Shown here: one piece after another, positions 1 to 64,000 of the stretch
Position numbering within the stretch: the stretch's first letter is position 1
Layout of the letters: each line of letters begins with the position of its first letter
Origin: Candidatus Iainarchaeum sp.
Lineage (GTDB): Archaea > B1Sed10-29 > WALL01
Length of the DNA: 64,000 nucleotides
Assembly (NCBI GenBank): GCA_023129115.1
Contig: JAGMCR010000002.1
Coordinates: forward strand, 32,001 to 96,000
Reading direction: 5' to 3'
Position numbers and translations under genes: made by a program
Notes under the pieces: generated by a model
Databases searched by the model: none
What the model saw: only the letters and a program-made list of their open reading frames with translations
What the model was told of the DNA's origin: nothing

Positions 1-1158
1 GATTATGATGATTATGACTATCAGCGAGAGAACGCCGGCGCCGCCTGCCCCGCCTCCGCCTCCACCGCCACCGCCGCCAAGTTTCCTGGCGCCGAGCTGG
101 CCCTCTGCAATCATTGCCTCGAACCTGCTCGCGCCTTCTGCCTCGCCCTCTCCCGCGGCGGCAAGTAGCCTCTCGCCCTCGCCCGGCTCGGCAAGGCCTT
201 CGCCTTCTCCCGCGGCGGCGAGGAGGCCCTCGCCCTCTTCTGGCTGTTCTTCCTCTTCCGCTGGAGTTGGCTCTTCTTCTTCGGGCCTTCTGCGTGGCCT
301 CTCCGGCTCTTCTTCCGCCCGCTCTCCCGGCCGCCTCCGTGGCGGGCGCGTTGGCTCTTCTTCTCCCGGCCTTCTGCGCCTTCTTGGTGGCCTCTCCTCT
401 GCTTCTTCTTCTGGCGGCCTTCTCCTCCCCCATTCTTCGTGCCTGTTCCCGGCATCAGTTATGAGTGTCTCCAGCTCCGAGAGTATTCTCTCGCCGTCCC
501 GCGTGTGGGCTATCATGTACCTTGCGCCGACTTCTTCGTTGAGTGGGCGCGAAAGAGTTACCCCGGTAGGTGTCAGGCCCGCGTCAATAAAGTCCTTCCT
601 CGTCTTTGCCCACGTCTTAATGTCCCACTTTTTCCGCGTCTCCATAATATTCCGCGTTTCGGTGAATGAGAGGGCCCGGCTGAAGTGGTCTTTCTGTAAA
701 TCCTGGAGCCTCTCCAGCATGGAGTTGGCTTCCCCGTGGTCTTCGGTCGTGCTCGCGCGGTGGATGAGCCTCTCGACTGCGTTTTCGGCCTCCTGGAACT
801 TGGCCCCGCTCTGGTTATAGTAGTCCTCCTCCAGCACAACGCGGCCCCTGCGCCTTCTCCCCTGGTGGCCATGCCGCCCCTCGACCACCTTGATGTATGT
901 TGGCCTTAGGGACTCAATGCCCCTGTCGACGCGGACCTTCTGGGACGCCATCGCCTTCTGGTAGCCCTTGACAGCGGCCTTCCTCTGTTTTCTCGTGTAG
1001 CCCAGCGCCTTCATGAGGCTTTTCCGGTCCTTCCACTTGGGCTTGTAGGTCTTCTTGATGCCCTTTGCCTCAATCTTTTTCTGCTTTTTGTACCTTACTT
1101 CCTGAAGCTCGTAAATTGTCTTCACTTTCTTCTTGAAGAGCTCCCGAATCCTTGGCAT
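1..1158 (-). CDS. Hypothetical protein, partial (runs off the window start): basic N-terminus, R/P/E-rich low-complexity region, poly-Gly linker, start of a hydrophobic helix
   Basis: Read by hand: ATG at 1158, MPRIRELFKKK...RRRPEEEEPTPAEEE...GGGGGGGAGGAGVLSLIVIIII, open to position 1. Absent from the ORF track because no stop lies in the window. Confidence 0.75.
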   Translation of the reverse strand, partial: MPRIRELFKKKVKTIYELQEVRYKKQKKIEAKGIKKTYKPKWKDRKSLMKALGYTRKQRKAAVKGYQKAMASQKVRVDRGIESLRPTYIKVVEGRHGHQGRRRRGRVVLEEDYYNQSGAKFQEAENAVERLIHRASTTEDHGEANSMLERLQDLQKDHFSRALSFTETRNIMETRKKWDIKTWAKTRKDFIDAGLTPTGVTLSRPLNEEVGARYMIAHTRDGERILSELETLITDAGNRHEEWGRRRPPEEEAEERPPRRRRRPGEEEPTRPPRRRPGERAEEEPERPRRRPEEEEPTPAEEEEQPEEGEGLLAAAGEGEGLAEPGEGERLLAAAGEGEAEGASRFEAMIAEGQLGARKLGGGGGGGGGGAGGAGVLSLIVIIIII

Positions 1159-1255
1159 TCAAACACTGCCGGCAACCCGTTGTTGCAATTATGTTTTTTG
1201 GTGTTTTTAAGTATTCATTGCGGTGGCTGGCGCATTGCACTCATTCATCTCAATC

Positions 1256-2950
1256 TCACGGGCGGTTAATCACCGTGTTCAGGAGGTCGTACATGCCCTG
1301 GAGCGCCGTCTGGTTCCCGTCCAGCGCGTCCCTCTTGAGGTCCGCGTACTGGCCCCTCTCGGCAGTGTCCATGGTATAGCTGGCGCTTATTTCATCCATC
1401 TTGGCGATGTTCTGGCTCACCCGGTCCAGCCCCCTCGTGAGGTTCCTCGTCAGGTCGCCAATGTTCTTCTTGGCCCCGTCCAGTTCTTTTTGGTGCTTGA
1501 GCTTCTTGTCCTCCACCGTGTTGAGCGTGTCCTTCAGGTCGGCGATTGTGTCCCTGTGCGCGTTCTGCAGCTCCGGGCTCCTCGCCATCATGGCGTCGAG
1601 GTTGCTCACGACCTTCTGGTAGTGCCCGACAGCATCGTTGAGCCCTTCCCTGGAAATGTCCTTGTGGCTGCTGAACGCAGTGAGCTGGTCCATCCCCTCC
1701 TTCAGGGTGGCCAGCGCGGCATCCACGGACATCTCGTACCCCTTCCTGCCAGGAGCGCCCGGCGCAGGCAGCTTTTTCTGTATCTGCCTGATGGCCTTGT
1801 TCGCCTTCACTGCATTGTTGTGCGTCCTGCGGACCTGCCTGGCGGACTCGGCCAGGGTATGCGAGATAAGTGTCGCGGCGCCCCTAATGTTCTCCAGCTC
1901 TGCGGTCATTGCCTCGTTCTGCCTCTGGTTGTGCCTGTAAGTCTTGTGGTACCCAATCCTGCCGCCGGACTGCGACACAGTGTCCAGGAAGTCAATGAGG
2001 TTGTCGGCGCTCCGCTCCACCTTCTGAACGTGGAGGCCGGCGCGCTGGTTCATGGTCGAGCGCATCGTGTGGTAGTTCTGCATGGTCTTGATTATGTCGC
2101 GCCGCATCTCCGGCCCAAGCCGCTTTATGCTGCCGTCCTTTTCCTTGAACAAGCCGTTCAAAAGCTCAAGCGTGCCGCCCCGCTGCGCGGCCTCGTTGAG
2201 CGTGAAGTCCTTGTACTCCTCCAGCGCCTCAACGTGCTCGTCGAGCAGCGACTTCGCGTCGTAAATGTTTTCGTCGATTATCTTGATTTGGTGGCTCAGC
2301 ATCCTCACCCGGTCTGCCAGCTCGAGCCCCCTCTCGCCGGTCTGCGTCGACTTGCGCCCGCGCAAGACCTTTCTCTGCTGCGTGAGGTCCGTCCGCAGGG
2401 CCTTTTGGTCCCGCATGTAATTCTTTACCGACGCCATGTTCCTGACGTTGTTCTGGAACGAGGCGATGTTCGCCAAGTGCTGCGCGATGCCCTGGAAAGC
2501 ACCCGAGTCCATTTTCGCGATGGTCCGCAGCTGAACCTTTGTGCCATTAATGGACTGTGCCGTGTACGGGCTCGGCGCCTCGTCAGTCGCCTTCCTCTCT
2601 GTCATGAACTCAAGCAGCTTGTGGTTCTTCACCAGCTTGGCGACCTTCTGGTCAATCTTTTTCTCTTGCTTCTGGTACTCCGCTTTGTTCACGACGTACT
2701 GCCTGTAATTCTTGAGGCCGCCTTTCTTGAAGAAAGAAACGATTCTGAAGCGGTCCGGCTTTTTGACCACGTCCGTGGGGAGCCACTCCCTTGCGCCAGG
2801 CACCAGCACCAATGGCTCTGCCCCCGAAGCCACCATCATTTTATTGGTCATGGTGTGGATGTTTTCCATCTCTGGCAGGAGGCCATGCTTTCTCCTGTGC
2901 CTCTCTGCGCGGCCTTCCAAGCTGAACATTCGTTTTAGGATACGGGGCAT
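1256..2950 (-). CDS. Hypothetical coiled-coil-rich protein (564 aa)
   Basis: Long helical, charged ORF with an AT-rich promoter-like stretch near 2995-3005. Starts MPRI, like the neighbouring gene. Confidence 0.75.
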   Translation of the reverse strand: MPRILKRMFSLEGRAERHRRKHGLLPEMENIHTMTNKMMVASGAEPLVLVPGAREWLPTDVVKKPDRFRIVSFFKKGGLKNYRQYVVNKAEYQKQEKKIDQKVAKLVKNHKLLEFMTERKATDEAPSPYTAQSINGTKVQLRTIAKMDSGAFQGIAQHLANIASFQNNVRNMASVKNYMRDQKALRTDLTQQRKVLRGRKSTQTGERGLELADRVRMLSHQIKIIDENIYDAKSLLDEHVEALEEYKDFTLNEAAQRGGTLELLNGLFKEKDGSIKRLGPEMRRDIIKTMQNYHTMRSTMNQRAGLHVQKVERSADNLIDFLDTVSQSGGRIGYHKTYRHNQRQNEAMTAELENIRGAATLISHTLAESARQVRRTHNNAVKANKAIRQIQKKLPAPGAPGRKGYEMSVDAALATLKEGMDQLTAFSSHKDISREGLNDAVGHYQKVVSNLDAMMARSPELQNAHRDTIADLKDTLNTVEDKKLKHQKELDGAKKNIGDLTRNLTRGLDRVSQNIAKMDEISASYTMDTAERGQYADLKRDALDGNQTALQGMYDLLNTVINRP

Positions 2951-3065
2951 ATCAACACCTTGTAACTACTGTGCAGTGACATTATGTCCGCAATTATTAT
3001 TAAACCTTGCCATACCCATGGACGTATTGGCGATTTAAAAGGGTTTCGGTGCCCTGGCGGGCATA

Positions 3066-4181
3066 ATGCTTAATAAGGCGCCCGTGGGTAACAATGGCTT
3101 GATGAAGAGCAACTTCAAGATATTCAACGTCATGGGCATAGACATTGAGCTCCACATATCGTTCATCCTGTTCGTGCTGCTCTTCCTGATTCTTGACGTG
3201 AGCTTCCTCGTGATTTTATTGGTGCTCTTCGCCTCAATCACGCTCCACGAGCTCTCCCACTCCATAATCGGCAAATTGAACGGCATCAACGTCAAGAAAA
3301 TCGTGCTCCTGCCAATCGGCGGCATGGCCGCGATGGACGAGGTGCAAATCAAGCCGTATTCCGAGTTCAAGATGGCGATTGCAGGCCCCCTGTTCAACTT
3401 TTTATTGTGCACCTTGATTGCGCTGGCCACCCAGCTCTTCGGCCTTCCGTTCCTGCTGGGGTGGGCGGACTGGAACGCGGCGGTGGGCGGCGCCATCACT
3501 GTCCCGCTCGCGACCACCCTGTGGTCGAGCACGTTCTGGCTGAACTGGCTGCTGGGCACTTTCAACCTGTTCGTGCCCGCTATTCCCCTGGACGGCGGCC
3601 GCGTCTTCCGCTCCGCACTGGCGATGGTGACGGACTACGTGAACGCGACCAGAATCGCGACCACGGTCTCGACCGTAATCACTTTTTTCCTGTTCATCTA
3701 CGCCTTGTTCACGTACAACATACTCTTGTTGGTCATCTCTATCTTCGTCTACCTTGGCGCGGTCTCGGAATTAGAATACGCCTTGTCCAACAAATTATTG
3801 GCGCACTTCCCACTGAAGCGCATCGTGCGCGCGAACTATTTAGTCCTGAAGCCAGCCACCAAATTGGACAAGGCGATTGAGGAAATGATTAAGTCGCGGT
3901 CGCTGGTGGTGTTCACCACAATCGGCAAGCACATGGAACTGGTGAGCCTCTACGACATCCGGCACGTCCCGAAGTCGAAGTGGAAGAACACGAGCCTAAA
4001 GGAAATCGCGAACAGGGTGCGCGCCGCGGAAGTCACGGACTCGGTGACCGCAGTAATGCACTCAATGATGCGCAACGGGCTCGAGGCAATGCCCGTAATC
4101 AGCGAAGAAGAACTCGCGGGAGTCGTCTTCCGCGACGACATTAACCGAGTTTTCGAGATACTGAAAGTGAGTAATCCTTGA
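3066..4181 (+). CDS. Site-2 (M50) intramembrane metalloprotease with C-terminal CBS pair
   Basis: HELSH zinc motif, AIAGP, NLFVPAIPLDGGR, CBS-like tail (MPVI...LAGVV...DI). True start may be ~3102. Confidence 0.93.
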   Translation: MLNKAPVGNNGLMKSNFKIFNVMGIDIELHISFILFVLLFLILDVSFLVILLVLFASITLHELSHSIIGKLNGINVKKIVLLPIGGMAAMDEVQIKPYSEFKMAIAGPLFNFLLCTLIALATQLFGLPFLLGWADWNAAVGGAITVPLATTLWSSTFWLNWLLGTFNLFVPAIPLDGGRVFRSALAMVTDYVNATRIATTVSTVITFFLFIYALFTYNILLLVISIFVYLGAVSELEYALSNKLLAHFPLKRIVRANYLVLKPATKLDKAIEEMIKSRSLVVFTTIGKHMELVSLYDIRHVPKSKWKNTSLKEIANRVRAAEVTDSVTAVMHSMMRNGLEAMPVISEEELAGVVFRDDINRVFEILKVSNP

Positions 4182-4228
4182 GCAATGAGTCCAAGTGCTT
4201 CTTGATTAATGGCGCGTAGTGCTTTCCC

Positions 4229-4477
4229 TCACTGTCCGTCTTTGTGGTACAAGTCAAGGAAGACTATCGTGTCCTGGCTTTTGAGGCATAGGCAGGACAG
4301 CTTGAAGGGCGCAATGTAAACTTCCCCCGTGTTTTTTCGTGAGAAGCGCATTGGCTTTCCAACACTGGGGTCCCGCACAATCCTGGCGACCTGTTTTTTC
4401 ACCTTTTCTTTCAGGGCGTTGTCCCTTATCTTCTTGGCCCGTTTTTCAAAAACAGAGTCAGACCCAACAGTCACCAT
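4229..4477 (-). CDS. RelE/ParE-family toxin (copy 1)
   Basis: 82-aa basic protein (FEKRAKKI...PSVGKPMR...FLDLYHKD) overlapping the upstream antitoxin. Confidence 0.8.
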   Translation of the reverse strand: MVTVGSDSVFEKRAKKIRDNALKEKVKKQVARIVRDPSVGKPMRFSRKNTGEVYIAPFKLSCLCLKSQDTIVFLDLYHKDGQ

Positions 4478-4740
4478 TTTTCAAGCTCTTTCAAAAACTC
4501 TTCGCCACTCACTTTTTTGAAGCGGCCTTTTTCGTAGCGCTTGAGCGCTTCTTCCGTGCGCTCGGCGAAGCGCAGGTCTTCTCCTATGTTCTCGCCGAAG
4601 TCGCTAACGCTCTTGAGAATGAACTTGTCCCCGCTCCTGATGACGACGAACTTCTCCCCCTCCCTGAAGCCCGCGCGCATGTCGCTGGGGATAACAATCT
4701 GGCCCTTGGAACTCATCTGGGTAACGCTAATATCAGGCAT
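4471..4740 (-). CDS. AbrB/MazE/SpoVT-family antitoxin (copy 1)
   Basis: MSSKGQIVIPSDMR...GEKF swapped-hairpin motif. Confidence 0.88.
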   Translation of the reverse strand: MPDISVTQMSSKGQIVIPSDMRAGFREGEKFVVIRSGDKFILKSVSDFGENIGEDLRFAERTEEALKRYEKGRFKKVSGEEFLKELEKW

Positions 4741-4801
4741 GAGGCAAGATATGTCTTACCTCATATACAAAGTTTTCTTTTCCAAAGAAAAACTGGAGCG
4801 C

Positions 4802-5209
4802 TTATTCTTGCTGTGACGGGTCTTTGAGCTGCTCCAGCACGCTCCGGACTTGCGGCAGTCCCTGCAGATTGTGCAACCTGTCCACGAAATCCTGTTTGAG
4901 TATGCCACCGCCCTCACCAATTAATGTTACCAAGTAATTCAAACAGTACTTAGAACTAGTCTTCAAGAGCTTGTACACTTTATCCTTGTTTTCTGTATAG
5001 TCCTGATCGCCCAGATAGTTTTCCTCGTAATGCTTGCTGCTTGCAGTGGAGATCTCATCCATCAAGTCGCATAGCTCCTGCGCTTCTTTAAGGTCGATAT
5101 GCGTCCTGATTTCCTTGCTGTGGATGTAAACCGGCTTCGTGAATTTCGCGAAATTAGTAATGTCTTTCCTCAGCTGCTCTTCGTTGCCATGTCTTATTTT
5201 GAGACCCAT
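4802..5209 (-). CDS. Hypothetical protein (135 aa) lying between tRNA-Ser-derived repeats
   Basis: ORF fills the interval between repeat copies at 4796-4802 and 5247-5260. Confidence 0.6.
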   Translation of the reverse strand: MGLKIRHGNEEQLRKDITNFAKFTKPVYIHSKEIRTHIDLKEAQELCDLMDEISTASSKHYEENYLGDQDYTENKDKVYKLLKTSSKYCLNYLVTLIGEGGGILKQDFVDRLHNLQGLPQVRSVLEQLKDPSQQE

Positions 5210-5246
5210 ACATGGCTTTAGGGGCTGTGAGAATAAACAAGGATTG

Positions 5247-5260
5247 GAGCGCTAGGGGCA
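5247..5260 (-). repeat. Copy of the tRNA-Ser 3' end core (TGCCCCTAGCGCTC)
   Basis: 14/14 identical to 8152-8165. Confidence 0.9.
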
Positions 5261-5376
5261 AACCAGTATACGGAGTTGACTTTTCGACTTTGAAGTCGAT
5301 TTACCAGCCTATTTCATAAGGGGGCAAGGCAGGGGCGGGTAGCACCAAACAGGCCCATGATTGGTTTTTCGGCCAA

Positions 5377-6066
5377 TTGATTGGTTTTTGGCGTTATAGG
5401 CAACCTTTATATATTATACATGTTATGTATAATGCCATGATTAAGCTGACCGAGAAGAGGCAGGGCATAGTACTGTGGATTCTGGAGAACAGGGGCAAGC
5501 AGTGGTCTATCCACGAGCTTTGCACGAAGTTTGGCGGCCTGACGTACCCGAGCACTTATGACTTTGTCAACCAGCTTTTGGGGGCAGGGTATTTGATGAA
5601 GACCGAGGCCCGGGAGTTCACGGCAATGAATGCCCACGCACTGGTGCAGCAGCTGGCATACACGTTTCCATTAAAGGCCAAGGAGAAAAAGTGCTTCTTT
5701 GTGGTGGGGGGCATGGCAGACAAGATAAAGGTGCTCAAGAGCATCAAATTGGATTATTCGCTTACTGCGTTTGCTGCTGGCGAAGTGCTCCACCCCTATG
5801 TAAAGACAGAAAAAGTCCACGCCTATGCCCGAAAAAAAGACATTGGAAAATGGGGGGAGGAACTGGCCAGGAAAGGGGCCAGGCCTGCTTTTGAGGACGA
5901 GGCGAACCTGTTCCTGCTTCCAGTCCAAGAAGATTACTACTTCAACTTGTCCAGGAACATTCACGGCTTCAGGATAGCGCCGCTGGGCCTCGTTCTGGCT
6001 GACCTGGTTTCGATTGGGGGCCTTGGGGAAGAGCAGGCAAAGATGATTGAAGGGGCAGTGGAATGA
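5377..6066 (+). CDS. Winged-HTH protein, putative type IV TA antitoxin (AbiEi-like)
   Basis: N-terminal wHTH (WSIHELC...TYDFVNQLLGAGYL), YSLTAFAAG and VLADL motifs; coupled to a nucleotidyltransferase. Start probably ~5437. Confidence 0.6.
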   Translation: MIGFWRYRQPLYIIHVMYNAMIKLTEKRQGIVLWILENRGKQWSIHELCTKFGGLTYPSTYDFVNQLLGAGYLMKTEAREFTAMNAHALVQQLAYTFPLKAKEKKCFFVVGGMADKIKVLKSIKLDYSLTAFAAGEVLHPYVKTEKVHAYARKKDIGKWGEELARKGARPAFEDEANLFLLPVQEDYYFNLSRNIHGFRIAPLGLVLADLVSIGGLGEEQAKMIEGAVE

Positions 6067-6776
6067 TCGACGGGATTATGGCGGAGTACTCAAACAAGTG
6101 CCTGGCAGAGCTGTTCAGGCACGTGAAGCAAAAAAGCAGTATTGGCCTCATGGGCGGCTGGGCAGTCCACTACCTCTTGAAAGAAAAGGGGGTTGAGCAC
6201 ATTGGCTCTAGGGACATCGACATTTTCTTTGACCCGGAGAAGGTATCGTTTAAGAAAATCCGGGAACTGATTGAGGGGGAGGGGTTCAGGCCGCACTCGA
6301 CTTTCAGGTGGGCAAAGTTTGTCCACAGGCTTACTGGCAAGGAGATGAATAGTGCAGAGGCAACCAAAGTCCCGCAGTATGACTTGTGTGTTGTTTATGT
6401 TGATGTTGCAGCCCCACGGCACGTCGACAAAAGAGTGATGGACTTGCCTTTGTTGGAAAAAGTGTTTGAAGGGGAATCAAAATGGATTAAAGTGAATGGC
6501 ACCAAAGTCCTGGTCCCAAGCGAGAAAATAATGGCTGAGATGAAGCTGGATTCCACTGGAGAGCGGGGGGACCGGTTCAAGAAGTCCAAGGACATTGCTG
6601 ACCTGTTCATGCTGCTTTACAGCGAGCCCGGGCTGCTGGAGGCCGCCGACAAAAAATTGAGGAGAAAATTCAAGTTGGACTTAGGCGATTTTGGGACTTC
6701 TGGCAATCTAGCTGACGCTGCCAACATGTTGGGGGTGCCAGTAAGCGTAATACTGCGCGTCTTGGACAGGCTTTAG
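6063..6776 (+). CDS. Nucleotidyltransferase-fold protein, putative AbiEii-like toxin
   Basis: MGGWAV, SRDIDIF, MKL and KDIADL motifs; 4-bp overlap with the upstream gene. Confidence 0.72.
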   Translation: MIDGIMAEYSNKCLAELFRHVKQKSSIGLMGGWAVHYLLKEKGVEHIGSRDIDIFFDPEKVSFKKIRELIEGEGFRPHSTFRWAKFVHRLTGKEMNSAEATKVPQYDLCVVYVDVAAPRHVDKRVMDLPLLEKVFEGESKWIKVNGTKVLVPSEKIMAEMKLDSTGERGDRFKKSKDIADLFMLLYSEPGLLEAADKKLRRKFKLDLGDFGTSGNLADAANMLGVPVSVILRVLDRL

Positions 6777-6803
6777 TTGGAACGGCTTGGTCAGCATTTT
6801 CCC

Positions 6804-7052
6804 TCACTGTCCGTCTTTGTGGTACAAGTCAAGGAAGACTATCGTGTCCTGGCTTTTGAGGCATAGGCAGGACAGCCTGAAGGGCGCAATGTAAACTTCT
6901 CTCGTGTTTTTTCGTGAGAAGCGCATTGGCTCCCCGATTGTGGGGTCCCGCACAATCCTGGCGACCTGTTTTTTCACCTTTTCTTTCAGGGCGTTGTCCC
7001 TTATCTTCTTGGCCCGTTTTTTAAAAACAGAGTCAGACCCAACAGTCACCAT
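6804..7052 (-). CDS. RelE/ParE-family toxin (copy 2)
   Basis: Near-identical to 4229-4477. Confidence 0.8.
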   Translation of the reverse strand: MVTVGSDSVFKKRAKKIRDNALKEKVKKQVARIVRDPTIGEPMRFSRKNTREVYIAPFRLSCLCLKSQDTIVFLDLYHKDGQ

Positions 7053-7315
7053 TTTTCAAGCTCTTTCAAAAACTCTCCGCCACTCACTTTTTTGAAGCGG
7101 CCTTTTTCGTAGCGCTTGAGCGCTTCTTCCGTGCGCTCGGCGAAGCGCAGGTCTTCTCCTATGTTCTCGCCGAAGTCGCTAACGCTCTTGAGAATGAACT
7201 TGTCCCCGCTCCTGATGACGACGAACTTCTCCCCCTCCCTGAAGCCCGCGCGCATGTCGCTGGGGATAACAATCTGGCCCTTCGAACTCATTCGGGTAAC
7301 GCTAATATCAGGCAT
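7046..7315 (-). CDS. AbrB/MazE/SpoVT-family antitoxin (copy 2)
   Basis: Near-identical to 4471-4740. Confidence 0.88.
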   Translation of the reverse strand: MPDISVTRMSSKGQIVIPSDMRAGFREGEKFVVIRSGDKFILKSVSDFGENIGEDLRFAERTEEALKRYEKGRFKKVSGGEFLKELEKW

Positions 7316-7365
7316 GAGGCAAGATATGTCTTACCTCGTATACAAAGTTTTCTTTTCCAAAGAAG

Positions 7366-7384
7366 GGGTCGAGCGCTGGAGGCA
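7366..7384 (-). repeat. Copy of the tRNA-Ser 3' end plus flank
   Basis: GGGTCGAGCGCTGGAGGCA vs GGGTCGAGCGCTAGGGGCA at 8147-8165 (17/19). Confidence 0.85.
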
Positions 7385-7416
7385 AGCGTTATTAAAACGG
7401 TTTAGACCGCCGGTTG

Positions 7417-7689
7417 TCAAAAAAATTGGTTGTACCACTTTTCGTAGTCTTTGTGTTTTCCAACGAAGTAGAATCTTACTGTTTTGTTTAGCTCGAATAT
7501 TCTGTAAACAATTCTGTGTTGTCCTGTTTCGTTCACGAAGAATCTGGCTCCTTTTTTGAGGTGCCTTTTGCGCGGGTGTTCAAGAATATTTTTGATTTTC
7601 TTGGCAATCCGTTCTTTTGTTTGATTATCTAGTTTTCGGAAGTATTTCGGCCAGTCTTGATCGAATCTTTCTGTGTACATGACACTCAT
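7417..7689 (-). CDS. RelE/ParE-family toxin
   Basis: FRKLDNQTKERIAKKI...GQHRIVYRI...FVGKHK pattern. Confidence 0.85.
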   Translation of the reverse strand: MSVMYTERFDQDWPKYFRKLDNQTKERIAKKIKNILEHPRKRHLKKGARFFVNETGQHRIVYRIFELNKTVRFYFVGKHKDYEKWYNQFF

Positions 7690-7928
7690 TTCAAGTGTTT
7701 TACATATGGCCCAAGCGCTTCTTCAGCAGTCAATAGTTTTCTTTTTCCTTGTTTTATTTTTTTATCGATTCTATCGAGTTTTCTGGCGACTAGTCCTTCT
7801 TCATTGGCATGGCTTTCCCCGAAATTTATTATAGCTAATCTAATTGCTTCTGACAATGTGTTTGCATAGCCTTCCTCAACCATATCCTCCAAAATTTGCT
7901 TTGTCCTTCCTCTTAAAATAACATTCAT
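7686..7928 (-). CDS. Ribbon-helix-helix (CopG-like) antitoxin
   Basis: MNVILRG...LEDMVEEGYANTLSEAIRLAI; start moved to the ATG at 7928; 4-bp overlap with the toxin. Confidence 0.8.
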   Translation of the reverse strand: MNVILRGRTKQILEDMVEEGYANTLSEAIRLAIINFGESHANEEGLVARKLDRIDKKIKQGKRKLLTAEEALGPYVKHLK

Positions 7929-7958
7929 TACAGGCCACCAACCATTTGATGTGTGTAT

Positions 7959-7995
7959 TATGTATCGTTTATGGTTTAAATATGTATCGTTTATG
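7959..7995 (-). promoter_or_regulatory. TATA box flanked by 15-bp direct repeats; candidate autoregulatory operator of the RHH-RelE operon
   Basis: TATGTATCGTTTATG at 7959-7973 and 7981-7995 around TTTAAA. Confidence 0.55.
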
Positions 7996-8001
7996 AATAA
8001 A

Positions 8002-8014
8002 AGCGCTAGGGGCA
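8002..8014 (-). repeat. Copy of the tRNA-Ser 3' end core
   Basis: AGCGCTAGGGGCA, 13/13 identical to 8153-8165. Confidence 0.88.
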
Positions 8015-8022
8015 GTGTCATA

Positions 8023-8080
8023 ACGCCTGAAACTCAGGCGGCACGTTAGACGAGGGAGGCGCAAGGCCTCCCGGCGGCAT
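8023..8080 (-). repeat. 3' half of the structured non-coding element (family of 52496-52649)
   Basis: Reverse complement matches ~52594-52649, with a compensatory pair change in the GGGNGGC/GCCNCCC stem. Confidence 0.9.
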
Positions 8081-8154
8081 TTTCCATCGACGCTTTTCTA
8101 CCGAGCAGCCGCTGAGCAGGCAAGCGAAGTGGCTGTAACAGAAAAAGGGTCGAG

Positions 8155-8239
8155 CGCTAGGGGCAGGATTTGAACCTGCACGGGCCGAAGCCCACCGGCT
8201 CTCAAGGCCGGCGCGTTAACCGGATTCCGCCACCCTAGC
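8155..8239 (-). tRNA. tRNA-Ser(TGA)
   Basis: Acceptor GCTAGGG/CCCTAGC, anticodon arm CCGGC-CTTGAGA-GCCGG, long variable arm, T arm GCAGG-TTCAAAT-CCTGC, discriminator G; CCA not encoded. Confidence 0.97.
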
Positions 8240-8373
8240 AGCGTCTTGGGGGGAGCGCAGCTCCCCCCGCTACCCTTTCGGGAATCGCAATTCCCTTATT
8301 TCTGGCGATTTCCGAAATAAGGCGATACGAAATCGCCGAAATGGGAAGCACCCCCCCTCAGTAAAACTGTATT
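8240..8373 (+). repeat. 5' half of the structured non-coding element
   Basis: AGCGTCTTGGGGGGAGCGCAGCTCCCCCC...GGGAAG...CCCTCAGTAAAACTGTA, matching the copies at 52496 and 60647. Confidence 0.85.
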
Positions 8374-8383
8374 ACTTAAAAAA

Positions 8384-8458
8384 TGGGCCCGGTCGGATTC
8401 GAACCGACGAGCTTCTCCACGTCAAGGAGACGTCCTAACCAGGCTAGACCACGAGCCC
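8384..8458 (-). tRNA. tRNA-Val(GAC)
   Basis: Cloverleaf with anticodon arm TCTCC-TTGACGT-GGAGA; TTTATAAA box ~25 nt upstream. Confidence 0.97.
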
Positions 8459-8500
8459 ATTGCGTCGTATTTCTATCGTTTCTTTATAAAAGTGTTACAG

Positions 8501-8574
8501 TGGACCTGGCGCGATTCGAACGCGCGACTTCCCCCACGCCAAGGGGGTACTCTTCCGGACTGAGCTACAGGCCC
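8501..8574 (-). tRNA. tRNA-Ala(GGC)
   Basis: Cloverleaf, anticodon GGC, G3:U70 identity pair. Confidence 0.97.
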
Positions 8575-8617
8575 GTGGGTAACTATTTCCATAAATCTCT
8601 TTTTAAATCCGACTGTC

Positions 8618-8860
<243 letters not shown>

Positions 8861-8878
8861 TTATGGGCGGAGGTAATA

Positions 8879-10156
8879 TTAAGCTTTCTGGTCCTCAGCC
8901 CGTTTTTCCTTGGAAACTCCCCCCAAAAGACTGGCCCCAGCAGGACCTGTCCCCGGAGAACTGGCCCCGGGAGCACTAGCCCCAGGAGAACCTGTCCCAG
9001 AAGAACTGGGGGGGACGCCAGTTGGCGTCCCCCCGGTTGGAGTCTTAGCTGCAGTGGTTGGCGTCCCCCCGGTTGGAGCCTTAGCTGCAGGAGTTGGGGT
9101 TGCCCCGGTTGGAGCCTTAGCTGCAGGAGTTGGGGTTGCCCCGGTTGGAGCCTTAGCTGCTCCGGTTGGGGCCTTGGCCGCGGGGGTTGGAGCCTTTGCT
9201 GCTTCGGCTGGAGCCTTGGCCGCGGGGGTTGGAGCCTTTGCTGCGGGCGGCTTCGGTGCGGGGGGCTTGGCTTCTTCTTTCGGAGCTGGCGCGGGTGGCT
9301 TTGCCTCTTCCTTCTTCGGCGCGGGCTTCGGCTTCTCTTGCTTCGGCGCCTTCTTCGTGCCCGTCAAGTCCCGCCTCTTCTTCGGCCTCAGCAGCCCCAG
9401 AATCGCGTCAAGCAGCCCCGGCTTCTTCGCCTCAATCATGGGCGGCGGAGCCCCAATCAGCTTGGCAGCCAGGTTGATTACCGCCGTGCCCCCGAGCGAA
9501 GTCGGGTGCTTCAGCACCACGGGCGTGCCCTCCAGCGAGCACTCGCGGAACTGTGGGTCCTCTGGAATCACCGCAAGCACCTCGGTCTGGAGCGCCTTCT
9601 GGATTTCCTTGGAAGTCATTTCCTGCTTCATGTCCTTGTACATCTCGACGACCACGCCAGTGATGTCGAGGCCGAGCCTCCGCTCGGCAATCATGATTAG
9701 CTTCAGTGCATCCGCGACGGCAATGGACTCCGCCATCGTCACCACAAGCACTTCGGTCGCGCCGTGCAGGCTGGCAAGCACGTCGTTCCCAATCCCGGCC
9801 GCGGTGTCTAGCAGGACTATGTCGGCCTGCTCCGCCAGCTCCTTGATGACGTCAGCCAATTTCTCGTCGTCCACGCGCCTGAACTTCTCGATGGAAAGCC
9901 CCGCCGGCACGAACCTAATGCCGCCAGGCCCGTCATAAATCGCGTCCGCCAGCGACGCCTCTCCCGCGAGCACGTCCTGGAGCGTGATTGGCCTGCCCTC
10001 CATGCCGAGCATGAGCCCGAGGTTGGCCATCTGCAGGTCAGTGTCGACCACAAGGACTCTCTTGCCCATCTTGGCGAGCGCGACGCCGAGGTTTGCGGCT
10101 AGGGAAGTCTTCCCGACCCCGCCCTTGCCCGACGCAATCGCGATAATCCGCGTCAT
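8879..10156 (-). CDS. minD: MinD-family ATPase with a long P/A/K/T-rich repetitive C-terminal tail
   Basis: ASGKGGVGKT deviant Walker A, VDTDL, LLDTAAG, IPEDP; tail of TPAAKAPTG repeats. Confidence 0.9.
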   Translation of the reverse strand: MTRIIAIASGKGGVGKTSLAANLGVALAKMGKRVLVVDTDLQMANLGLMLGMEGRPITLQDVLAGEASLADAIYDGPGGIRFVPAGLSIEKFRRVDDEKLADVIKELAEQADIVLLDTAAGIGNDVLASLHGATEVLVVTMAESIAVADALKLIMIAERRLGLDITGVVVEMYKDMKQEMTSKEIQKALQTEVLAVIPEDPQFRECSLEGTPVVLKHPTSLGGTAVINLAAKLIGAPPPMIEAKKPGLLDAILGLLRPKKRRDLTGTKKAPKQEKPKPAPKKEEAKPPAPAPKEEAKPPAPKPPAAKAPTPAAKAPAEAAKAPTPAAKAPTGAAKAPTGATPTPAAKAPTGATPTPAAKAPTGGTPTTAAKTPTGGTPTGVPPSSSGTGSPGASAPGASSPGTGPAGASLLGGVSKEKRAEDQKA

Positions 10157-10611
10157 GAATTGTCTCCCTTGTGTATCTTGCGCATGAGCGCCCTCATCTC
10201 AATGGGCGAGACATTGCCCATTGCCTCGACAACAACGAGCGAGCCGTTGTCGGGGCAGACTACATGAGTGCTTTTCTCGCCCTTTATTAATAAGTATTTC
10301 GCGTCAGGGATCTCCTTGAGGACCGAATCGTAAATGCTTTTCTCGGGCTGGATGTCCTTCCTCCCGCTCTCGGCTACCACGGAGCCGTCCCTGTTCGCGA
10401 GCACGATTGAGGAAAGCGTGAAGTCGTCCGCCAGCTTGCTGAAGTACTGCCCCGTCATCGCCGGCTTGACGAACCGCGTCTCGCCCGGGTAAAGCATCTC
10501 CCGCAGCAGAGCCATCCTCTCCTGCCGCTCGTCCTCCAGGCTCTTCTTGCCAATGAGCTTGCGAAAGGTGTTCCTCACCACCCAATCAATGTTCCACGGC
10601 TTGAGTCTCAT
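10153..10611 (-). CDS. Hypothetical protein, possibly roadblock/profilin-like fold
   Basis: SIVLANRDGSVVAES pattern; translationally coupled to minD. Confidence 0.55.
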   Translation of the reverse strand: MRLKPWNIDWVVRNTFRKLIGKKSLEDERQERMALLREMLYPGETRFVKPAMTGQYFSKLADDFTLSSIVLANRDGSVVAESGRKDIQPEKSIYDSVLKEIPDAKYLLIKGEKSTHVVCPDNGSLVVVEAMGNVSPIEMRALMRKIHKGDNS

Positions 10612-10615
10612 CGGT

Positions 10616-11383
10616 TCATGTCTCCTTCAGAAGCAGTTTCTTTAGCTTTTCGGCCTGCTGGTTGAGCTCCTCAAGCTCCTGTGTGGTCTCGGTGTCCAGC
10701 TCTTTGTCGACCAGCGCCTCCACCTTTTCCGGCGGCTTCATGTCCTCGACCAGCGGCTTTTCGGTCGGCTCCTCGCGCGGCGGCACGGGCTCCTTGGGCT
10801 TTTCCCCCGAGAGGTAGCCCTTGACCTTGTCCGCGACCTTGTCGGCCGCCCCCGCCGCCGGCACAGCCGACTCGACGCTTGCCTTTATGTCGGCGTAATT
10901 GTCTATCCTGATTTCCTCGAGCCCGTGCTCCGCGAGCACGCTCTTGGGCTTCTTGGGCAAGGCAGCCAATTCCTGCCTCTCGAACTCCTCGGAATACGCG
11001 ACCGGGACCATGCCCTCGAACGACCGGAGCGGAATCCGCTCCAGCAGCAGGATGTTCTCGTTGAATATCTTGAGCAGCTCGAGCTGCTGCGCCGTGAGGG
11101 TGTACGAGTCGTACACGCCATTCTTTGCGACGATGGCGTTGACCACGCGCTTAAGGGCCTCGCCAGCGGCGTGCTCCTTGCCGAACGCGAGGTACGCGTA
11201 GTGCGCGCCGAGGATGCCGCCGGACTCAATGACGAGCAAGCCGTCCTCGAGGCCGCGCTCCCCGCTAGTTGTGACGCAGAAGTAGCCCGTCTTGTTGGCG
11301 TCCATGAACGAGATTATGTCGCGGACCGCCTCTCCCGACAGGGCCTTGCCGGCGATTTCCTGGGCGCCAAGCGGTATGTTCAC
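10616..11383 (-). CDS. DUF2226-like protein (minD-associated)
   Basis: MNIPLG...TGYFCVT...GLEDGLLVIESGGILGAHY pattern and position in the minD operon. Confidence 0.6.
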   Translation of the reverse strand: MNIPLGAQEIAGKALSGEAVRDIISFMDANKTGYFCVTTSGERGLEDGLLVIESGGILGAHYAYLAFGKEHAAGEALKRVVNAIVAKNGVYDSYTLTAQQLELLKIFNENILLLERIPLRSFEGMVPVAYSEEFERQELAALPKKPKSVLAEHGLEEIRIDNYADIKASVESAVPAAGAADKVADKVKGYLSGEKPKEPVPPREEPTEKPLVEDMKPPEKVEALVDKELDTETTQELEELNQQAEKLKKLLLKET

Positions 11384-11386
11384 TTT

Positions 11387-11842
11387 TCACTCACCGTCTA
11401 TCCTTCCAATCATAATCACTTTGTCGGCCGTGTTCCTGAGGGCAGTGGAAAACCCCGGCTCGACGCCGAGCACGATGGTCTCCTTGCCCTTGAGCTTTGC
11501 CTTCTGGAGCACGGGCTGGAAGTCCGCGTCCCTCGTCATGAGCGCGAGTATGTCGATGGACGAGTTGTACACGAGGTCGATGGCCTCGACGGCCATGGTC
11601 ACGTCCACGTCAGTGCTCGTTATCACGGGCTCGAACCCCTGGTTGGTCACGGCCTCTATCAGCTTGTCTGGCGCGTACTGGTCCAGAAAAACTTTGCAGA
11701 CCTTGACCTGGCCGTATGGCTTGAGCTTGTTCTTCATGTCGAACAGGTTGACGTTGAACTCCTTCCGTAGAATGTTTGGCCCGTCCACGAGCACGCCAAT
11801 ATGCTTGTGGGTAATCCTGTGCAAGCCAAGCTTGCTCCTCAC
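11387..11842 (-). CDS. NYN-domain protein (TIGR00288-like)
   Basis: VLVDGPNILRKEF, DVDV, TRDADFQP, GFSTAL. Confidence 0.9.
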   Translation of the reverse strand: MRSKLGLHRITHKHIGVLVDGPNILRKEFNVNLFDMKNKLKPYGQVKVCKVFLDQYAPDKLIEAVTNQGFEPVITSTDVDVTMAVEAIDLVYNSSIDILALMTRDADFQPVLQKAKLKGKETIVLGVEPGFSTALRNTADKVIMIGRIDGE

Positions 11843-11869
11843 TTCTTCAAATACAATAATAATCGCCGC

Positions 11870-12628
11870 CTACACGGTTCTGGCCGGGACAGCAAAAAAA
11901 CGCAGTGCGTTCTCAAAGATGTAATCCGTCGCATCGACTTCTTTCAAGGTCGACACCAAAGCAACAATATCACGAACGAAGAACGGCTCGTTGCGCTTGC
12001 CCCTCATTGGACAATTATAGGGGCTGTCTGTCTCGACTAAGGTATATTCTAGAGGAAGCAGCTTAATAAGCCTTTTGTCCTTGCTCCCCGTGCACAGGCT
12101 TATATAAAAGCCGTGGTCCAGGCACTCCTGCGCCTCTTCCCCGCTGCCAGAAAAGTGGTGCATCATCACCCTGTCAGGGCGCTTTTTGCCAATAATTTTC
12201 AATAAGTCTGGCATTGCGTCGCGGCAGTGGACCACCAGCGGCTTCTTCAGCTCCTCTGCCAGCGCGATGAACTTCTTGAACACTTCTTTCTGCCTTTCCC
12301 TGCCCTTGCCGGCGGGGGTCCAGTGGTAGTCCAGCCCGACCTCGCCGATTGCGGTGATGTCGTCGCGGTGCTCTTTAATCAACTCAATAAAGTTGTCGAC
12401 GTCTTTGTCGCCCATCTTTGCCGCGAGCGGCGGCGCGAGCCCGAGCGAGGCCTTGATGAACGCGGGGTGCTCGTGGTGCATCTCGAGCGTGGCAGTGTTT
12501 CCCGAGAAATCGACTCCCGAATTAACAACGAAGTCCACTGCCTTCTTGTTCCGCTCGATGACTTCCTCGCGGTCCTTCTCGAACCGCTTGTCCTCGAGGT
12601 GGCAGTGGCAGTCCACTAGTGGCATCAA
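11870..12628 (-). CDS. tatD: TatD-family hydrolase/DNase
   Basis: DCHCHL, IGEVGLDY, VVHCRDA, ETDSPY, NEP. Confidence 0.95.
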   Translation of the reverse strand: MMPLVDCHCHLEDKRFEKDREEVIERNKKAVDFVVNSGVDFSGNTATLEMHHEHPAFIKASLGLAPPLAAKMGDKDVDNFIELIKEHRDDITAIGEVGLDYHWTPAGKGRERQKEVFKKFIALAEELKKPLVVHCRDAMPDLLKIIGKKRPDRVMMHHFSGSGEEAQECLDHGFYISLCTGSKDKRLIKLLPLEYTLVETDSPYNCPMRGKRNEPFFVRDIVALVSTLKEVDATDYIFENALRFFAVPARTV

Positions 12629-12659
12629 GTTAAAAAAGGTTAAACTCTATTTAACCATT

Positions 12660-13655
12660 GTGCAGAAAAAGCAGCTTTTTTCAACGTTTTTCGTCGGGCT
12701 CCTCGTGTTCGCGGTAATCGTCTGGGTGCTCGGGCCGGCAGAGATGTGGGCACAGCTCTCTGCGATGAGGCCAGAATTCCTTTTGCTGGCGCTGGGCCTG
12801 CAGCTCCTGGTAATGGCCGCCATGGCGTACCGGTGGTCAATCTTCATCAAGGCCACGGGCCACAAGGCCGGGTTCGGCAGCGTGCTCCTGATGACGCTGG
12901 CGGGCACTGCCTTGAACAACATCACGCCCAGCTCGCGAATGGGCGGCGAGCCGCTCCGCGCGTATTTACTGAAGAAGCGGCACGGCGCGCGCACCAGCAC
13001 GGGCCTCGCCACGGTCGTCATCGAGAAAATCGCTGACATGACCGCGTTCTCCATAATCACGGTCCTCGCCATCTTCTACGCGTTCTATTACCTCAACGTC
13101 CCCGGCCATACGGTCCTGCTCCTCGTGCTCTCGTTCTTCTTCACCACGGGCGTGATGGCCGCCCTGGTCTACGTCACGCTCCGCCGCAAAATCAAGGCCA
13201 AGTGGATTGTGGGCTTGATTGACAAGTACCAACACTTGTCCGAGAAGTTCCCCCTGGTCTCGTACTACCGGGACAAGATGGACGACTCGCTCGCGAATTA
13301 TTACGACTCCGCGGCGCGCATCGCGAAGAAGCGCGTCATAGTCAAGGCAATCCTTGCGTCGCTTTTGTATTGGGCCCTGGAGATATCCCGCGCGTACGTG
13401 CTTTTTCTGGCGTTCGGCGTGAACGTCCCGATTGCCGTAATCGCGGCGGTCTACGTGATTGCAAATATTGTGGCCTCGCTGCCGCTGCCGCCGGGCACGC
13501 TTGAGGCGACAATGATAATTATTTATTCGAGCACTGCGATTAACACGGTAACTGCGGGTGCAGTCACGCTCATTGACCGCCTGATTTCGTTTTGGCTGGT
13601 CATTATCGCCGGCCTGCCGGTCGCGTGGCACCTCGGGCTGACAAGCAAGAAGTGA
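12660..13655 (+). CDS. UPF0104 / lysylphosphatidylglycerol-synthase TM-domain (flippase-like) membrane protein
   Basis: RW...NNITPSSRMGGEPLR...EKIAD, many TM helices; start set to the GTG at 12660. Confidence 0.88.
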   Translation: MQKKQLFSTFFVGLLVFAVIVWVLGPAEMWAQLSAMRPEFLLLALGLQLLVMAAMAYRWSIFIKATGHKAGFGSVLLMTLAGTALNNITPSSRMGGEPLRAYLLKKRHGARTSTGLATVVIEKIADMTAFSIITVLAIFYAFYYLNVPGHTVLLLVLSFFFTTGVMAALVYVTLRRKIKAKWIVGLIDKYQHLSEKFPLVSYYRDKMDDSLANYYDSAARIAKKRVIVKAILASLLYWALEISRAYVLFLAFGVNVPIAVIAAVYVIANIVASLPLPPGTLEATMIIIYSSTAINTVTAGAVTLIDRLISFWLVIIAGLPVAWHLGLTSKK

Positions 13656-14202
13656 CATCCAACCCGCATTTTTCCAAAAGCTCTTTTGTTATTTCTTCTC
13701 TGTCGTCGGATAGGTCAAACAGTTCGTCGTGCACATAGGTGTTCCCGTCGTAATACAATATTGTCAGGACATTTGCTTCTTTTGCTTGCCCCACTGCTGG
13801 GGCGTAGTCGCTGTCACCGCTAACAAGGACTGCTGTGTCGATTTTTCCTGTCCAGCTCAGCTTGACAAGGTCTATGGCAAGAAGGATGTCCACCCCCTTC
13901 TGTTGAAAGGGCTTGTCTTGTTGGCTTGTTTTCTTGAGGTGGCCCCATCGGGTCACGAACTTTGGTAATCTCTCCAGTTTCTTCCTGAACTTGTATTTTT
14001 TTGAGTACCTCTCTCTTTCTTTTTCAGTCGGTGGGTTACTCTGGAACGGCATGCAATCGTAGACATACGTCCTAAACCTTTTCCCCCCTTGTTTTCTACA
14101 GAGTTCTTCTGAAAACTGCAGGTAATCTACTCGAGGGACCCCCAGGTTACGGCATGCCTTTTCAAAATAGGCATTATCGATAAAGACTCCAATCCTCTCC
14201 AT
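13603..14202 (-). CDS. NYN-domain (LabA/DUF88) protein
   Basis: VFIDNAY, QQKGVDILLAID, LVSGDSDY. Confidence 0.9.
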   Translation of the reverse strand: MERIGVFIDNAYFEKACRNLGVPRVDYLQFSEELCRKQGGKRFRTYVYDCMPFQSNPPTEKERERYSKKYKFRKKLERLPKFVTRWGHLKKTSQQDKPFQQKGVDILLAIDLVKLSWTGKIDTAVLVSGDSDYAPAVGQAKEANVLTILYYDGNTYVHDELFDLSDDREEITKELLEKCGLDVTSCLSARGATRPAGRR

Positions 14203-14389
14203 TTATTTCCTCTCCCACATAGTTTAACTACCGTTCCTGGCGGCCCAAATAAGCCGGGGAACGGCAGCGAATATGGTAAATATTAATTGGGGTTTTTTGT
14301 TTATAAGCATTGTGATTTTCTTGACGATGTATTAGACTAAAGCCTTTTATTTGAGTTAGGAGTAATCCAAGCCAACGAGGGGTAATCAC

Positions 14390-14773
14390 ATGGCTGGAAA
14401 GACAATTGGAATGGTCAAGGACCTGAAAAAAGGAAAGTACGTGCTTATTGACGACGTGCCGTGCAAGGTAGTCGACATCCAGACGTCGAAGCCCGGGAAG
14501 CACGGCGCCGCCAAGGCGCGGGTGACGGCAATCGGTGTTTTTGACGGCTCGAAAAAGCAATTGCTCAAGCCCATGGACGCCAACTGCGAGATTCCGATGG
14601 TTGACCGCCGCAAGGGCCAGGTCATCGCGGACCTCGGCGACAACATCCAGCTCATGGACATGGAGACGTACGAGACGTTCGAGATGAAGAAGCCAACGGA
14701 CATCGCCGTGGAAACGGGCGCAGAAGTCGAGTACATGGACGTCATGGGCCAGAAAATGATTACGAGGAAATGA
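14390..14773 (+). CDS. eif5a: Translation factor aIF5A
   Basis: SKPGKHGAAK hypusination motif; QLMDMETYETFE. Confidence 0.97.
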   Translation: MAGKTIGMVKDLKKGKYVLIDDVPCKVVDIQTSKPGKHGAAKARVTAIGVFDGSKKQLLKPMDANCEIPMVDRRKGQVIADLGDNIQLMDMETYETFEMKKPTDIAVETGAEVEYMDVMGQKMITRK

Positions 14774-14797
14774 GCCCAAACCTTTATTAGATTTGAG

Positions 14798-15193
14798 TTG
14801 CATAATGCTAGCGGTGAGACTGTGGAGAAATTTCGGGTAAGAAGGCAGTTCAAGAAAAATAGGATTAGTGTTACAATACACCAAATGGAGTATGAGAAAG
14901 ATACTACTGGCAAGAAAAAGTTCTCCAAGACCTTCAAGCTGAAGAGTGTTGATGGGAGGCACATCGACGCGATTACAAGCGCTATCGAGGAGGAGGGGGT
15001 TGGCCCGGGGCCATCGGCAAAGCTCTTTTTTCACTTGACTTCCCTGGAAGTCAGAACCCAAGTTAATGAAGCAATAAAAAACGGGGAGATAGCCATGGAG
15101 CACAAATTCTTTCTCTTTAGGAAACCCCTGGTGTTTTCGCTAAGGGGCAAATATTCCGAGCTGATAAAGGAATACCAAAGCAAGCAGAAATAG
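14798..15193 (+). CDS. Hypothetical basic protein
   Basis: ORF fills the intergenic space; no recognised motif. Confidence 0.5.
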   Translation: MHNASGETVEKFRVRRQFKKNRISVTIHQMEYEKDTTGKKKFSKTFKLKSVDGRHIDAITSAIEEEGVGPGPSAKLFFHLTSLEVRTQVNEAIKNGEIAMEHKFFLFRKPLVFSLRGKYSELIKEYQSKQK

Positions 15194-15232
15194 GTTCGCG
15201 CGGGAAATGAGTTAAATACCCCCTTTTCTTAA

Positions 15233-16201
15233 TTGGTTTTGATGCACGCAATCAAGGCAAGGAACGTAGTCAAGGTCTATGACGATCCAAGCGGCCGCGT
15301 AAAAGCACTGGACGGCGTTTCTTTCGAGGTCGACAAAGGCGAAATCTTTGGGCTCTTGGGCCCAAACGGCGCTGGAAAAAGCACGCTCATAAACATGATT
15401 ACCGGGCTTATTTCTTCGACGAGTGGCAACATAAAGATTTTTGGGAAGGACGTGGCCACAGACTGGTACAGTGTCAAGGAAATGACTGGCACGTGCTTCG
15501 GCTTCGCGAGATTCATTTATTTCATGACCGGCCGTGAAAACTTGAGGTTCTTCGGTTACTTGTATGATATGAGTGACCACGAAATTGACAAGCGAATTGA
15601 CGAGCTCGCCCAAACGCTTCGGCTTTCGGAAATCGATTCGCGGGCCGGCACCTATTCCTCCGGGATGACCCAGAAGCTCTCGCTCATGAAAGGCCTCTTG
15701 CACAACCCCAAGCTCTTGCTGGTGGACGAGCTGACGGTTGGGCTCGATGTCGACGCGGCGATGAACGTACGGAATGTCTTCAGGCAGGTCCAGCGCGACG
15801 AGGGCACCACGGTTTTGCTCACCACGCATTACATGCAGGAGGCGAACGACCTTTGCAACCGAATAGCGCTGATAAGCAAGGGCAAGCTATACGCGCTGGA
15901 CACCCCAAAAAAGCTGAAGCGCCTGGCGAGGGACTATGACGTCATCGAAATCACCCTCAAGCAAGCAAAAAAAGCCGAGGCAATTGTGCGGCGGCAGAAG
16001 GGCGTCCTCGACGTCTTCGTCGGCAAGGACAGGCTCGTGGCCAAGGTATCGTCTTCAGAAAAAAGCCTCCAGCCAGTCATTGGCGGGCTGCTGAAAAAAG
16101 GGTTTATGTTCACCAACCTCAAGGTCAGGAAGCCCATGCTGGAAGAAGTCTTCTTGTCACTGACCGGCCAAAGCCTTGGGGGTGAGTGGCACGAATTTTA
16201 A
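15233..16201 (+). CDS. ABC exporter ATP-binding subunit (DrrA/CcmA-like)
   Basis: GPNGAGKS, YSSGM, LLVDE, TTHYM. Confidence 0.95.
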   Translation: MVLMHAIKARNVVKVYDDPSGRVKALDGVSFEVDKGEIFGLLGPNGAGKSTLINMITGLISSTSGNIKIFGKDVATDWYSVKEMTGTCFGFARFIYFMTGRENLRFFGYLYDMSDHEIDKRIDELAQTLRLSEIDSRAGTYSSGMTQKLSLMKGLLHNPKLLLVDELTVGLDVDAAMNVRNVFRQVQRDEGTTVLLTTHYMQEANDLCNRIALISKGKLYALDTPKKLKRLARDYDVIEITLKQAKKAEAIVRRQKGVLDVFVGKDRLVAKVSSSEKSLQPVIGGLLKKGFMFTNLKVRKPMLEEVFLSLTGQSLGGEWHEF

Positions 16202-16955
16202 TACCGTGAAGGCCTTTGCTTACCGGCTTATCGCCAACTTCTGGAAACAGAAGATGTACATATTCGCCGAGGTATTGTTCTGGCCCCTAATGTTTTTGGT
16301 CGCGTTTGGGCTGTTGATAAAGACGTTTTCGGCCGACCCCACAGTGATTAATTACATTCTCGCGGCGTCAATAACCTGGCGCATAACCACGGTCTTCCAG
16401 CAGTCAGTGAATATGGGGTTCCTCCTTGACTACTGGAACGAGACCATGCGCCAGACCTGGGTCGCGCCGTTCCACCTCAAGGAATACGTAATCGGGAACA
16501 GCATGCTGGGCCTGCTTTCCGGCTCGGTCACGTTCCTGGTGTCGCTGGTCGTGGCGTGGCTGGCGTTTGGGTTCAGCTACCAGCCGCTGTGGCTCTTTGT
16601 GCTTACAATTGTAATAATGGCGGTGTGGGGGTGCGTGATTGGCGTCCTCATTCTTGCGACAACTGTTCGCGTTGGGGAAGGCGCCACACGCCTCGCGTGG
16701 GTCATCACAGACATAATCGTGCTGTTGAGTGGCGTGTTTTACCCAATCACGATGCTGCCCGTGCCAATCCAGTTCGTCAGCCACTTCCTGCCGTCCACGT
16801 TCCTGTTCCAAATGCTGCGCGTGCACTCCTTCAGCCCGGTGCTCATGGCCGGGTCAGCTGTAATGGTGGTGGCCTACCTCGTCCTGGGGATGGCGCTGCT
16901 GAGGTACAGCGTGAACCACGCCAAGAAAGTCGGCAGGCTCGTGAGGTTCTACTGA
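16176..16955 (+). CDS. ABC-2 type permease
   Basis: Six TM helices, LSGVFYPITMLP. Confidence 0.9.
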   Translation: MGVSGTNFNTVKAFAYRLIANFWKQKMYIFAEVLFWPLMFLVAFGLLIKTFSADPTVINYILAASITWRITTVFQQSVNMGFLLDYWNETMRQTWVAPFHLKEYVIGNSMLGLLSGSVTFLVSLVVAWLAFGFSYQPLWLFVLTIVIMAVWGCVIGVLILATTVRVGEGATRLAWVITDIIVLLSGVFYPITMLPVPIQFVSHFLPSTFLFQMLRVHSFSPVLMAGSAVMVVAYLVLGMALLRYSVNHAKKVGRLVRFY

Positions 16956-17500
16956 TGAAAAAAACACGCCCCGAGCACCAGCCCGGCTTTGAGTTCCGCC
17001 CCGGGGAATACGAGTCCCCTGGCATGAAGCGAATGCAGGAACAGCTCACGCTCCGGGCAATCGAATTGTTGGGAATCGACTCCGGCCGAGTCATCGACAT
17101 TGGCTGCGGCACCGGCTACTCCACCCAAGTGCTTGCGGACACTGGCTTCGACGTCGTCGGCATCGACCCCAACCAAGAAATGGTCGAGAGGGCCAACGAA
17201 AGAAAACTAGCGTGTTCCGTGGGCTCGTTCGAGGAAATCCCCTTTCCCGACCATTCCTTCGACGCCGCCGTCTCCATTTCCACGCTGCAGTGGGTCGAGG
17301 ACTACCGCGCCGCCGCCAAAGAAGTGAGCCGCGTGCTGAAGTACTCCGCAAAAGCAGTGTTCCAGTTCTACCCCGAGTCAGAAGAAGACGCCATGAAGAC
17401 CGCGAAGGCATTCGCCCGCGAGGGCTTCAAGGCCGAGCTCGCGATAGACAACCCAGACAACCCAAAGAAAAAGAAAGTGTTTCTTGTCCTCGAACGCTAA
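16955..17500 (+). CDS. Class I SAM methyltransferase, Bud23/WBSCR22-like
   Basis: RPEH, Q..LTLRAIELL, IDIGCGTG, FDAAVSISTLQW, AVFQFYPE, KKKKVFLVL; start at the ATG overlapping the permease stop. Confidence 0.8.
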   Translation: MKKTRPEHQPGFEFRPGEYESPGMKRMQEQLTLRAIELLGIDSGRVIDIGCGTGYSTQVLADTGFDVVGIDPNQEMVERANERKLACSVGSFEEIPFPDHSFDAAVSISTLQWVEDYRAAAKEVSRVLKYSAKAVFQFYPESEEDAMKTAKAFAREGFKAELAIDNPDNPKKKKVFLVLER

Positions 17501-17544
17501 CAATTTTATACTGCAAGCGCCTTAACCCCCATGGGGAGAGAGTT

Positions 17545-17961
17545 GTGCGCCTGTACATAGACACCAACGTGCCGATTAGCCTGGTCACTGGCGAGTTCGG
17601 GAAAAACTATGAATTCATGGAAGAGAGAGTTAGAAGATTTCTTTCTGTGTGCGAAGAAGAAAAGCATACACTCATAATCTCTGACTGGATGACGAAAGAG
17701 CTTGAAGGAGTTAAGCCCCATTGTTCTAATTGGATTCAAGACTTTGCTGCTGAAAACATTATTGAATACGTTGAACTTACAAGAGAAGACAGCCTAAAGG
17801 CCAAAACGATATCTAATGCAAAAGGCATCCATTACTCCGACGCTCGGCATGTTCAGCTAGCGTTAAAGTCAAAGGCCGACGCAATAATAACGTGGGACAC
17901 CAAAGACTTCCAAAAAGTGAGTGACCTAATAACCGTGATGACGCCCGAACAGTTTATATGA
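17545..17961 (+). CDS. PIN-domain (VapC-like) ribonuclease
   Basis: LYIDTNV...DARHVQLA...IITWDTKDF; start at GTG 17545. Confidence 0.9.
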   Translation: MRLYIDTNVPISLVTGEFGKNYEFMEERVRRFLSVCEEEKHTLIISDWMTKELEGVKPHCSNWIQDFAAENIIEYVELTREDSLKAKTISNAKGIHYSDARHVQLALKSKADAIITWDTKDFQKVSDLITVMTPEQFI

Positions 17962-18241
17962 AGCCCTTTTCCCGGTCGAACTCCTCAGCAAGTTTGTCCT
18001 TGTAGTCCTTGTCAAACATCGCCCTCTCCAAGTCCTCGAGAGTAACACCCTCTTTCTTGAGCCTATCAGCCCACTTCTTTGCTACTGCATCCCATCTCCT
18101 CATACGCAGCTGAATCGCTTTTTCCCTCATTGCGTCACGCACTGCCTCGGAAACATTGGAGTACAGTTTACTCTGCTCTACTAATTCTTCAAACTCCTTC
18201 TTGAAAACAGGGTCAAGGCGGATTGTATAGCTCTGCTGCAT
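17954..18241 (-). CDS. Ribbon-helix-helix (CopG-like) protein, convergent with the PIN gene
   Basis: YTIRLDP...EELVEQSKLYSNVSEAVRDAMRE. Confidence 0.8.
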   Translation of the reverse strand: MQQSYTIRLDPVFKKEFEELVEQSKLYSNVSEAVRDAMREKAIQLRMRRWDAVAKKWADRLKKEGVTLEDLERAMFDKDYKDKLAEEFDREKGFI

Positions 18242-18296
18242 GTATTTACATTGTACATACAACTGGTATTTAAATCATGCTGCTAAAAACCACCCC

Positions 18297-19064
18297 ATGC
18301 TCCGCAAAAACCGATTGATATGGGAAAACCTCTACGAATTAAGCGAGGCCGAGGTAGTCCTGCTTGGAGTGCCGTTCGACGGCACGTGCACCGGCCTGCC
18401 AGGCGCGCGCCTTGCCCCGTCACGCATCCGCGAGGACTTCGACTTGTTCGTCGCAGGCCACGAAAAGGGCATCGGGGACCTCGGCGACGTGAAGCTCTAT
18501 GACGCCGGCGACGTGGACGTGGTGCACGGCTCGCCCGAAGACACTTTTGACCGAGTCGTGGAAGCGGTGCGCGAAATCCGCGACGAGACAAAAGCCCCAA
18601 TTATTACACTCGGCGGAGACCATTCTATCACTCTCCCCATCGTTTCCGCGCTCGCCGAGCTCGAAAAGTTCGGCTACGTGTGCTACGACGCGCACCTAGA
18701 CCTGCTTGATGACTTCAACGGCTACCCCAATAGCCACACGTGCGTGAACCGCCGCGTGATGGAAGTCGTCAAGGACGTCGAAATCGTGGGCGCGCGCGCC
18801 GGCAGCAAGGAAGAGTGGGCAGTAGCCAAGAAGCTGAGGCCAGTGAAGGGCAAGTGCTACGTAAGCATTGACGTGGACGTGCTCTCCGCAGTGCCCACGG
18901 GCACGCCGGTCCCGAGCGGCATGCAATTCCGCGACCTATGGACAAAAATAAGCAAGCGAAAAATTGTCGCTGCCGACATAATGGAGTACAACCCGTTGGT
19001 TGGCCACTCCACTGTCCCAGCCGAGCTCTTGAAGCGCCTCATCCTCAAGACGGGTAGAACATGA
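18297..19064 (+). CDS. speB: Agmatinase (ureohydrolase/arginase family)
   Basis: GVPFD, GGDHSIT, DAHLD, SIDVDVL, GTP, EYNP. Confidence 0.85.
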   Translation: MLRKNRLIWENLYELSEAEVVLLGVPFDGTCTGLPGARLAPSRIREDFDLFVAGHEKGIGDLGDVKLYDAGDVDVVHGSPEDTFDRVVEAVREIRDETKAPIITLGGDHSITLPIVSALAELEKFGYVCYDAHLDLLDDFNGYPNSHTCVNRRVMEVVKDVEIVGARAGSKEEWAVAKKLRPVKGKCYVSIDVDVLSAVPTGTPVPSGMQFRDLWTKISKRKIVAADIMEYNPLVGHSTVPAELLKRLILKTGRT

Positions 19065-19341
19065 CCACGCACTGGCCACTCGCGCACGCGAAATAGCCCT
19101 GCCCGCAGTCCACAGTGTTTGGCCTGCAGTCCAGGGTACAGGCGACGTCAGTGCAGTTCGGGGCGTTCAAAGTGTTCACCGAGCTGGTTGGGTGGCAGCA
19201 CTGCTCTGCGACGCAGTCCGCGTCGATTGTGCACATGCGCTTGTCGTCAGCTCCGCCTAGGCCTGCATTGATGTCTGCTGTTGGTGGAGTAAGGCACCCA
19301 ACAAGCATTGCCGCAAGAAGCACGGCAAGGATTGGTCTCAT
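19045..19341 (-). CDS. Small Cys-rich secreted or lipoprotein
   Basis: Signal with LVGC lipobox-like motif; CTIDADC...CCHP...CTLDC. Confidence 0.7.
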   Translation of the reverse strand: MRPILAVLLAAMLVGCLTPPTADINAGLGGADDKRMCTIDADCVAEQCCHPTSSVNTLNAPNCTDVACTLDCRPNTVDCGQGYFACASGQCVVMFYPS

Positions 19342-19374
19342 GAAAAAAAAGACGCCGAGGACGCATAAATAACT

Positions 19375-19497
19375 TTACTTTATCCTGTGCACCTTGCCGC
19401 ATTCGTCGCAAATGAGGTATTCCTTTCCCCTGCTGGCAATCGGATAAAGCGCAGTCGAGCCGCATGACTTGCATTCTTCAATCTTTTTGTCTACCAT
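19375..19497 (-). CDS. Small zinc-ribbon protein (40 aa)
   Basis: Read by hand: MVDKKIEECKSCGSTALYPIASRGKEYLICDECGKVHRIK (two CxxC); below the ORF-track cutoff. Confidence 0.7.
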   Translation of the reverse strand: MVDKKIEECKSCGSTALYPIASRGKEYLICDECGKVHRIK

Positions 19498-19571
19498 AGA
19501 AGTGCTCCCCTTCCCTTTAGAAGTTCCCCCCATACTATAGCTTATGTCTTAACACGTATAAAAGGCTATGT

Positions 19572-20243
19572 TTAAACAACCAGTTTGCCGTACGCGCACA
19601 GTTTGTTCAAAAAGCACTCCCCGCACTTCGGCCGATTCGCCGGGCAGACTCGCTGGCCGTGCTTCACGAGCCAGTCATTGATGCCGAGCCAATACTTTTT
19701 TGGGACGATGGCGCGGAGTGCACGCTCTGTCTGCTCCGGAGTCTTCGTTTCCACCCAGCCAAGCAAATTGCTAATCCTGTGCACGTGAGTGTCCACGCAC
19801 ATCGCCGGAATCCCGAACGCGTAAACAAGAGTGCAGTTCGCGGTTTTCCTCCCAACGCCAGGCAGTTCGACCAGGCCACTGATTGTTTTGGGTATTCCGG
19901 TCTTTTCCACGCGTTTCGCCAGCCCAATAACATTCCTTGCCTTGGTCTTGTACATCCCAACCGGTTTAATTAGCTTCTCGACCTCAGCCACAGAGGCCTT
20001 TGCCAGTTTCTTTGCTGTTGGGTAGTTGGCAAACAATTGCTTCGCGGCTTTGGCAGTGTTGACGTCCCTGGTTCGGGCGGACAACGCAGTAGCTACCACT
20101 GTTTGAAAAGGAGTCCAGTGTTTTACAACGGCTTTCAACCCACCGTAATGCCGCTCCAGCAGCCGGCAAGCGGCGGCTATTTCTTCTTCTTTTTCTTTGC
20201 CGCTTTTTTGGCCGGCTTTTTCTTTGTTCCGCATCCACCGCAT
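19572..20243 (-). CDS. nth: Endonuclease III
   Basis: HhH motif LPGVGRKTAN, VDTHVHR, C-x6-C-x2-C-x5-C Fe-S motif. Confidence 0.95.
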   Translation of the reverse strand: MRWMRNKEKAGQKSGKEKEEEIAAACRLLERHYGGLKAVVKHWTPFQTVVATALSARTRDVNTAKAAKQLFANYPTAKKLAKASVAEVEKLIKPVGMYKTKARNVIGLAKRVEKTGIPKTISGLVELPGVGRKTANCTLVYAFGIPAMCVDTHVHRISNLLGWVETKTPEQTERALRAIVPKKYWLGINDWLVKHGQRVCPANRPKCGECFLNKLCAYGKLVV

Positions 20244-20278
20244 GGCATAACCTCATCAAACACAAAACCAGTATTTAA

Positions 20279-20797
20279 TTACTTATCTTCGGCAACGTCG
20301 ACCACTGTTCCATGCGAAAACTTCGTAATTTCGGACGGGGCCAGCTTCAAGCCCACACACGGCGAGCCCGCCGAGCCAACGACCCACTCTTTTTCCAAGA
20401 GCTTCTCGTCGATGAACACCGGAATATCCGGCGGCACAGTCAAGGCGTCTACTCCCCCCGGCAGTCTGCCGAATAAGTCCTGGAGTTCATCACGCCTCGC
20501 CATCCGCACTTCCTTGAAATGAGCAGTTCTTTGGAGCTTTTTCATGCTGATGCGCACTTCACCAGAAGCAATAACCACTAAAGGCCGCCCCCTGGAAACA
20601 AAACACAAGCACTTAAGCACGTTGTCGGCAGAGCCGCTGTAAAGGTCAAGGTGTGACTGTAGGTTTGTTATTGGATGATCCGGATGCGCAATGAGTTTCG
20701 CGTCCATGTTGTTCATTTTCACAAACTCGAAGACCTTCTTCACGTTTTCTTCCCCAGGCACTCCAGCAAAATCTTGTTCTGAAGTGATTTCTTTCAT
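20279..20797 (-). CDS. YbaK/EbsC aminoacyl-tRNA editing domain protein
   Basis: VLKCL, GRLPGGV, GSAG; directly downstream of metG. Confidence 0.85.
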   Translation of the reverse strand: MKEITSEQDFAGVPGEENVKKVFEFVKMNNMDAKLIAHPDHPITNLQSHLDLYSGSADNVLKCLCFVSRGRPLVVIASGEVRISMKKLQRTAHFKEVRMARRDELQDLFGRLPGGVDALTVPPDIPVFIDEKLLEKEWVVGSAGSPCVGLKLAPSEITKFSHGTVVDVAEDK

Positions 20798-22752
20798 TCA
20801 ATCACGCTGCCTGGCTTTGCGTCCTTGTCAGGAACAAGCACTTGCCAGTCCGGCCCAGCAGCCAGAATCATCCCCTGTGATTCAACACCGCGGAGTTTCT
20901 TTGGTTCGAGGTTAGCGAGATACAACACTTTTTTGCCCTGGAGCGCTTTGGGTGCATAATTCTCTGCAAGCCCAGCCATAACCGTCCGCTCTCCCAACTC
21001 ACCAACGTCGAGCACGACCTTGTAAAGCTTGTCGCTCTTTTCAACGCGCTCCGCGCTCTTTACCTCAGCAATTCTTAAGTCCATTTTTTTGAAGTCCTCG
21101 TATTTCACGTAACTCACTTCCTCTTTTTTTCCGCCGAAGCGCTCCTCGTAATCCTTAACGCCGTCCAGCTTCGTGAACAGCGGCTTTGACTCGCCCAATG
21201 GGCCATTAACCGTAATCTCCGCAGCGTCTTCCCAACGCAACTCTTTCTCGCCAAGCAGCGCACGAATCTTCTTTGCGTCACCCGGGATGAACGGCTCCAA
21301 AAGAATGCTTGCGGACCGGCACACTGCAAGCGAAAGGTACAGCGTGTTCGCCCGCACGGCCTCGTTCTTCCACGGCTCCTGCTCGTTCAAGTACGCGTTG
21401 CCGTCCCGGACCAATGCAACAGCGCGCTTCAGCGCCTCGCGCAAGTGCGCCTTCTCCAATTCCTCCGCCACACTCGCCGGCGCCGCCTTGATTTTTTCGA
21501 TTAATTCCTTGTCCTTCGCGGTCCATTCCCCGTGCTCGGGCACTCCATCGAAGTACTTCTTGTTGAGCACGAGCGTCCGGTGCACGAAGTTCCCAACGAC
21601 GTCCGCCAATTCATTAACGCTTTTTTGGAACTGCTCCCATGTGAAGTCCGAGTCGTGCGTCTCCGGAGCCATTTGGATTAGTGCGTACCGCCACTGCGAC
21701 GCCGTGAACGGCAGGGACTGGCAGTCCTCCAGAGTCACGCCAACGCCCCTGCTCTTCGAGAACTTCCTGCCCTCGTAGTTAAGGTACTCTGCCCCGACGA
21801 CGTTGTATGGCAGGATGAACTCCTTCGTGCCCATTAGCATGGCTGGAAAAATAATCGTGTGGAACGGGATGTTGTCCTTGCCAAGGAAGTGCACGAGCCG
21901 CACGTCTTCCGCGGTCCACCAGTCGTGCCAGTGCTTACCGGTTTCGCCCGGCGCGTCTTTTGTTATAGCTATATATGCCACAGGTGCGTCAAACCACACA
22001 TACAGAATCTTGTCCTCGTAGCCCTTGAGCGGCACTTTCACGCCCCACTTCAAATCGCGGGTAATGCACCGCGGCTTCAGGTCGCCGACGAGCGAGACCG
22101 CCCAGTTAAGCACGTTGGGCGCCCAAAACTTTTTGGTGCCAAGCCACTCCTTCAGCTCCGGCGCGAACTTCGGCAGGTCAAGGAACAAGTGCTTGCTCGT
22201 GCGCAGCACGGCCCCACCGCCGCACACAACACACTTCGGCTCCTTCAATTCCTTTGGCTCCTGCAGCTTGCCGCACGAGTCGCACTGGTCCGCGTTGGTC
22301 TCTTCGCCGCACTTTGGGCACAGTCCCTTGACGTACCTGTCCGGCAGGAACCGCTTGCATTTGTCACAATACAGCTGCTCGACTTCTTGCTCGAAGACGT
22401 TTCCCGCGTCGTAGTTCTTCTTGAATATGTATTGGGTGAGCTCGTGGTTTGACGGGCTGGAAGTCCGCCCGAAGTTAGTGAATTCTATATCAAACCACTC
22501 GTAGTCCACCTTGTGCAGCGCGTGGTATTCCTCGCACCACTTTTCCGGCGTGACGCCGGCCTTCTCGGCGGCCAGTTCCGTCGCAGTGCCGTGCTCGTCG
22601 GTCCCGCAGATGTAAATCACTTCGTGGCCCTGCAGACTCAAATAGCGCGTGTAAATGTCCGGCGGCAGCAGACTGCCGATTAAGTGGCCGAGGTGCGGCC
22701 TGGAATTCACGTAAGGCAGTGCAGAAGTTACCAAATAACGGAAATTAACCAC
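20794..22752 (-). CDS. metG: Methionyl-tRNA synthetase with C-terminal tRNA-binding OB domain
   Basis: SALPYVN, HLGH, GTDEHG, Zn knuckles, GKDNIPFH, KFSKS, SQGMIL; start set to GTG 22752. Confidence 0.97.
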   Translation of the reverse strand: MVNFRYLVTSALPYVNSRPHLGHLIGSLLPPDIYTRYLSLQGHEVIYICGTDEHGTATELAAEKAGVTPEKWCEEYHALHKVDYEWFDIEFTNFGRTSSPSNHELTQYIFKKNYDAGNVFEQEVEQLYCDKCKRFLPDRYVKGLCPKCGEETNADQCDSCGKLQEPKELKEPKCVVCGGGAVLRTSKHLFLDLPKFAPELKEWLGTKKFWAPNVLNWAVSLVGDLKPRCITRDLKWGVKVPLKGYEDKILYVWFDAPVAYIAITKDAPGETGKHWHDWWTAEDVRLVHFLGKDNIPFHTIIFPAMLMGTKEFILPYNVVGAEYLNYEGRKFSKSRGVGVTLEDCQSLPFTASQWRYALIQMAPETHDSDFTWEQFQKSVNELADVVGNFVHRTLVLNKKYFDGVPEHGEWTAKDKELIEKIKAAPASVAEELEKAHLREALKRAVALVRDGNAYLNEQEPWKNEAVRANTLYLSLAVCRSASILLEPFIPGDAKKIRALLGEKELRWEDAAEITVNGPLGESKPLFTKLDGVKDYEERFGGKKEEVSYVKYEDFKKMDLRIAEVKSAERVEKSDKLYKVVLDVGELGERTVMAGLAENYAPKALQGKKVLYLANLEPKKLRGVESQGMILAAGPDWQVLVPDKDAKPGSVIE

Positions 22753-22780
22753 CTTTTGGAGGATATGAAAACGAGTGTTT

Positions 22781-22996
22781 TTAAAGCCAGCCCTTGTTCC
22801 GCAGCAGAATCCGCAGCACCACTGCCTCCATCGCCACGACCACGACGAAGAGCAGCGCAATCACCGACGCCAAAAACTCGACAGTGGCCTCGCCAATGGC
22901 CAGCCCAGTCACAGTCACCAGCAGTACCAAAAAAGCCGTCGCTGCCAGCCCCTTCATGAGGCTCTTCTCCCGCCGCGTCGAGCCCTTGGGATACAT
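22781..22996 (-). CDS. Small two-TM membrane protein
   Basis: Two hydrophobic helices; fills the gap between metG and the transporter. Confidence 0.55.
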   Translation of the reverse strand: MYPKGSTRREKSLMKGLAATAFLVLLVTVTGLAIGEATVEFLASVIALLFVVVVAMEAVVLRILLRNKGWL

Positions 22997-23026
22997 AGCC
23001 CCTCCCTACGGCGGCTGGGTTTTTAT

Positions 23027-24667
23027 ATGCCGCTCCCGAAATTATATTCGGTGTTTGATTCCATTGTCCCATTTGCATTAGGCCTATCCCTATTCCTGTA
23101 CGGGATAATCACGCTTAGTGGCGACCTCCAAAAGTTCGCGGGCAGCAAGGCAAGCGAGTACCTCCAGAAGGCGGCCGCCAACCCGTGGAGCGGCGCCTTC
23201 GTGGGAATGCTCGTCACCATGGTAATCCAGTCCAGCAGCGCCACCACAGTCATCGTCGTGAGCCTCGTGGACGCCGGGCTCCTGAGCTTCGTGCAGTCCC
23301 TCGGCATAATGTTCGGCGCCAACATCGGCACCACCATCACCGCCCAAATCGTCGCGCTCAAGGCCACGGCCCTCGCGCCCTTCTTCATAATAATCGGCTT
23401 CCTCCTCTCGACATTCACCAAGGGGCGGAACCGATTCATCGGCAACGCACTGTTCAGCCTCGGCATACTCTTCCTCGGCCTCGACTTCATGGGCCAGGGC
23501 ATCGCCCCAATAAAGTCCGACCCCGGCATCGCGAGCAGCCTGATGCTGCTCGACAATCCCCTGTACGCCCTCGCGCTGGCAGCAATATTCACTGGCATTG
23601 TCCAGTCCAGCAGCGTCACCACGAGCCTCATAGTCCTCATGGGAATGCAAGGGCTCCTGAACATCGGCCAGGCAATCCCAATGATAATCGGCGCCAACGT
23701 CGGCACCACCGTCACCGTAATGCTTGCGTCCACACGCCTCGGCCGCAACTCGAAGCGCGCGGCAATCGGCCACTTAATGTTCAACGCACTAGGCGCATTG
23801 CTGTTCATTCCATTCATGGGGCTACTCGCCCAGGTAGCGGCTGCGACCGCCGGCTCAACCGCCATGCAAATCGCGAACGCCCACACAATCTTCAATGTGG
23901 TCACGGCAGTCGCCGCGCTGCTGCTCATAAAGCCCTTCAGCGCTATGCTCATGCGGCTAATCCCACAAAGCGAAGAAGCAGAAGAGCACCGCGCCGTCCA
24001 CCTCAAGGAGCACGCGGGAGAGCCGTTCGTCGCGCTGGAACTGGTGGAGAAAGAGCTGCTCCGCCAGGGCAAAATCGTCCTCAAGATGCTCGACAAGGGA
24101 TACGCCACAATGTTCGAGCGCAACGAAAAGAAAATCCGCGAGGTCCAGAAGCTCGAGAACCTCGTGAACCACCTCCAGAAAGAAATCACCAACGCCCTTA
24201 TCAAGTCGTCCCGCCGCGAGCTCAGCAAGTACGACGCCCAGCGCGTCGCCGCCTACTCCAGAATGACCAACGAGATAGAGCGTGTCGGCGACCTGGCGAT
24301 GCACCTTGGCGGCGTCGCGCAGCGGTTGATTGACGAGGACACCAAGTTCTCGGCCCACGCGAAGAAAGACCTGGAAAAAATACACTCGCTATCGTTCGAG
24401 AGCTTCGAAAAAGCAGTGTCGCTCATCGAAAAGTACGACCGCGGCGCCTGCGACGAAGTCGTCCGCATCGAGGAGACCGTGGACTCGTTCATGCCGCGGC
24501 TCCACTCCGCGCACATGGGCCGCATGTGTGAGGGCCTGTGCAAGCCAGCCGCTGGCCAGGCTTACCCCGGCGTAATCCACATCCTGGAGCGCATTTCTGA
24601 CCACGCCAAGAACATCGCCCAAAAGACCAAGGCCCTCGAAAAAGCGCGGAAGCGCAACGGGAAGTGA
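23027..24667 (+). CDS. Na/Pi cotransporter family protein with PhoU-like domains
   Basis: QSSS twice, GANIGTT/GANVGTT, ERVGD/ERISDH. Confidence 0.93.
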   Translation: MPLPKLYSVFDSIVPFALGLSLFLYGIITLSGDLQKFAGSKASEYLQKAAANPWSGAFVGMLVTMVIQSSSATTVIVVSLVDAGLLSFVQSLGIMFGANIGTTITAQIVALKATALAPFFIIIGFLLSTFTKGRNRFIGNALFSLGILFLGLDFMGQGIAPIKSDPGIASSLMLLDNPLYALALAAIFTGIVQSSSVTTSLIVLMGMQGLLNIGQAIPMIIGANVGTTVTVMLASTRLGRNSKRAAIGHLMFNALGALLFIPFMGLLAQVAAATAGSTAMQIANAHTIFNVVTAVAALLLIKPFSAMLMRLIPQSEEAEEHRAVHLKEHAGEPFVALELVEKELLRQGKIVLKMLDKGYATMFERNEKKIREVQKLENLVNHLQKEITNALIKSSRRELSKYDAQRVAAYSRMTNEIERVGDLAMHLGGVAQRLIDEDTKFSAHAKKDLEKIHSLSFESFEKAVSLIEKYDRGACDEVVRIEETVDSFMPRLHSAHMGRMCEGLCKPAAGQAYPGVIHILERISDHAKNIAQKTKALEKARKRNGK

Positions 24668-24672
24668 CCGAT

Positions 24673-25761
24673 ATGGCGATAAAAAAGCTAGTCGCACTCA
24701 ACGCAGCGTTCACAGCGGCAGTCGGCCTCGGCTGGACGCTCTTCGTGCCCTACCTAGTGTCACTCGGCTACTCCTACCTCGACGTCATGCTGTTCTTCGC
24801 GGCGTTTTTCTCGTCTGCTCTCTTCGTTATGTTGTTCACGAGGAACTGGAAAATCAAGAACTACCTCACCCTCGGGCTTGGCACCCGCGCCCTGACTTTC
24901 CTCGCCGTCACTCAGGTCTCCCACCACTTCCACCTCTTCCTTGTCGCCATAATTTACTCGTTCATCATGACTGACTTTTGGGTCGTCTACAACTCACTCG
25001 TCGAAAAACAGACGACGAAGCACAACCGTGCGTTCACCAACAGCATTGTGATGGGCGCGGGCTTATTTGTGAACATAATCGCCCCGGTCGCCGCGGGGGT
25101 AATCGCGAGCCAGTACGGGTTCCACTGGGCGTTTGCCGCCGGCTTCCTCGCGATGCTGCCCACAATTTACCTTGCCCGGGGCCTCGGCGAAAAGCGCAGG
25201 CGCATAGACCTCTTCCCCGCACTTAAGTCCAACAAGCGCGTCCAGGAAATCATTTTCCTCGAGGGCTTCGCCCACGGCGCGTCATGGATTATTCCCATGG
25301 TCGTGACGCTCCAGTTCGTCACCGGCGTCGTGGAGTTCGGCGCGTTCTTTGCCTACCTCGCGCTCGCTGGAGCGGTTAGCGCATTGTTCCTGGGCAAGAA
25401 AAGCGACAAGGACGGCAACCGCGGGAGATACATAACGCCGGTCATGGTCTTCAGCGGCATAGCCCTCGCCGCCGCCGGATTCGCTGACTCCCTGCTCTTC
25501 TGGGCGGTTGCGATGGGCGCCAGCCGCTTCGTCGACAGCATAAAGTGGCCGTTCACGTGGACACTCATAACAGAGTCAGCCAAGACCATTGAGGAAGGCA
25601 TGCTCGTGCGCGAGTTCTGGCTCAACTCCGGCAGGATGGCCTCAATAATGGTGACAGTCGCGTGCCTCGCCTTCTTCGGCAGCGTGCAGTACGGGCTCGT
25701 CTTCGGCGGCGCAGCAGCCATGCTCTTCCCCGTCGCAATGAAGCTCAGGAAACTCGGATAA
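24673..25761 (+). CDS. MFS-type transporter
   Basis: About 12 TM helices, GKKSDKDGNR loop. Confidence 0.8.
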   Translation: MAIKKLVALNAAFTAAVGLGWTLFVPYLVSLGYSYLDVMLFFAAFFSSALFVMLFTRNWKIKNYLTLGLGTRALTFLAVTQVSHHFHLFLVAIIYSFIMTDFWVVYNSLVEKQTTKHNRAFTNSIVMGAGLFVNIIAPVAAGVIASQYGFHWAFAAGFLAMLPTIYLARGLGEKRRRIDLFPALKSNKRVQEIIFLEGFAHGASWIIPMVVTLQFVTGVVEFGAFFAYLALAGAVSALFLGKKSDKDGNRGRYITPVMVFSGIALAAAGFADSLLFWAVAMGASRFVDSIKWPFTWTLITESAKTIEEGMLVREFWLNSGRMASIMVTVACLAFFGSVQYGLVFGGAAAMLFPVAMKLRKLG

Positions 25762-27310
25762 CGCCAGGATAAACTTCCTCGAACTGCGCGAGCGCCGGGT
25801 AAAACCCCAGCTTTTTCTCGCGCTCCCCAACAAAAACGTAGTCGACATTGTTCTCCAGCAACAGCTCCCGCAATCGCCCTCCGTCACTCTCGCCGGTGAT
25901 TTGCTTCACCACCCCCCGATTGTCAAGCCCGTGGTACTGCACGCCGTAGTGCCCGCCGTAAAGAATCCTCCGGTGCGCCAAATACGGCACGCGCGGGAAC
26001 AAAGACCACTCCTCAAGGAAAATCGCGTCCTGCGGCGTGTTTTCCCTCGCCCACTCCAGCGCCGCCAGCTCCGAAGGCGCCGCCTGCCCGTATTGGTTTC
26101 CAGTGTACACGCCAACAAGCGCGACCGACGAAATGCACAGCAGCCCGGCGATGAGCACGCGTGGCGCATTGTCCAGACGAGGGCTCGCGAGCACCGCGAG
26201 CGGCAATGCCGCGTAAACCAAAAACCTGTACCCGTTCTGCGTCAGTGGAATCGCCACGAACAATGCCAATGCAATCCCCAGCCACGAAAGCAATGCGAGC
26301 AGCTCCGTCTTCCTGTTCCGCCACGCCAGCGCACCGAGCGGCAGCACTGTCAATGCAATCGTCGGCAATGCCTCGGGCCGAAACCCGAACGCCATGTGGC
26401 TTCCGCTCACCGACAGGAGCGGGAGCAGGAACGGAATCCCTAGCGCCATCCACGGCAGGAACCTAGGCTTTTTCCTGTTGATTGCGTGGTGCAGGAGAAT
26501 GGCACCGACCAGCACTGCCGCGGTCTGCAAGTGATAGCCGGCCAGCACCGCAAGCGTCACTCCCAACAGCTTATCCTGCTTCTTGAGGAAAAGGAACAGC
26601 GCGAACGCCATCAAGCCGAGTCCAATCGCCTGCGGCTGCGGCAAAAAGAAGAACAGCAGCGTGGGGTCGAACTTGAACCCCAGCGGCGCAAAGATTATTT
26701 CCTGGAACCCGGTGCCGAGCACCCAGCTCCCGCCCGCCAGGAGCATGAACAGCGCGCCGGCCCGCATGCCGCTCCTGAACAGCTTTTCGCCAACGAGATA
26801 GACCGACAAAAACAGCGCCAGCGCGGCCAGCGGAATCGCCGCCATCCCGGCCTCGCCGAGCAGCACGGTGAACAGCCAGTTGCCATTGATTGTGTGCCCC
26901 GGCGTGTAGCTGTCCTCTGGCGGGAACTGCGGCGACAGCCTGTACCACTCCGCGTTCGACATGTGCCACACCGCGTCTCCCGCGTGCGTCGGGTGCACCG
27001 CGGGCCCGGCGTACTGCAAGAGCACCAGCGCGACCAGCAATGCAAACACAAGCCCAACCGCGAGCGCCATTTTGTCCCTTTTCCCAATCGTTAGCCTCCC
27101 GCCCTTTCGGTAGAGCAGGTAGGCGACAAAAAACCCGAGTGGAACTACTGGCGCAAGGCCCATTGGCCTCGCCAACATCGCGGCGAACGGCAGCACAACC
27201 ATCGAGAGCGCGATGGACGCGGCCACGAGCTCGGCCAGCGAAAACTCTTTCCTCATCCGCGAATACAGCACAAGCCCCGGCACAATCAGCAGCGCGAGCG
27301 ACAGCATCAC
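25745..27310 (-). CDS. Multi-pass membrane protein, possible GT-C-fold glycosyltransferase
   Basis: Many TM helices, GDAVWH loop, C-terminal LEWARENTP...NVDYVFVGERE domain. Confidence 0.6.
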   Translation of the reverse strand: MMLSLALLIVPGLVLYSRMRKEFSLAELVAASIALSMVVLPFAAMLARPMGLAPVVPLGFFVAYLLYRKGGRLTIGKRDKMALAVGLVFALLVALVLLQYAGPAVHPTHAGDAVWHMSNAEWYRLSPQFPPEDSYTPGHTINGNWLFTVLLGEAGMAAIPLAALALFLSVYLVGEKLFRSGMRAGALFMLLAGGSWVLGTGFQEIIFAPLGFKFDPTLLFFFLPQPQAIGLGLMAFALFLFLKKQDKLLGVTLAVLAGYHLQTAAVLVGAILLHHAINRKKPRFLPWMALGIPFLLPLLSVSGSHMAFGFRPEALPTIALTVLPLGALAWRNRKTELLALLSWLGIALALFVAIPLTQNGYRFLVYAALPLAVLASPRLDNAPRVLIAGLLCISSVALVGVYTGNQYGQAAPSELAALEWARENTPQDAIFLEEWSLFPRVPYLAHRRILYGGHYGVQYHGLDNRGVVKQITGESDGGRLRELLLENNVDYVFVGEREKKLGFYPALAQFEEVYPGVIRVS

Positions 27311-27362
27311 TCATGTTACCGCGCCGGTGCTTTTAAATACCCCCGGCGAGTTATGCCCACCG

Positions 27363-28586
27363 ATGCGCTACGAGGACTACGTAGACACGCGCCACAAGCC
27401 CAGCCGCAGCGAAATGACCTGCGACTTTTACGCCGAGGGCGTGAGGGGCGTCAAGCCAAAGTGGCTCGCCGGAGGAATCGCTGCAGAAAGCTCGACCGGC
27501 ACATGGACAGAGCTCACGACCGAGAAGCCCTACATGAAAAAATTGGCAGCCCGGGTCTACAAAATCAAGAAGAGCGGGCGCGGCATGGACATAAGCATCG
27601 CCTACCCCCCCGAACTGTTCGAGGAAAACAACATGCCCAACATCCTGAGCAGCGTCGCCGGGAATATCTACGGGCTCAAGGAAGTCCGCTACCTCCGCAT
27701 GAACGGCCTCCGCCTCCCGAAAAAATTGGCCAAGTCCTTCAAGGGCCCCAAGTTCGGCATCAAGGGCGTCCAAAAAACGTTCGGCAAAAAAACGCCGCTC
27801 GTGGGCACAATCGTAAAGCCCAAGCTTGGCCTGCGCACCGCGGACCACGCCAAGGTCGCGTACGAGGCATGGGTCGGCGGGTGCGACGTCGTGAAGGACG
27901 ACGAGAACCTGAGCGGCCAGTCGTTCAACCGCGCCAAGAAGCGGATTGAAACGACTGTGAAATACAAGCGCCGCGCCGAAAAAGAGACGGGCGAGCGCAA
28001 GGGATACATGTTCAACGTCACTGCCGAGACCTTCGAGATGCTGAAGCGCACTAACATGGCGGCCGACCTGCGCAACGAGTACGTCATGATTGACATTCTT
28101 ACCGAGGGCTGGGGCGCGCTGCAGACCCTGCGCGACCATTCCCGGGGCCGCATAATCCACGCGCACCGCGCGGGCCACGCCGCCATAACAAAGCTGCCGT
28201 ACCACGGCATGTCCATGCCAGTGATTTGCACTATTTCCCGCACCATTGGCGTGGACCAATTGCACGTCGGCACGGCGGTCGGGAAAATGGGCGAGGACAA
28301 GCGGGAGGTCCTTGAGAACATCGCGGCGTGCAAGGAAAAGTACCACGGCATAAGGCCCGTGATGCCCGTCGCCTCCGGCGGCCTCAACCCGCTGCATGTC
28401 CCCGCGCTCTACAAGATATTCGGCAACGAAGTCATCATACAAATGGGCGGCGGAATACATGGCCATCCGTGGGGCACGCGCGCCGGGGCAAAGGCCGCCC
28501 GCGACGCACTCGACGCCGTGGTCCAGGGCAGGAGCATTCGCAATTATTCGAAGGAGCTTGACGAGGCAATCAGGAAGTGGGGATAA
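27363..28586 (+). CDS. rbcL: Form III (archaeal-type) RuBisCO large subunit
   Basis: AAESSTGTW, KPKLGL, KDDENL, HAHRAGHAA, GTAVGKM, SGG, GGGIHGHP. Confidence 0.95.
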   Translation: MRYEDYVDTRHKPSRSEMTCDFYAEGVRGVKPKWLAGGIAAESSTGTWTELTTEKPYMKKLAARVYKIKKSGRGMDISIAYPPELFEENNMPNILSSVAGNIYGLKEVRYLRMNGLRLPKKLAKSFKGPKFGIKGVQKTFGKKTPLVGTIVKPKLGLRTADHAKVAYEAWVGGCDVVKDDENLSGQSFNRAKKRIETTVKYKRRAEKETGERKGYMFNVTAETFEMLKRTNMAADLRNEYVMIDILTEGWGALQTLRDHSRGRIIHAHRAGHAAITKLPYHGMSMPVICTISRTIGVDQLHVGTAVGKMGEDKREVLENIAACKEKYHGIRPVMPVASGGLNPLHVPALYKIFGNEVIIQMGGGIHGHPWGTRAGAKAARDALDAVVQGRSIRNYSKELDEAIRKWG

Positions 28587-29035
28587 TGGAAGACCTTGAC
28601 TTTGGTGAGAGCATGAGCATGCCAAAACTGAATTTCGACGTAAAAAAAATTGGGGTTGCGCTGGTGGGCCTTATCGTGCTGTTTGCCCTCGTCTACCTGG
28701 CGATGGGCGTGCTGAACCAGCCGCCGGTGTCGCTGCAGTTCAAAGACACCGAGATAAGCCCGGGCCAGGCCACTGTGCTGACGGTCGTCGTCGTAAACAC
28801 GGGCGAGGAAGACGCGGCCGGCGTCACCATCCAAATAGTGCCGGAGAGCGTGGTGCTTACCGTCACTGACCCCGTGAGGACCGAGCCCATCATCGGCTCC
28901 AAGGCGAAGAGGGAGTTCGAGTTCGCCGTGACCGTTGGTCCCGACGCGACGCCTGGGACCTACAAGGTAACAGCCAAGGTGGACAACCTCATCGATGGCG
29001 AGCAGGAAGCCAGGGCTTACCTAGAAGTAGGGTGA
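28586..29035 (+). CDS. Membrane-anchored Ig-like (CARDB/NEW3-like) protein
   Basis: N-terminal TM helix, VVNTGEEDA, PDATPGTYKV. Confidence 0.7.
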   Translation: MEDLDFGESMSMPKLNFDVKKIGVALVGLIVLFALVYLAMGVLNQPPVSLQFKDTEISPGQATVLTVVVVNTGEEDAAGVTIQIVPESVVLTVTDPVRTEPIIGSKAKREFEFAVTVGPDATPGTYKVTAKVDNLIDGEQEARAYLEVG

Positions 29036-29037
29036 AT

Positions 29038-29358
29038 TCACTCGCTGTCCTCGATTTCTTTTTCGACCCAGCGGCGGGCCTTGCCTATGTCGATGGCAAT
29101 GGTGATGTCAAGCGCGTTTTCGTTGTTCAGGATTATCTCGTCAATCACGCCGGTCCTGCTTATGATTAGCGGGCTTGGGAGCATCTGGCCCTCCCTGACG
29201 CCCATGACCTTTTTTGCCATTCCCCTCATTAGCAGTGCCGCGCACTCGTCACAAATCTTGAACTTGTTGACGGGAGAATCAGCGCCGTGCTCCTGGATAA
29301 ACCAATTTTGTTTCGGCTCCTTAGCTTTTTTGCAGAGCCCGCAAAACACCATCCGCAT
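29038..29358 (-). CDS. Hypothetical protein with two CxxC motifs
   Basis: CGLC...CDEC. Confidence 0.6.
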   Translation of the reverse strand: MRMVFCGLCKKAKEPKQNWFIQEHGADSPVNKFKICDECAALLMRGMAKKVMGVREGQMLPSPLIISRTGVIDEIILNNENALDITIAIDIGKARRWVEKEIEDSE

Positions 29359-29385
29359 CTATAACGCAGTTAGGGTATTTAAGTG

Positions 29386-30603
29386 TTATATTGGTTCGGC
29401 TTTGACGTAAAAGAGCTTCAGCGAGACTTCCTGGCTGAGGTCTCTCTCTATGCGCTGCTTCAAGCGGTCGCGGAACCCCTCCGGCGGCGTGATGAACGAA
29501 ACAATCTTTAGGTCGACCCTGAGGGGGCTGTACCTTATGTCCAGCTGCTCCACTTCACCGCCCACACTCGCGGCCTCGGCCGCCACCGTTGCAGTGATTA
29601 TGGTCTCAATCTGCGACTGCTCGTAGGAGATGAGGCTCGTGTAGACGAACGGTATGCTCAGCATGAACAGCATGAGGGCGGCGACCTTGAGGTGCGTCGA
29701 GAAAAACTTCTTTTCCTGCTTTTTCGGCGCCACGCCGTACGCGTAGAACACGACGGCGCTCCCGATGTCGATGCTGATTATGTTGACGAGCAGCACGAGG
29801 AGAGTTGTTGCGGCGACCGTGAAGTCGACGATTCCAAAGAACGCGAAGAACACGTTGATGGAAAGCGCCGCGACCGGTGGCATCAGCGACACCGCAATGG
29901 CGACGCCGGCCAGGGCCTCGTTCAGGTCCGTCAGGAGCGAGACCGCAGCGATTATCCCCGAGATGAACGCGACGCCTATCGTGAGCAGGCTGAGCTGGCT
30001 AATCCCAAGCAGGATTGGGGACGGCTGGCTCGCCGGCAGCAGGAACATGGAAAAGAACACGACTATGCACGAGAGCAGCAGCCCGATTGTAAGCGCGGAC
30101 GCGCCGCGCCAGAACATCAGCACGTCGCCCGTGACTGTCCCGAGCGACGACGTAGTGATTGGCCTCAGCAATGGCGCGATTATCATGGCGCCGATGACCA
30201 CGATGGGGCTGTCCTGCAGCAAGCCAAACGCGGCCAGCAATCCCGACAGCACGCAGAGAATGATGTACGTCATGTCTATTGACGATGACTCGTACGCATG
30301 CGCCTTTAATTCCTCGACCGGGACCCGCCTCTCTTCCTTCCCCTCTTTCTCGACCTGCGCGAAGGGCTCCTCGGCCTTCCAAATCCGTATGTCGGGCTGG
30401 ATGTGCTTCTTGTCCTCGTACTCCGAAATGCTCTTGATTATCGCGTCCACGGCGCTTTCCTTGGCCGTTATTGAGACGAGTTCGCGGTTGATGCCGGGGC
30501 CGTGCGACTCCAGAATTATGACGTCGCTTGCGCCGGCCTTTTCCGCGCGGAAGGCGACCCATTTGCCCTTGCCCTTGGGCACAGCCACCTCTATTTTCCT
30601 CAT
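29386..30603 (-). CDS. TIGR00341/DUF389 membrane protein
   Basis: VVIGAMIIAPLL, AGVAIAVSLMPP. Confidence 0.9.
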   Translation of the reverse strand: MRKIEVAVPKGKGKWVAFRAEKAGASDVIILESHGPGINRELVSITAKESAVDAIIKSISEYEDKKHIQPDIRIWKAEEPFAQVEKEGKEERRVPVEELKAHAYESSSIDMTYIILCVLSGLLAAFGLLQDSPIVVIGAMIIAPLLRPITTSSLGTVTGDVLMFWRGASALTIGLLLSCIVVFFSMFLLPASQPSPILLGISQLSLLTIGVAFISGIIAAVSLLTDLNEALAGVAIAVSLMPPVAALSINVFFAFFGIVDFTVAATTLLVLLVNIISIDIGSAVVFYAYGVAPKKQEKKFFSTHLKVAALMLFMLSIPFVYTSLISYEQSQIETIITATVAAEAASVGGEVEQLDIRYSPLRVDLKIVSFITPPEGFRDRLKQRIERDLSQEVSLKLFYVKAEPI

Positions 30604-30636
30604 TGCAGCAGAATAACCATCAGCGGTTTAAAAGCC

Positions 30637-32469
30637 TTATTGCTTGAAGAACTCGCCCACGCAGTACGCTGGGTCCCTCGTCAGCACCAAGTCCATGTCC
30701 TGGGGGAAGCACTTGGCGTAATTCGCCCACTTGAACCGCTCGTCCAGGAACACAATCGCGCCCCGGTCGTCCTCGTTCCGGATTACCCTTCCCGCGGCCT
30801 GAATCGCCCTGTTCATCGCGGGGTACAAGTACCCGTAGTTCCACCCCGCGCCGAACTTGTACTCGTAGTACTCGACCAGCGCCTGCGTCTCGAGCCCCCA
30901 CTCCGCGAGCGGCACCCCCACGACCACGGCAGCCATCAAGTCCCTCCCGGGATAGTCGATGCCTTCTGCGAAAGACCCCCCGGCCACCGCGCACAACACG
31001 GCCCCGAAGTGCCTGCTCTCCCGGAACTGCGCGAGCAACTGCGCCGCCTGTGTTGGCGTGCTCCTCTCCTTCTGCGAGTAAACGGGCTTGTTGGGCTTGA
31101 AATTGAACAAGACTTCCCTCATCACGCGGTACGACGGGAAGAAAACAGCAACATTCCCAGGCACCGTGTCCACTACTTTCGTTACTTCGCCGGCAATCTT
31201 CTGGTACTGCTCGTCGCTCCGCTTCGCGTACCTCGTCGTCACGGAATCGCTAATAATGTTAACCCGGTTCTCCCTCGGGAACGGCGACTCGTACTGCCGC
31301 ATTTCGGTCCTCTCCTCCTCGAACCCAAGCAAGTCCTTGTACATCTCGAGTGGCGTTAATGTCCCGCTCATCGCAATTACCGAGTGCGCTTCCTTAAGGA
31401 TGCCCCCCGTGGCGACTCCCGCGTCCATGCAGTTGTGGTGCACTCCCCGCGCGTTGCTCATGCGCAAATACTCCTGTGACTCGACGGGCCACATCGAGAG
31501 GAACGAGTGAATCGCGAGGCACGCCGACCGCATCCTGTTTGTGGTCTCCAAATAGTCATTGCCGAGCGCCTTCAATTCCTCAAGGTCGTCCTCGTCCCAT
31601 GTTGGCAAGGCATTTTGCTTAATCACTTGCGGCTCTTTCTTCGCGAGTGCCTCGGTATCGCGCTTCAATTTCTCAAGCTTTTTCTTCAGTGGCGACTTCA
31701 GCAACCCTGCTTCTTTTATCGCCCTCTTGAGCGTGAACGGCGCCAGCGAGTGGCTGAGTATGCTCCTTATCCTCTCGCTTGCGTTCTGTGCCTCGTCAAC
31801 AATGATTATGGAGTCCTCGAGCTTTTTGCCGACTTTTTTCATGAACGCCCCGGCGATGTGGGGGTACAGCACGTGAAAATAGTCGCACACGATGACGCTG
31901 CTCTGCCTCGCGATTTGCATTGCGGTCTCGTACGCGCAGAGCGCGTGCTTTTTCCCGCCGTACTTGAACTCGGCGCATTCCTGGACGAGCTCGTTGTTGC
32001 TCTTGACCGTGCCATAGTTTTCCATTATCTTTTGCAGCGCCAGTCCCGCGGCGTCCTTCTGCCGCTTTGTGTTCCCCTTCGCATTATTATAATACTGGCA
32101 CGCCTCGTTCTTCCTGCGCCTCGCACAAATTTCGTAAAAGCTGTGGTGGTCTGCTGCCTCAAGAATCGGGTCGACGCAAGTGTACTTCCTGCCCACAATA
32201 TCCGCGGCCGTGAACTGCAGCTTGTTTTTCTCGGCGAGCGCCTTTATTTCGTCGACAGCGATTTTGTGCTGGCTGATTTTTGGCGTAAGGAAAAAAACGG
32301 CTTTATTTTCCTCTAATGCATAAGTAATCGCCGGGGAAAGAACGGCAGCCGTCTTGCCAATTCCCGTCGGGGCGTGCACAAGCAAGTGCTTCCGCTCGCT
32401 GACGCACTTGTAGACGTCGCCTATCATCTCTTTCTGGTGCGGCCGTGGCCGCTCGTGCGAAAAGAACAT
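30637..32469 (-). CDS. xpd: XPD/Rad3-family Fe-S DNA helicase
   Basis: APTGIGKT, Fe-S cysteines, DEAQ, SGTL, EGIDY, QAAGRVIR. Confidence 0.93.
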   Translation of the reverse strand: MFFSHERPRPHQKEMIGDVYKCVSERKHLLVHAPTGIGKTAAVLSPAITYALEENKAVFFLTPKISQHKIAVDEIKALAEKNKLQFTAADIVGRKYTCVDPILEAADHHSFYEICARRRKNEACQYYNNAKGNTKRQKDAAGLALQKIMENYGTVKSNNELVQECAEFKYGGKKHALCAYETAMQIARQSSVIVCDYFHVLYPHIAGAFMKKVGKKLEDSIIIVDEAQNASERIRSILSHSLAPFTLKRAIKEAGLLKSPLKKKLEKLKRDTEALAKKEPQVIKQNALPTWDEDDLEELKALGNDYLETTNRMRSACLAIHSFLSMWPVESQEYLRMSNARGVHHNCMDAGVATGGILKEAHSVIAMSGTLTPLEMYKDLLGFEEERTEMRQYESPFPRENRVNIISDSVTTRYAKRSDEQYQKIAGEVTKVVDTVPGNVAVFFPSYRVMREVLFNFKPNKPVYSQKERSTPTQAAQLLAQFRESRHFGAVLCAVAGGSFAEGIDYPGRDLMAAVVVGVPLAEWGLETQALVEYYEYKFGAGWNYGYLYPAMNRAIQAAGRVIRNEDDRGAIVFLDERFKWANYAKCFPQDMDLVLTRDPAYCVGEFFKQ

Positions 32470-32563
32470 TGCTCCCCACTAATTATACTCCATTAGCATA
32501 TAAAAGCCAGTAGTTACGGCTTGCCGAGAAAGCTTTTAAACCCCGCGGGCAATAATTATTCAG

Positions 32564-33169
32564 GTGGTTTTGGTGGAGAAAGACGAGCGCCGGGAAATGG
32601 AAAACAGGTTCCTTACATTGCACATAATCGACATGCTGCACGAGGCCGAACGCGACAAGAAACAGGAGCCTTTTGTCGAGGAGGTCCTGGAGCGCATGGC
32701 TTCGCTCGGCAAGATGGCGGACAGGCCCCGCAGCATGAGTGTGAATGAGATGTTTTACCATGCCCTGAATGGCATGACTGCGGAGGGAAAGGAAAACGAC
32801 CCACACTTCAGGAAGGCAGCGGTTATGTTCAACGACCTCTTCCAGAGGACGCCAAAAATTGAGAGCGGCATAAACTACTGGAGCGACAAAGACCTCGAGG
32901 AAAAGTTCAACGAAAAGCATGCGGACGTCAAGGAAAAAATGCCCAAAATGGCCGAGGGCCCCTATCAAAACTGGAGCCCCCAAATTGAGGGGCACTTGGA
33001 CCGGATTTATGCCCGGGCGAAAAAGCACGGATTGTACGGCCACAGCCAGGCGTTCCACAAGGCATTCGTCGGCACGCTGAAGGAAGTCGGCAAGGCAAAC
33101 GTCAGCGGCGGCTGGAAGCCAAAAGTATCAAAGCCAAAAGTCATTCCCAAGTCCCACGCCAAGAAGTAA
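32564..33169 (+). CDS. Hypothetical protein
   Basis: 201-aa ORF with RBS-like AGGTGG and an upstream TTTTAAA box. Confidence 0.65.
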   Translation: MVLVEKDERREMENRFLTLHIIDMLHEAERDKKQEPFVEEVLERMASLGKMADRPRSMSVNEMFYHALNGMTAEGKENDPHFRKAAVMFNDLFQRTPKIESGINYWSDKDLEEKFNEKHADVKEKMPKMAEGPYQNWSPQIEGHLDRIYARAKKHGLYGHSQAFHKAFVGTLKEVGKANVSGGWKPKVSKPKVIPKSHAKK

Positions 33170-33326
33170 CATACTTCCTGAACACTTCCCTGCTCAAAAC
33201 TCAAACAAGTCCCTCGCGTCACTCCAGTCTTTGAGGGCGTGCTTCTTCGGGTACTCCCCCCACTCTTTGTTTGCCTCCAAGCAACTGCTGGCGGCACTCG
33301 GCGTGTATTCTCGCATTACACGACAC

Positions 33327-33680
33327 CTACGCAACGACTTCCACGACGAATTCTTTGGGGTCCTTCACCCGCAACTCTACTTCAGTGGCCTTCGTGAGGT
33401 GGAGTGTCCTGGCTATGTCAGCCGGAATCCGGAGAACAAGCGACCTGCCGCTCTCGCTCAAGTGCCTCCGCAGGCTCACTTGCTGCAGGTGAATTCCCTC
33501 CATCAACTTGTCAACCTTCTTCATCTGCTCAGGTGTGAAAAGCTCCTGCTTGCACTTAGGGCAATACTGGACTTCCACGTCCCTCAAAATAACTTTCCCG
33601 TCGTAAAAATCAACCGTGGTTTTGGAACTAACCAATTCACCGTTGCACACGGGGCATTTCTCACTCCACTTCTTTTTCAT
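33327..33680 (-). CDS. YgiT/MqsA-type Zn-finger fused to an AbrB-like domain; putative antitoxin
   Basis: CPVC...CPKC followed by SGRSLVLRIP. Confidence 0.8.
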   Translation of the reverse strand: MKKKWSEKCPVCNGELVSSKTTVDFYDGKVILRDVEVQYCPKCKQELFTPEQMKKVDKLMEGIHLQQVSLRRHLSESGRSLVLRIPADIARTLHLTKATEVELRVKDPKEFVVEVVA

Positions 33681-33945
33681 AAGCCTCCCTTTCCCATCTC
33701 TTGCTTTCCCAACAACTCTTGATGACCAACACTTTTTTCACGAGCACACTCAACGTCAAACACTTCTGGCCCAGCTTGCACACGGTCCGGACCTTGCTGC
33801 CGTCCTGCGAATCCGGGAATGAAACACCTTTCACCAAAGCATTCTTGACGTCACTCTGCGTGAAATTCCGTTCCTTCAGCCGCTTCAGGGCATGACGCGT
33901 GATGAAAAACCTGCCCTGTCTTGCCAAGCGCCCGATTTCATCCAT
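33661..33945 (-). CDS. DUF4258-like putative toxin
   Basis: ITRHALKRLKERNFTQSDV. Confidence 0.75.
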   Translation of the reverse strand: MDEIGRLARQGRFFITRHALKRLKERNFTQSDVKNALVKGVSFPDSQDGSKVRTVCKLGQKCLTLSVLVKKVLVIKSCWESKRWEREAYEKEVE

Positions 33946-34025
33946 TTTTCATCACACAATGTTATTACAAATGGTGTATAAAAAGCTTTTGCTCAAAAAC
34001 TATTTATATGCGTTTGCATATAACA

Positions 34026-34310
34026 ATGGATATGGCGAAGACTGCTGTTTTGCCTCCCATCAAAATTGGGAGGCAGATGCTTGAGAGGCTTGACGAGCTC
34101 GTGGAAAAAGGGAGCTACAGGAGCCGGAGCGACGCGGTCAGGCACGCGATTGCGTTTATTGTGCGGGACTACGAGGCTTCTATGAAGGTGAGGGAAGAGG
34201 CAGTGCAGATGGTCAGGAAAGCAAGGAAAGAGATTGACGAGGAGTGCTTGAAGGAAGCCGGCGGCGACGAAGAAAAGGCCTGGGAAATTTTTATCAAGAA
34301 ATACACCTAA
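34026..34310 (+). CDS. Ribbon-helix-helix (CopG-like) protein
   Basis: LERLDELVEKGSYRSRSDAVRHAI. Confidence 0.85.
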   Translation: MDMAKTAVLPPIKIGRQMLERLDELVEKGSYRSRSDAVRHAIAFIVRDYEASMKVREEAVQMVRKARKEIDEECLKEAGGDEEKAWEIFIKKYT

Positions 34311-34396
34311 ACAAGCTCTTCCAACAGTTTTGTTTTCATTTCTGAGAACGCGGCCTCGTACAATGCATTGTCGTCAGTGACAAAATCCCCCACCAC
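34307..34396 (-). pseudogene. Possible C-terminal remnant of a PIN-domain gene, convergent with the RHH gene
   Basis: Read by hand: VVGDFVTDDNALYEAAFSEMKTKLLEELV* resembles the PIN 'hhTxD' terminus. Confidence 0.4.
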
Positions 34397-34464
34397 CGTT
34401 TACCACTACATATTCACAAAGCTATCGATTTTGTAGTGGTAAATCCCCTTAAATAAAGAAAAGC

Positions 34465-35664
34465 CTACGCATTGACGAGGTATTTCCTCATTACTTCGCG
34501 AGACCTGAAGCGATGCAATAATTCTGAATGTGGCTCCCAACCGTGTTTCAGGGGCGTTCTCGTGCTTATCTCTTCCAACATCTCTTTCAAAGTGGCAAAC
34601 TTCGTTGGTTTGGTGGTTATTGTATTCCTGACTGTTTCGCGTATTACCCAAACCCCAACCGGCGTCCAATAATCCGGAGTAATCTCCCTGAACACAATCA
34701 CGCCCGCCTGCCGCTTGATTTTCTTCAAGTGCTCCAATACCCCGAGCCGCGCCGCGTAATACGCGCCCGTAACGCTGTCCGCGTACTTCTTCCGGCCCTC
34801 GTACGGCTCCCAGTCCCTCGCGAACTCGGGGTCCGCCGTGCTGTCCAGCCAAATGTTCCCCGGCATCCACGCCTCCACGTTCTCGAAACACCAATTCCCC
34901 GGGACTAGTAATACTTCAAAATGGTTCCCGAGGTACGTGCTCGCGAACAGCAAGTGCTCGTCCAGCTCCCGGAACTCTTTCACTTCCTCAATCATCTGCT
35001 TGCCAATCGTGTCGTCCGTCGCAGTGATGCTCCACCGCGTCGGCACCATTTTCTTGTCAATCCCAAGCAACCCAACCGACATAATCTTGGACAACTGGCT
35101 GACCGCCACGTCCTTGTCGTACATTTTCTGGATTTGCTCCGCCGCCTTCAATTCGTCGCTCACGACGGCGTCGACTTTTCGCGGAATCCTCGCGTTCTCC
35201 GTGGTCCGGAACTTTTCGAGCACACCGGTCTGGCCGAACGGCGCGCTCGTCGAGTCAAAAGAAGGCATCGCGCTTACCCGCGAGAACGTTGCTTCGGTGT
35301 CCACGGCGCGCACGCTCATCGAAATGTCCTGCATCTCCATTAAATCGCGAGAAGGATTAGTCGCGTAGACAGAAAGCGGCTCCTTCGTCCGCACCAAGCG
35401 GTACCGCATCTCCACGAGCTTCTCAAGGGGCGTGCCGTACCACTCCTCGGGCGAGTCGCTCACGTGCCCATAAGGCGAAATCATGGGCCCCGCCTGCACG
35501 CGTGGGTAGCCGTACCTCCCCACAAACACGCTCGGCGACTCGCCGGAAACCTCTTTTTTAATAGGCTTCAATTTCCCGAGCGCCTTGGCCTTCTCCACGC
35601 GCGGGCACACTGGCTTGCCGCACAAAAACCGAGTCCCCTTGCACTTGACACAAAGACTCTGCAC
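34465..35664 (-). CDS. nreA: Nre-family archaeal DNA repair protein
   Basis: LCVKCKG...LCGKPVCP, SVFVGRYGYP, VPTRWSITATD, GAYYAARL, PVGVWVIRE. Confidence 0.9.
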   Translation of the reverse strand: MQSLCVKCKGTRFLCGKPVCPRVEKAKALGKLKPIKKEVSGESPSVFVGRYGYPRVQAGPMISPYGHVSDSPEEWYGTPLEKLVEMRYRLVRTKEPLSVYATNPSRDLMEMQDISMSVRAVDTEATFSRVSAMPSFDSTSAPFGQTGVLEKFRTTENARIPRKVDAVVSDELKAAEQIQKMYDKDVAVSQLSKIMSVGLLGIDKKMVPTRWSITATDDTIGKQMIEEVKEFRELDEHLLFASTYLGNHFEVLLVPGNWCFENVEAWMPGNIWLDSTADPEFARDWEPYEGRKKYADSVTGAYYAARLGVLEHLKKIKRQAGVIVFREITPDYWTPVGVWVIRETVRNTITTKPTKFATLKEMLEEISTRTPLKHGWEPHSELLHRFRSREVMRKYLVNA

Positions 35665-35720
35665 ACTATCCGTTACGAAGGGCTGAATAAAAAAGCCCCC
35701 GGCTGTGGCTTGCCGAGGAG

Positions 35721-37238
35721 TTAGGGGCAGGTCCCCGACTGCGGCACCGTGCACTTGGCAGACGTGTACGTGTTCGATGAGCCCATTTGCGTGCCAGTGC
35801 AGTCAAAGTCCCACGAGTCCCACGCGCCACTGCTGCAGACCCTATTGTTGTTCAGCGTATTCGGCGGGCCACCGATAAAGATGCCGTACCAGTTGCTCTG
35901 CAGTACGTTGTCACTGTACGTGTTGCCGCCGGCGCGGTCCTCCACGCCCATTTGGTTGTGGTCTATGTTGTTGAGGCGCAGTGTCCCACCACTACTCCCC
36001 GCTCCAATCACGACGCCGGCGTTCCCGGAGTTCATGATGTCATTGTCGTCCAGCCGGAAATTTGGCACGCTTTCCAGCCGGATGCCATAAATATTATGCA
36101 TCGTGAACGAGTTGTGCATGAACTGTGGGCCCACTGCACCCGTCACGTAAGCACCGATTTGGTTGTTCGCGAAATTGCTGTCCTCCACCCGGGCATTGTT
36201 CCCCTGGATGTACACGCCGTAGTTGAACGACGTAACCACGCAATTCTTTATCCGGGCATTGGCGGCGCCACCCGTCACATATATCCCATTCCCCCCGCCA
36301 GAGCCACTCAGCTGCTTGTTGTTGCAGTTCAGCGTCGCGCCGCTGGACCCGCCCCCAAACCTAACGCCGTCCCCCGCAGTGCACGCCAGGTTGCTCGAAA
36401 GCGTGTAGTACCCGCCAGTTGTTATCTCGTACCCACACTCGCCAATAAGCAAGTGGCACATCCCACTGATTTCGACACCACACTCCGAATCGTCGCAGTC
36501 CGTGTCGCCGTCGCAGTCATTGTCCTTCCCGTCGAAGCACGTTTCTCCCGCCCCCATGCCCTCCGCAGCGCCGGGGTTGATTGCTGGGTCCGTGTCGTCG
36601 CAGTCCACGTCGCTCGTGTATCCATCGTCGTCGTTGTCGACGGGCACTTCGCACGCCGGGTGCGTGCTGCAGTCTTCTGTGTCTGCGCAGTCGATTTTGC
36701 CGTCGCAGTCATTGTCCTTTTCGTCCGTGCATACTTCTGTCGCGCCGGGGTGCACTGCTGAGTCACTGTCGTCGCAGTCTTTCTGCGGGTAAGTGCATTC
36801 ACCAGAGGCCGGGTCGCCGTAGCCGTCCCCGTCATTGTCACTGCACTCCTCTGGCTCCATTTCGCCGCTGACGCCCTCGACATAGTAGCTGCTCCCCCCT
36901 ATGTAGACGTCGTGCTTTTCGCCGCTCGCGTCAGTAAGCGAGCCCACGCGCTTGGCAGTGCCGGGAATGCTGTCCAGGCTCAATACGTGGCTGTCCCCTC
37001 CCTTTACCAGCTCGGCCGGCAGCGAGCCAGGGTCGTCGGCACTGAAGGGCGCGGAGTAAGACACGAGCTCCACCCCGTTCGTGGCGAACGTGTACTTGTC
37101 TTCTTCAACAACAGCCGCCGTCTTCGGCGCAGCCATTAGGGTGTTCGCAACAACCACGACGACTACGGCAATCGCGAGAATAGCCGCCAGTATTAGTAAA
37201 TATTCGAGAGAACCCTGTGCCTTTTTCATGCTTGCCAC
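35721..37238 (-). CDS. Class III signal-peptide (pilin-like) surface protein with Ca-binding DxDxDG/DCDD repeats and a parallel beta-helix
   Basis: KKAQGSLEYLLILAAIL, DCDD..PGA.E.C..DNDCDG twice, PbH1-like repeats. Confidence 0.85.
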   Translation of the reverse strand: MASMKKAQGSLEYLLILAAILAIAVVVVVVANTLMAAPKTAAVVEEDKYTFATNGVELVSYSAPFSADDPGSLPAELVKGGDSHVLSLDSIPGTAKRVGSLTDASGEKHDVYIGGSSYYVEGVSGEMEPEECSDNDGDGYGDPASGECTYPQKDCDDSDSAVHPGATEVCTDEKDNDCDGKIDCADTEDCSTHPACEVPVDNDDDGYTSDVDCDDTDPAINPGAAEGMGAGETCFDGKDNDCDGDTDCDDSECGVEISGMCHLLIGECGYEITTGGYYTLSSNLACTAGDGVRFGGGSSGATLNCNNKQLSGSGGGNGIYVTGGAANARIKNCVVTSFNYGVYIQGNNARVEDSNFANNQIGAYVTGAVGPQFMHNSFTMHNIYGIRLESVPNFRLDDNDIMNSGNAGVVIGAGSSGGTLRLNNIDHNQMGVEDRAGGNTYSDNVLQSNWYGIFIGGPPNTLNNNRVCSSGAWDSWDFDCTGTQMGSSNTYTSAKCTVPQSGTCP

Positions 37239-37292
37239 CCTAGGTTATCACTACTGAAAATAACTATATAACCCTTGGGGGTGGGTTAGGGC

Positions 37293-40200
37293 TCAGGCCC
37301 AGCACGCTTCTATGGGGCAGCACGCGTCGTCGATGCACGGCATCCACTTCCCGCACGCCGCAGCCCCGCCTATTGGGTCGTAGCACTGCGTCATGTCAAG
37401 GCCCTGGCACTGGCTGCCCCACGAGCAGGAACACTCCTCGAGCATATACCAGCAGCCCCCTATCGGCATGCACGTGGGATTGGCACAAGTCTCGGTGTTC
37501 ACCGTGCAGTCCACGAACCCCGGCTCAAGGCACGAGTCCGCGTCAAAGTCCCCGCACGCACTGTAACCAGTTTTGGTAGGGTTGCAGTACCTTGGGTCGT
37601 TAAGCGTGCACTCGTCACTGCAGTCTTCCACGCATTGGCCGTTCAGGCATTTCTCGCCCGCCCGGCATGTTGCTCCTATCGCCCACTCATAGCAGCCGTC
37701 GTCATTGTAGTCGCCGCACACCGTAGTTACGGTTTGGCTGGCACAGCCTCTCTCGCCCACTGAGCACTCGTCCTGGCAAGGCTCCTCCTTGCAGCTTCCG
37801 CCGCAGTGGTCGTATCCACAGCCCGTGCTTATGGTGTCGTAGCACTCGAGGCTGGGGTCCGCGTTACAGGCGCTGGCCATATTGCCGAATAGGGCAGCAC
37901 ATGTAGCCCCTTGCAGGCACATCGTGACAGGTCCACTGGTAGTATCATACTTGTAGTATGCAATCGGTATATTGGGATAATAGTCCCTCGACTCACTGCA
38001 TGTGATGCATCCAGGGTCATAGTCGCAGTCGCACCAGCCAGTCCCGCAGCCGCCGGTTGTGGAGTCATAACATTCTGTCCCGACCCAGCAGTCCCCGGCT
38101 TCCATGATTATGTCGCAAGCCGTGTTACCGCACTTCCACGGCTCTCCGTAGTCAGACGTCAGCCACGCCGGCGTCCCCGTTTGCTTCAGGCACGCCTCAC
38201 ACTGCGACGTACATTTTGATTGGACACACGTGTAGCCCGGGTCACAGTCAGCATCACTGTCGCACCCTATGCCTGTGCAGTAGTCCTCGTCGCACCCGGT
38301 GGCATTGTCGTAGCATGTCCAGTGCAGCATTGGCCCGCCCCCGGGCGGGAACTCCCAGCACGCCGCGTCCTCTTTGCAGCTCCTGATTTCCCCACTCGCG
38401 TCACAGATGAAGCCCAGCCCGCTGTCGACGTACACGCCACTCTTGCCGTACACACAGCTCGTGCACGCGTCTGGGTAAATGCACTCGCCCGAGGAGCACA
38501 CTTGGCCCATCCCGCACGCCGTTTGCGTGCCGCCCCAGTCCGTGCAGCCGTCACTGTCGCTGTCGGCGCACACTACATAGCTGTCGCCGACGCACTTCTT
38601 CGTGTTCAGCGTGCACGCGTCCTCGCATGGCGTCGCCTGGTACACGCACTCGCCGTCTATGCACTTGTAATTCTCGCCGCACACGCTCAGCTGTGCCCAC
38701 TCCTTGCAGCCGTCCTCGTCAATGTCCATGCAGAGGTTCAGGTGCGTGAGGTTCACGCACTTGTTGGCAGTGCACTCGTCCTCGCACGGGACACAGTACC
38801 CCGCATCGCAGTCCTTCTTACTCTCCACACAGTTCTCTGCCAGAGTGCCGCAGCACGTTATCGCCAGGCCGCCGGAGCACACCCTCGCGTCCTTGGCCTT
38901 CCCGTCGCACTCCTTGTAGAAGTTCTTGCACACAGACTCGCACTCCGCGTGGCAGATGCCGTCGCCCTTCGTGCAGTCGGTCTGGCACGCCGTGGAGGAC
39001 ACGCACGCTCCGTCCACGCAAGTCTCGCCGCTCCCACAGAAAGTTGTGTCCCCCCACTCATAGCACCCGTCGTCATTGTAGTCGGCGCACACGGAGTAGC
39101 CAGTGGCCTCGGCCTCGCACCTCTTCGCGCCGTTGGTGCACTCGCTCGTGCACTCTTCCACGCACGCGCCGCCCTCGCACACTTCTCCTTCCCCGCAGTA
39201 AACAGCGGGCCCCCACTCGTAGCAAATGTCTTCGTCGTAGTCGCCGCACACATAGTATGCATTTGTATCGGGAACGCATTCCTTCGCGCCTTTCGGAGTG
39301 CACTGGTCGCTGCAGTCATCTGCGACGCACACGCCGCCGCTGCAGTCCTTTCCGGTGCCGCAGTCGGTCTCGCCGCCCCACTCAAGGCAGTCGTCCTCGT
39401 CGTAGTCGCCGCACACCTCGTACGCCGTGAAGCCGCTCGTGCACCGCTTGCTGCCCTCCGGGGAGCAGTCGTTGATGCAGCACGGGCCACAATCGTCCTC
39501 GCAGCTCTCGCAGGTCTCGAAGCCATTGCACATGCCGTCCCCGCAGTAGTCCGTGACGCACGCCCCGCAGTCCGCCACGCATGAGTCGCAGTCCTCTCCG
39601 CCCTCGGTGTCGCACACCCCGTCGCCGCAGTGCTCTTCCCCGCACTCGCCGCAGTCCTCCGGGCACGTGCTGCAGTACTCTTCTGCCGCCGCGCTGCACA
39701 CTCCGTTGCCACAGAACTCTCCAGGGCAGTCGCCGCAGTCCTCCGGGCACGTGGTGCAGTCCTCTTCGTCGCCGCACTCCCCGTCGCCGCAGTGCTCCAC
39801 CGCGCACGGCCCGCAGTCCTTGGCGCAAATCTCGCAGTCCTCGTCGTCGCCGCACACGTGGTTGCCGCAGAATTCTTCGTCGGCCTCTCCGCAGTCCCCG
39901 GGGCAGCTCTCCTTGTCCTCTCCAGTGTTGCACGTGCCGTCGCCGCACACGGGCTTCTTGTCTATGTGGAACTTTCTGGTCCTGCCCCCACCGCCTCCTC
40001 CGGCGGGCGGGAAGGAGTGGTAGACCTTGTAGGTGTCCCCGCTCGCGTCATGGATTTCGCCGACTTCTTCGGCGTCGGAGGGCGGCGCCGAAACGTCAAA
40101 AAAGTAGTCTTGCCCGCCTATCTCGAGCTTTGTTGGTGCCGTGCCCATGGGGTCCCTTGGGTTGTACGGCTCGTCGTACCCAATTACGTTGATGCCCTTG

Positions 40201-40349
40201 AGGGCGAGGGCAGTGATGTCTGCCTTGATTACTGCCTCTTCTGTTGGCGCACCCATCAATGAGTTCAGCACCAAAACAATTACTACCCCGATTGCCAGGA
40301 TAGCGGCGAGAATCATAAGGTATTCAAGAGAGCCTTGCCCACGCTTCAT
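37293..40349 (-). CDS. Class III signal-peptide Cys-rich repeat surface protein
   Basis: MKRGQGSLEYLMILAAIL; tandem CG(D/N)GxC...CPEDC repeats, then C.DY..DGC.EWG repeats. Confidence 0.85.
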   Translation of the reverse strand: MKRGQGSLEYLMILAAILAIGVVIVLVLNSLMGAPTEEAVIKADITALALKGINVIGYDEPYNPRDPMGTAPTKLEIGGQDYFFDVSAPPSDAEEVGEIHDASGDTYKVYHSFPPAGGGGGGRTRKFHIDKKPVCGDGTCNTGEDKESCPGDCGEADEEFCGNHVCGDDEDCEICAKDCGPCAVEHCGDGECGDEEDCTTCPEDCGDCPGEFCGNGVCSAAAEEYCSTCPEDCGECGEEHCGDGVCDTEGGEDCDSCVADCGACVTDYCGDGMCNGFETCESCEDDCGPCCINDCSPEGSKRCTSGFTAYEVCGDYDEDDCLEWGGETDCGTGKDCSGGVCVADDCSDQCTPKGAKECVPDTNAYYVCGDYDEDICYEWGPAVYCGEGEVCEGGACVEECTSECTNGAKRCEAEATGYSVCADYNDDGCYEWGDTTFCGSGETCVDGACVSSTACQTDCTKGDGICHAECESVCKNFYKECDGKAKDARVCSGGLAITCCGTLAENCVESKKDCDAGYCVPCEDECTANKCVNLTHLNLCMDIDEDGCKEWAQLSVCGENYKCIDGECVYQATPCEDACTLNTKKCVGDSYVVCADSDSDGCTDWGGTQTACGMGQVCSSGECIYPDACTSCVYGKSGVYVDSGLGFICDASGEIRSCKEDAACWEFPPGGGPMLHWTCYDNATGCDEDYCTGIGCDSDADCDPGYTCVQSKCTSQCEACLKQTGTPAWLTSDYGEPWKCGNTACDIIMEAGDCWVGTECYDSTTGGCGTGWCDCDYDPGCITCSESRDYYPNIPIAYYKYDTTSGPVTMCLQGATCAALFGNMASACNADPSLECYDTISTGCGYDHCGGSCKEEPCQDECSVGERGCASQTVTTVCGDYNDDGCYEWAIGATCRAGEKCLNGQCVEDCSDECTLNDPRYCNPTKTGYSACGDFDADSCLEPGFVDCTVNTETCANPTCMPIGGCWYMLEECSCSWGSQCQGLDMTQCYDPIGGAAACGKWMPCIDDACCPIEACWA

Positions 40350-40396
40350 AAAACAACACCGTCCCCTTATACCAGTCATTAGGAATATATAAGGAT

Positions 40397-41140
40397 ATGG
40401 CGGCAATGATTATATTCTTTCCCGCAAATAACAATGGCGTGCCAAGAGTCGAGCAGCGCGGCAGGGAGCTATGGGTATCCATCCCAGAGGACGTAGCCAA
40501 AGCCCTCTCGGTCAATGAAGGGGACGCCCTGTCCTTTGAGCTCTTGGACAACGAATTAGCCGGAGTCCGCAAGGCCCACGCCGTTGCCGACGACGAGCTC
40601 TCGGTCCTCAAAAAATTGAACGAGGTCAAGTTCGCGCAGCGCACCAAGGACAAGGTCCGCTCAATCCTCTCCGACCCCGAGCAAAAGGCACTCGGCAAGC
40701 TCGTGAAGAAGGGCGCTGTCCAGTTCTACGAGGGCGGCAAGTACAAGGACAACGGCGTTTACTCCATTTCCCGCGACTACTACTCGTTCATTTCCAGCCA
40801 GCCAAAGAAGGCCACCAGCCCGCTGGGCCAGCAAAAATACCTGGTGACCCAGTCGCTTGACCAGGCCAGGGACATTCTCTCCAAACTCAAAAACGAGGTC
40901 AAGAGCGGCGGCGTAGTGAGCGTGCGCGGATTCGACAAAAAAGTCTACATCACCACGCGCGACGCCGTTGACACCGTGGGCAGCAAGATTGTTTCTGCCT
41001 TGGGTGCCCGGGAAAAACCTTTGGCGGAAATCGCGTCGGCGTGCGGCGAGGAAGAGGGGCTTGTGCGGACGGTGCTCGAAATCCTGCGCGAGTCGGGCGA
41101 AGTAATTGAGAAGCGCGAGGCGGTGTACGCGCTTGCCTAG
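40397..41140 (+). CDS. Hypothetical DNA-binding-like protein (AbrB-like N-terminus, wHTH-like C-terminus)
   Basis: VSIPEDVAKALSVNEGD; LAEIASACG...LEILRESGEV. Confidence 0.6.
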   Translation: MAAMIIFFPANNNGVPRVEQRGRELWVSIPEDVAKALSVNEGDALSFELLDNELAGVRKAHAVADDELSVLKKLNEVKFAQRTKDKVRSILSDPEQKALGKLVKKGAVQFYEGGKYKDNGVYSISRDYYSFISSQPKKATSPLGQQKYLVTQSLDQARDILSKLKNEVKSGGVVSVRGFDKKVYITTRDAVDTVGSKIVSALGAREKPLAEIASACGEEEGLVRTVLEILRESGEVIEKREAVYALA

Positions 41141-41513
41141 CCCTGTCCTAATCCCTGTCCTCACGGGCCTGGAGTGGAAAAAGTCGTTCCTCCTCGAGGC
41201 CGCGGGCCAGTCGTCCCTCGCAGTCGTTGTCTACTTAATCGACCAATCCTCTGGCTTGACGGCGTTGGAGATGCAGGCGGAGATGGACGACAAGGAAGCG
41301 CTATTGAAGGAAATCGACGAAACCCTGCACTCAATCGGCAGGCGCTCAAAGATTTACAACGAGTGGGGCTCGCTCAAGGAAAAAATCCCGTTGATTGCCC
41401 AGCGCGAGAAAGTAAAGGAAATCGCTGTGCTCAAGCGCGGCAAAATGGCAGAAAAAGAAATAGAGGAAATAAAGTCGCTCGGCATTCCCGTGCGGGAAGT
41501 CGAGGCGTACTAA
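41106..41513 (+). CDS. Hypothetical protein, possibly universal-stress-protein-like
   Basis: VLIPV...VVVYLID...EWGS...IAQREKVKEIAV pattern. Confidence 0.5.
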   Translation: MRSARRCTRLPSPVLIPVLTGLEWKKSFLLEAAGQSSLAVVVYLIDQSSGLTALEMQAEMDDKEALLKEIDETLHSIGRRSKIYNEWGSLKEKIPLIAQREKVKEIAVLKRGKMAEKEIEEIKSLGIPVREVEAY

Positions 41514-41728
41514 ACGCTCGCTTTCTTTACGAGGCCCTCGAAAGGGTTTTTTCCGTTTATCAGTGCTTCCAGAGCCCTCGCCGTTTCCGAGTAACGCTCT
41601 TTCTTTGACTCTATGAAGCCCCGCTCCCCAGTGGTTTCATTTTTATAGATGAGCCGGGGAATCTCGGGGTGGTCTTCGTGGTGCCATCCCTCTGGCAAAG
41701 GCTTTGTCCTGACCCTCTTCCTAATCAT
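41510..41728 (-). CDS. Small hypothetical protein
   Basis: 72-aa ORF divergent from the next gene, with an AT-rich promoter between them. Confidence 0.5.
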   Translation of the reverse strand: MIRKRVRTKPLPEGWHHEDHPEIPRLIYKNETTGERGFIESKKERYSETARALEALINGKNPFEGLVKKASV

Positions 41729-41785
41729 GTATCAATTTTTGCAACCCTTTCTTTAAAAAGCTTTTATTGCCGTGGCTTCAAAACA

Positions 41786-42298
41786 ATGGCTATGCCCAAA
41801 ACACCCGAGGAAAAGCTTGGTGGGATAAACCACCACGAGTTCAAGCATTTTGCGGACGAGATTGTCCGCCCCAAGGCACCACTCGAGCAAAAGCTGCTCT
41901 CGTTGGCAATGCACGTCCAGAAAAAAATGCGGTACGACAACAAAAGCATTGAAGTGCCGTTGATTTCCGCGTACGGCCACTGGGGCGTGGGCGACTGCTT
42001 CCAGCAGGCCGGGGCACTCGTCGGCCTGCTCCGCTCGCAAGGAATAACCGCCGAGCTCACGGAAAACCCAAAAAGCGGGCACGCCAGCGTTGGAGTCCCG
42101 CACGAGAGCGGCAACGTCACAATCAACTACTACAAGGACAACGAAATCGGCATCCGCACCCCAGAGCTGTCGTGGAGGAGGACCAAGCACGGCAACGTAA
42201 CCGTCAGGAAGCGGGGAGAAACAAAAGAAATCCTTTCTGTCGAGAGCAGCCACCCACTCGACCAATTACTAAAAAAATTCTTCGGGGCGAAACAGTGA
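41786..42298 (+). CDS. Transglutaminase-like domain protein
   Basis: GDCFQQAGALVGLLRSQGI...GHA. Confidence 0.65.
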   Translation: MAMPKTPEEKLGGINHHEFKHFADEIVRPKAPLEQKLLSLAMHVQKKMRYDNKSIEVPLISAYGHWGVGDCFQQAGALVGLLRSQGITAELTENPKSGHASVGVPHESGNVTINYYKDNEIGIRTPELSWRRTKHGNVTVRKRGETKEILSVESSHPLDQLLKKFFGAKQ

Positions 42299-42837
42299 AA
42301 GACCTGGACTTTTTTTCGGAGGTCGGGAAGCTGAAGGAAGTGCCGCGCACGGGTTGGGCGCTCCGCGGCGTCGAAAACCCCGAGACCGTCACGGACCACG
42401 CGTACCGCGTGGCGGTGATGGCGCTGCACTACTGCAAGCAAAATACTCTCCGCTGCGTCGGCATGGCCCTCGTGCACGACCTGCCCGAAGTAATCACGGG
42501 CGACGTGGCGGTCCGCGCCAACGAAAAAGACCAGGAGATTCCAAGCGCCGAAAAAGCGGAACAAGAAAAAGCGGCGGCCAAGAAGCTCTTCGAGCCCCAG
42601 CCCGAAATGTATTCCCTGTGGCTCGAGTACTTCGAAAACAAAACGCCCGGGGCCAGGCTCGTGCACGACCTGGACAAAGTCGAGATGCTGCTGCAGGCAC
42701 TGGAGTACACGCGCGACAAGCGCACGAGCGAGGACCTAGAGGAATTCTTCGAGTCGACCGAGCCACGCATGCAGACGGACAAGGGCCGCGAGCTCTGGAG
42801 CGAAATAAGGCGCCGCTACCTCGAAGCCTGCAAATAG
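42295..42837 (+). CDS. HD-domain hydrolase (YfbR/HDDC2-like 5'-deoxynucleotidase)
   Basis: LKEVPRTGW, ETVTDH, VHDLPEVITGD, DLDKVEM. Confidence 0.9.
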   Translation: MKDLDFFSEVGKLKEVPRTGWALRGVENPETVTDHAYRVAVMALHYCKQNTLRCVGMALVHDLPEVITGDVAVRANEKDQEIPSAEKAEQEKAAAKKLFEPQPEMYSLWLEYFENKTPGARLVHDLDKVEMLLQALEYTRDKRTSEDLEEFFESTEPRMQTDKGRELWSEIRRRYLEACK

Positions 42838-42871
42838 CTTTTTAAATACTTAAACGAAAATGTTCATTCAC

Positions 42872-42944
42872 GCCTCGGTAGCTCAGCCGGTAGAGCGGCA
42901 GTCTCGTAAACTGCAGGTCGGGGGTTCAATTCCCTCCCGAGGCT
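42872..42944 (+). tRNA. tRNA-Thr(CGT)
   Basis: Acceptor GCCTCGG/CCGAGGC, anticodon arm GCAGT-CTCGTAA-ACTGC, T arm GGGGG-TTCAATT-CCCTC, discriminator U; TTTAAATA upstream. Confidence 0.97.
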
Positions 42945-43060
42945 CTGACCCTACGGTAGTAGAGCCTGCACCATAAAATTGTTGATGATTGCCTATAACG
43001 CTTTCGTTGCAGCCCTAACTCCTTGAATTTCCTAGGAAATCCGCGGAAACTGGAGGACGC

Positions 43061-43279
43061 TTAATAGAATTCTTCTTTTGGCTTTCCAGTCTGCTTGATT
43101 ATGTGCTTTATCACAAAAACAGTTATGGTTGTGTGGTGCGGCACTCACGTTGTCAACACTTTTTTCTTTGACACTTGTTTCTTGTAAGTGATGTGCTTGC
43201 TGGACCTGGCTTTCTTGAGGCCATTGTCCTTGAGTATGCCCTCGACCTTACGCCTTGACAGCTGGCGAAGCCCTGCCAT
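43061..43279 (-). pseudogene. hicA: HicA-family toxin pseudogene
   Basis: Read by hand: MAGLRQLSRRKVEGILKDNG...SSKHITY...VLTT*VPHH...IIKQTG; in-frame TGA at 43145-43147. Confidence 0.75.
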
Positions 43280-43345
43280 GATGGGCAACCTCCGGCAAAG
43301 AAATGGGTATGCTACTCAATGAAACAGAAACCGACATCATTGTTT

Positions 43346-43525
43346 TTAGGGTGTGGGCTTGGGTGTGTCCGGGTCTTTCATATACTCGTTAACCAATTCC
43401 GCCATATTTTCCTTTACCTCTTTCTCGGTTTTTCCTTGTGTGGCCACGTCAAGAACAGGGCAAGAAGCCACAAACCACTTATCCTCTTTAGTAACGATTA
43501 TTGGTAAAGGAATAGCTTGTTTCAC
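43346..43525 (-). pseudogene. hicB: HicB-family antitoxin, probably truncated by frameshift
   Basis: Read by hand: IVTKEDKWFVASCPVLDVATQGKTEKEVKENMAELV; stops at 59 aa while another frame continues to overlap the hicA start. Confidence 0.75.
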
Positions 43526-43596
43526 TGAAAATCACCCTCTGAAATAGGTTATCAAACCCGCGCTATTTAAAAGTATCCGCAAAAAAGAGGTGCTCC

Positions 43597-44250
43597 TTGG
43601 TCCTGCCAAAGTTATTAAAGAACCCCACACAATATTCTAGCGTGCCTGGAGATATCATCCCTGAAAAGAAGACTAAGACACAAAAAGCGATTAGGGCACT
43701 CTTTGCTTTTGGTGAGAAGCAGCGGGAGCTACCTTACGTTAAGACCAGCCGTCCAGGACACTTGGTTGCGCGGAGTATGAAGCGTGCTAACGAGCTGGTT
43801 GAACAAGCAACAACTATTTGGGAAGAAACGAAGGACAAGGAACAAAGCGGCAGGATTGGGCCGTGGGGAAGTGGGTTTAAGATAATTTACCCACAGGATT
43901 CTCGCCTTAGGGGTGAAGTGTTCCATGAGCTGAAGAGGATAACCCGCGACCTGAAAAGGGCGAGTTCGCAAAAACTTTCTGAAGAAGAACTGCAGGAGGA
44001 AGCTGCGCGGCTCAAGAATTTTTATACTCGGGGAATTCCATCCGGTCGCACGCCCGAAGCCGAGGCGAAGGCAGACGCTATGCTCACAGACGAAGAGAAA
44101 GCAATCCTAGGGGAACTCGGTTTGGACGAGGACAAGTACAACGAGCACGTCCAACACCTCGCCAGCGCCCTGGAGTCTTCACACGAGGACCTTTACGAGC
44201 TGATGGTACACCTTATAAAAGAAGGAAAAGAGGTAAAGCTGCTCAAATAA
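43597..44250 (+). CDS. Hypothetical protein
   Basis: 217-aa ORF with TTTAAA box and GAGGTG RBS upstream. Confidence 0.65.
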   Translation: MVLPKLLKNPTQYSSVPGDIIPEKKTKTQKAIRALFAFGEKQRELPYVKTSRPGHLVARSMKRANELVEQATTIWEETKDKEQSGRIGPWGSGFKIIYPQDSRLRGEVFHELKRITRDLKRASSQKLSEEELQEEAARLKNFYTRGIPSGRTPEAEAKADAMLTDEEKAILGELGLDEDKYNEHVQHLASALESSHEDLYELMVHLIKEGKEVKLLK

Positions 44251-44328
44251 CTCTTTTATGTGCAGACCCTCAATATAGTGTAAAAGCCCCACCCCGTTTT
44301 TTAAAGAATCCCGCACAACATTCTAACA

Positions 44329-44796
44329 ATGGCAAGAACACCTCAATGGATCAAAAACCTGGGCGGTCACGCAGGCGAGTTATACGTCGCGGCTGAACTA
44401 TCTAAACGTGGAATACCCAATGCATTGCTCCCCGAGAACTTTTCTGACGATGATATTTTGATTGCGCAGAAAGATGGAAGTGAAATTGGCTATATCCAAG
44501 TAAAGTCCTGTCACCCAAATCGTTCCGACTCCTTCATTCTTCGCTACACTGAAGAAGAGTGGACAAAAGCAAAAAGTAACGAGTACGTGGTTTTAGTGTA
44601 CTTGGGGACTCCCGAAGAAAACGAATCCCCACGTTATTGGATAACAACAAAGAAAAAAATGGGAAAAGCATGTGTTGAACACGGGGCACACGGAACCAAA
44701 AACTGGGAACGCCGCTTTTGGATGAAGACTATGGAATCAGACTACAAAAAATGGGAGAATAATTGGGGGCTCTTTAAGAAGTACCTTCCTAAGTGA
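44329..44796 (+). CDS. PD-(D/E)XK-fold nuclease-like protein
   Basis: AGELYVAAEL...DDILI...IQVKS. Confidence 0.8.
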   Translation: MARTPQWIKNLGGHAGELYVAAELSKRGIPNALLPENFSDDDILIAQKDGSEIGYIQVKSCHPNRSDSFILRYTEEEWTKAKSNEYVVLVYLGTPEENESPRYWITTKKKMGKACVEHGAHGTKNWERRFWMKTMESDYKKWENNWGLFKKYLPK

Positions 44797-44820
44797 TTAA
44801 AAAAAAATGGAGAGATTCGT

Positions 44821-45453
44821 TTGAAGAAAATTAGTGTATCTGAACTGACTTTTGCGCAAATACGCGCAGCCTCCAAAGAGTTCAGAAAGCGCGAGGAGAG
44901 GGATTCAATATACAAAATCACTACAAAGCTCGTGAACGAGGCATGGGCCAAGAAAGGCAAGGGATTCACTCTCGCCGATGCCATTAGCGTGCTACTACTC
45001 GTTTGGAACCAGGGGTTCTACCGCTACGGAAGACTCAACTTCACTAAGTTCGATAAAGCTATCAAGAAGAACAAGCCACTACTGGCAAAGTTTAGGAAGC
45101 GAAAAATCGCAAGCTTCACAGCAAAGGATGAAACAACAATCAAGAAGCTATTCAACGATTTACTTGAGGCCACGTCCATCAAAACGAGGAAACAGAAGAA
45201 AAAGATGGTCAGCCCAGTCAGCGTTGCCAAAGCACTCCACATGATGGCTCCCAGATTCTTCCCGTTATGGGACGGAGCCATCGCCGTTGGATGGGGCTGT
45301 CGATTCAACCGGGACAACGCTGCTGACAAGTACCTGAAGTTCATGAGGCAAAACAAGGAACTGATGGGAAAATACAGTGGCCGCGGGCTAACCTTAAAAA
45401 TGATTGATGAATGTAGTTACGCAATATACACCGCGGGATGGTATCCACGATAG
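44821..45453 (+). CDS. Hypothetical basic protein, possibly nucleic-acid modifying
   Basis: LLVWN...SVAKALHMMAPRFFPLWD motif; its 3' end is duplicated at 52323. Confidence 0.6.
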   Translation: MKKISVSELTFAQIRAASKEFRKREERDSIYKITTKLVNEAWAKKGKGFTLADAISVLLLVWNQGFYRYGRLNFTKFDKAIKKNKPLLAKFRKRKIASFTAKDETTIKKLFNDLLEATSIKTRKQKKKMVSPVSVAKALHMMAPRFFPLWDGAIAVGWGCRFNRDNAADKYLKFMRQNKELMGKYSGRGLTLKMIDECSYAIYTAGWYPR

Positions 45454-45611
45454 ACAGGTCATTTCCTAGGAACTTCCGCGGAAATGAGGTGTGTGAGGGG
45501 CAAAAACCCGTGTAGGCTCTACAGCCGTACGACTTGTTCCCTCCCGAGGCTCTGTATCTCTGGTGCCAGAGCGCAAGCTAAATCATTCTTTTTTTTGTGC
45601 ACTTGCCTTTG

Positions 45612-46208
45612 CTAAAGCGACTTCGCGAACTTGTCCGAGGTGGTCATCTTTGCGTACAGCGGCAGTATGTCCATCATCGCGTCGTAGTTGCTGTCGGTGA
45701 AGCCGCTGGTCGCGTCCTTCAGAAGGGTCACGTTGTATCCCTTGTTGGCCGCGCGCTTAACAGTCGTTGCGATGACGTGCTCGGTGCACTGCCCGCTGAT
45801 ATATACGTGGTCGACTCCGGCCGAACGCAGTACTAAATCGAGGTCGGTTCCCTCGAAGCCGTCAGAGCCGTAGTTGATGACGATTACATCGTCTTTCTTG
45901 GGCTCGAGCTCCTTGATGACCTTGGCATCCCAGCTGCCCACCAAAGCTTTGTTCGCGTCTTTGGCTCCCTGCATGAGGGGGTAGTACTGGTTCTTGGGCA
46001 TTTCAGGATAGCCTGGTCTCCACGCGATGTTGACGAAGACGGTCAGCATCTTCTTCCTTCGGGCTGCGGAAAGCGCCTTCTTCGCCTTGGGTATTGACTT
46101 GTTCTTCTTGATTTGGGGGTACAGCATCTTGCCCCAAACGCCTTTGGGGTGGGCCACACCGTTTTGCCAGTGTAGCATTAGCAAAGCAGATTTTTTGACA
46201 TTAACCAT
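45612..46208 (-). CDS. Isochorismatase-family (cysteine hydrolase fold) protein
   Basis: GFEGTDLDLVLRSAGV, ISGQCTE, GYNVTLLKDATS. Confidence 0.88.
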   Translation of the reverse strand: MVNVKKSALLMLHWQNGVAHPKGVWGKMLYPQIKKNKSIPKAKKALSAARRKKMLTVFVNIAWRPGYPEMPKNQYYPLMQGAKDANKALVGSWDAKVIKELEPKKDDVIVINYGSDGFEGTDLDLVLRSAGVDHVYISGQCTEHVIATTVKRAANKGYNVTLLKDATSGFTDSNYDAMMDILPLYAKMTTSDKFAKSL

Positions 46209-46259
46209 GATAATTCACCGAAAGCAAACAAGCTTCCGTGCAATAAAAACGTTTCGGTT

Positions 46260-46284
46260 GGGGTTCAATTCCCTCCCGAGGCTC
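46260..46284 (+). repeat. Longest tRNA-Thr 3' copy (25 bp, att-like), directly upstream of the integrase
   Basis: GGGGTTCAATTCCCTCCCGAGGCTC identical to 42921-42945. Confidence 0.95.
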
Positions 46285-46359
46285 CATTACTGCGTCAAGG
46301 AGCCCCTGCTCAATTCCGCACCAGTCTATAAATAGTCCTTTGAGCAGAGCCTCGGAGGC

Positions 46360-47529
46360 ATGAGGACTGACCCTTACAACACCGGCACGAAGCTAGTGAA
46401 TTGCCTTGAGCGGGTTAGGCAATCGCTTGACCTATGTAAAGCCAACAAGCGGCTGATTCTTGAGTTCCACGCCGAGGCCGTTGCCCGTGGCTTGTCGGAA
46501 AAGCGGTGCCTTAAGTACGTGAGTACTCTCCGCAACCTCGGAACCCAACTTGGAAAGCCCTTTAACAAGGCGGACAAGCACGACATCATTCGCTTGCTCT
46601 CTTGGCTTGAGTCAACCGCGTACAAGGAGTGGACGAAGCACGACTACAAAGTCATTCTGAAATCGTTTTACAAGTGGCTGAACGGTGGAGAAGAGTATCC
46701 AAAGGTTGTTTCGTGGGTAAAAACAGGGATGAAGAACGGCAACCACATGCTGCCCGAGGAATTGCTGACCGAGGAAGACGTGCGTGCTTTAGTTGAAGCG
46801 TGTACGAACCCGCGCGACAAAGCTTTTGTCCTCACGTTGTACGAGAGTGGCTGCCGAATAAGCGAGCTGCTGACGTTGCAGGTAAAGAGCGTGAGGTTTG
46901 ACGAGCACGGCTCAATCTTGCGAGTGACTGGGAAGACCGGTGACAGGCGCGTGAGGGTGATTTCCGCGGCTCCGGCAATCGCGTTGTGGCTCGACAACCA
47001 CCCCACAAGGAAAGGGCACTTGTTTTGCTCCTTGGATGGGACGGGCATCAACTACTCGACCGCTAACGTGCTGTTAAGGAGGCTTGCTAAGAAGGCAGGC
47101 ATTACGAAGCGTGTTAATCCGCACGGTTTCCGCCACGCCCGGGCCACGTCGCTCGCGAACAAGCTCACAGAAGCCCAAATGAAGGAGTTCTTTGGTTGGG
47201 CTCAAAGTAGCGAGATGGCGGCTGTGTACGTCCACTTGTTGGGGCGGGACGTGGACGATGCCCTGCTAAGCATTTACGGCGTGAAGCCACCCGAGGACGC
47301 TCGCAAGGAGCGTTTCGTGCCTAGGGCTTGTCCCAGGTGCAAGGAGACTAATTCTCCTGCTAGTAAATACTGTTGCAGGTGTGGCAGTGCGCTCGACCTC
47401 GCAACAGCGCTAGAGGCTGATGACAAGCACAAGGAAGCCGATGCATTGATGAACGAGCTCATCAAAGACGACAGGATAAAAGCGCTTCTATTGGAGCGGT
47501 TGGTTGCCATCCAAGCAGAGAATCATTAA
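46360..47529 (+). CDS. Tyrosine recombinase/integrase with C-terminal Zn ribbon (SNJ2-like archaeal family)
   Basis: ESGCRISE (R), GKTG (K), HGFRH (HxxR), FGW, VYVH (Y), CPRC...CCRC; catalytic set intact. Confidence 0.95.
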   Translation: MRTDPYNTGTKLVNCLERVRQSLDLCKANKRLILEFHAEAVARGLSEKRCLKYVSTLRNLGTQLGKPFNKADKHDIIRLLSWLESTAYKEWTKHDYKVILKSFYKWLNGGEEYPKVVSWVKTGMKNGNHMLPEELLTEEDVRALVEACTNPRDKAFVLTLYESGCRISELLTLQVKSVRFDEHGSILRVTGKTGDRRVRVISAAPAIALWLDNHPTRKGHLFCSLDGTGINYSTANVLLRRLAKKAGITKRVNPHGFRHARATSLANKLTEAQMKEFFGWAQSSEMAAVYVHLLGRDVDDALLSIYGVKPPEDARKERFVPRACPRCKETNSPASKYCCRCGSALDLATALEADDKHKEADALMNELIKDDRIKALLLERLVAIQAENH

Positions 47530-47996
47530 CCTTTTCGTTTGAGGTTGTTGTATATATTGAGTGGTTCAGCGCTCAAATTCTCGCGTTCCTGGCCTTGGTT
47601 CAACTGATTTTTTAGGAATTCAATAGCTGCCAAGTAGCTCATCGGGAGCGCATCAGAAGTGTTTTCTCCCCCTGTTCAGGAATCCACATTACGAAAAAAT
47701 TCGGATTTGAGAATGTTGTATTCTCTCTTGTATTAATGGGGCAGTTTTCGGTGCGGATTCTAAGGCGTTGCTAGTGATTGACCATTGTGTAATTAGGATT
47801 CTAATTATTCAGAAAGTAGGGGTTGTGTGAAGCTCGGGGGTGAATACTGACCCTGATGAGGGTTCTGCATTACGAAAAAATTGGGATTCGGAAGTTGGCC
47901 TCCTTTTAGTGATAGAAAATGGATTTGGCCTTAGTTCACGTTTAAACATAGGTTTTTATTTGAGGACTGCTTTTTTGGCTAAGGAGCGGATTGCTG

Positions 47997-48665
47997 ATGA
48001 CTGATACTTTAGTTGATGTTTTGCTGATGCCGAACATTATGGCACTATGGGTTCCAATAATCATAGCGGCCGCCTTAGTAATCCTAATGGGATTGGTTGT
48101 CCGCCACAAAAAAGTTTCTATATCTAAGTCTAAAAAATCGCCAGATAACAAAAAAGTTGCTTTCAGATCACTTGTGATTGTTGCAGTACTATCGTTGGTA
48201 TTTTTCTTTGTTGAACCCCAGATAATAAAAGGTCTCTCCACACCACTTTTAACAATCCCATTTAGTGTTGTCCCCGCTCTTCTACTCGGATTATTTTACA
48301 CTGGACTTCAATACACTCCCATAGAAATCAAATCAGACAAGAAGAAAGCGACGCTAACAGTTGATTTTATTACTATTAATCTATGCGCACTCTTCGCATT
48401 CTTGACATTGTTTAACTTCTCTCCTTATTTCCCCGGCGCGTTCACTAGCACGAGCAACATAGCAATCATTTTCATAATTGCGTTGGTACAGACTTTTTTG
48501 TTCTCGCTGATTGTGTTCGCTTCGGAAAAAGTAAAATTCATCAGACTAAAAAATTTCCTTGGGATTCCAAATTGGCTGATATGTGTTATACTCTTTATCC
48601 TGCCTTGGTTGTTTTTGATGTATGAAAAAGCTATCCCAGTGGTGGGTGGCCTCAGGACCCTATAA
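47997..48665 (+). CDS. Multi-pass membrane protein
   Basis: About six hydrophobic helices; AT-rich DNA. Confidence 0.7.
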   Translation: MTDTLVDVLLMPNIMALWVPIIIAAALVILMGLVVRHKKVSISKSKKSPDNKKVAFRSLVIVAVLSLVFFFVEPQIIKGLSTPLLTIPFSVVPALLLGLFYTGLQYTPIEIKSDKKKATLTVDFITINLCALFAFLTLFNFSPYFPGAFTSTSNIAIIFIIALVQTFLFSLIVFASEKVKFIRLKNFLGIPNWLICVILFILPWLFLMYEKAIPVVGGLRTL

Positions 48666-48756
48666 TCAAAAATGCCTAAATCGGCATTTGTTTAAACGTT
48701 TGGACGATATGTATTTATTCTGCAAGCGCTTTTTGTTTGAGTCGGGGTGTTCTTCA

Positions 48757-51570
48757 ATGAAGCGAATGTTAGATGCATCTAAGGGCTCAGTTATAGTGGT
48801 GGTTTTTATCCTACTCTTAATTGTTGGGGTTTATGCGTTTGCTCCGTGTCCTGTTTCTCCACCAGTAAACGAAGGTGACCCACTGCCAATACCTTGCTTT
48901 GAAGAAGGTATGTGCATGGGTGGTTGTTGCTGCTATGATGGTTATCTTCTTCTCGAAAGGAATACTACTGAAGAACAGCCCAGCGCGATTACAGGTATGA
49001 TGGTAGCAACCGCACCTTTAGAAGGCAATGCAATTGAGCCCCACAAAGTGGTTAGTTTGGTTGGTTTTGAAGGCTATGACAAGAATAGGGACAAGGTTGC
49101 GGATTCCATGCAGAACGGTGTTTACTTAGAGGGCGCTACAAAAGAACTATTCACTGTTGCTTTTGACCACAAACCAACAGAAGAAGACAAAAAACTGGTT
49201 AGAGATATGGGTGGGGAGGTTGTTTACGATTTCTCATTGATTTACGCTTTAACAGTTAGGATACAACCAACCAAAATAACTGAGTATGCAGCAGCCAATC
49301 CACATGTAGTTATCGTGAGTGACCCCCGTGTAACTAGATCACTGAAGATATACCGCACAGCAAAAGTAGTTCGTGTTCGACCTCTAGTTTGGGAAACCTA
49401 TGGCTACAATGGTAGCGGGGAAGTAGTCACAGTAATGGATAGTGGCGTAGATGACTCCCACGCAGATTTACAAGGCAAAATAAAAAACTGGATGGACTGC
49501 AATCCTGCAGGATGCACTACTATTGGTCAGACACTGCATGACAACGTGGGCCATGGAACGAGTATTGCGGGGATTATTGTGGGGTCTGGGACGCAGGTGG
49601 GTGGTTCTAGTGGAGTAGCCACAGTGAACATTATGATTCATAGCCGGTTTACGGGCGAAGGCGGAGAAGTATGGGGTGGCTATTTTTCAGTGGATACTGA
49701 TGATAACACCCATTCCATTGACGGAACCCTTAATTGGGAGGCGGCTGACGGGCAGGACAATTACACAATAAAAGTAACCAACTCTACAGGGCTACCAAAC
49801 GGTGTTATTGGGGACGAAACTTCCGATTCAGACCCCTTAACCTTAACCACCAACTCATTCACAGAAACCAGTGAAATCCAGTACAAGTTTTACGTTAGCG
49901 CAGAGAGTGGCAATGCACATAACAGCACTGATGAAGCCTATTTCGCGCAAATGAGTACACCTATTGAATCGGTGGGGGATAGTTATAACCTCATGAGGGG
50001 ACTGGCACCAGGTAGCGAGCTTGTTTCCGTGAAAGTTGTGCCAGATGATAATGACATAGCTCATTTATGGACTATGAATAATGCCTATGATTGGATTGGG
50101 TCTAATTCTGAATCAGATGGCGTTAAAGTGGTTTCCATTAGTTTGGGTGGGACAACCGCTGACCCTATTGAATCAAAAGTCATTAGTAACACGATAGACA
50201 AAGGGGTTCTGCCCGTTGCAGCAACAGGTAATGATAACGGTGTTATCGACTACCCTGCTAGGTATCCTGAAGTGCTTGCTGTGGGGGCGATTGACAGCGA
50301 TGGAGACGTGGCGGATTACAGTAATTACGGGAACTCAAGTGAAGGCTCTGAAAAATGGCCCGATGTTGTTGCTCCCGGTGGGTCAAGCTGGTTCACTTAT
50401 GAAAAATACCCTGTTTTAACACTCGACACAAACGACGCTGAGTGTGTGACGAACACAGGCCTAACTACATGCGAAAGTTTCTCTGAAGAATACACTAATG
50501 ACTCCATCTATGCGTACGGTACTTCCATGGCTGTCCCCCACGTATCCGCGATAGCTGCCTTGATTGCTGAGGCGAAGGGGAGTTGGACTTACAACTCTTC
50601 TACTGACCCGTTGTGGGTAAAAATGGTTATTTCGATGACGGCTTGGGAGACCAACGAAACCAACCGTGGTTCTAAAGACATCTATGAAGGCTATGGAGTA
50701 GTCGCTGCCGACGCGGCAATCGAAGCGGTTATCTTCAACCACACGCTTGGGGACATTGAGTCAGATACTTTTGGCTCGGGATTGACTGACAAGAAGGTGT
50801 GGGCCCGCGAAGTTTCGCCGGGAGACAAGGAAATTGATTTCACGCTGGTGGTGCCAAGCGGCGCGGACTACGACCTCTACCTTTACAACAATACTCCTGA
50901 CCAGTACGGCCAGCCACAGATACTGGACAATTCGACAACTGCTGCGACCGGCGGCACAGAAAGCATTACCTACAACTTTTCGGCGAGTCAGGAAGCGTAT
51001 TTGGTGGTGAAGTGGGTCAGCGGTAACGGAGCATTTACTTTGTCTAGTGTGGAAGACAAGGACAAAATGAGTTTGATTCAGGGTTGGAACCAGTTTTCGT
51101 TCCCGAAGCTTCCGGCGAACAAGACTGTGGCCAACGTGTTCTCTTCAATTAGTGGTAGTTATGACCGGATAGATGATTACATCGCTAACAACAAGTCGTG
51201 GCGGATTTACGACGTAGCTGCAATTGGCTATTCCATGACGTTAAGCAACATTGAGGGGGGCAGGTCTTATCGCATTCATATGAACCAGGCCGACACAATT
51301 GAGTTCAGCGGCACGGACGTGGCGCCAATCAATATCTCGCTTTATGAGGGCTGGAATTGGCTCGCTTGGCCAGGCGAGACGGAGGCAATCGCCAGTGCGT
51401 TGAGCTCAATCGACGGGAGCTACAACAGAATAGATGAACTCTACGCTGGGGAGTGGGAAATTTATGATAGCTCCATCCCCGATGAGTACGACCAATCCCT
51501 GGACTACATGAAAAGAGGCAGAGGGTACGTAATTCTCATGAACTCTAACGACACACTCGAGGTGAATTAG
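48757..51570 (+). CDS. Secreted S8 (subtilisin-like) serine protease with PPC-like and C-terminal repeat domains
   Basis: VMDSGVD, HGTSIAG, ATGN, GTSMAVPHV; N-terminal TM helix; two L..GWN repeats. Confidence 0.93.
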   Translation: MKRMLDASKGSVIVVVFILLLIVGVYAFAPCPVSPPVNEGDPLPIPCFEEGMCMGGCCCYDGYLLLERNTTEEQPSAITGMMVATAPLEGNAIEPHKVVSLVGFEGYDKNRDKVADSMQNGVYLEGATKELFTVAFDHKPTEEDKKLVRDMGGEVVYDFSLIYALTVRIQPTKITEYAAANPHVVIVSDPRVTRSLKIYRTAKVVRVRPLVWETYGYNGSGEVVTVMDSGVDDSHADLQGKIKNWMDCNPAGCTTIGQTLHDNVGHGTSIAGIIVGSGTQVGGSSGVATVNIMIHSRFTGEGGEVWGGYFSVDTDDNTHSIDGTLNWEAADGQDNYTIKVTNSTGLPNGVIGDETSDSDPLTLTTNSFTETSEIQYKFYVSAESGNAHNSTDEAYFAQMSTPIESVGDSYNLMRGLAPGSELVSVKVVPDDNDIAHLWTMNNAYDWIGSNSESDGVKVVSISLGGTTADPIESKVISNTIDKGVLPVAATGNDNGVIDYPARYPEVLAVGAIDSDGDVADYSNYGNSSEGSEKWPDVVAPGGSSWFTYEKYPVLTLDTNDAECVTNTGLTTCESFSEEYTNDSIYAYGTSMAVPHVSAIAALIAEAKGSWTYNSSTDPLWVKMVISMTAWETNETNRGSKDIYEGYGVVAADAAIEAVIFNHTLGDIESDTFGSGLTDKKVWAREVSPGDKEIDFTLVVPSGADYDLYLYNNTPDQYGQPQILDNSTTAATGGTESITYNFSASQEAYLVVKWVSGNGAFTLSSVEDKDKMSLIQGWNQFSFPKLPANKTVANVFSSISGSYDRIDDYIANNKSWRIYDVAAIGYSMTLSNIEGGRSYRIHMNQADTIEFSGTDVAPINISLYEGWNWLAWPGETEAIASALSSIDGSYNRIDELYAGEWEIYDSSIPDEYDQSLDYMKRGRGYVILMNSNDTLEVN

Positions 51571-51690
51571 AGGGGGATACTTGACCTGGTCAAGCTGTCC
51601 TCCCGGGGCTCTGACCCTACGGTAGTAGAGCCTGCACCAAACTATTTATAGAACTTTGAGCAGAAGCCCTTGCGATGGGCAGGATAAACC

Positions 51691-52260
51691 TCATTCAAAA
51701 TGGTGTTTATGCTTTTCGAGTTTTTTCATGCGTTTCTTGTTTAGGTGAATTGTTTCTTTGGTTGCGCGGCTTTGGCGCTCGACTTCGAACGCGGTTATTC
51801 CAAGGTCGTGGGCCTCACACGCTGTTTTGATTGCACTGGCTGCTTGGACTATGTCTTCTCTTCGTGTTGACGGGTTTTGTTTTTTGTCTTCATTAAGTAT
51901 ATCAATTGCGAGGTCAATTGTTTTGTTTGGCAGCCCTAACCTCTTGCCTTGTTTTTGGATGATTTCTTGGGGAGTTGGAGTAGCTATGCCCGTAGCCTTG
52001 CGGAAGTCCTCGATGTCTTCTAGGCTTAGATTAATGGAGTTATCGGCGGCTCTGAAGTTGTACCTGCCAATTTCCATCCCCTGGTTTTGGCCCGCAACCC
52101 AACTTATTAAGCTCGCTTTTTTCACTGGCTCCGCATTGTACGCAATAACCTCTTTTTTCTTCCTGAGCCTCTCGACTTCTTTTACGAGTGCATCTTCTGC
52201 CTCGCCGGGAAAAACACGCAGCCGCCTTACTTTTTCCAAGATTTGGTCCATTTTAGACAT
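51691..52260 (-). CDS. Protein with a single TFB/TFIIB-like cyclin repeat
   Basis: PQEII...RLGLP...AIDIL...AASAI..AC......T..EV......TKETI resembles the second TFB repeat; no Zn ribbon. Confidence 0.55.
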   Translation of the reverse strand: MSKMDQILEKVRRLRVFPGEAEDALVKEVERLRKKKEVIAYNAEPVKKASLISWVAGQNQGMEIGRYNFRAADNSINLSLEDIEDFRKATGIATPTPQEIIQKQGKRLGLPNKTIDLAIDILNEDKKQNPSTRREDIVQAASAIKTACEAHDLGITAFEVERQSRATKETIHLNKKRMKKLEKHKHHFE

Positions 52261-52322
52261 AACAACAAATGACTCAGTTCTAAAATAAAAACCTTTTTAT
52301 CCCTCTTAGAGTTATGTGCAAA

Positions 52323-52495
52323 GCCGTGGGCTAACCTTAAAAATGGTTGATGAGTGTAGTTACGCAGTATACACCGCGGGATGGTATCCATGATAGACAG
52401 GTCATTTCCTAGGAAGTTCCGCGGAAATGAGGTGTGTGAGGGGCAAAAAGCGGTGCAGGCTCTATAGCCGTACGAGCTGTTCCCTCCCGAGGCTC
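52323..52495 (+). repeat. 173-bp duplicate of 45380-45552 (ORF tail, right end and core)
   Basis: Ungapped alignment with scattered substitutions. Confidence 0.95.
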
Positions 52496-52649
52496 AGCGT
52501 CCTGGGGGGCGCAGCCCCCCACGAAGCCCATGACGTTGACACAAGTCAACGTCCAGTCCACGGGAAGAGTCCCCTCAGTAATACTGTACTAGCTGCTGCC
52601 GGGCGGCCTTGCGCCGCCCTCGTCTAACGTGCCGCCTGAGTTTCAGGCG
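52496..52649 (+). repeat. Structured non-coding element, full copy (ORF-less cassette)
   Basis: Hairpins GGGGGC-GCA-GCCCCC, GACGTTGAC-ACAA-GTCAACGTC, GGGCGGC-CTTGC-GCCGCCC and CGCCTGA-GTT-TCAGGCG, between two cores. Confidence 0.9.
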
Positions 52650-52661
52650 CTCCCGAGGCTC

Positions 52662-52831
52662 AGCGTCCTGGGGGGCGCAGCCCCCCACTACCCCGGGAAG
52701 CGCCCCCCCAGGTGAGTGGGTAAGAGCTCGCTTCCGCTCGCGGTTTTTGTCTCTGGGAATCGCAGATTCCCAAGCCTAACGTGCTGTACCGTGAATCCCA
52801 ACGGATTTGCGGTTGTCCTGAGTTTCAGGCG
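52662..52831 (+). repeat. Structured non-coding element, variant copy
   Basis: Same AGCGTCCTGGGGGGCGCAGCCCCCC start, CTAACGTGC motif and CCTGAGTTTCAGGCG end; different internal hairpins. Confidence 0.88.
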
Positions 52832-53101
52832 CTCCCGAGGCTCTGACCCTACGGTAGCAGAGCCCGCTTCACCCCAAGCATGAGGCCGGACTTGCGCATA
52901 AGCTTCCTAGGGGTTTGTGGGGTTTGGGCCAATAAATTTATCAGGTTGTGGCATTCCTCGCTGAAGTATTGTCCCGCTGTCACTAAAAAACCCGTCCATT
53001 CCCTACAATAACGCTTAAAATATTGCCGTGGGGCGCATTCAGTCACGTTTATAAACTATAACATGTTAGATATATCGGTACCGATATTAAAAGGTTTTGT
53101 T

Positions 53102-53599
53102 ATGAACTTGTTTGCTAGGGGCTTGCTGAAAATTTATGTCTTGTACATGGCCAAACAGGGTTCCATTTCAGGCAGTGATGTTGCCAAGAGCATAAGCGCT
53201 GCCACAGACGGGCGGTGGAAGCCGAGCTTTGGCTCGATTTACCCGCTGCTGGGGAGGTTTGAGGAAGATGGCCTGCTGTGCCAGGAGGCTAGGAAGGGAA
53301 AGCAGGTCTTTTACTCACTCACCAAGAAGGGTGTGAAAGAGTTCGAGAGGCAGAGGGAAAAATACATTGCCGAGTACGAGGACAACCTCGGGACGCTGTT
53401 CCCCCTGGTCTTCCAGCTGGCGCAGTTCGAGGCCGACAAAGAGCTGCAAGACGCCGTCACGAACCTGAACCAAGTGTTCGCGAAATACAAGAAATACTTG
53501 TTCAACCTGGAGCTAAACGAAAAAGTGGAGAAAAGAAAGCGCATAATCAAGGACTTGTCCGCCACCCTTTCGGACCACATGAGCAAGCTGGAGAAGTGA
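53102..53599 (+). CDS. PadR-family transcriptional regulator
   Basis: WKPSFGSIYPLL...KQVFYSLTKKG. Confidence 0.9.
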   Translation: MNLFARGLLKIYVLYMAKQGSISGSDVAKSISAATDGRWKPSFGSIYPLLGRFEEDGLLCQEARKGKQVFYSLTKKGVKEFERQREKYIAEYEDNLGTLFPLVFQLAQFEADKELQDAVTNLNQVFAKYKKYLFNLELNEKVEKRKRIIKDLSATLSDHMSKLEK

Positions 53600-53603
53600 T
53601 GTT

Positions 53604-54926
53604 ATGGAAAAATACGACGCAATTGTTGTGGGGTGTGGCATAAGCGGGCTGCTCGCGGGCCTTGCGCTTGCCAAGGAAGGAAAGAGTGTGCTAATGCTCG
53701 AGAAGGAAGACAAAGTTGGTGGCGCGTGCAGGTCTTACGACGTTGACGGCTTCGTGGTCGACACCGGGCCGCATGTGATTACTGGGCGGGGGAATGGGCC
53801 AACCCAATTGCTGATAGACAAGTATTTTGACGTGGTGCCGAAGTTCATTGAGAGCAGAAAATATTTCCTGCGGTTTGACGGCAAGTTATACGCTTTCCCT
53901 TGGACGATTCCGGCTTGGCTATCGTTCCCACCGTTCTCAGTCGAAGACAGGCTCATCATTGTCCAGGTGATGTTCAAGTTGTTGGCAGACTATGCCTCTG
54001 GCAAAGGCTTGGGGGATAAAGTGGTGTCTGATTACACGGCGGGCCATGAGCTCTCGGGAAGGGCGCTGCAGTTCATTGATTGCATGTGCCTGTTTTTGAC
54101 GGGCGTTTGCATGGAGGAAACGCCCGTGAGCCGAATCCTTTCCGGGGGAAGGAGCAAAAACAAGACAAAAGCGGAAAAAATAAAAGAGATTTTGGTTGAA
54201 AACGGGAAGACCCATTACTATCCGCGTGGGGGGATCCAAACTATTGTTAACTCTGTATTGCAGTCCCTCCCGAAGAACGCCGGGATTCACAAGAGCGAAG
54301 AAGCAACCAAAATCGTGGTCAGTGGCGGGCGTGTTTCTGGTGTCGCCACGGACAAAGGCGAGTACGCCACGAAGGTAGTGGTTTACGCTGGACCGAACAA
54401 GCTCCTTCCCGGCTTGGTGGAACTGCCCCAAGAGTACATCCAAAAATTCAGGGGCTTGAAGCAAGCGAGGACGCTGACGCTGTGGCTCGGGCTAAATAAA
54501 AAATACTTCGCAGAAGTTGGGACAGAGCTTTGGACCGAAACAAAAAAGCCTTGCTGGGCCGTCCCAACATCCAATTTTGATTCTGCACTCGCCCCGACGG
54601 GGAAGCACTTGGTGGGCTTCGGCTTCGTGCTCGCGGAAGATGAGCAGGTGACCGACGACAACATTGACGACTATGTCAAAGTAGTCGAGGAAGTGTTCCC
54701 GGGCATAAGGGAACACATCGAGATGACCCATTACCAAGTGCTGGTTGCCGAGCAGGCAGCCAACGCAAAAGACAATTTCTTCAGCGGGGTCAAGCTGCCG
54801 GTCGATGGGCTGTACGCGGTCGGCACTGACGTCGACAGGCGGAGCATGGGCGTGACGAGGGCCGCGTACTCCGTAGTCTCGTTGATTGAAGCCCTAAAAC
54901 AAGGCGGTTTTGTTACGAAGGTGTGA
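53604..54926 (+). CDS. Phytoene-dehydrogenase-family FAD oxidoreductase
   Basis: GCGISG, VGGAC, VDTGPH, YPRGGIQ, LAPTGKHL, GLYAVG. Confidence 0.88.
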   Translation: MEKYDAIVVGCGISGLLAGLALAKEGKSVLMLEKEDKVGGACRSYDVDGFVVDTGPHVITGRGNGPTQLLIDKYFDVVPKFIESRKYFLRFDGKLYAFPWTIPAWLSFPPFSVEDRLIIVQVMFKLLADYASGKGLGDKVVSDYTAGHELSGRALQFIDCMCLFLTGVCMEETPVSRILSGGRSKNKTKAEKIKEILVENGKTHYYPRGGIQTIVNSVLQSLPKNAGIHKSEEATKIVVSGGRVSGVATDKGEYATKVVVYAGPNKLLPGLVELPQEYIQKFRGLKQARTLTLWLGLNKKYFAEVGTELWTETKKPCWAVPTSNFDSALAPTGKHLVGFGFVLAEDEQVTDDNIDDYVKVVEEVFPGIREHIEMTHYQVLVAEQAANAKDNFFSGVKLPVDGLYAVGTDVDRRSMGVTRAAYSVVSLIEALKQGGFVTKV

Positions 54927-54930
54927 AAAA

Positions 54931-56028
54931 ATGAAGTACAAAAAAATAGTTTTCCCGCGGGACGGTGCCGCCCATGACAACGTTATTGAGTGGTGGTACT
55001 TTAACGGGCACCTGAAGGACGGGAATGGCAATGGGTATGCCTTCATGGACTGCCTGTTCAAGGCAAAGCCCAAAGAAGTGAAACTTCCTTTTTTGAAAAA
55101 GATTCCACTCAAAAACGCTTATTTCGCCCACTCCCTTTTGTCTGACATCAAGGACAACGTGTTTTATTCAAGCGTGCAGCCCCTGAGCATACTCTCGAGG
55201 GACAGCTTTTCAAAGCCCTTGTTTTTCGTGAATTACTCCCACCCCTCTTTGGGCGGCTACCTGAATTACGAAATCGAGGAGATTGACGGGTTCAAGTATA
55301 GAATCAAGTCCGAGTTCTTTGACTTGACCTTGAGCTCGACCAAGAAGCCGCTGCTTGAGGGCGGGCGCGGGTTCATTGACTTGAATTCAAAGCAAACGTT
55401 TTACTACTCGCTGACAAACCTCGAGACAGAGGGATACGTCACTGTCAACGGCAAGCGAATCAAGGTAAAAGGCAAGTCCTGGATGGACCACCAGTGGGCC
55501 GACGTCCCGTACTCGAAGGACAAGTGGAGCTGGTTTTCAATCCAATTGGACAACAACACGGAAATGGTTTGCTTTGAGTATGGCGACAAGAAAAAGAAGA
55601 CTTATCTCGCGAGCATTTCGTACGCGAACGGAAGGGTCGCCCACGCCAGTGACTTATCACTAACCCCATTAGGCCAGGTATGGGAGAGCAAGAGAACTGG
55701 CGCCAAGTATCCCCTTTCATGGAGGATTCAAGTCCCGTCAAAAAGAATTGACCTCGTGGTGAGCCCCTTAATGAAAGAACAGGAAATAATTTTTGGGCCA
55801 ATCAACTACTGGGAGGGGCCGTTAAAAGTAACGGGAAAAGTGAACAACAAAAAAGTGGCTGGAAAAGGATTTTCAGAGCTTGTCGGCTACCCGACAACAA
55901 AGTCTTTTGTTGAGTTTTATGAGCCAGAACTAAGGAAAATCGAGAAAATAGTTAAAAGAGACTTAAGCGAATGGGTGGGTCATACGATTAGTGGAAAGCC
56001 GGGGTTTGCCGCGGATCGCAGGAAGTGA
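54931..56028 (+). CDS. CrtC/AttH lipocalin-like hydratase family protein
   Basis: H...IEWWYFNGHL, YYSLT, WMDHQW, WSWFSIQL, YWEG. Confidence 0.85.
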   Translation: MKYKKIVFPRDGAAHDNVIEWWYFNGHLKDGNGNGYAFMDCLFKAKPKEVKLPFLKKIPLKNAYFAHSLLSDIKDNVFYSSVQPLSILSRDSFSKPLFFVNYSHPSLGGYLNYEIEEIDGFKYRIKSEFFDLTLSSTKKPLLEGGRGFIDLNSKQTFYYSLTNLETEGYVTVNGKRIKVKGKSWMDHQWADVPYSKDKWSWFSIQLDNNTEMVCFEYGDKKKKTYLASISYANGRVAHASDLSLTPLGQVWESKRTGAKYPLSWRIQVPSKRIDLVVSPLMKEQEIIFGPINYWEGPLKVTGKVNNKKVAGKGFSELVGYPTTKSFVEFYEPELRKIEKIVKRDLSEWVGHTISGKPGFAADRRK

Positions 56029-56034
56029 GGTTGT

Positions 56035-56868
56035 TTGGGCTTTGGTGGTTTCTTGCTTCACTTGCGGCCGCTGTCGTGGCCACTTGTCGCACTGCAAGTC
56101 TTGACGGGGTTCGTGCTCGCCGGCGGCAACACTGTCTCTCTTGAGGTCTTGTTAGGTTTCTTTGTCATCGTTGTCTGTATGAACGGGGGAACACTGGCGT
56201 TCAACTCTTACTTCGACAGGGACGGTGGAAATGTGGGGTGGCTGGACAACCCACCCAAAACAACTAAGCAAACATATTACTTGTCGCTCGCGCTGATGGT
56301 ATTTGGTGTGCTCGCCGCCTTGCTGGTGTCCCATGAATTTTTCTATTTGGCTTCCGCATCTTTCGTTGTTAGCGTTGCTTATTCACATCCTTGGTTCAGG
56401 CTCAAGTCGGTGCCACTGGCAGACGCCATTTGTAGTGGCGTGGGTTACGGGGTGCTCATGTTTCTTGGGGGTTGGGTACTCGCGTCACCAGTCTTGACTG
56501 CCAAGGCCGGGGTCGTGTGCGTGGGAATGTTCCTGGCGTTCATGGCTGGGGTTCCATTGACCCAAATATATCAAATGCGTGAAGACAAAAAGAGGGGTGA
56601 TAGGACCACTGCATTGGCCTTGGGACCGGACAAATCAAAGTGGATGTTTTACTTCTTTGGCACGCTTTCTGTAGCCGTGTTGTTGTTTGCTGTTATGGAG
56701 GGGTTCTTGGGGAAACTTGCGCTACTGGCGGGCGTGCCTTTATTCTGGCTGGCGTTACAAGTACGGAACATCAAATCATTCAAGCACAAGCAAAAAGTTT
56801 ATGAGGCATACGTCGTGGTTGTTGTTGTGGATGTGGTTATCATTCTTTCAGAACTCGTTCCAGTGTAA
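56035..56868 (+). CDS. UbiA-family prenyltransferase
   Basis: LRP, FNSYFDRD, YSHPWFRLK, EDKKRGDRT. Confidence 0.88.
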   Translation: MGFGGFLLHLRPLSWPLVALQVLTGFVLAGGNTVSLEVLLGFFVIVVCMNGGTLAFNSYFDRDGGNVGWLDNPPKTTKQTYYLSLALMVFGVLAALLVSHEFFYLASASFVVSVAYSHPWFRLKSVPLADAICSGVGYGVLMFLGGWVLASPVLTAKAGVVCVGMFLAFMAGVPLTQIYQMREDKKRGDRTTALALGPDKSKWMFYFFGTLSVAVLLFAVMEGFLGKLALLAGVPLFWLALQVRNIKSFKHKQKVYEAYVVVVVVDVVIILSELVPV

Positions 56869-57002
56869 CACACCCCCTTTCCGCGGAAGCTTCCCCGGAA
56901 ATGACTTGGGTGTGGCTGATTTTGGGCGCAGGCTCTAGAGCCATACGAGCTGTTCTCCCCCGAGCTCTTTTATACTTCTTTTGACTAAAATTGTTTACTC
57001 TT

Positions 57003-58058
57003 ATGCATACACAAGAGCTTGTCACACGGCTTGAGGATGCGGAGAAAGCCGTTTCTGGGTACGGGGGGCAAAGGCTGTTGCTAATCAGCCAGTACTACGG
57101 CGCCCAAATGGATTTCGTCGATAGGATAGAGGCGGGCGTTGAGAGGGGCAAGAGGCTGATGAGTGCGGACATTGTTGTCAGAAGAAAGCATGCCATGAGC
57201 CAGCAGAAGATTTTCAAGAGGATGGCGCAGTTTTTCAAGCAAGTCGATGGCTCATACAAAAAAGGGGACATCAAGGACAAGGAGGGCCGTGTGTTCGCCC
57301 GCGCCTATGACAAGGCGGTCCACGGCCATTTTGCCAAGGTACGGGAGATTCTTTCAGAGGTAGAGGGCATGGCCGTGGTATACACGGAATTTGTTGGGCT
57401 TGAGGAAGAAGCAAAAAGGCAAAAGAAAAAGTTGGGGAAAAGGAAGGCGTCCATCCATGCATTGCTCGAGGAAGCGGGCTCGGTAAAGCCGCTTGATGGC
57501 GATTACGTGAAAAAGCATGGGGAAGTGCTTCGGAGCCTGGAGAAAGCCAAGGGGCTTAGGGCGGAGTACATACAAAAAATTCGTGGCAAGAGTGTTATGG
57601 AGTACGTGGCAATGCTGAAAAACAAGGATTTGGTCAAGGTGGGCTTTCCAGGCGCGGACCCTGCTGACATCACCAAATTCTTGAATGCTTATCCAGAGCT
57701 CTCAAAGGCAACGCCGGAGAAACTGCTTGAATATCGTTCCTGGACAGACGGGAAGCTAAAGCACACAATCCCGGAGACCAAGAGGTTCAGGAGCATGATG
57801 CAGGAGTATGGCTCTTGGCTGGAACGCCTTGAGCACCTTGAGTCATTGGGGTTCATGGTTGTTAGGAACGTGGAGGACGCGAAGAGGCTCGCGCCATTAT
57901 TCAGGGGGACCGAGGCCGGTGGCGTGCTGTCAAGCCTTAGCGGGCTTGGGGATTACTGGATGGCGCCCCCCAAAGGCGCACCAGTCAGGGACACACCAAA
58001 GCTAAAAAAAGAGCTTTCCGAGATAGGCAGGGAACTGGCGCTTCTGGAAGGCGTTTAG
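57003..58058 (+). CDS. Hypothetical helical protein (single-gene cassette)
   Basis: ORF fills the interval between cores at 56954 and 58066. Confidence 0.7.
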   Translation: MHTQELVTRLEDAEKAVSGYGGQRLLLISQYYGAQMDFVDRIEAGVERGKRLMSADIVVRRKHAMSQQKIFKRMAQFFKQVDGSYKKGDIKDKEGRVFARAYDKAVHGHFAKVREILSEVEGMAVVYTEFVGLEEEAKRQKKKLGKRKASIHALLEEAGSVKPLDGDYVKKHGEVLRSLEKAKGLRAEYIQKIRGKSVMEYVAMLKNKDLVKVGFPGADPADITKFLNAYPELSKATPEKLLEYRSWTDGKLKHTIPETKRFRSMMQEYGSWLERLEHLESLGFMVVRNVEDAKRLAPLFRGTEAGGVLSSLSGLGDYWMAPPKGAPVRDTPKLKKELSEIGRELALLEGV

Positions 58059-58130
58059 GCCCAATCCCTCCCGGGGCTTTCCGGGGGAGGTGGGCAACGC
58101 AAAGCTTAAATATTAGAAATGCGTACTATA

Positions 58131-58237
58131 GGGCGCTGTAGGTTTGAGAGGTTGTGAACCGCAAGGCTTGCAACGAATTATGTCCCGAAAGTGGCATAAG
58201 GGCCGTGTAGAAAATAGCTCTTAAACCTGTAGCACTT
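58131..58237 (+). ncRNA. Putative structured small RNA (three-way junction)
   Basis: BRE/TATA-like CGCAAAGCTTAAATAT at 58098-58113; closing stem GCTGTAGGTTTGAGAG/CTCTTAAACCTGTAGC with G-U pairs; two hairpins capped by GCAA and GAAA; T-rich tract downstream. Confidence 0.65.
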
Positions 58238-58462
58238 CAGCGCTTTCTGTTGTTTCAACTGTGTATGGACCTTAGTTCTCACGCTTCATTTCCGCGGAAC
58301 TTCCTAGCCGCAGGATTTATAGCCGTACGAGCTGTTCCCTCCCGAGGCTCTCAGACCACGTCAAGGAGCCCCCGCTCAATTCCGCACCGGTTTACATGCC
58401 TGTTTATAAAGGTTTACGATATATCGTACACCTTTATATAATAGTTCAAACACCGATTAAGC

Positions 58463-59653
58463 ATGGAGCTAGGACTCTGGAAGGTTGTGGAGCAATGGAA
58501 TTACTGGAAGGAAAAGCCAGAAACCGGTATTCCCAGGGACGTGACCGCAGAGGCAATGGAGTTCTTTAAAGGCAGCGAAGCGCTTTATTTTTTTGGCCCG
58601 CGGCGAGCCGGGAAAACATTTGTTTGCATGCAGCTGCTGTCAAAGCTGTCAAAGAAGCACGGGAAGAAATCTTGCTTGTACGTGAACTTTGAGGAGCCTG
58701 CTCTTGCCGGGAACCTGCGCACGGAATTCATAGAAGAAATCGTTGTAGAATTCAAAAAAGTGCATGGGAAGTGGCCTCGCTTCGTTTTCCTTGACGAAGT
58801 CCAGAACGTTAAAGGCTGGGAGCGCTGGGTCCGCGGAGCAGTGGACAGGAAACGGTTCAAGGTTTTTGTCACTGGATCTTCTGCGAAACTCTTGAGTTCA
58901 GAGTTCTCCACTTCTCTTGGGGGGAGGGGGATAGGCTTTCTGGTATTGCCGTTTTCCTTTAGCGAGTTTAGGCGTGCAAAACCAAAAGCGGGGCTCAAGG
59001 AGTACCTTGAGATTGGGGGCTATCCAGCGGTTGTACTGGAAAAAAACGAGCGCAAGCGCAGGAGGATGCTGGAAGAGTATTTTGACACTGCCATCATGAG
59101 GGATATAGTGGCTAGGCACGACGTGAGAGACGTGCCAACATTAAGAACGCTTGCCGTTTACTTACTGACAAATTCTGGAAAGCGCTTCAGCTACAATAAG
59201 CTTCGGGCAATGACACATCTCTCTTTTGACGCGCTTAGGCAGTACCTGTCATATCTTGAGGACGCATTAGTGGTTTTCCAAGTACCGTATTTTTCGTACT
59301 CCATGAAAAAAGCGCTTGAAAAGCCCCGCAAGTACTATGCTTATGACCTTGGGCTGCAGGGAGCTGTATCAAAGTCGTTTAGTCCGGACTGGGGAAGAAA
59401 AGCCGAGAACGCGGTTGCAATAGAGCTGGTTCGGCGAAGAAAAGAAATTCAATACTACTCAAACAAGTTTGAAGTCGATTTCATAATAAAAGAAGGAACA
59501 AAGATAAAGCCGGTAAATGTCTGCTACTCAGAGAAACCACCGCAAAGGGAAACAAAAAGCCTTGAAGAGTTTTCCAAAAAACACAAGTCAGAACCCCCTC
59601 TGTTGCTTTGCGGGAAGGATAACATCTTGAAGTGGCTGAAAACAAACCAATGA
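58463..59653 (+). CDS. AAA+ ATPase (AAA_14 + DUF4143 type)
   Basis: GPRRAGKT, FLDEVQ, VTGSS, GGYP, KYYAYDLG, EVDF. Confidence 0.92.
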   Translation: MELGLWKVVEQWNYWKEKPETGIPRDVTAEAMEFFKGSEALYFFGPRRAGKTFVCMQLLSKLSKKHGKKSCLYVNFEEPALAGNLRTEFIEEIVVEFKKVHGKWPRFVFLDEVQNVKGWERWVRGAVDRKRFKVFVTGSSAKLLSSEFSTSLGGRGIGFLVLPFSFSEFRRAKPKAGLKEYLEIGGYPAVVLEKNERKRRRMLEEYFDTAIMRDIVARHDVRDVPTLRTLAVYLLTNSGKRFSYNKLRAMTHLSFDALRQYLSYLEDALVVFQVPYFSYSMKKALEKPRKYYAYDLGLQGAVSKSFSPDWGRKAENAVAIELVRRRKEIQYYSNKFEVDFIIKEGTKIKPVNVCYSEKPPQRETKSLEEFSKKHKSEPPLLLCGKDNILKWLKTNQ

Positions 59654-59695
59654 AAAAATGCTCCTTGACGTGGCCAAGCCGCCCTCCCGGGGCTC

Positions 59696-59722
59696 AGCGT
59701 CCTGGGGGGCGCAGCCCCCCCA
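59696..59722 (+). repeat. 5' fragment of the structured element serving as the left end of the DNase cassette
   Basis: AGCGTCCTGGGGGGCGCAGCCCCCC directly after the core. Confidence 0.85.
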
Positions 59723-59776
59723 CTGGGCGGTTCGGCACGCGCGGGGTTTATTAACCTTCTTTTCGTTGGCTGTGCA

Positions 59777-60607
59777 ATGAAGCGCGTTGCCCTGCCCATA
59801 CTGCTGCTCTTGCTTGTTGGCTGCATTGGCACGCCTTCTCCACCAGCCGGCCAGTGCTCTGGCCCCACTGTCTCAATCGCGACGTTCAACATACAAGTCT
59901 TCGGGCAAGCAAAAATGGGCGACCCGGAAGCCGTGGACTCGCTCGTGGGCATAGCCACACGGTTTGACATCGTCGCCATCCAAGAGGTCCGCGACGCAAG
60001 CGAGACCACTGTCCCGCGCTTCGTCAGCGAAATCAACTCACGCAACCACTCCTACGCGTACGTAATAAGCGAGCGGCTCGGCTCCACGTCGTCAAAAGAG
60101 CAGTACGCCTTTGTCTACAACACAGAAACAATCTCGTTCGAAAACTTTTCGTACCTCGTCAACGACACCGTGTTCGAGCGCCCGCCGTTCGTCGCAAAGT
60201 TCAGGGCAGGAGAGTTTGATTTTTTCCTCGTGAACACGCACGTGAAGCCGGAGAAGGGGCGCACCGCCAGCGAGATAAAAGCGCTTGCCGGCGCGGTCAC
60301 TGAAGACGAGGACTACATAATCCTGGGCGACTTCAATGCCGACTGCTCTTACCTCGACGAAAAAACGCTTTCCTCCCTCTTGCCCGGGCTGGACATAATC
60401 GTTTCCAACGAAGACGATACCACAGTGGGCGCGTCCGACTGCACGTACGACAGGATAGCCATCACGCCACGAACGCGTGAGGACTACTCAAGCTACGGAG
60501 TGTACTTGTTCGACAAAGAGCTTGGGCTGGACAGCACGCAAGCAAAAAGCGTGTCAGACCATTACCCCGTGTACGCAGAGTTTTACATTTCGTGCGACAC
60601 CGATTGA
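59777..60607 (+). CDS. DNase I-like (EEP) extracellular lipoprotein nuclease
   Basis: LVGC lipobox-like motif, TFNIQVFG, IQEVRD, KEQY, LGDFNADC, YDRI, SDHYPV. Confidence 0.92.
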   Translation: MKRVALPILLLLLVGCIGTPSPPAGQCSGPTVSIATFNIQVFGQAKMGDPEAVDSLVGIATRFDIVAIQEVRDASETTVPRFVSEINSRNHSYAYVISERLGSTSSKEQYAFVYNTETISFENFSYLVNDTVFERPPFVAKFRAGEFDFFLVNTHVKPEKGRTASEIKALAGAVTEDEDYIILGDFNADCSYLDEKTLSSLLPGLDIIVSNEDDTTVGASDCTYDRIAITPRTREDYSSYGVYLFDKELGLDSTQAKSVSDHYPVYAEFYISCDTD

Positions 60608-60646
60608 TGGGCTCCAAGAAGTGAATCCCTCCCAAGGCTCCATCTC

Positions 60647-60837
60647 AGCGTCCTTAGGGGGAGCGCAGCTCCCCCTGGCCCAGACGAACAACAACCGAAC
60701 ATCCTGTGGGGGATGTCCGGTATCCTGCGGGATGTACGTCATACCCTGGGAAGCCTCACCCCCTCAGTAATCCTGTACTAATCTGTCTCTTGGGGCCTTG
60801 TGCCCCAAAGCCTAACGTGCCAGCTGAGTTTCAGCTG
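60647..60837 (+). repeat. Structured non-coding element, third full copy
   Basis: AGCGTCC...GGGGGAGC-GCA-GCTCCCCC...CCCTCAGTAATCCTGTACTA...TTGGGGC-CTTGT-GCCCCAA...CTAACGTGC CAGCTGA-GTT-TCAGCTG. Confidence 0.88.
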
Positions 60838-60944
60838 AATCCCTCCCGAGGCTCTCATTCTATGGTAGTAGAGCCTGCGCCAAAGTGTCTTGCAAGTTGA
60901 TTAGCAGCAAAAGCCTGACACAATTTTCCGAGCTTGGAACACTT

Positions 60945-62864
60945 CTATTTGGAGTCTCCTAGCACTTGGTGGTAAAAGTTGGACTCCCGGGCCAGTGCAT
61001 CCACTTCGTTTTTCTTGACCCTAAAGCCGTGTGTTTCGCCTTCGTATTCCACGTATTCGTGCCTCACTCCTTTTTCTTCCAGTGCCCGAACCACTTCCCT
61101 GGAGCACTCGGGGGTGACAACCTTGTCATCACTACCCTGGAAAAGAATCATGGGGTTTTTCAACGCTTCCAAGTGATAAATGGGAGAACGGTCTTTGAAC
61201 ACCTCTCTTCCCTTGGAAAGTGTTGTTCCCACCAGGTTTTCAATGTACCGTGACTCGAATTTGTGAATTTGTTCTTCTAAAGTGATTAGGTTGCCGATGC
61301 CGTAGTAACTAGCTCCCACTGCAAACAAGTCAGGATACTGGGTCATCATCCTTTGCACTAGGTACCCTCCTGCACTCCCTCCCCTGATGGCAACCCTGGA
61401 CCCATCTACTTGTCCCTTTTTTATCAAGTGCTTCACGGCGTTGGCCACGTCCTCGGCGTCAACCACGCCCCAGGAGGATGGGAGCTTGTCCCTGTACTTC
61501 CTGCCGTAGCCCGTGCTTCCCCGGTAGTCCACGTCCACCACGGCAAAGCCGGACGAAGTCCAGAATTGCGTGACAAAGGAAAACGAGGCGTGGGTATTGC
61601 TCGTGGGGCCTCCATGCGCCACTACCAACAACGGCGGTTTTTCTCCCTCCATGGGCAGGTATCCGCTGTTTTTAGGGGGGTAAAAAAAGGCGTGTGCCTG
61701 TTCTCCGCCTCCAGTGGAGTAAGTTATGAACTGGGGGAGGGAAACGTCTTCCGGCTTCATTTCCAGCGAAGAACCCTCCCTTAACACATCCAGCTTCTTG
61801 GACTCCATGCCAAAGGCGTACACGCTGGCAACGCTGGTACTGCTGGCCCCAACGAAAAATATGCTGCCTTCCTTGTCTGTTTTCAGGTGGTGGTACGTGT
61901 TCAGACCTGTTTCCACGCGTGACACAGATTTGTCTTCAGGGTCAACAAATACCAAGTGCTCTGTTCCTTCTTTGGTCATCACGGCTACTATCCTGCCGTC
62001 GGGAAGGAAGTCGTAAGTGCTCTGCCCGAAGGCCCACAACGGCCTGCCGAACTCGGCTTGTTCACAGGTAATCCTATTCACTTCGCCGTCCCAAGCGTAC
62101 AGGTTCCACCAATTCTCAGGCGAAAAAGGGTCTTCCGCCACCCTGTCCTTGGCATAATACAGCTTGTCCTCTTGGTTGAAGCGGGGCAGGCAAATAGCGC
62201 AGTCTTTCCCCCCCTCCACTTTTTTTACGTCACGGACGCTGTCCTTCCTCCACTTGCCCATCATTAACTCCGTGCCATCCCACGGCATGTTGGGATGGTT
62301 CCACTGGAGCCACGCCACGTATTTTCCCGAAGGCGAAAAGACAGGACTAGCATAGAAATCGCTGCCCCGGGCAACGATGCGGGGCTCCACCGCTTTTTCA
62401 GAACGCGCGTCCAGCACGGCTAGAAGATTCTCGTTTTCCTTGTCTCCGCACTCTTTTTCGTAGACAAACAAAAGGCTTTTTCCGTCAGGGCTTACTGTGA
62501 GCGAGGCATACTTACCCAAGGACCCGTCTTTGTTTGTTGGGGGGGTGAGGGGCCTGGCTGCAGAAGAGCTTGGGGGTTGATGGTAAATGCGTTGGTCCTG
62601 GAAGTTGGAGAAGTAAACATTCCCCCCAAAAACCGCGTACGCTCCTCCACCGTACTCGTGAACCCTGTTCCTGGCGCTGAAACCAGGGGGGGTGACGTCC
62701 CCCCTGTTTTTGGAGACTACTACGCAACGCCCGCCTTCGGCCGGCCGCATTTCCAGCCAGTAGGCGTCACTGCCGTCGGTTTGAATCTCGCTCAGTCTGA
62801 CCACGTCAGAAAATACTTGCTGGGGGGAAATGGCGGACTGCCATTGAAGAAACGGTTTTTGCAT
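60945..62864 (-). CDS. S9 prolyl oligopeptidase-family peptidase
   Basis: HGGP, DYRGSTGYG, GGSAGG, QGSDD, ETHGF. Confidence 0.93.
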   Translation of the reverse strand: MQKPFLQWQSAISPQQVFSDVVRLSEIQTDGSDAYWLEMRPAEGGRCVVVSKNRGDVTPPGFSARNRVHEYGGGAYAVFGGNVYFSNFQDQRIYHQPPSSSAARPLTPPTNKDGSLGKYASLTVSPDGKSLLFVYEKECGDKENENLLAVLDARSEKAVEPRIVARGSDFYASPVFSPSGKYVAWLQWNHPNMPWDGTELMMGKWRKDSVRDVKKVEGGKDCAICLPRFNQEDKLYYAKDRVAEDPFSPENWWNLYAWDGEVNRITCEQAEFGRPLWAFGQSTYDFLPDGRIVAVMTKEGTEHLVFVDPEDKSVSRVETGLNTYHHLKTDKEGSIFFVGASSTSVASVYAFGMESKKLDVLREGSSLEMKPEDVSLPQFITYSTGGGEQAHAFFYPPKNSGYLPMEGEKPPLLVVAHGGPTSNTHASFSFVTQFWTSSGFAVVDVDYRGSTGYGRKYRDKLPSSWGVVDAEDVANAVKHLIKKGQVDGSRVAIRGGSAGGYLVQRMMTQYPDLFAVGASYYGIGNLITLEEQIHKFESRYIENLVGTTLSKGREVFKDRSPIYHLEALKNPMILFQGSDDKVVTPECSREVVRALEEKGVRHEYVEYEGETHGFRVKKNEVDALARESNFYHQVLGDSK

Positions 62865-63060
62865 TTTTCTCACCGGTATACTACATCCCTCGAAAACACA
62901 TTTATAATTTAGTCTTCCGGAATATAATGGTGGGGTACTCCTTAGCCTAGCCAAGCAGCCCTCCCGAGGCTTCTATCTATTAACGCCTCAAAAAAGCCAT
63001 AAATCCTAACCGCACGCCACTGTTCTTATCATCTTTGTGCCCTCGTGCTAGACATTACCC

Positions 63061-63945
63061 CTATCCACACTGTACCTTCCGCTCGTCGTATCCCATAGCG
63101 ACCCCATCAACAAAGATGCTGGCGTCTACGTGCATTGTTTTGAAAGCTGAAGTAATGATGTACATGACCGGAGTTGTGTGGGTCCAAGAAGTGGTTTCTG
63201 CATCGCCTTTGTTGCGGATGCAGCGTTCCACGCCATACTCGCTTGTGACTGTCCATGCGCCACAGTCCACAGCATCCTCGGGCCACACATATGGGGGCGT
63301 AAGGCTGCTGCCAACCGGCCCGGTCGCAGTCCCTGCAGAAGTTATCTGTATGTCGGCCCAGCCATATTTATCCTCGTTGGTAAAGGTGCACGTCAGGGAG
63401 GTGACCTTTACGTCGGCTGTTACATCCAGGATTGCTGTTGGAGTAGGGGTTGGTGTTGGAGTGGAAGTTGGCGTTGCTGTTGGAGTGGGAGTCGGTTCTT
63501 TTTCAGGCTTCACTATTACAGTAGTGCTCTGGCATTTTTCTGTTGTGCCGTCATTGGCGCATACTCCGAACGTGTAGGTTCCCTCAGTTATCGGCGTGCC
63601 CCTCAAGAGCCCGTTGAGCTCCAGCGCCATCCCAGTCGGCACGAAACCTGCGCCGAATTCAACAGTGAAGAAATACGGCGGATTGCCTCCAATGGGGTTT
63701 GTCGTCTCTCCTGCAAGCCCCCCGCATGTCGCGCCGGACCTTGCAGAGTCTGGCTCACAGAAAGGGTGTGGGGGATAAGGAACGCCGGCTCTGGCATCAG
63801 GAAGCTTGGGAAGCACGGTGAACGTGAGCTCTTCCTCCGGAATCTCCTCGCCGGATTGGGTGCAGCCGCTGGTAAGGACTAACCCGAACACAAGTAGTGC
63901 CCCAAAAAGCACGAACAGCGCTGGATTCTTGCCCATAGCCCCCAT
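63061..63945 (-). CDS. Secreted or lipoprotein with a putative Ig domain and PT-rich linker
   Basis: TSGC lipobox-like motif, GGNPPYFF...PTGMAL...GTP...GTYTF, PTPTPT linker. Confidence 0.8.
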   Translation of the reverse strand: MGAMGKNPALFVLFGALLVFGLVLTSGCTQSGEEIPEEELTFTVLPKLPDARAGVPYPPHPFCEPDSARSGATCGGLAGETTNPIGGNPPYFFTVEFGAGFVPTGMALELNGLLRGTPITEGTYTFGVCANDGTTEKCQSTTVIVKPEKEPTPTPTATPTSTPTPTPTPTAILDVTADVKVTSLTCTFTNEDKYGWADIQITSAGTATGPVGSSLTPPYVWPEDAVDCGAWTVTSEYGVERCIRNKGDAETTSWTHTTPVMYIITSAFKTMHVDASIFVDGVAMGYDERKVQCG

Positions 63946-64000
63946 TAATGCACTGCCGCATTATAAACCTTCCCCAAGCTTTTCAACCGAACAAACCGCA

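Follow-up and report, generated by a model that had tools for sequence, protein, structure and literature searches.

Target tRNA Gene and Core Copies

The window, i.e., the whole stretch of 64,000 nucleotides analysed here, contains a tRNA-Thr(CGT) gene followed by a long succession of small units ending in copies of the tRNA tail, among which lies one intact integrase gene.

42872-42945, + strand: tRNA-Thr(CGT) gene, attachment target (ARAGORN; Rfam tRNA, 70.7 bits)
46260-46284, + strand: 25-nt stretch identical to the tRNA 3' end (T-arm and acceptor strand), core at 46272-46284

The repeated core corresponds to the final 13 nt of the tRNA gene, CCTCCCGAGGCTC. With up to two mismatches allowed, it matches the window 14 times versus 1.97 expected, a number reached by none of 100 shuffles. 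Two matches were dropped, one located outside the stack (33465) and one a two-mismatch match in a terminator-like hairpin (58067); the 12 retained copies are all on the + strand and span 42933-62972. Further copies are found past the window up to C12:103056, and the whole stack, of ~28 kb and extending to G000:C12:103068, contains 14 good copies, most of them perfect or with a single mismatch. Degenerate cores or arms occur at 56928-56968, 60628 and C12:104098. A G at core position 8 goes with the arm named LB (51599, 59683, L012:7107) and a G at position 1 with the arm LC (52649, 52831), while the final base is T in copies whose right flank is native or lacks an arm. Since core variants accompany the left-hand arm and the final base is T, the exchange can be placed in the last few bases, and the crossover probably falls within the last ~5 nt of the core.

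Three Families of Units

The stack comprises 13-15 units of 0.15-5.5 kb, which fall into three families according to their matched ends: R1-LA in family A (units a, d and g), R3-LB in family B (units c, h and m, unit c being the integrase unit), and R2-LC in family C (units e, f and j). Such matched ends are what integrated circles would leave.

42946-45539, + strand: unit a (family A, R1 left and LA right), three ORFs without assigned function, GC 0.463
45553-46271, - strand: unit b, isochorismatase-family gene at 45612-46208 (Pfam PF00857, 2.7e-31)
51612-52482, - strand: unit d (family A), single-repeat TFIIB-like gene
52496-52830, + strand: units e and f (family C), two-hairpin elements without coding sequence, 153 and 169 nt long
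52844-58337, + strand: unit g (family A), PadR, FAD amine-oxidase/desaturase-like, CrtC-like hydratase, UbiA prenyltransferase
58351-59695, + strand: unit h (family B, no integrase), AAA_14/DUF4143 ATPase, from R3 arm to LB arm and core
59696-62972, + strand: units i, j and k
62973-64000, + strand: start of unit l, the stack continuing beyond the window

Family A contains four to five units and family B the integrase element and three further units. The repeat starts at the identical base in all four family-A copies, despite differing cargo, and in all five family-B copies, including one in another genus. The ends of units a and d are 93% identical over 173 nt, and the right end of unit b is the long tRNA-like copy. 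A core at 52649 separates units e and f, for which no Rfam family was matched. Unit g encloses a degenerate LA arm and core (56928-56968) followed by a DUF7118 protein and, thus, probably represents two fused units. The ATPase of unit h belongs to the PADLOC candidate defence family PDC-S01 (4e-95). Unit i encodes an EEP-family nuclease/phosphatase and has no recognisable right arm, unit j is a 201-nt family-C element, and unit k, with an S9 peptidase on the minus strand, has hybrid ends (R1-like to LB), closing in LB and a core at 62960. Beyond the window, the stack includes an AbiEi/AbiEii pair and, in a family-B unit, a truncated integrase copy. Gene-carrying units range from 0.41 to 0.57 in GC, all except unit i lying below the genome value of 0.56, and look foreign.

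The Integrase Unit

The integrase unit covers 46285-51598 (5.3 kb) and is organised as follows:

46285-46322, + strand: R3 left arm, containing an inverted repeat of the 3' part of the core
46327-46359, + strand: putative integrase promoter, read from the sequence, with a TATA-like box at 46327-46334
46360-47529, + strand: tyrosine recombinase/integrase, 389 aa (Pfam PF00589, 5.2e-24)
47659-47900, + strand: conserved non-coding module 3' of the integrase gene, two tandem copies with a period of 181
47991-48665, + strand: cargo, hydrophobic (membrane) protein of 224 aa without assigned family, GC 0.388
48622-51570, + strand: cargo, large secreted subtilase (Peptidase_S8) with extra C-terminal domains (Pfam PF00082, 4.7e-44), GC 0.475
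51580-51611, + strand: LB right arm (short palindrome, 51580-51598) and core (51599-51611, A to G at position 8), ending the unit

A preliminary description of this DNA had placed an intact recombinase with a C-terminal CPRC/CCRC ribbon 75 bp after a 25-bp tRNA copy, between a left flank nearly the same as that of the ATPase cassette and a family-B right end, with AT-rich cargo and no replication or virion genes, and this anatomy is borne out throughout. The ATG lies at 46360, after the exact copy at 46260-46284; the left flank (46269-46328) is 85% identical over 60 nt to that before the ATPase gene (58335-58394); and the LB arm recurs at 59664 and 62941. Both cargo genes are poorer in GC than the integrase gene (0.542), and no PHROG, Pfam or NCBIfam match to replication or virion families was obtained for the unit. 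The R3 arm is common to this unit, the ATPase unit and the unit at C12:99215. Taken as left arm, promoter, integrase gene, non-coding module, variable cargo and right arm, the unit is probably an integrative element, one that appears to lack transfer, replication and virion genes.

The protein is an Xer-like tyrosine recombinase to which a zinc ribbon is added at the C-terminus. It consists of a SAM-like N domain, a catalytic domain with all six catalytic residues (R166, K192, H255, R258, W280 and Y290), a four-Cys ribbon (C324-P-R-C327 and C338-C-R-C341) and a terminal helix; an alignment of 17 family members shows no change at any of the six residues or four Cys. The enzyme may be active at present. 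An inverted core copy (46347-46359) abuts the ATG within the stretch that presumably serves as promoter; it also precedes the truncated integrase copy and is present in a homologue of 84% identity, and it is absent from the 12 more distant homologue loci that could be scored.

Other claims stood only in part. This is the sole PF00589 match in the 1.25-Mb assembly and, thus, the only intact integrase, but a second copy lies just outside the window (C12:101464-101526). It is truncated after ~21 codons, which are 95% identical, and is still preceded by the integrase promoter and the inverted core. The longest tRNA copy does precede the integrase, but as the right end of the preceding isochorismatase unit and not as the integrase unit's own end. 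Nor is the unit truly in the middle of the array: it is the third of 13-15, since the stack continues outside the window. The proposal that other units are derivatives in which cargo replaced the integrase gains direct evidence from the truncated gene in a family-B unit and agrees with the three further members of the R3/LB end family and with a 31-nt stretch in family-A left arms, 81% identical to the integrase promoter region (51634-51664 in unit d). It does not extend to the small non-coding units, which represent a two-hairpin repeat spread across the genus and located at many other tRNAs as well.

Integrase Family and Its Loci

Cryptic elements, plasmids and some viruses that target tRNA 3' ends make use of the large, uncharacterised family of archaeal Xer-like/zinc-ribbon enzymes into which the integrase falls. 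Among 8000 sequences scored, 2062 homologues were found at E<=0.001, the matches listed being ~50% identical and ~395 aa in length. A tRNA lies directly upstream of the integrase gene in 7 of 38 genome loci, and 14 of 59 loci have a T-loop-like motif no more than 300 nt upstream, compared with 103 of 2013 background windows (~5%), so that the family is enriched directly downstream of tRNA 3' ends; in 38 of the 59 loci no tRNA-like motif is found next to the gene. Most loci show at most one repeat pair, and in L034 and L036 single distal repeats lie ~10 kb away. Nevertheless, three-copy arrays occur at L013, L019, L121, L098 and L135, so the family is not associated with single att pairs only, and some homologues do neighbour multi-repeat arrays.

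What the element of the 84% homologue has in common with this one is limited to the integrase gene, ~200 bp 3' of that gene and the LB arm. The cargo is unrelated, and the element closes with the same LB arm and core variant. The non-coding module is present as a single copy in a close homologue's element, and an ORF, not an att copy, precedes the integrase promoter in the closest homologue. The distribution of the gene is patchy (2 of 5 family genomes, 12 of 41 relatives), three of the five family genomes having no tyrosine recombinase, and arrays of the tRNA-Thr core occur in 2 of 31 class genomes.

Arrays Without an Integrase and Other Insertions

One of the relatives, G004 (98% complete), contains six core copies in two arrays and no PF00589 match. 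Arrays in genomes without the enzyme, against which the preliminary description had staked its proposal, do therefore exist, and in this assembled genome they persist, or form, without an integrase. Its tRNA-Leu(CAG) cassette is 82.7% identical over 712 nt to C13:142766-143475 of the present genome, and its AbiE cassette 78% identical over 1324 nt to unit l. The occurrence of homologous integrase-less cassettes at different core-flanked loci in two genera suggests movement after integrase loss.

A further type of insertion is represented by family C, a genus-specific two-hairpin mini-element duplicating whatever gene end it entered. In 10 of 38 tRNA genes of the genome the last 12 nt are repeated within 700 nt downstream, compared with 1 of 38 upstream, and the same hairpin stands before almost every downstream copy. 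The element is found at Glu, Gly, Val, Arg, Leu-like and antisense-Ser targets, with repeats matching each local tRNA, and, thus, probably moves by another route than the integrase elements. Moreover, a toxin-antitoxin cassette that in G004 has tRNA core flanks follows a protein gene on C1 in the present genome, where three copies of a different, non-tRNA 12-nt repeat bracket it. Together with the target-matched repeats of family C, this implies that the genome also has a target-copying insertion route, which could account for some core copies.

Possible Origins of the Stack

The preferred reading, to which a probability of about 0.6 is assigned, is that the stack grew by tandem accretion via site-specific integration, with integrase-less relatives resembling cis-mobilisable elements (CIMEs) around one integrase-bearing element. 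A circular element carrying right arm, core and left arm would recombine at the core of the tRNA gene or at any earlier copy; as the core would be regenerated on both sides, the next element could then enter. Units of families A and B, with their own core and fixed boundary, look like such CIME-like relatives, and the single resident integrase could mobilise them in trans. No direct sign of excision or integration was found in the assembled contigs, which break at every core copy; all units of the stack have the same depth (~19x), and the joints seen had short sides at repeats.

Alternatively, the cores could be long target-site duplications made without the integrase at each entry of a cassette or hairpin element, by the process that brackets other insertions here with gene-end copies, the integrase unit being a mere passenger. 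Insertion with long target duplication is reportedly a phenomenon already described, and the bias towards downstream repeats behind one hairpin, the locally matched repeats of the mini-element at several tRNAs, the bracketed toxin-antitoxin cassette and the arrays or mini-elements of G004 and G002, both with zero PF00589 matches, are in its favour. However, it sits badly with family-A and family-B repeats starting at the same base in every unit, in two genera and with differing cargo, with core variants that track the arm and not the target, and with the independent association of the integrase family with tRNA 3' ends. Moreover, the 88.6%-complete assembly contains no reverse transcriptase, Cas1 or HUH transposase and only four TnpB-like genes, and, on balance, this explanation is unlikely. 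Doubtful, too, is a stack of decayed remnants, each element having arrived with its own integrase and the survivor serving its own element alone or being disused, with no mobilisation in trans. The truncated integrase copy, the degenerate cores and arms, the hybrid ends of unit k, the armless unit i, the uniform depth with the same units in three samples, and the arrays kept by G004 would all suit decay; the mostly intact cores, the 93% identity between the ends of units a and d, and the homologous integrase-less cassettes at different loci of two genera would not.

A very improbable reading is that of an integron-like host platform, a functional archaeal counterpart of an integron in which a dedicated host recombinase captures and shuffles promoter-bearing cassettes at a tRNA-derived site. 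Although the many small units of mostly one to few genes, the TATA-like boxes in left arms, the accessory or defence-type cargo (AbiE, PDC-S01, peptidases, a prenyl-pigment-like operon), the cassettes common to different genera and the presence of a sole recombinase recall such a system, the integrase gene is part of a unit bounded by a matched pair of ends and does not adjoin a fixed attI, and gene orientation is mixed, units b, d and k being on the minus strand. Single-strand folding of the arms gave no significant, attC-like signal (z from -0.7 to -2.0, one at +0.16), and the patchiness of both integrase and core arrays given above is likewise against it.

Comparison with Known Systems

Read as tandem accretion, the locus, with ~14 tRNA-tail-ended pieces behind one tRNA and one intact integrase, would be an unusually dense archaeal example, from a tiny-genome DPANN archaeon, of a known gene-collecting route. 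In the ICESt1-type islands of Streptococcus, as far as described (PMC5704250), units are likewise bounded by copies of the target-gene end, and some lack integration genes but keep both att sites, stacked beside an element still encoding the integrase of that specificity. Here, the units are archaeal, much smaller (13-15 in 28 kb) and of three distinct arm families, with no conjugation context and with putative mobilisation. In the account of the Dehalococcoides ssrA islands (PMC3146451), a single-copy RNA gene is followed by more than a dozen direct repeats of its own 3' end. These repeats delimit islands in tandem, of which only a part has an integration module by the left repeat, and a conserved short motif lies just upstream of each repeat. 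However, those islands are larger, target the tmRNA and use a CcrB-like serine recombinase within a six-gene module, compared with a single tyrosine recombinase gene here.

The integrase itself is neither XerA nor IntI and lacks the SNJ2 architecture. The SNJ2-like identity of the preliminary description is rejected on architecture, taking the layout described for SNJ2 elements (PMC5861418) as the basis: that enzyme, too, is a tyrosine integrase of an Xer-related archaeal group, and its 14-bp att core, the 3'-distal end of a tRNA gene, resembles the 13-nt core found here, but its att lies by the 3' end of the integrase gene and co-transcribed Orf2/Orf3 are required, whereas here the core is upstream and no ORF of at least 60 aa follows within 460 bp. 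Moreover, a review, in the part that treats this family, confines it to Halobacteria (PMC8371274). XerA, the archaeal chromosome-dimer resolvase, provides the best solved-structure matches (PDB 4a8e, E 7.9e-14; 5hxy, 1.1e-13) and shares the catalytic fold and SAM-like N domain, but the score against the XerA equivalog model is 131 bits, below its cut-off of 220. Unlike XerA, the integrase is ~100 aa longer, carries a zinc ribbon, is patchy among relatives, with three of the five family genomes lacking any tyrosine recombinase, and is embedded in AT-rich foreign DNA. Identity with IntI is rejected at 46.8 bits versus a 265-bit integron-integrase cut-off; integrons share the ordered small units, the recombination sites between them and one tyrosine recombinase nearby, but here the sites derive from a tRNA end, without attI/attC architecture.

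The closest matches in phage and virus collections are the integrases of two Archaeoglobi viruses, Geoglobus acetivorans pleomorphic virus 1 and ThalV2 (E 9e-66 at 39% identity and 7e-65 at 36%, with 81-82% of the query covered). In a related Archaeoglobus provirus, described in PMC10919331, one att site is located within a tRNA gene and its partner next to the integrase gene. These are proviruses with virion genes and a single att pair, and the integrase unit has neither virion nor replication genes.

A Stack of Units Behind One tRNA Gene

Behind the tRNA-Thr(CGT) gene of the assembly under study (1.25 Mb, 19 contigs, 88.6% complete), tandem units a–m follow one another, each ending in a core that corresponds to the 3'-terminal 13 nt of this tRNA, CCTCCCGAGGCTC. 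The core has 14 matches in the window, which spans C12:32001–96000, at ≤2 mismatches versus 1.97 expected, a count reached in 0 of 100 shuffles of the window. The matches at 33465, which lies outside the stack, and at 58067, rejected as an att copy because it is a terminator-like hairpin, were excluded from the count, and 12 copies, all on the + strand, were retained.

Core copies and flanking features of the stack (window positions unless contig C12 is named)
42872–42945: tRNA-Thr(CGT), attachment target
42933 (in the tRNA itself), 45540, 46272, 51599, 52483, 52649, + strand: core copies
52831, 58338, 59683, 60628, 60842, 62960, + strand: core copies, continued
56928–56968: degenerate arm plus core
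C12:99202 and C12:103056: core copies beyond the window, from a whole-contig search
C12:104098: degenerate site beyond the window, from the same search
3' of C12:103068: GMP-synthase C-terminal subunit gene

The series of cores along C12 therefore delimits a stack of ~28 kb with 13–15 units, a single insertion stack that represents ~2.3% of the assembly. The locus is present in three sequencing runs of one study, labelled cold seep metagenome, for which the read data are assembled contigs that break off at every copy of the core. Depth is flat at ~19x over all units in what is probably the source sample, and the joints listed, such as 46419/51634 and 52831/60814, fall at repeated arms, with sides of 20–56 nt. 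A metagenome scan for the pattern of right arm LB plus core gave 0 matches. Among 31 genomes of the class, arrays of the tRNA-Thr core occur in two, namely the present assembly (10 exact 12-mers) and G004, a relative from the same family (6).

The Integrase Unit

The preliminary description held that the only integrase occupies a unit of its own within the array, and this was confirmed: the gene (int) starts 75 bp from the core at 46272, its unit c is bounded by the copies at 46272 and 51599, and PF00589 matches only once in the whole assembly, the 12 other units being bounded by the core of the integrase unit. A second copy of int outside the window (C12:101412–101526) retains promoter, inverted core, and ~21 initial codons (95% identical) before it breaks off. 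With direct repeats that represent the tRNA 3' end and int located beside one of them, the integrase unit is a tRNA-targeting integrative element.

Features of the integrase unit (46285–51598)
46285–46322: left arm R3
46327–46334: TATA-like box, putative promoter
46347–46359: inverted core copy abutting the ATG of int
46360–47529: int
~47659–47900: conserved non-coding module, tandem duplicate
3' of the non-coding module: cargo, 224-aa membrane protein
3' of the membrane protein: cargo, 982-aa subtilase
51580–51611: LB arm plus core copy

No replication, virion, or transfer family matched in this unit, as had been noted for the first two from the sequence alone. The closest relative of int, an 84% homologue from another genus, lies in an element that has int, ~200 bp 3' of int, and the LB arm in common with unit c and that differs in its cargo; conservation between genera is confined to the element ends. 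The inverted core before the ATG is shared by this int with its truncated version and with the 84% homologue, and was rejected as a family-wide feature because it is missing in the 12 other scorable loci. Directly 3' of int, the ~180-nt non-coding module is tandem here and single in the element of the 84% homologue; candidate contents are accessory binding sites, a small RNA, or an origin. In a search of 42000–64000 against Rfam at E ≤ 1, tRNA alone matched, with no family for the small units or the post-int module.

The Integrase and Its Relatives

The protein matches PF00589 (Phage_integrase) at 85.4 bits versus a cut-off of 27.1 bits (E 5.2e-24), and all 17 aligned sequences share R166, K192, H255, R258, W280, and Y290, together with C324, C327, C338, and C341. 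Thus, with the R-K-H-R-[H/W]-Y set present, int is a member of the tyrosine recombinase superfamily. It also shows weak matches to a SAM-like N domain and a double zinc ribbon, and profile and structure-database scores, on which the placement is based, point to membership of an unnamed Xer-like/zinc-ribbon family of archaeal integrases. This family is characterized by ~390–400 aa, a SAM-like N domain, a catalytic domain, a C-terminal CxxC...CxxC ribbon, and ~50% identity among members. Of 8000 proteins scored in the protein database, 2062 are relatives at E ≤ 0.001; the best 120 of these have 365–433 aa and 47–84% identity, many with PF13240, and Micrarchaeota, Burarchaeum, and Diapherotrites appear among the source names of the relatives listed. 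The best named homologues suggest that the assembly belongs to a DPANN archaeon of the Iainarchaeum/Diapherotrites group. The closest viral integrases belong to pleomorphic viruses of Geoglobus (39%) and Archaeoglobus (36%) and to a tailed virus of Methanomicrobiales, the closest plasmid matches are haloarchaeal (36–41%), and relatives occur on eight IMG/VR contigs (31–42%).

The closest solved structures are those of XerA (4a8e, E 7.9e-14; 5hxy, E 1.1e-13), with IntI4 far weaker (2e-07). Identity with XerA was rejected, since the protein reaches 131.1 bits versus the 220-bit equivalog cut-off of NF040815, and so was a conserved single-copy host gene of this kind, since only 12 of 41 related genomes have int (E ≤ 1e-10). 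PF00589 is matched in two of the five genomes of the family and gave no match in its members G002, G003, and G004 (84–98% complete). Therefore, the family lineage appears to lack XerA, and this patchy distribution identifies int as a mobile-element integrase rather than a housekeeping Xer. An integron integrase was likewise rejected, with 46.8 bits versus the 265-bit cut-off of TIGR02249, a model that captures the IntI-specific insertion.

The label of SNJ2-like integrase, under which tRNA targeting had been explained, does not hold for the layout of the element. SNJ2-type elements are described as carrying the att core by the 3' end of int, which is co-transcribed with Orf2 and Orf3 (PMC5861418), whereas here the core precedes the ATG by 75 bp and no + strand ORF of ≥60 aa is present between 47530 and 47990; the separation is thus one of described architecture. 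Membership of SNJ2 by sequence is defined as 30% identity over 60% of the length to SNJ2 Int, and the family is given as confined to Halobacteria in section 9 of the same review (PMC8371274). No Natrinema is found among the organism names that lead the list for 66 virus matches.

Homologous Loci

A tRNA gene lies directly upstream of int on the same strand in 7 of 38 genome loci (L014, L026, L034, L035, L036, L043, and L047), and L034 and L036 have one distal repeat ~10 kb off, the classical attL/attR layout. For 59 loci from genomes and metagenomes, each with flanks of ≥320 nt on either side, a T-loop-like motif occurs ≤300 nt upstream of int in 14 (forward) and 8 (reverse), versus 103 and 95 of 2013 background windows, and is absent in 38. 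A tRNA-tail-like 11-mer is present in at least three copies at L013 and L019 and, of 35 loci of ≥8 kb, at L121, L098, and L135, with L109 a doubtful case. Small arrays therefore recur in the integrase family, and nothing near a ~14-copy array was seen among the homologue loci.

These results support the earlier interpretation in part. Some homologues do neighbour multi-repeat arrays of tRNA tails, but arrays are not confined to genomes with this enzyme, because G004 (98% complete) has arrays and no tyrosine recombinase; arrays thus survive its loss or can do without it.

Unit Families and Their Ends

Most units fall into three families according to their left arms (R1–R3) and right arms (LA–LC).

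Arms of the units
Family A: left arm R1, right arm LA; units a, d, g
Family B: left arm R3, right arm LB (short palindrome); units c, h, m
Family C: left arm R2 (G6/C6 hairpin), right arm LC (hairpin); units e, f, j
Unit k: exception, R1-like to LB
Unit i: exception, without clear right arm
Unit b (isochorismatase unit): exception, right end is a 25-nt tRNA copy
Unit l (AbiEi/AbiEii pair): right end LA-like, left arm not recognised

The left flank common to the integrase and ATPase units (c and h), pointed out previously, is R3 in both, and the right end of the integrase unit is LB. Matched unit ends of this kind are the expected residue of integrated circles. R1, R3, and the left arm of unit b start with an inverted repeat of the last 6–7 nt of the core, located 13–14 nt further on, which R2 does not have, and a small hairpin precedes the core by 4–13 nt in every right arm. 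The GC content of gene-carrying units is 0.41–0.57, and only unit i is not below the genome value of 0.56.

The oldest part of the stack may enclose a housekeeping-type gene, since within C12:103069–104160 (L075:9069–10160), outside the window, the gene for the GMP synthase C-terminal subunit lies between the last good LB-plus-core and the degenerate core. A TauE exporter gene follows the latter (near C12:104098), which carries an R3-like arm and a stretch resembling a promoter.

Origin of the Stack

Accretion of one integrase-bearing element and its integrase-less relatives is the best explanation of the stack, with a probability of about 0.6. Despite unrelated cargo, the repeat begins at an identical base in four of four copies of family A and in five of five of family B, including the copy from another genus at L012:7107. 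Moreover, core variants track the arm to their left: G at position 8 goes with LB (51599, 59683, L012:7107), G at position 1 goes with LC (52649, 52831), and T as the last base is found only with a native or arm-less right flank (62960, C12:103056, L012:7107). Fixed boundaries and arm-linked variants suggest that the core would be carried by the element, and that strand exchange may take place within the last few bases of the core, as would fit a tyrosine recombinase whose short overlap lies at the very 3' end of the tRNA. Integrase-less cassettes also recur at other core-flanked sites: tRNA-Leu(CAG) of G004, in a sister genus, has the same core in its tail, and its cassette matches a core-flanked cassette on contig C13 (82.7%, 712 nt), while an AbiEi/AbiEii cassette of G004 matches part of unit l (78% over 1324 nt). 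The C13 cassette (C13:142766–143619, minus strand), homologous to that at tRNA-Leu(CAG), is a single one of ~830 bp that contains small opposite-strand ORFs and has two flanking tRNA-Thr core copies, the left of which is a 24-nt tRNA-like fragment without a tRNA gene, followed by an R1 arm.

Target-duplicating insertion is an unlikely source of the whole stack, even though a target-copying route is present in this genome, as follows from two sets of repeats. On the one hand, a copy of the gene's own tail lies ≤700 nt downstream of 10 of 38 tRNA genes, and upstream of 1 of 38. On the other hand, a toxin-antitoxin cassette that is flanked by tRNA cores in G004 is flanked on contig C1 by three copies of another 12-nt repeat. 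For units e, f, and j, such insertion explains the arrangement better than integrase action, whereas the fixed boundaries and arm-linked variants of families A and B stand against it. That the stack is purely fossil is a still more doubtful proposition. An integron-like platform is highly improbable: five junctions folded as single-stranded DNA gave z from +0.16 to −2.0, which is not significant, so the attC-like hairpin reading was dropped, and the cassettes are not co-oriented, with b, d, and k on the minus strand.

Units of family C represent a genus-specific two-hairpin repeat with 17 matches in this assembly, 7 in a congener without a PF00589 match, and none in 29 further genomes of the class, and with no family in Rfam. 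The element is non-coding and 75–330 nt long, with a G6/C6 hairpin at its start and a hairpin of 5–7-bp stem at its end. It stands behind at least 10 of 38 tRNA genes, and the final 12–19 nt of the respective tRNA are repeated after it each time; one copy is antisense at the 5' end of tRNA-Ser.

Two-hairpin elements
Window: 52496–52830, 60641–60841
Elsewhere in the assembly: C4:6970–7221, C2:19478–19760, C13:81929–82236
Elsewhere in the assembly: C5:68795–68955, C12:114640–114800, C4:39200–39303

At C1:62065–62870 (minus strand), the RHH/RelE-like toxin-antitoxin cassette and pieces of hairpin elements, separated by three copies of the 12-nt non-tRNA repeat, lie just past the stop codon of a protein gene. 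A casposon was rejected, with no PF01867 (Cas1) match in the 88.6%-complete assembly, and so were retroelement and HUH-transposon readings, with no RVT_1 and no Y1_Tnp match in it. Four TnpB-like genes (PF07282 above cut-off) are located at C13:134192–134389, C3:79611–79808, C3:10561–10764, and C3:102282–102485, with no Y1 transposase anywhere in the assembly.

Comparison with Known Systems

By the features tested, the stack is not an integron, a casposon, a XerA locus, or an SNJ2-type element. Its nearest conceptual counterparts are tandem accretion that involves CIME-type units and, in Dehalococcoides, the stacks of ssrA islands. CIME-type accretion likewise involves units with both att sites and without integrase beside an integrase-bearing unit (PMC5704250); here, the resident integrase may excise or mobilise the units that lack one. 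The ssrA islands have over a dozen 20-bp repeats and a serine recombinase (PMC3146451), in contrast to the tyrosine recombinase described here, and for archaea section 24 of the review mentions tandem integration of two or three elements (PMC8371274). Compared with these systems, the novel features are the host group, units that are so numerous and so small, the presence of three families of matched arms, an integrase from an uncharacterised zinc-ribbon family, and the admixed target-duplicating hairpin elements.

A broader proposal, that the zinc-ribbon Xer-like integrase would drive tRNA-anchored cassette exchange and represent an archaeal functional counterpart of integrons, is improbable when taken as a whole. 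Self-promoted cassettes with their own arm families would move as circles, any tRNA gene with an identical 13-nt tail would be a target, the tRNA end would replace attC hairpins, and the hairpin upstream of each core would be a T-arm mimic read by shape. Such mimicry might also account for mini-elements having reached a quarter of all tRNA genes. The owner of the core tail is tRNA-Thr in the genus of this assembly and tRNA-Leu(CAG) in the sister genus, and the genomes concerned appear to lack XerA, with TnpB-like relics as the sole transposition-related genes found.

Significance and Cargo

The genomes of DPANN archaea are very small and densely packed with genes, and to our knowledge little is known about gene uptake in these archaea, of which the stack is a case in a reduced genome behind one tRNA gene. 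The integrase belongs to a very large archaeal family, with thousands of members and a conserved zinc ribbon, of which no description was found in the literature consulted on tyrosine recombinases, zinc ribbons, and archaea; the words "zinc" and "DPANN" are absent from a 2021 review. With three arm families and one 13-nt core, the locus offers defined substrates for the first biochemistry of this family and a natural test of the trans mobilisation of integrase-less cassettes in archaea.

The cargo of the stack includes AbiE and PDC-S01 defence candidates, secreted proteases, a prenyl-pigment-like operon, and a TFIIB-like factor. A single cassette (53063–56868) contains PadR, a FAD-dependent desaturase-like protein, a CrtC-like hydratase, and a UbiA prenyltransferase; the set resembles an operon for carotenoid modification that a DPANN genome carries as mobile cargo. 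A cassette of 0.87 kb encodes just one protein (51691–52260, minus strand), which has 189 aa and one TFIIB cyclin repeat (PF00382, 4.9e-05, at the cut-off).

Follow-up and report, generated by a model that had tools for sequence, protein, structure and literature searches.

A modular hairpin repeat found chiefly behind tRNA genes in one genus of DPANN archaea and its likeness to the tRNA-linked repeats of Escherichia coli

According to the passages of one article that deal with them, the tRNA-linked repeats (TLRs) of Escherichia coli, first described in 1978, comprise 22 copies, distributed over ten loci that follow tRNA or rRNA genes (PMC8144298). The same passages give the 3' end of the repeat as 18-19 bp identical to the 3' terminus of the upstream tRNA or rRNA gene and describe most of the repeats as having no known function (PMC8144298). 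In bacteria, restriction-modification genes have been inserted with a long and variable target duplication, as set out in the relevant part of a study of such insertions (Furuta, Abe and Kobayashi 2010, PMC2853133). The element described here was found in an archaeon, in a window that comprises 64,000 nucleotides of a Candidatus Iainarchaeum genome. An earlier account made from the letters of the window (the sequence-only reading) had described it as a structured family without open reading frames that moves as its own cassette.

The source genome of the window (G000) consists of 1.25 Mb in 19 contigs. Two congeners, G001 and G002, also carry the element, and the completeness of the three carrier genomes is 84-89%. 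A tRNA-Thr(CGT) gene was identified in the window by ARAGORN and Rfam at 42872-42945 on the + strand. Its 12-nt 3' terminus (42934-42945), CTCCCGAGGCTC, which runs from the end of the T-stem through the 3' acceptor strand and the discriminator to one further base, recurs as a core in 8 exact copies and 4 copies with one mismatch, on the + strand in every case; with up to two mismatches there were 16 matches against 6.8 expected. Since the first core copy is the 3' end of tRNA-Thr, the region that starts at 42934 and reaches at least 62972 is a one-way array in which copies of the tRNA end delimit the segments. The array contains single-gene segments (isochorismatase, subtilase, AAA_14/DUF4143, Exo_endo_phos and peptidase S9) and a block of PadR and carotenoid genes, with ORF-less hairpin cassettes interspersed among the gene segments. 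A tyrosine integrase of the tRNA-Thr island is encoded at 46360-47529 on the + strand (Pfam Phage_integrase, 5.2e-24) and is given as context, not as evidence for the mover of the hairpin element. The order of the array is that of the given assembly, with no independent confirmation from the public contigs of the source run, which break at repeats. In this comparison, of contigs from three DNA runs with 43500-63400, the joints had short sides (20-56 nt) or came from other copies.

Three full copies of the element, designated E1 (52496-52649), E2 (52662-52831) and E3 (60647-60837), could be read in the array on the + strand at the places originally reported. An exact copy of the core lies to the left of E1 (52484-52495), a second copy separates E1 from E2 (52650-52661), and a third, to the right of E2 (52832-52843), has a copy of the native trailer of tRNA-Thr (tgaccctacggtag.agagcc) after it. 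E3 is preceded by GAATCC, a core copy with one mismatch and the linker CATCTC (60629-60646) and followed by AATCC and a core copy (60838-60854), so that the two sides form a direct repeat of 17-18 nt. The flanking cores are on the + strand. The sequence-only reading had correctly placed each copy between two cores, but it missed that the cores are tRNA 3' ends and that the linkage to tRNA genes extends throughout the genome. The copies have this position because they target the same copied tRNA-Thr 3' end by which the island's gene cassettes are delimited.

A profile constructed from E1, E2 and E3 gave 37 matches with E below 0.01 in the source genome, and these matches indicated that the element is a composite of two separable units, A and B. 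The order of the parts had been given correctly; the division into separable units corrects the earlier description. Unit A consists of AGCGTCC, a G-rich hairpin (H1), CTACCCT, a preferred place for nested insertion, and GGGAAGC with a C-run, and it continues either as CAGGTGAGTGGGTAAGAGCTCGC..GCTCGCGG and a T-run or as TCAGTAA... Unit B consists of TTTGYCTCT, a hairpin (H3), AAGCCTAACGTGCC or CTACCKCGCC, and a terminal hairpin (H4), its layout in short being hairpin, CTAACGTGCC, terminal hairpin. The palindrome GACGTTGAC-N4-5-GTCAACGTC forms a third small module, which is nested in E1 and, in a congener, even inside the H3 loop. There are no terminal inverted repeats; AGCGTCC with the G-rich hairpin at one end and the terminal hairpin CAGCTGAGTTTCAGCTG at the other are not inverted copies.

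E1 is an A+B composite in which AGCGTCC (52496-52502) is followed by H1 (52504-52520), the nested palindrome GACGTTGAC..GTCAACGTC (52532-52553), GGGAAG (52562-52567) and CCCTCAGTAA (about 52572-52581). Its unit B, which the unit B model matched at 52592-52651 with 82.3 bits, has H3 at 52601-52619, CTAACGTGCC at 52624-52633 and H4 at 52633-52649. E2 is only 57% identical to E1. It comprises AGCGTCC (52662-52668), H1 (52670-52686), a T5 run (about 52744-52748), H3 (52755-52771) and CTAACGTGC (52776-52784), and CCCTCAGTAA..CTGTA is indeed absent, as had been noticed. A nested hairpin at 52788-52813, with two G.T pairs on the + strand, splits CTAACGTGC from the terminal hairpin, of which 52816-52831 remains; the earlier description is corrected in this respect. 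In E3 (model match 68.8 bits), AGCGTCC (60647-60653) and H1 (60657-60675) are followed by an inserted segment (about 60680-60742), GGGAAG (60748-60753), CCCTCAGTAA (60761-60770), H3 (60790-60808), CTAACGTGCC (60812-60821) and H4 (60821-60837).

The fragments that had been listed were also recovered. A core copy with one mismatch and a 5' fragment of unit A occupy 59684-59721 on the + strand, with AGCGTCC and H1 at 59696-59721, and precede an Exo_endo_phos gene. At 8240-8373 (+) a unit A with a nested insert lies head to head against the 5' end of tRNA-Ser(TGA) (8154-8239, - strand) and fills the spacer up to tRNA-Val. Behind the same tRNA-Ser(TGA), a segment at 8002-8081 (-) contains a unit B at 8024-8081, which with 84.1 bits was the best match to the model, and then, at 8002-8015, a 14-nt repeat of the tRNA's 3' terminus.

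A covariance model of unit B was built from 14 copies, and 70 matches from the three genomes of the genus, 67 of them distinct and some from loci fetched by motif scan, were aligned. In this alignment 97.1% of the cells were in standard pairs, compared with 75.5% in shuffles, and the covariation score was 0.487, compared with 0.142 in shuffles and 0.03-0.08 with slid partners; none of 500 shuffles was as high in either measure. Changes on both sides occurred at 11 of the 14 pairs. These figures are generous because the alignment was fitted to the structure of the model and the copies are related. A model-free, gapless hairpin finder applied to 46 distinct copies gave 650 Watson-Crick pairs, 12 G.T pairs, no A.C pair and 3 others, drawn from over 20 distinct H3 stems and no fewer than 8 H4 stems. 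The 12 G.T pairs are not independent events, since 11 of them represent a single H4 position in the CTACC subfamily, where the wobble persists beside a G-C to C-G flip. The proposal that pairing is kept through compensatory changes was thus upheld, also in the larger alignment.

On either strand, whole elements were more stable when folded than dinucleotide shuffles (z -2.3 to -6.5), and when the strands were compared by folding energy each was the more stable in 5 of 10 copies. When 41 unit B copies were aligned simply with MAFFT, RNAalifold predicted no pairs because stems of unequal length were misaligned, and the model-based alignment was used instead. The pairing of the hairpins is under maintenance; the strand that folds may be RNA or single-stranded DNA. 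The absence of a known RNA family, on which the sequence-only reading depended, was confirmed. The scan of the window at Rfam gathering thresholds returned only 4 tRNAs, and scans with E-values up to 1 of 52400-52900 and 60580-60900 returned only chance-level matches (19 and 17 bits, compared with gathering scores of 88 and 98).

In the source genome, 21 of the 44 listed unit B copies were within 350 nt of a tRNA gene, compared with 6.9% of random non-ORF 60-mers, and 21 of the 38 tRNA genes had a unit B nearby. The architecture of these 21 tRNA-proximal copies is that of the E. coli repeats: 18 were downstream of the tRNA and 3 upstream, 20 were on the same strand and 1 on the opposite strand, with repeats of the tRNA 3' end at the tRNAs listed below. 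Relative to protein genes, 12 copies had the same and 14 the opposite orientation, which was regarded as noise given the crude gene calls. Behind a tRNA the layout is sometimes 1-6 nt, then unit A and/or unit B, 0-10 nt, and the tRNA's own 3' end, directly repeated. At tRNA sites the repeat is 10-19 nt long, begins in or just after the T-loop and spans about the T-loop to the discriminator or beyond, sometimes into the T-rich trailer.

The flanking repeats were examined with a test that asks for an exact repeat whose start is no more than 15 nt past H4 and which is found again in the 400 nt upstream. Repeats of at least 10 nt were found at 21 of the 44 listed copies, compared with 85 of 3993 random sites (2.1%), and repeats of at least 14 nt at 15 of the 44, compared with 4 of 3993. 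The other 23 copies had no exact repeat of 10 nt or more, which counts against the view of the element as a mobile repeat. Units whose end repeats the tRNA 3' end were found at tRNA-Thr, Ser(TGA), Ser(CGA), Ser(GCT), Arg(TCT), Glu(CTC), Glu(TTC), Leu(TAA), Val(TAC), Gly(GCC) and others; in all, 14 or more different tRNAs, as well as protein-gene tails, are the source of the repeats. When non-tRNA sites are included they range from 10 to more than 45 nt, those at protein-gene ends on contigs C19, C1 and C9 being 16, 19, 26, 34 and >45 nt. Moreover, a unit A inserted within the 5' portion of tRNA-Gly(CCC) is bracketed by 16 nt repeated from the 5' end of that tRNA. The direct repeat is a general property of the element and is not peculiar to tRNA-Thr.

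As far as the relevant passages on the E. coli TLRs allow comparison, both systems consist of short non-coding units directly behind stable-RNA genes on the same strand, single or in tandem, with a function that is largely unknown, and in both the unit terminates with a repeat of the upstream gene's 3' end, which measures 18-19 bp in E. coli and 10-19 nt at the archaeal tRNAs. The archaeal element differs in that it belongs to another domain of life, the likeness being one of architecture with no sequence relation expected, and in that its hairpin modules are also present at protein-gene ends and upstream of tRNAs. Its repeat length is more variable, and it is known from DNA sequence.

Several observations indicate that the element moves as its own cassette, as had been proposed. 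A+B composites of the E1-E3 type have moved as wholes, as shown by similar copies elsewhere: E2 has a counterpart (93.6% identical) behind tRNA-Glu(CTC) on contig C4 of the source genome (7051-7222), and E3 has one (89.6%) on contig C14 (11344-11531), both with different flanks. Occupancy varies among congeners at tRNA-Thr(CGT), Leu(TAA), Val(TAC) and Val(CAC), the first two being bare in G002. The G002 tRNA-Thr(CGT) locus is syntenic with the source genome upstream (78% identity), and its downstream side had no counterpart in the source genome by blastn or tblastx. A 'Val' cassette is found at Val(TAC) in the source genome and at Val(CAC) in G002, two tRNAs with a common 3' end. Similarly, Gly(GCC) and Gly(CCC) have cassette types in common.

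An empty site was identified at a protein-gene end. The locus on contig C9 of the source genome consists of a gene, tail 1, unit B, tail 2, unit B and tail 3, where the tails are 48-nt gene tails, while the G002 orthologue has a single tail and no element. The two BLAST pieces of this comparison overlap by 50 nt, the mark of an empty site. At the equivalent site of G001 there is a different hairpin module, and the repeat starts at the identical place. Tails 1 and 2 have the ending seen in G001 and differ from each other at six positions, all synonymous; tail 3, which is joined to the downstream flank, has a G002-like ending. The three tails are mosaics with almost only synonymous differences. 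This is not what the decay of a fresh duplicate gives; it is the outcome expected if a 'tail plus unit B' from a foreign lineage recombined into the resident tail.

The element is found only in one genus of DPANN archaea (Nanobdellati) among the genomes searched. The unit B model had 45 matches in the source genome, 34 in G002 and 6 in G001, and none in the 10 other genomes of the order that were searched (3 of 13 positive). By BLAST the element was present in 3 of 41 relatives, all of one genus. An exact 26-nt motif (22 stretches) was found in only 2 other records of a species-representative collection, one a single-cell genome of an archaeon and the other a Nanobdellati MAG. There was no match to the motif in viral contigs. 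It did occur on 7 short metagenome contigs, 5 of which had a tRNA gene on the strand of the element. Among the papers retrieved by literature searches, no title or abstract opening described such elements in DPANN archaea.

A mobilising enzyme was sought in the three carrier genomes, each 84-89% complete, and none was found, which counts against the mobile-repeat interpretation. There were no matches to Y1_Tnp (PF01797), Rep_trans, Relaxase or RVT_1 (PF00078) in the three genomes, nor to Cas1 (PF01867) in the source genome, and the only match to DDE_Tnp_1 in the three genomes was a weak one below the cut-off in the source genome. The suggestion of a rolling-circle or relaxase origin found no support in genomes of this completeness. 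The source genome has four TnpB genes, but contig C3, which carries TnpB, and the surroundings of the TnpB gene on contig C13 had neither unit B nor nhmmer matches. The window integrase is the only tyrosine recombinase found in the source genome. It was discarded as the mover because its distribution does not follow that of the element: G002, with its 34 unit B matches, yielded no similar integrase, and one that is 85% identical is present in another genome (G005), which has no element. A casposon-like insertion was also set aside, since Cas1 was not found in the source genome and terminal inverted repeats are lacking, as was a SINE-like retroposon, since no reverse transcriptase was found in the three carrier genomes.

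Small non-autonomous repeats of prokaryotes include MITEs, REP/BIME and the modular pneumococcal BOX. The archaeal element has in common with them dozens of short, ORF-less, intergenic hairpin copies in a narrow lineage, a modular build as in BOX, and nested insertions. Unlike them, it has long and variable gene-end duplications, a strong tRNA bias and a fixed orientation. It is not a strict MITE, since it has neither terminal inverted repeats nor a short fixed target duplication, the repeats being 10 to >45 nt long, and no related transposase element was found in the three carrier genomes. Nor is it a REP system, given that no RAYT or Y1 gene was found. Derivation from REP/BIME-RAYT or IS200/IS605 was rejected because no Y1 HUH transposase was found in the three carrier genomes and because 21 of 44 copies have repeats of at least 10 nt, whereas such elements insert with no target duplication.

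Elements that integrate into tRNA genes have integrase-less derivatives, the cis-mobilisable elements. The likeness lies in the direct repeats of the 3' part of the tRNA that bound the insert, in the tandem arrays behind one tRNA and in the presence of an integrase-bearing island at the same site in the window. However, the hairpin element is far too small for genes, uses many tRNA ends as well as protein-gene ends, and has a distribution that departs from that of the integrase. A CIME-like element mobilised by an integrase was rejected because there is no co-occurrence with a cognate integrase and no single att core. Integron cassettes have attC sites with a GTTRRRY core and an IntI-type integrase. 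The tRNA-Thr array resembles an integron in being one-way and bounded by a short core, and ORF-less cassettes exist there too; the element resembles attC as a recombination-adjacent site in which structure is kept while sequence varies. The core here is, in contrast, a tRNA end and not GTTRRRY, no IntI-type integrase was seen, and the hairpins are inside the cassette, to one side of the core, without reaching across the junction.

As far as the pertinent part of the study of restriction-modification insertions goes, these have in common with the element long, variable direct repeats of target sequence, often over the 3' end of a gene, together with the lack of a linked transposase, empty sites in relatives and a mechanism that is unknown in both cases (PMC2853133). 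They are, however, whole gene units in bacteria with repeats of >30 bp, whereas the archaeal inserts are hairpin units of 60-190 nt with repeats from about 10 nt.

The units multiply as DNA in the genome and sit at gene ends, chiefly just behind tRNAs in the orientation of the tRNA. The orientation bias of 20:1 is unlike orientation-blind DNA insertion and fits either an RNA role or a directional mechanism. Judging by this co-orientation and by the copies between a promoter and a tRNA, many copies would have to be transcribed, and this makes a processed RNA with a role of its own a live rival. Such a functional RNA, which would form a leader or 3' external spacer of the tRNA transcript and be excised by tRNA processing enzymes, would have spread only secondarily; the idea is regarded as unlikely, although it deserves serious consideration. 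It would account for the strong covariation of unit B, for the 20 co-oriented and 18 downstream copies among the 21 near tRNAs, and for the 12 G.T against 0 A.C pairs on the tRNA-sense strand, the same strand on which the hairpin at 52788-52813 has its two G.T pairs. In G002 and on two metagenome contigs, unit B is present between a TATA-like box and tRNA-Ser, where it would presumably be transcribed, and the relevant passages on E. coli describe the TLRs rrA, rrB and rrF as processed sRNAs (PMC8144298). However, 11 of the 12 G.T pairs reflect one inherited position, whole-element folding favoured neither strand (5 of 10 each), and the positions are poorly conserved among congeners. Copies are also found in tandem and behind protein genes, other modules are freely nested inside the element, the family is restricted to one genus, and no promoter of its own is evident, with a T5 run in the middle of some copies.

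The other alternatives attribute the cassettes to known enzymes or to error, and the two enzyme-based ones fit the data less well than a mobile repeat or a processed RNA. It is improbable that the element represents attP arm regions of tRNA-targeting elements, left as deletion remnants or moved in trans like streptococcal cis-mobilisable elements. The cores are tRNA 3' ends that begin near the T-loop, and a T-loop-proximal sublocation is typical of tRNA-targeting integrases; in addition, the array contains an integrase gene, and its gene cassettes are bounded by the same core. Yet a single tyrosine recombinase in the source genome, and the distribution in G002 and G005 described above, would have to be reconciled with one unit that has the ends of protein genes and of no fewer than 14 tRNAs at its borders, in repeats of 10 to >45 nt, and the gene-bearing cassettes of the array have other ends. 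A remnant of an HUH single-stranded DNA transposon (IS200/IS605, REP-RAYT, rolling-circle or relaxase), with CTAACGTGCC between the hairpins as the nick site, is very improbable. The invariant single-stranded motif between two covarying hairpins, the asymmetric ends without inverted repeats and the four TnpB genes in the genome are what such an origin would leave, but Y1_Tnp, Rep_trans and Relaxase were not found in the three carrier genomes, the TnpB genes on C3 and C13 have no element match on the contig or nearby, respectively, and the element has long flanking direct repeats, which to our knowledge HUH, rolling-circle and relaxase enzymes do not make. Chance similarity or an assembly artefact of the metagenome bin can be practically dismissed: the public contigs of the source run do break at the repeats, but the family occurs in three genomes as well as in metagenome contigs of two additional sample series, and chance is excluded by the core count, the covariation and the flanking-repeat statistics.

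The evidence as a whole leans, if modestly, towards a selfish, non-autonomous hairpin repeat whose insertion makes a long target duplication, with later shuffling through recombination between the repeats, and the element is best read as an archaeal counterpart of the E. coli tRNA-linked repeats. Insertion of the mobile repeat would create the long, variable target duplication, and three landings would have occurred in the window at copies of the tRNA-Thr end. The 'element plus one repeat' could then be looped out or put back by recombination between repeats, a task that the island integrase might perform within the tRNA-Thr array. The hairpins would be retained because a folded single strand is needed, either as DNA during copying or as RNA, many copies probably being transcribed by read-through in the form of tRNA leaders or trailers. 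A selfish nature is the most likely, and the element's effect on the host would be at most that of a spacer, a terminator or a 3'-end hairpin.

A wider proposal is offered as a conjecture that is itself rather doubtful. An insertion route that employs no known transposase would place hairpin DNA at gene-end boundaries, of tRNAs and other genes, with duplications of 10-50 nt, and the 'hairpin unit plus one repeat' would then be a miniature cassette that could be re-inserted wherever the same gene end exists, as in paralogous tRNAs, att cores or the same gene in related lineages. An RNA-mediated version may start from a read-through pre-tRNA cut in the T-loop, though no reverse transcriptase was found. 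If true, this route would also explain the tRNA-linked repeats of E. coli.

The mechanism of insertion is testable, since there are many covarying copies, sites that are polymorphic among three congeners and a clear empty site. For annotation, 'cores' and tRNA-end fragments should be checked for hairpin units before they are called tRNA pseudogenes or att sites. The element provides an archaeal counterpart to the E. coli tRNA-linked repeats, and it illustrates how a compact archaeal genome of about 1.25 Mb takes up repeats without gene breakage, the insert carrying or creating a spare gene end.

At least 11 segments formed a one-way array headed by the tRNA-Thr(CGT) gene; the array occupied window positions 42934-62972 and continued to about 99.2 kb on contig C12 of the genome that contains the window (G000). 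The 12-nt 3' end of the tRNA, the core, was the boundary of every segment behind the gene. Several segments contained a single gene (isochorismatase, AAA_14/DUF4143, Exo_endo_phos and peptidase S9), and one housed a tyrosine integrase. The layout was similar to that of integrons, with the difference that the core in the array is the end of a tRNA. The integrase gene had an inverted copy of the core (window 46347-46358, minus strand) between its TATA-like box and its start codon, and an inverted core was similarly placed beside the gene for an 85% identical integrase in G005, a relative without the element (locus L034).

Further repeats were also found at the cores. The native tRNA-Thr trailer, tgaccctacggtagtagagcctgcacc, which forms a hairpin with GGCTC of the core, was found again behind four cores (copies at window 42946-42975, 51612-51640, 52844-52870 and 60855-60880), so that for some segments the repeat is about 40 nt rather than 12 nt. 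A repeat of ~70 nt (..ttccgcggaa..aggctcta.agccgtacga..tgttcc) preceded three cores (window about 45470-45540, 52410-52483 and 58270-58338) and probably forms the right-hand terminus of a different family of inserted segments. The ends of the AAA_14/DUF4143 segment (window 58339-59695) carried a 12-nt inverted repeat free of mismatches, ACGTCAAGGAGC on the left, 7 nt past the left core, and GCTCCTTGACGT on the right, 12 nt short of the right core; similar left ends followed the cores at 46273 and G000:C12:99204.

Outside the window, the 5' part of a tRNA-Gly(CCC) gene was interrupted by unit A (G000:C12:27289-27401), which left a degenerate 16-nt copy of the tRNA 5' end upstream of the unit. 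Sequences resembling tRNA 3' halves, with a T-arm and acceptor strand, preceded element copies at G000:C12:114560-114640 and C14:11290-11343. ARAGORN called no tRNA at these two sites, where the options are a tRNA gene with an intron or an orphan fragment. Several unit B copies of G000 contained a further family of short repeat units (..GGCGAATCCCACAGGATTGCCGGGGCACCT..), inserted between CTAACGTGCC and the terminal hairpin (C4:25358-25560, C5:9002-9150, C17:10036-10165 and C2:19740-19900). At G000:C9:44250-44700, a 48-nt gene tail occurred three times, in alternation with two unit B copies; the tails were mosaics that differed almost exclusively at synonymous sites. Among the element-bearing congeners, G002 had an empty site for this locus (C5:57700-57900), and G001 had a different hairpin module at the matching position (C15:14050-14340). 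The G000 assembly also had four TnpB-like (Cas12f1-like_TNB) genes, at three sites on C3 and at C13:134192-134389; no Y1 TnpA was found in that assembly.

One array segment (window 53063-58058) encoded PadR, an amine-oxidase-type desaturase, a CrtC-like lipocalin hydratase, a UbiA prenyltransferase and a DUF7118 protein. The set looks like one for carotenoid (bacterioruberin-type) tailoring, which is unexpected for a small DPANN genome of cold seep origin.

Follow-up and report, generated by a model that had tools for sequence, protein, structure and literature searches.

A 271-bp unit in a tRNA-anchored island of a small archaeal genome probably contains an intact, independently transcribed gene for an RNA of ~100–105 nucleotides, belonging to a conserved family outside Rfam and gained as cargo of the mobile island. 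Judged by its sequence, the RNA genuinely belongs to a new structured family, here carried as archaeal tRNA-island cargo; the family is not catalogued in Rfam 15. We infer that the RNA is transcribed, that it was transferred horizontally and that it acts in trans. The stretch of DNA analysed, referred to here as the window, comprises 64 kb (C12:32001–96000) of an assembly of 1.25 Mb in 19 contigs, with a completeness of 88.6%; genomes of the organism's relatives measure 0.3–1.3 Mb.

The unit is bounded by two cores derived from the tail of tRNA-Thr, which enclose a promoter, a folded sequence and a U-rich tail. The left att core (58065–58078, + strand, G variant) has exactly the sequence in which tRNA-Thr(TGT) of contig C4 ends, and the right att core (58336–58349, + strand, A variant) is followed by the C-type arm of a module with an AAA_14/DUF4143 ATPase gene (58463–59653). 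An earlier note, made from the letters of the DNA, had described a unit of ~260 bp between cores at 58066 and 58337, free of any credible open reading frame; the cores lie one base from those positions and the description is otherwise correct. The longest frame (63 aa, TTG start) runs across the right core, and the remaining frames have 34, 31, 26, 23 and 20 aa. Directly past the stop of the preceding DUF7118 gene, the left core and its inverted partial copy form a hairpin (58060–58094, + strand) with arms of ~9–10 bp around GGCTTT, the fold of which (-20.9 kcal/mol) has a z-score of only -1.4. Left of the right core is a decayed X-type arm (58277–58335, + strand) containing TTCCGCGGAA and a TTCCTAGG palindrome that is cut short; compared with the X arms at 45538 and 52481, it is inverted and shorter. 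Positions 57868–58227 were found unchanged in a second sample from the same study, while a search for RNA sequencing runs containing the stretch gave none.

The structured RNA, as delimited by folds, covariance model matches and covariation, spans 99 nt on the + strand (58135–58233). Its 16-bp closing helix P1 (58135–58150 with 58218–58233) encloses three further + strand helices: P2 (58151–58174, with a GCAA loop at 58161–58164), P3 (58178–58199, with a GAAA loop at 58187–58190) and P4 (58203–58206 with 58214–58217, loop 58207–58213), the last containing one C-A mismatch in the window copy. The stem-closed fold proposed earlier for a sequence of ~107 nt was thus recovered, but at the shorter length. 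On the + strand the minimum free energy of the 99-nt sequence is -35.8 kcal/mol (z -4.18, reached by 0 of 200 shuffles), as against -22.0 kcal/mol on the - strand (z -1.33, 20 of 200 shuffles), in agreement with the claim that the RNA signals work on the + strand only. The long closing stem with several G-U pairs was likewise confirmed, the window RNA having six G-U pairs against one A-C mismatch. The two GNRA-capped hairpins (GCAA and GAAA) are present as described: counting those in which 8 or 9 of the 9 pairs form, C(GNRA)G hairpins number 40 on both strands of the 1.25-Mb genome, as compared with 35–53 in Markov controls, and the sole adjacent pair of them in the genome is at the RNA locus, with none in six Markov controls. 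The z-score and this unique side-by-side pair together argue for a real fold, beyond chance.

The earlier fold was a three-way junction (-34.2 kcal/mol, 1.6 kcal/mol above an alternative rod-like minimum) with a long free strand. The structured small RNA stands, but its architecture is a four-way junction; the supposed unpaired strand of 18 nt (58200–58217) corresponds in the relatives to a 3-nt joint and a hairpin of 4 bp that closes a loop of 7 nt. In a search of the genome for targets of this strand, the best complements carry three mismatches (four sites), which is not telling.

Ahead of the fold is a BRE/TATA promoter (58101–58113, + strand), aaagcTTAAATAT (aaagc TTAAATAT), which fits the tRNA promoters of the genome. 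Its TATA box starts 29 nt ahead of G58135, the first G of the stem, consistent with the earlier claim of a BRE/TATA-like box at the right distance. The promoter 11-mer AAGCTTAAATA occurs five times in the genome; the flanks displayed appear both intergenic and promoter-like, two of them with an ATG 30–31 nt further on. A promoter 19-mer has an identical twin at C7:44474, ahead of a 14-codon frame, at a locus with a weak fold (z -1.09) and no Rfam match. Behind P1, 'ACU' and a U-rich tail (58234–58256, + strand) form the presumed transcript end, at which termination may occur. The T-rich tract seen before is present at 58243–58256; it contains no T run above three and is the weakest U-tail of the family. 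The transcript would start ~28–31 nt past the TATA box and end in 'ACU' and the U-rich tract, and the predicted stable RNA of ~100–105 nt would act in trans.

At gathering score, Rfam models match only tRNAs in the window. The best match within the unit at E ≤ 10 is LOOT RNA (RF03000), which scores 17.9 bits where 46.4 is the gathering threshold; the alignment is good over one GAAA-capped hairpin, and membership was rejected as the alignment takes the promoter as a helix and leaves many pairs broken. Ribozyme families gave no match in the unit at E ≤ 10, and five homologous loci gave no Rfam match at E ≤ 1. That the family was not recognised in the earlier note agrees with these searches. A diverged SRP RNA was discarded as a candidate, the window genome having a canonical SRP RNA (C5:7366–7633, 102.9 bits), as was a diverged 5S rRNA, canonical 5S being present in all five RNA-bearing genomes tested. 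BLAST of the unit found only the promoter 19-mer and arm pieces in its own genome, and only short chance or promoter matches in 60 relatives. No match was obtained with two exact patterns in viral contigs, with a structure-shaped pattern or an arm-plus-core pattern in metagenome contigs (0 each), or in a phage collection, and a plasmid collection gave chance matches only (E 0.6). A literature search, with bioRxiv supplements outside its scope, found no description of the RNA.

Homologues were identified with three covariance models: R1, built from the single window sequence and the fold of the earlier reader; R2, from three sequences; and R3, from six sequences with the fourth helix included. 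Searched over 151 genomes (relatives, stricter filters), R1 found full-length copies in genomes G146 (56 bits) and G083 (55.2 bits), both at E ~1e-10, a rough value owing to shortened calibration. R2 added G205, G203 and G166, and R3 added tandem pairs in G104 and G125, bringing the family to ten copies in eight genomes. The RNA is present in 7 of the 17 genomes from a single further phylum of archaea with small genomes, referred to here as the second phylum, and in 1 of 31 genomes of its own phylum, that of the window (R1 and R3). R1 had no match in the 30 other genomes of the class, which make up the whole phylum as sampled, and R3 had no credible match in the other 134 genomes outside the second phylum. 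Many of the searched genomes are only 60–90% complete (the 17 of the second phylum, 72–98%), so a missing match does not equal absence. An R3 match in G137 (24.9 bits), located inside a 343-aa open reading frame in AT-rich DNA, was dropped.

Covariation across these copies is strong. In the six-sequence alignment 94.6% of cells are paired, as against 77.3% after shuffling, and 27 of 37 pairs have changed on both sides (0 of 500 shuffles); in the ten-sequence alignment the figures are 91.4% against 75.2% and 30 of 37 (0 of 500 shuffles), with the paired-cell counts inflated because four of the ten copies form two near-identical pairs (93–94%). Both alignments were fitted to the covariance model; slid controls give 36–42% pairing, and sliding partners by 1–3 columns in the ten-sequence alignment leaves 37–42%. 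Independently of the model, MAFFT with RNAalifold recovered P1 and P2, and 17 of the 27 pairs showed compensatory change. Pairwise identity between lineages is 34–75%, and the window copy is 46–59% identical to every relative. The check for structurally conserved homologues proposed in the earlier note therefore has a positive outcome, with homologues in seven other genomes that share the promoter spacing, the tail and compensatory changes in all helices.

The family consensus is a four-way junction of P1 (16 bp), P2, P3 and P4. P2 is capped by a GNRA loop in six copies and by UUCG in four (G104 and G125), and P3 by GAAA, replaced by CAAA in G166. A purine joint of ~3 nt connects P3 with P4, a 4-bp helix whose 7-nt loop, K-U-A-n-A-m-m, is conserved. 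A TATA-like box lies 28–31 nt ahead of the first G at all eight loci, and 'ACU' with a U-rich stretch directly follows P1 in all eight terminal copies; the paired copies of G104 and G125 are 11 nt apart and share one promoter. Owing to the conservation of the P3 GAAA cap, the P4 loop and the purine joint, and the exchangeability of the P2 cap (GNRA or UUCG), a recognition surface is probably located on the P3/P4 side of the junction.

The core that bounds the unit, TCCCTCCCGRGGCT, equals the last 14 bases of the tRNA-Thr(CGT) gene at 42872–42945 (+ strand; Rfam tRNA 70.7 bits, also found by ARAGORN), the anchor of the island. Allowing up to two mismatches, 13 copies are present on the + strand of the 64-kb window, as against 0.96 expected. 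From the tRNA gene to C12:103054, beyond which lies guaA, the island extends for 28 kb and comprises 15 cores with 14 modules between them, several of the modules being only 166–271 bp long and gene-free. Located 90 nt after core 46270 is an Xer-like tyrosine recombinase (46360–47529, + strand; Pfam Phage_integrase 5e-24), for which the best NCBIfam model is XerA_Arch (131 bits against a cut-off of 220) and which is 84% identical to a Candidatus Iainarchaeum integrase. Such a recombinase, together with direct repeats of a tRNA 3' end that flank modules beside an intact tRNA gene, characterizes tRNA-targeting integrative elements, and the island shows all of these. Other cargo comprises an isochorismatase, a subtilase, a TFIIB-like gene, the AAA_14-DUF4143 ATPase, an EEP nuclease, an S9 peptidase and AbiEi/AbiEii. 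The arms flanking the cores fall into matched families (A...X twice, B...Y and C...Z three times each), and these matched ends fit discrete elements, each with its own attP arms. The tyrosine integrase would have assembled the island in successive recombination events at the tRNA-Thr 3' end. Contig joints checked for excision fall in repeated arms, with sides of only 21–33 letters, and a check for the empty site in distant relatives found guaA at 45–48% identity with no tRNA nearby.

How much DNA arrived with the RNA gene depends on the standing of the left core. Had the copy come as a 271-bp RNA-only module, that core would be a true boundary; it is a real possibility that the gene is instead the right-hand tail of a 5.5-kb module (52829–58336) encoding PadR, an FAD oxidase, a CrtC-like protein, UbiA and DUF7118, with core 58065 an internal relic or secondary site. 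The description of the unit in the earlier note as a cassette with the RNA as its only cargo is accurate in that two att cores enclose nothing else recognisable, but the right arm belongs to an arm family of larger modules and the left neighbour lacks such an arm. Other modules carry matched arm pairs, but the left-hand stretch (52829–58065) starts with an A arm and lacks the X arm, whereas the RNA unit lacks the A arm and ends in an X arm, so that the two could be halves of one element; other X arms, too, hold a TATA-like box facing the core. Against this, all 14 bases of the left core agree with a tRNA-Thr 3' end (chance ~5e-4 per window), the core forms with its inverted copy a textbook recombinase-type site, the G and A variants of the flanking cores fit separate insertion, and the X arm of the RNA unit is an inverted, truncated one. 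The two good arms of this type, at 45538 and 52481, do not resemble RNA genes, their + strand folds being no better than shuffles (z -1.06 and -0.51). DUF7118, considered as a partner protein, was found in 2 of 200 other genomes, neither of them G083 or G146, and not in viral contigs.

Under either delimitation, the window copy was most likely gained horizontally from an unsampled donor, as it lies in a mobile island and is the only copy among the genomes of its own phylum that were searched. The case for transfer is one of distribution: no close donor was found, and 10 of the 17 second-phylum genomes gave no match. The family would be at home in the second phylum. Related integrases were located at 38 loci, several of which adjoin tRNA genes; R1 found no copy around these 38, R3 none in 41 loci, and R2 none in five genomes reached via integrase loci. 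A copy gained in this way might be a decaying passenger, one of a real family but itself no longer expressed or useful, and its isolation in the phylum, the C-A mismatch in P4, the weak U-tail, the decayed arm beside it and the lack of an ATPase neighbour are all in keeping with this. We consider decay unlikely, however, given a promoter that perfectly matches a strong promoter type of the genome, four intact helices and two intact conserved loops, and the highest R3 score of the family (93.3 bits), albeit for a training sequence.

In the second phylum the RNA is found among housekeeping genes: the glycine-cleavage P protein in G146, L11 and Spt5 in G166, and a Cbf5-like protein, RtcB and, two genes off, VIT1 in G104, with open reading frames of the same sizes in the same order in G125. 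A scan of the neighbouring genes showed no integrase, and the only tRNA gene in the vicinity is not one for tRNA-Thr but for tRNA-Val, 2 kb off in G205. A type-II P-type cation ATPase adjoins the RNA in three of seven lineages. In G205 it is 85 nt downstream on the same strand; in G146 the RNA is upstream on the same strand with a HAD gene in between; and in G083 there is one ATPase on each side, along with a Na/Ca exchanger. VIT1 near the RNA in G104, with the matching gene order in G125, bears on the same link to cations. The three cases may share ancestry. This adjacency is a hint and not a rule, because a P-type ATPase is encoded by all 17 second-phylum genomes, in 1–3 copies and with or without a detected RNA, and is not adjacent in four of the seven lineages (G203, G166, G104 and G125).

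The RNA could on these grounds be a cis-acting leader of P-type ATPase genes, riboswitch-like and perhaps a metal-ion sensor, of which the window copy would be an orphaned aptamer. The arrangement in G205 and G146, the compact multi-helix junction of riboswitch size and the tandem copies in G104 and G125 would suit this role, but most of the gene anatomy opposes it, and we regard it as quite unlikely. The 'ACU' and U-rich tail stands immediately behind P1 at every locus, and the gene that follows runs towards the RNA in four genomes (G083, G166, G104 and G125), also where the copies are in tandem. In G083 the RNA and the second ATPase gene are transcribed away from each other, in G205 a separate TATA-like box serves the ATPase gene, and the Rfam metal riboswitch models gave no match. 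The position of a 5' leader is thus occupied in G205 and arguably in G146, and not in G083, G166, G104, G125 or the window. Given the conserved TATA box and tail and the convergent or divergent neighbours, the predicted element is a free-standing small RNA gene, not a leader. It is highly improbable that the stem-loops function as DNA instead, serving the mobile module as a site for recombination, replication or protein binding. Palindromic arm sites do abound in the array around the unit, and its C-GAAA-G and C-GCAA-G caps are stable in single-stranded DNA too, but the relatives occupy contexts that are non-mobile as judged by the neighbouring genes scanned, the helices are kept through G-U pairs functional on one strand only, and the promoter and U-tail are conserved.

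Mn2+-sensing yybP-ykoY and Mg2+-sensing M-box RNAs are multi-helix riboswitches located upstream of P-type ATPases. The RNA described here resembles them as a compact junction of ~100 nt adjoining cation-ATPase genes, but has no Rfam match and its own terminator-like tail, and is often convergent or divergent to its neighbours. We tentatively suggest that it might be a regulatory RNA that binds a protein or an ion and is tied to the transport of cations; a riboswitch acting in cis is the less likely reading, owing to the tail and the gene orientations. Bolder, and doubtful, is the notion of a new archaeal RNA class that binds a cation or a cation-transport regulator, tunes a P-type ATPase in trans and would still work after moving between phyla as a 271-bp, integrase-mobilised RNA-only cassette.

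Among known systems, the unit has its closest functional analogue in the ORF-less integron cassette with a small RNA or a promoter. One such cassette encodes the regulatory RNA sRNA-Xcc1 of Xanthomonas campestris (PMC8876359), and promoter-bearing ORF-less cassettes have been described (PMC6557892; 10.1101/2023.11.21.568050). Shared features are a short gene-free unit in an array of site-bounded modules and a content consisting of a promoter, a small RNA or both. The differences are that the recombinase here is far below the integron-integrase cut-off (TIGR02249, 46.8 bits against 265), attC hairpin sites are lacking, the boundaries are direct 14-nt copies of a tRNA 3' end flanked by arms of at least three unrelated families, the modules have their own promoters and the host is an archaeon. 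Having neither IntI nor attC, the island is not an integron. Integrons have been reported in Archaea, small-genome lineages included, in work whose search terms point to attC-based detection (10.1101/2022.02.06.479319); cassette arrays in archaeal genomes are the common element, whereas the array here has tRNA-derived cores and an Xer-like integrase and is therefore a different system.

The island as a whole comes closest to a tRNA-anchored stack of integrase modules such as the tycheposons of Prochlorococcus, islands derived from tyrosine-recombinase elements (10.1101/2020.12.28.424599); tandem integrative elements of archaea have also been reviewed (PMC8371274). These systems likewise have an integrase beside a tRNA gene and partial tRNA copies flanking stacked cargo, with newer insertions displacing older ones along the stack. 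In contrast to them, the island described here packs 14 modules into 28 kb, several of 166–271 bp without genes and one with an RNA gene, has no replication module that we could see, and belongs to a DPANN lineage. The window copy would have entered such a stack either by itself, in a 271-bp module, or at the end of the 5.5-kb module.

The DPANN archaea cannot yet, to our knowledge, be grown alone, and we know of few structured RNAs from them beyond the universal ones. The RNA described here has four conserved helices that covary strongly, its gene anatomy is clear and a connection with cation pumps is hinted at, which is enough for synthesis and probing in vitro. Should the doubtful reading of a mobile, ATPase-tuning RNA class be true, the island would be an archaeal counterpart of integron cassettes, trafficking RNA genes. 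The window copy itself suggests that mobile modules stacked at a tRNA gene can carry an RNA gene among their cargo, and points to the transfer of a non-coding gene between archaeal phyla, a kind of cargo that gene-centred surveys of mobile elements would miss.

Downstream of the tRNA-Thr(CGT) gene is a 28-kb island (window 42872–64000, continuing to G000:C12:103067 on the same contig of this genome, G000), composed of 14 modules delimited by the presumed att cores, of which there are 15, each a copy of the 14-nt 3′ end of the tRNA gene. The island contains one Xer-like integrase, and the gene following its last core is guaA. Module ends sort into matched arm families (A...X, B...Y and C...Z, the first letter denoting the start of a module and the second its end), an arrangement suggesting, from sequence, that every module may carry an attP of its own.

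Two palindromes, TTCCGCGGAA and TTCCTAGGAA, are found at window 43029, 45463–45483, 52406–52426, 56879 and 58290, at C12:96081 and at C13:143502–143532. Usually paired, they are candidates for arm-type binding sites: six of the seven genome copies of TTCCGCGGAA and all four of TTCCTAGGAA lie within the two tRNA-Thr-core arrays. The second array is a small locus on the − strand (G000:C13:142781–143621), in which the palindrome pair accompanies two tRNA-Thr cores and one A-type arm; no tRNA gene was called there by ARAGORN. Common to two X arms (window 45350–45537 and 52295–52480) is a stretch of ~190 nt with ~92% identity, which includes a TATA-like box, CCTTAAAAAT, oriented toward the core; were the module circular, transcription from this box would cross attP and enter the module's genes. 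The + strand folds of these two arms were no better than those of shuffled sequences.

Three modules of 166–214 bp (within window 52481–52829 and 60626–60840) are gene-free, starting with CAGCGTCC and ending with CTGAGTTTCAG. They are members of a hairpin-rich element with 14 CAGCGTCC-type starts and 24 CTGAGTTTCAG-type ends genome-wide (further sites include C2:19480, C4:7050, C5:68952 and C13:82233). Many of the starts come immediately after a tRNA gene's final base; some of the ends directly adjoin a tRNA 5′ end.

The promoter of the 99-nt structured RNA has a twin on another contig (G000:C7:44474–44600; L005:1501–1630), identical over 19 nt and followed by a 14-codon frame and, ~95 nt downstream, by a hairpin and T5. 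This locus, which folds weakly (z −1.09) and for which no Rfam match was found, may encode a second small transcript or a micro-ORF. In G104 and G125, genomes from one family of the second small-genome archaeal phylum, one promoter precedes two tandem copies of the RNA separated by 11 nt (L092:6076–6286 and L093:6059–6269, respectively), with the P2 helix capped by UUCG rather than GNRA.

Other island modules carry protein-coding cargo. Past the window's end, one holds an AbiEi/AbiEii toxin–antitoxin pair (L068:3017–4257; G000:C12:97016–98256). Another encodes PadR, an FAD amine-oxidase-type desaturase, a CrtC-like two-lipocalin protein and a UbiA prenyltransferase (window 53063–56868), a set that we take to resemble haloarchaeal C50 carotenoid (bacterioruberin) genes and that would be odd cargo in a cold-seep DPANN archaeon.
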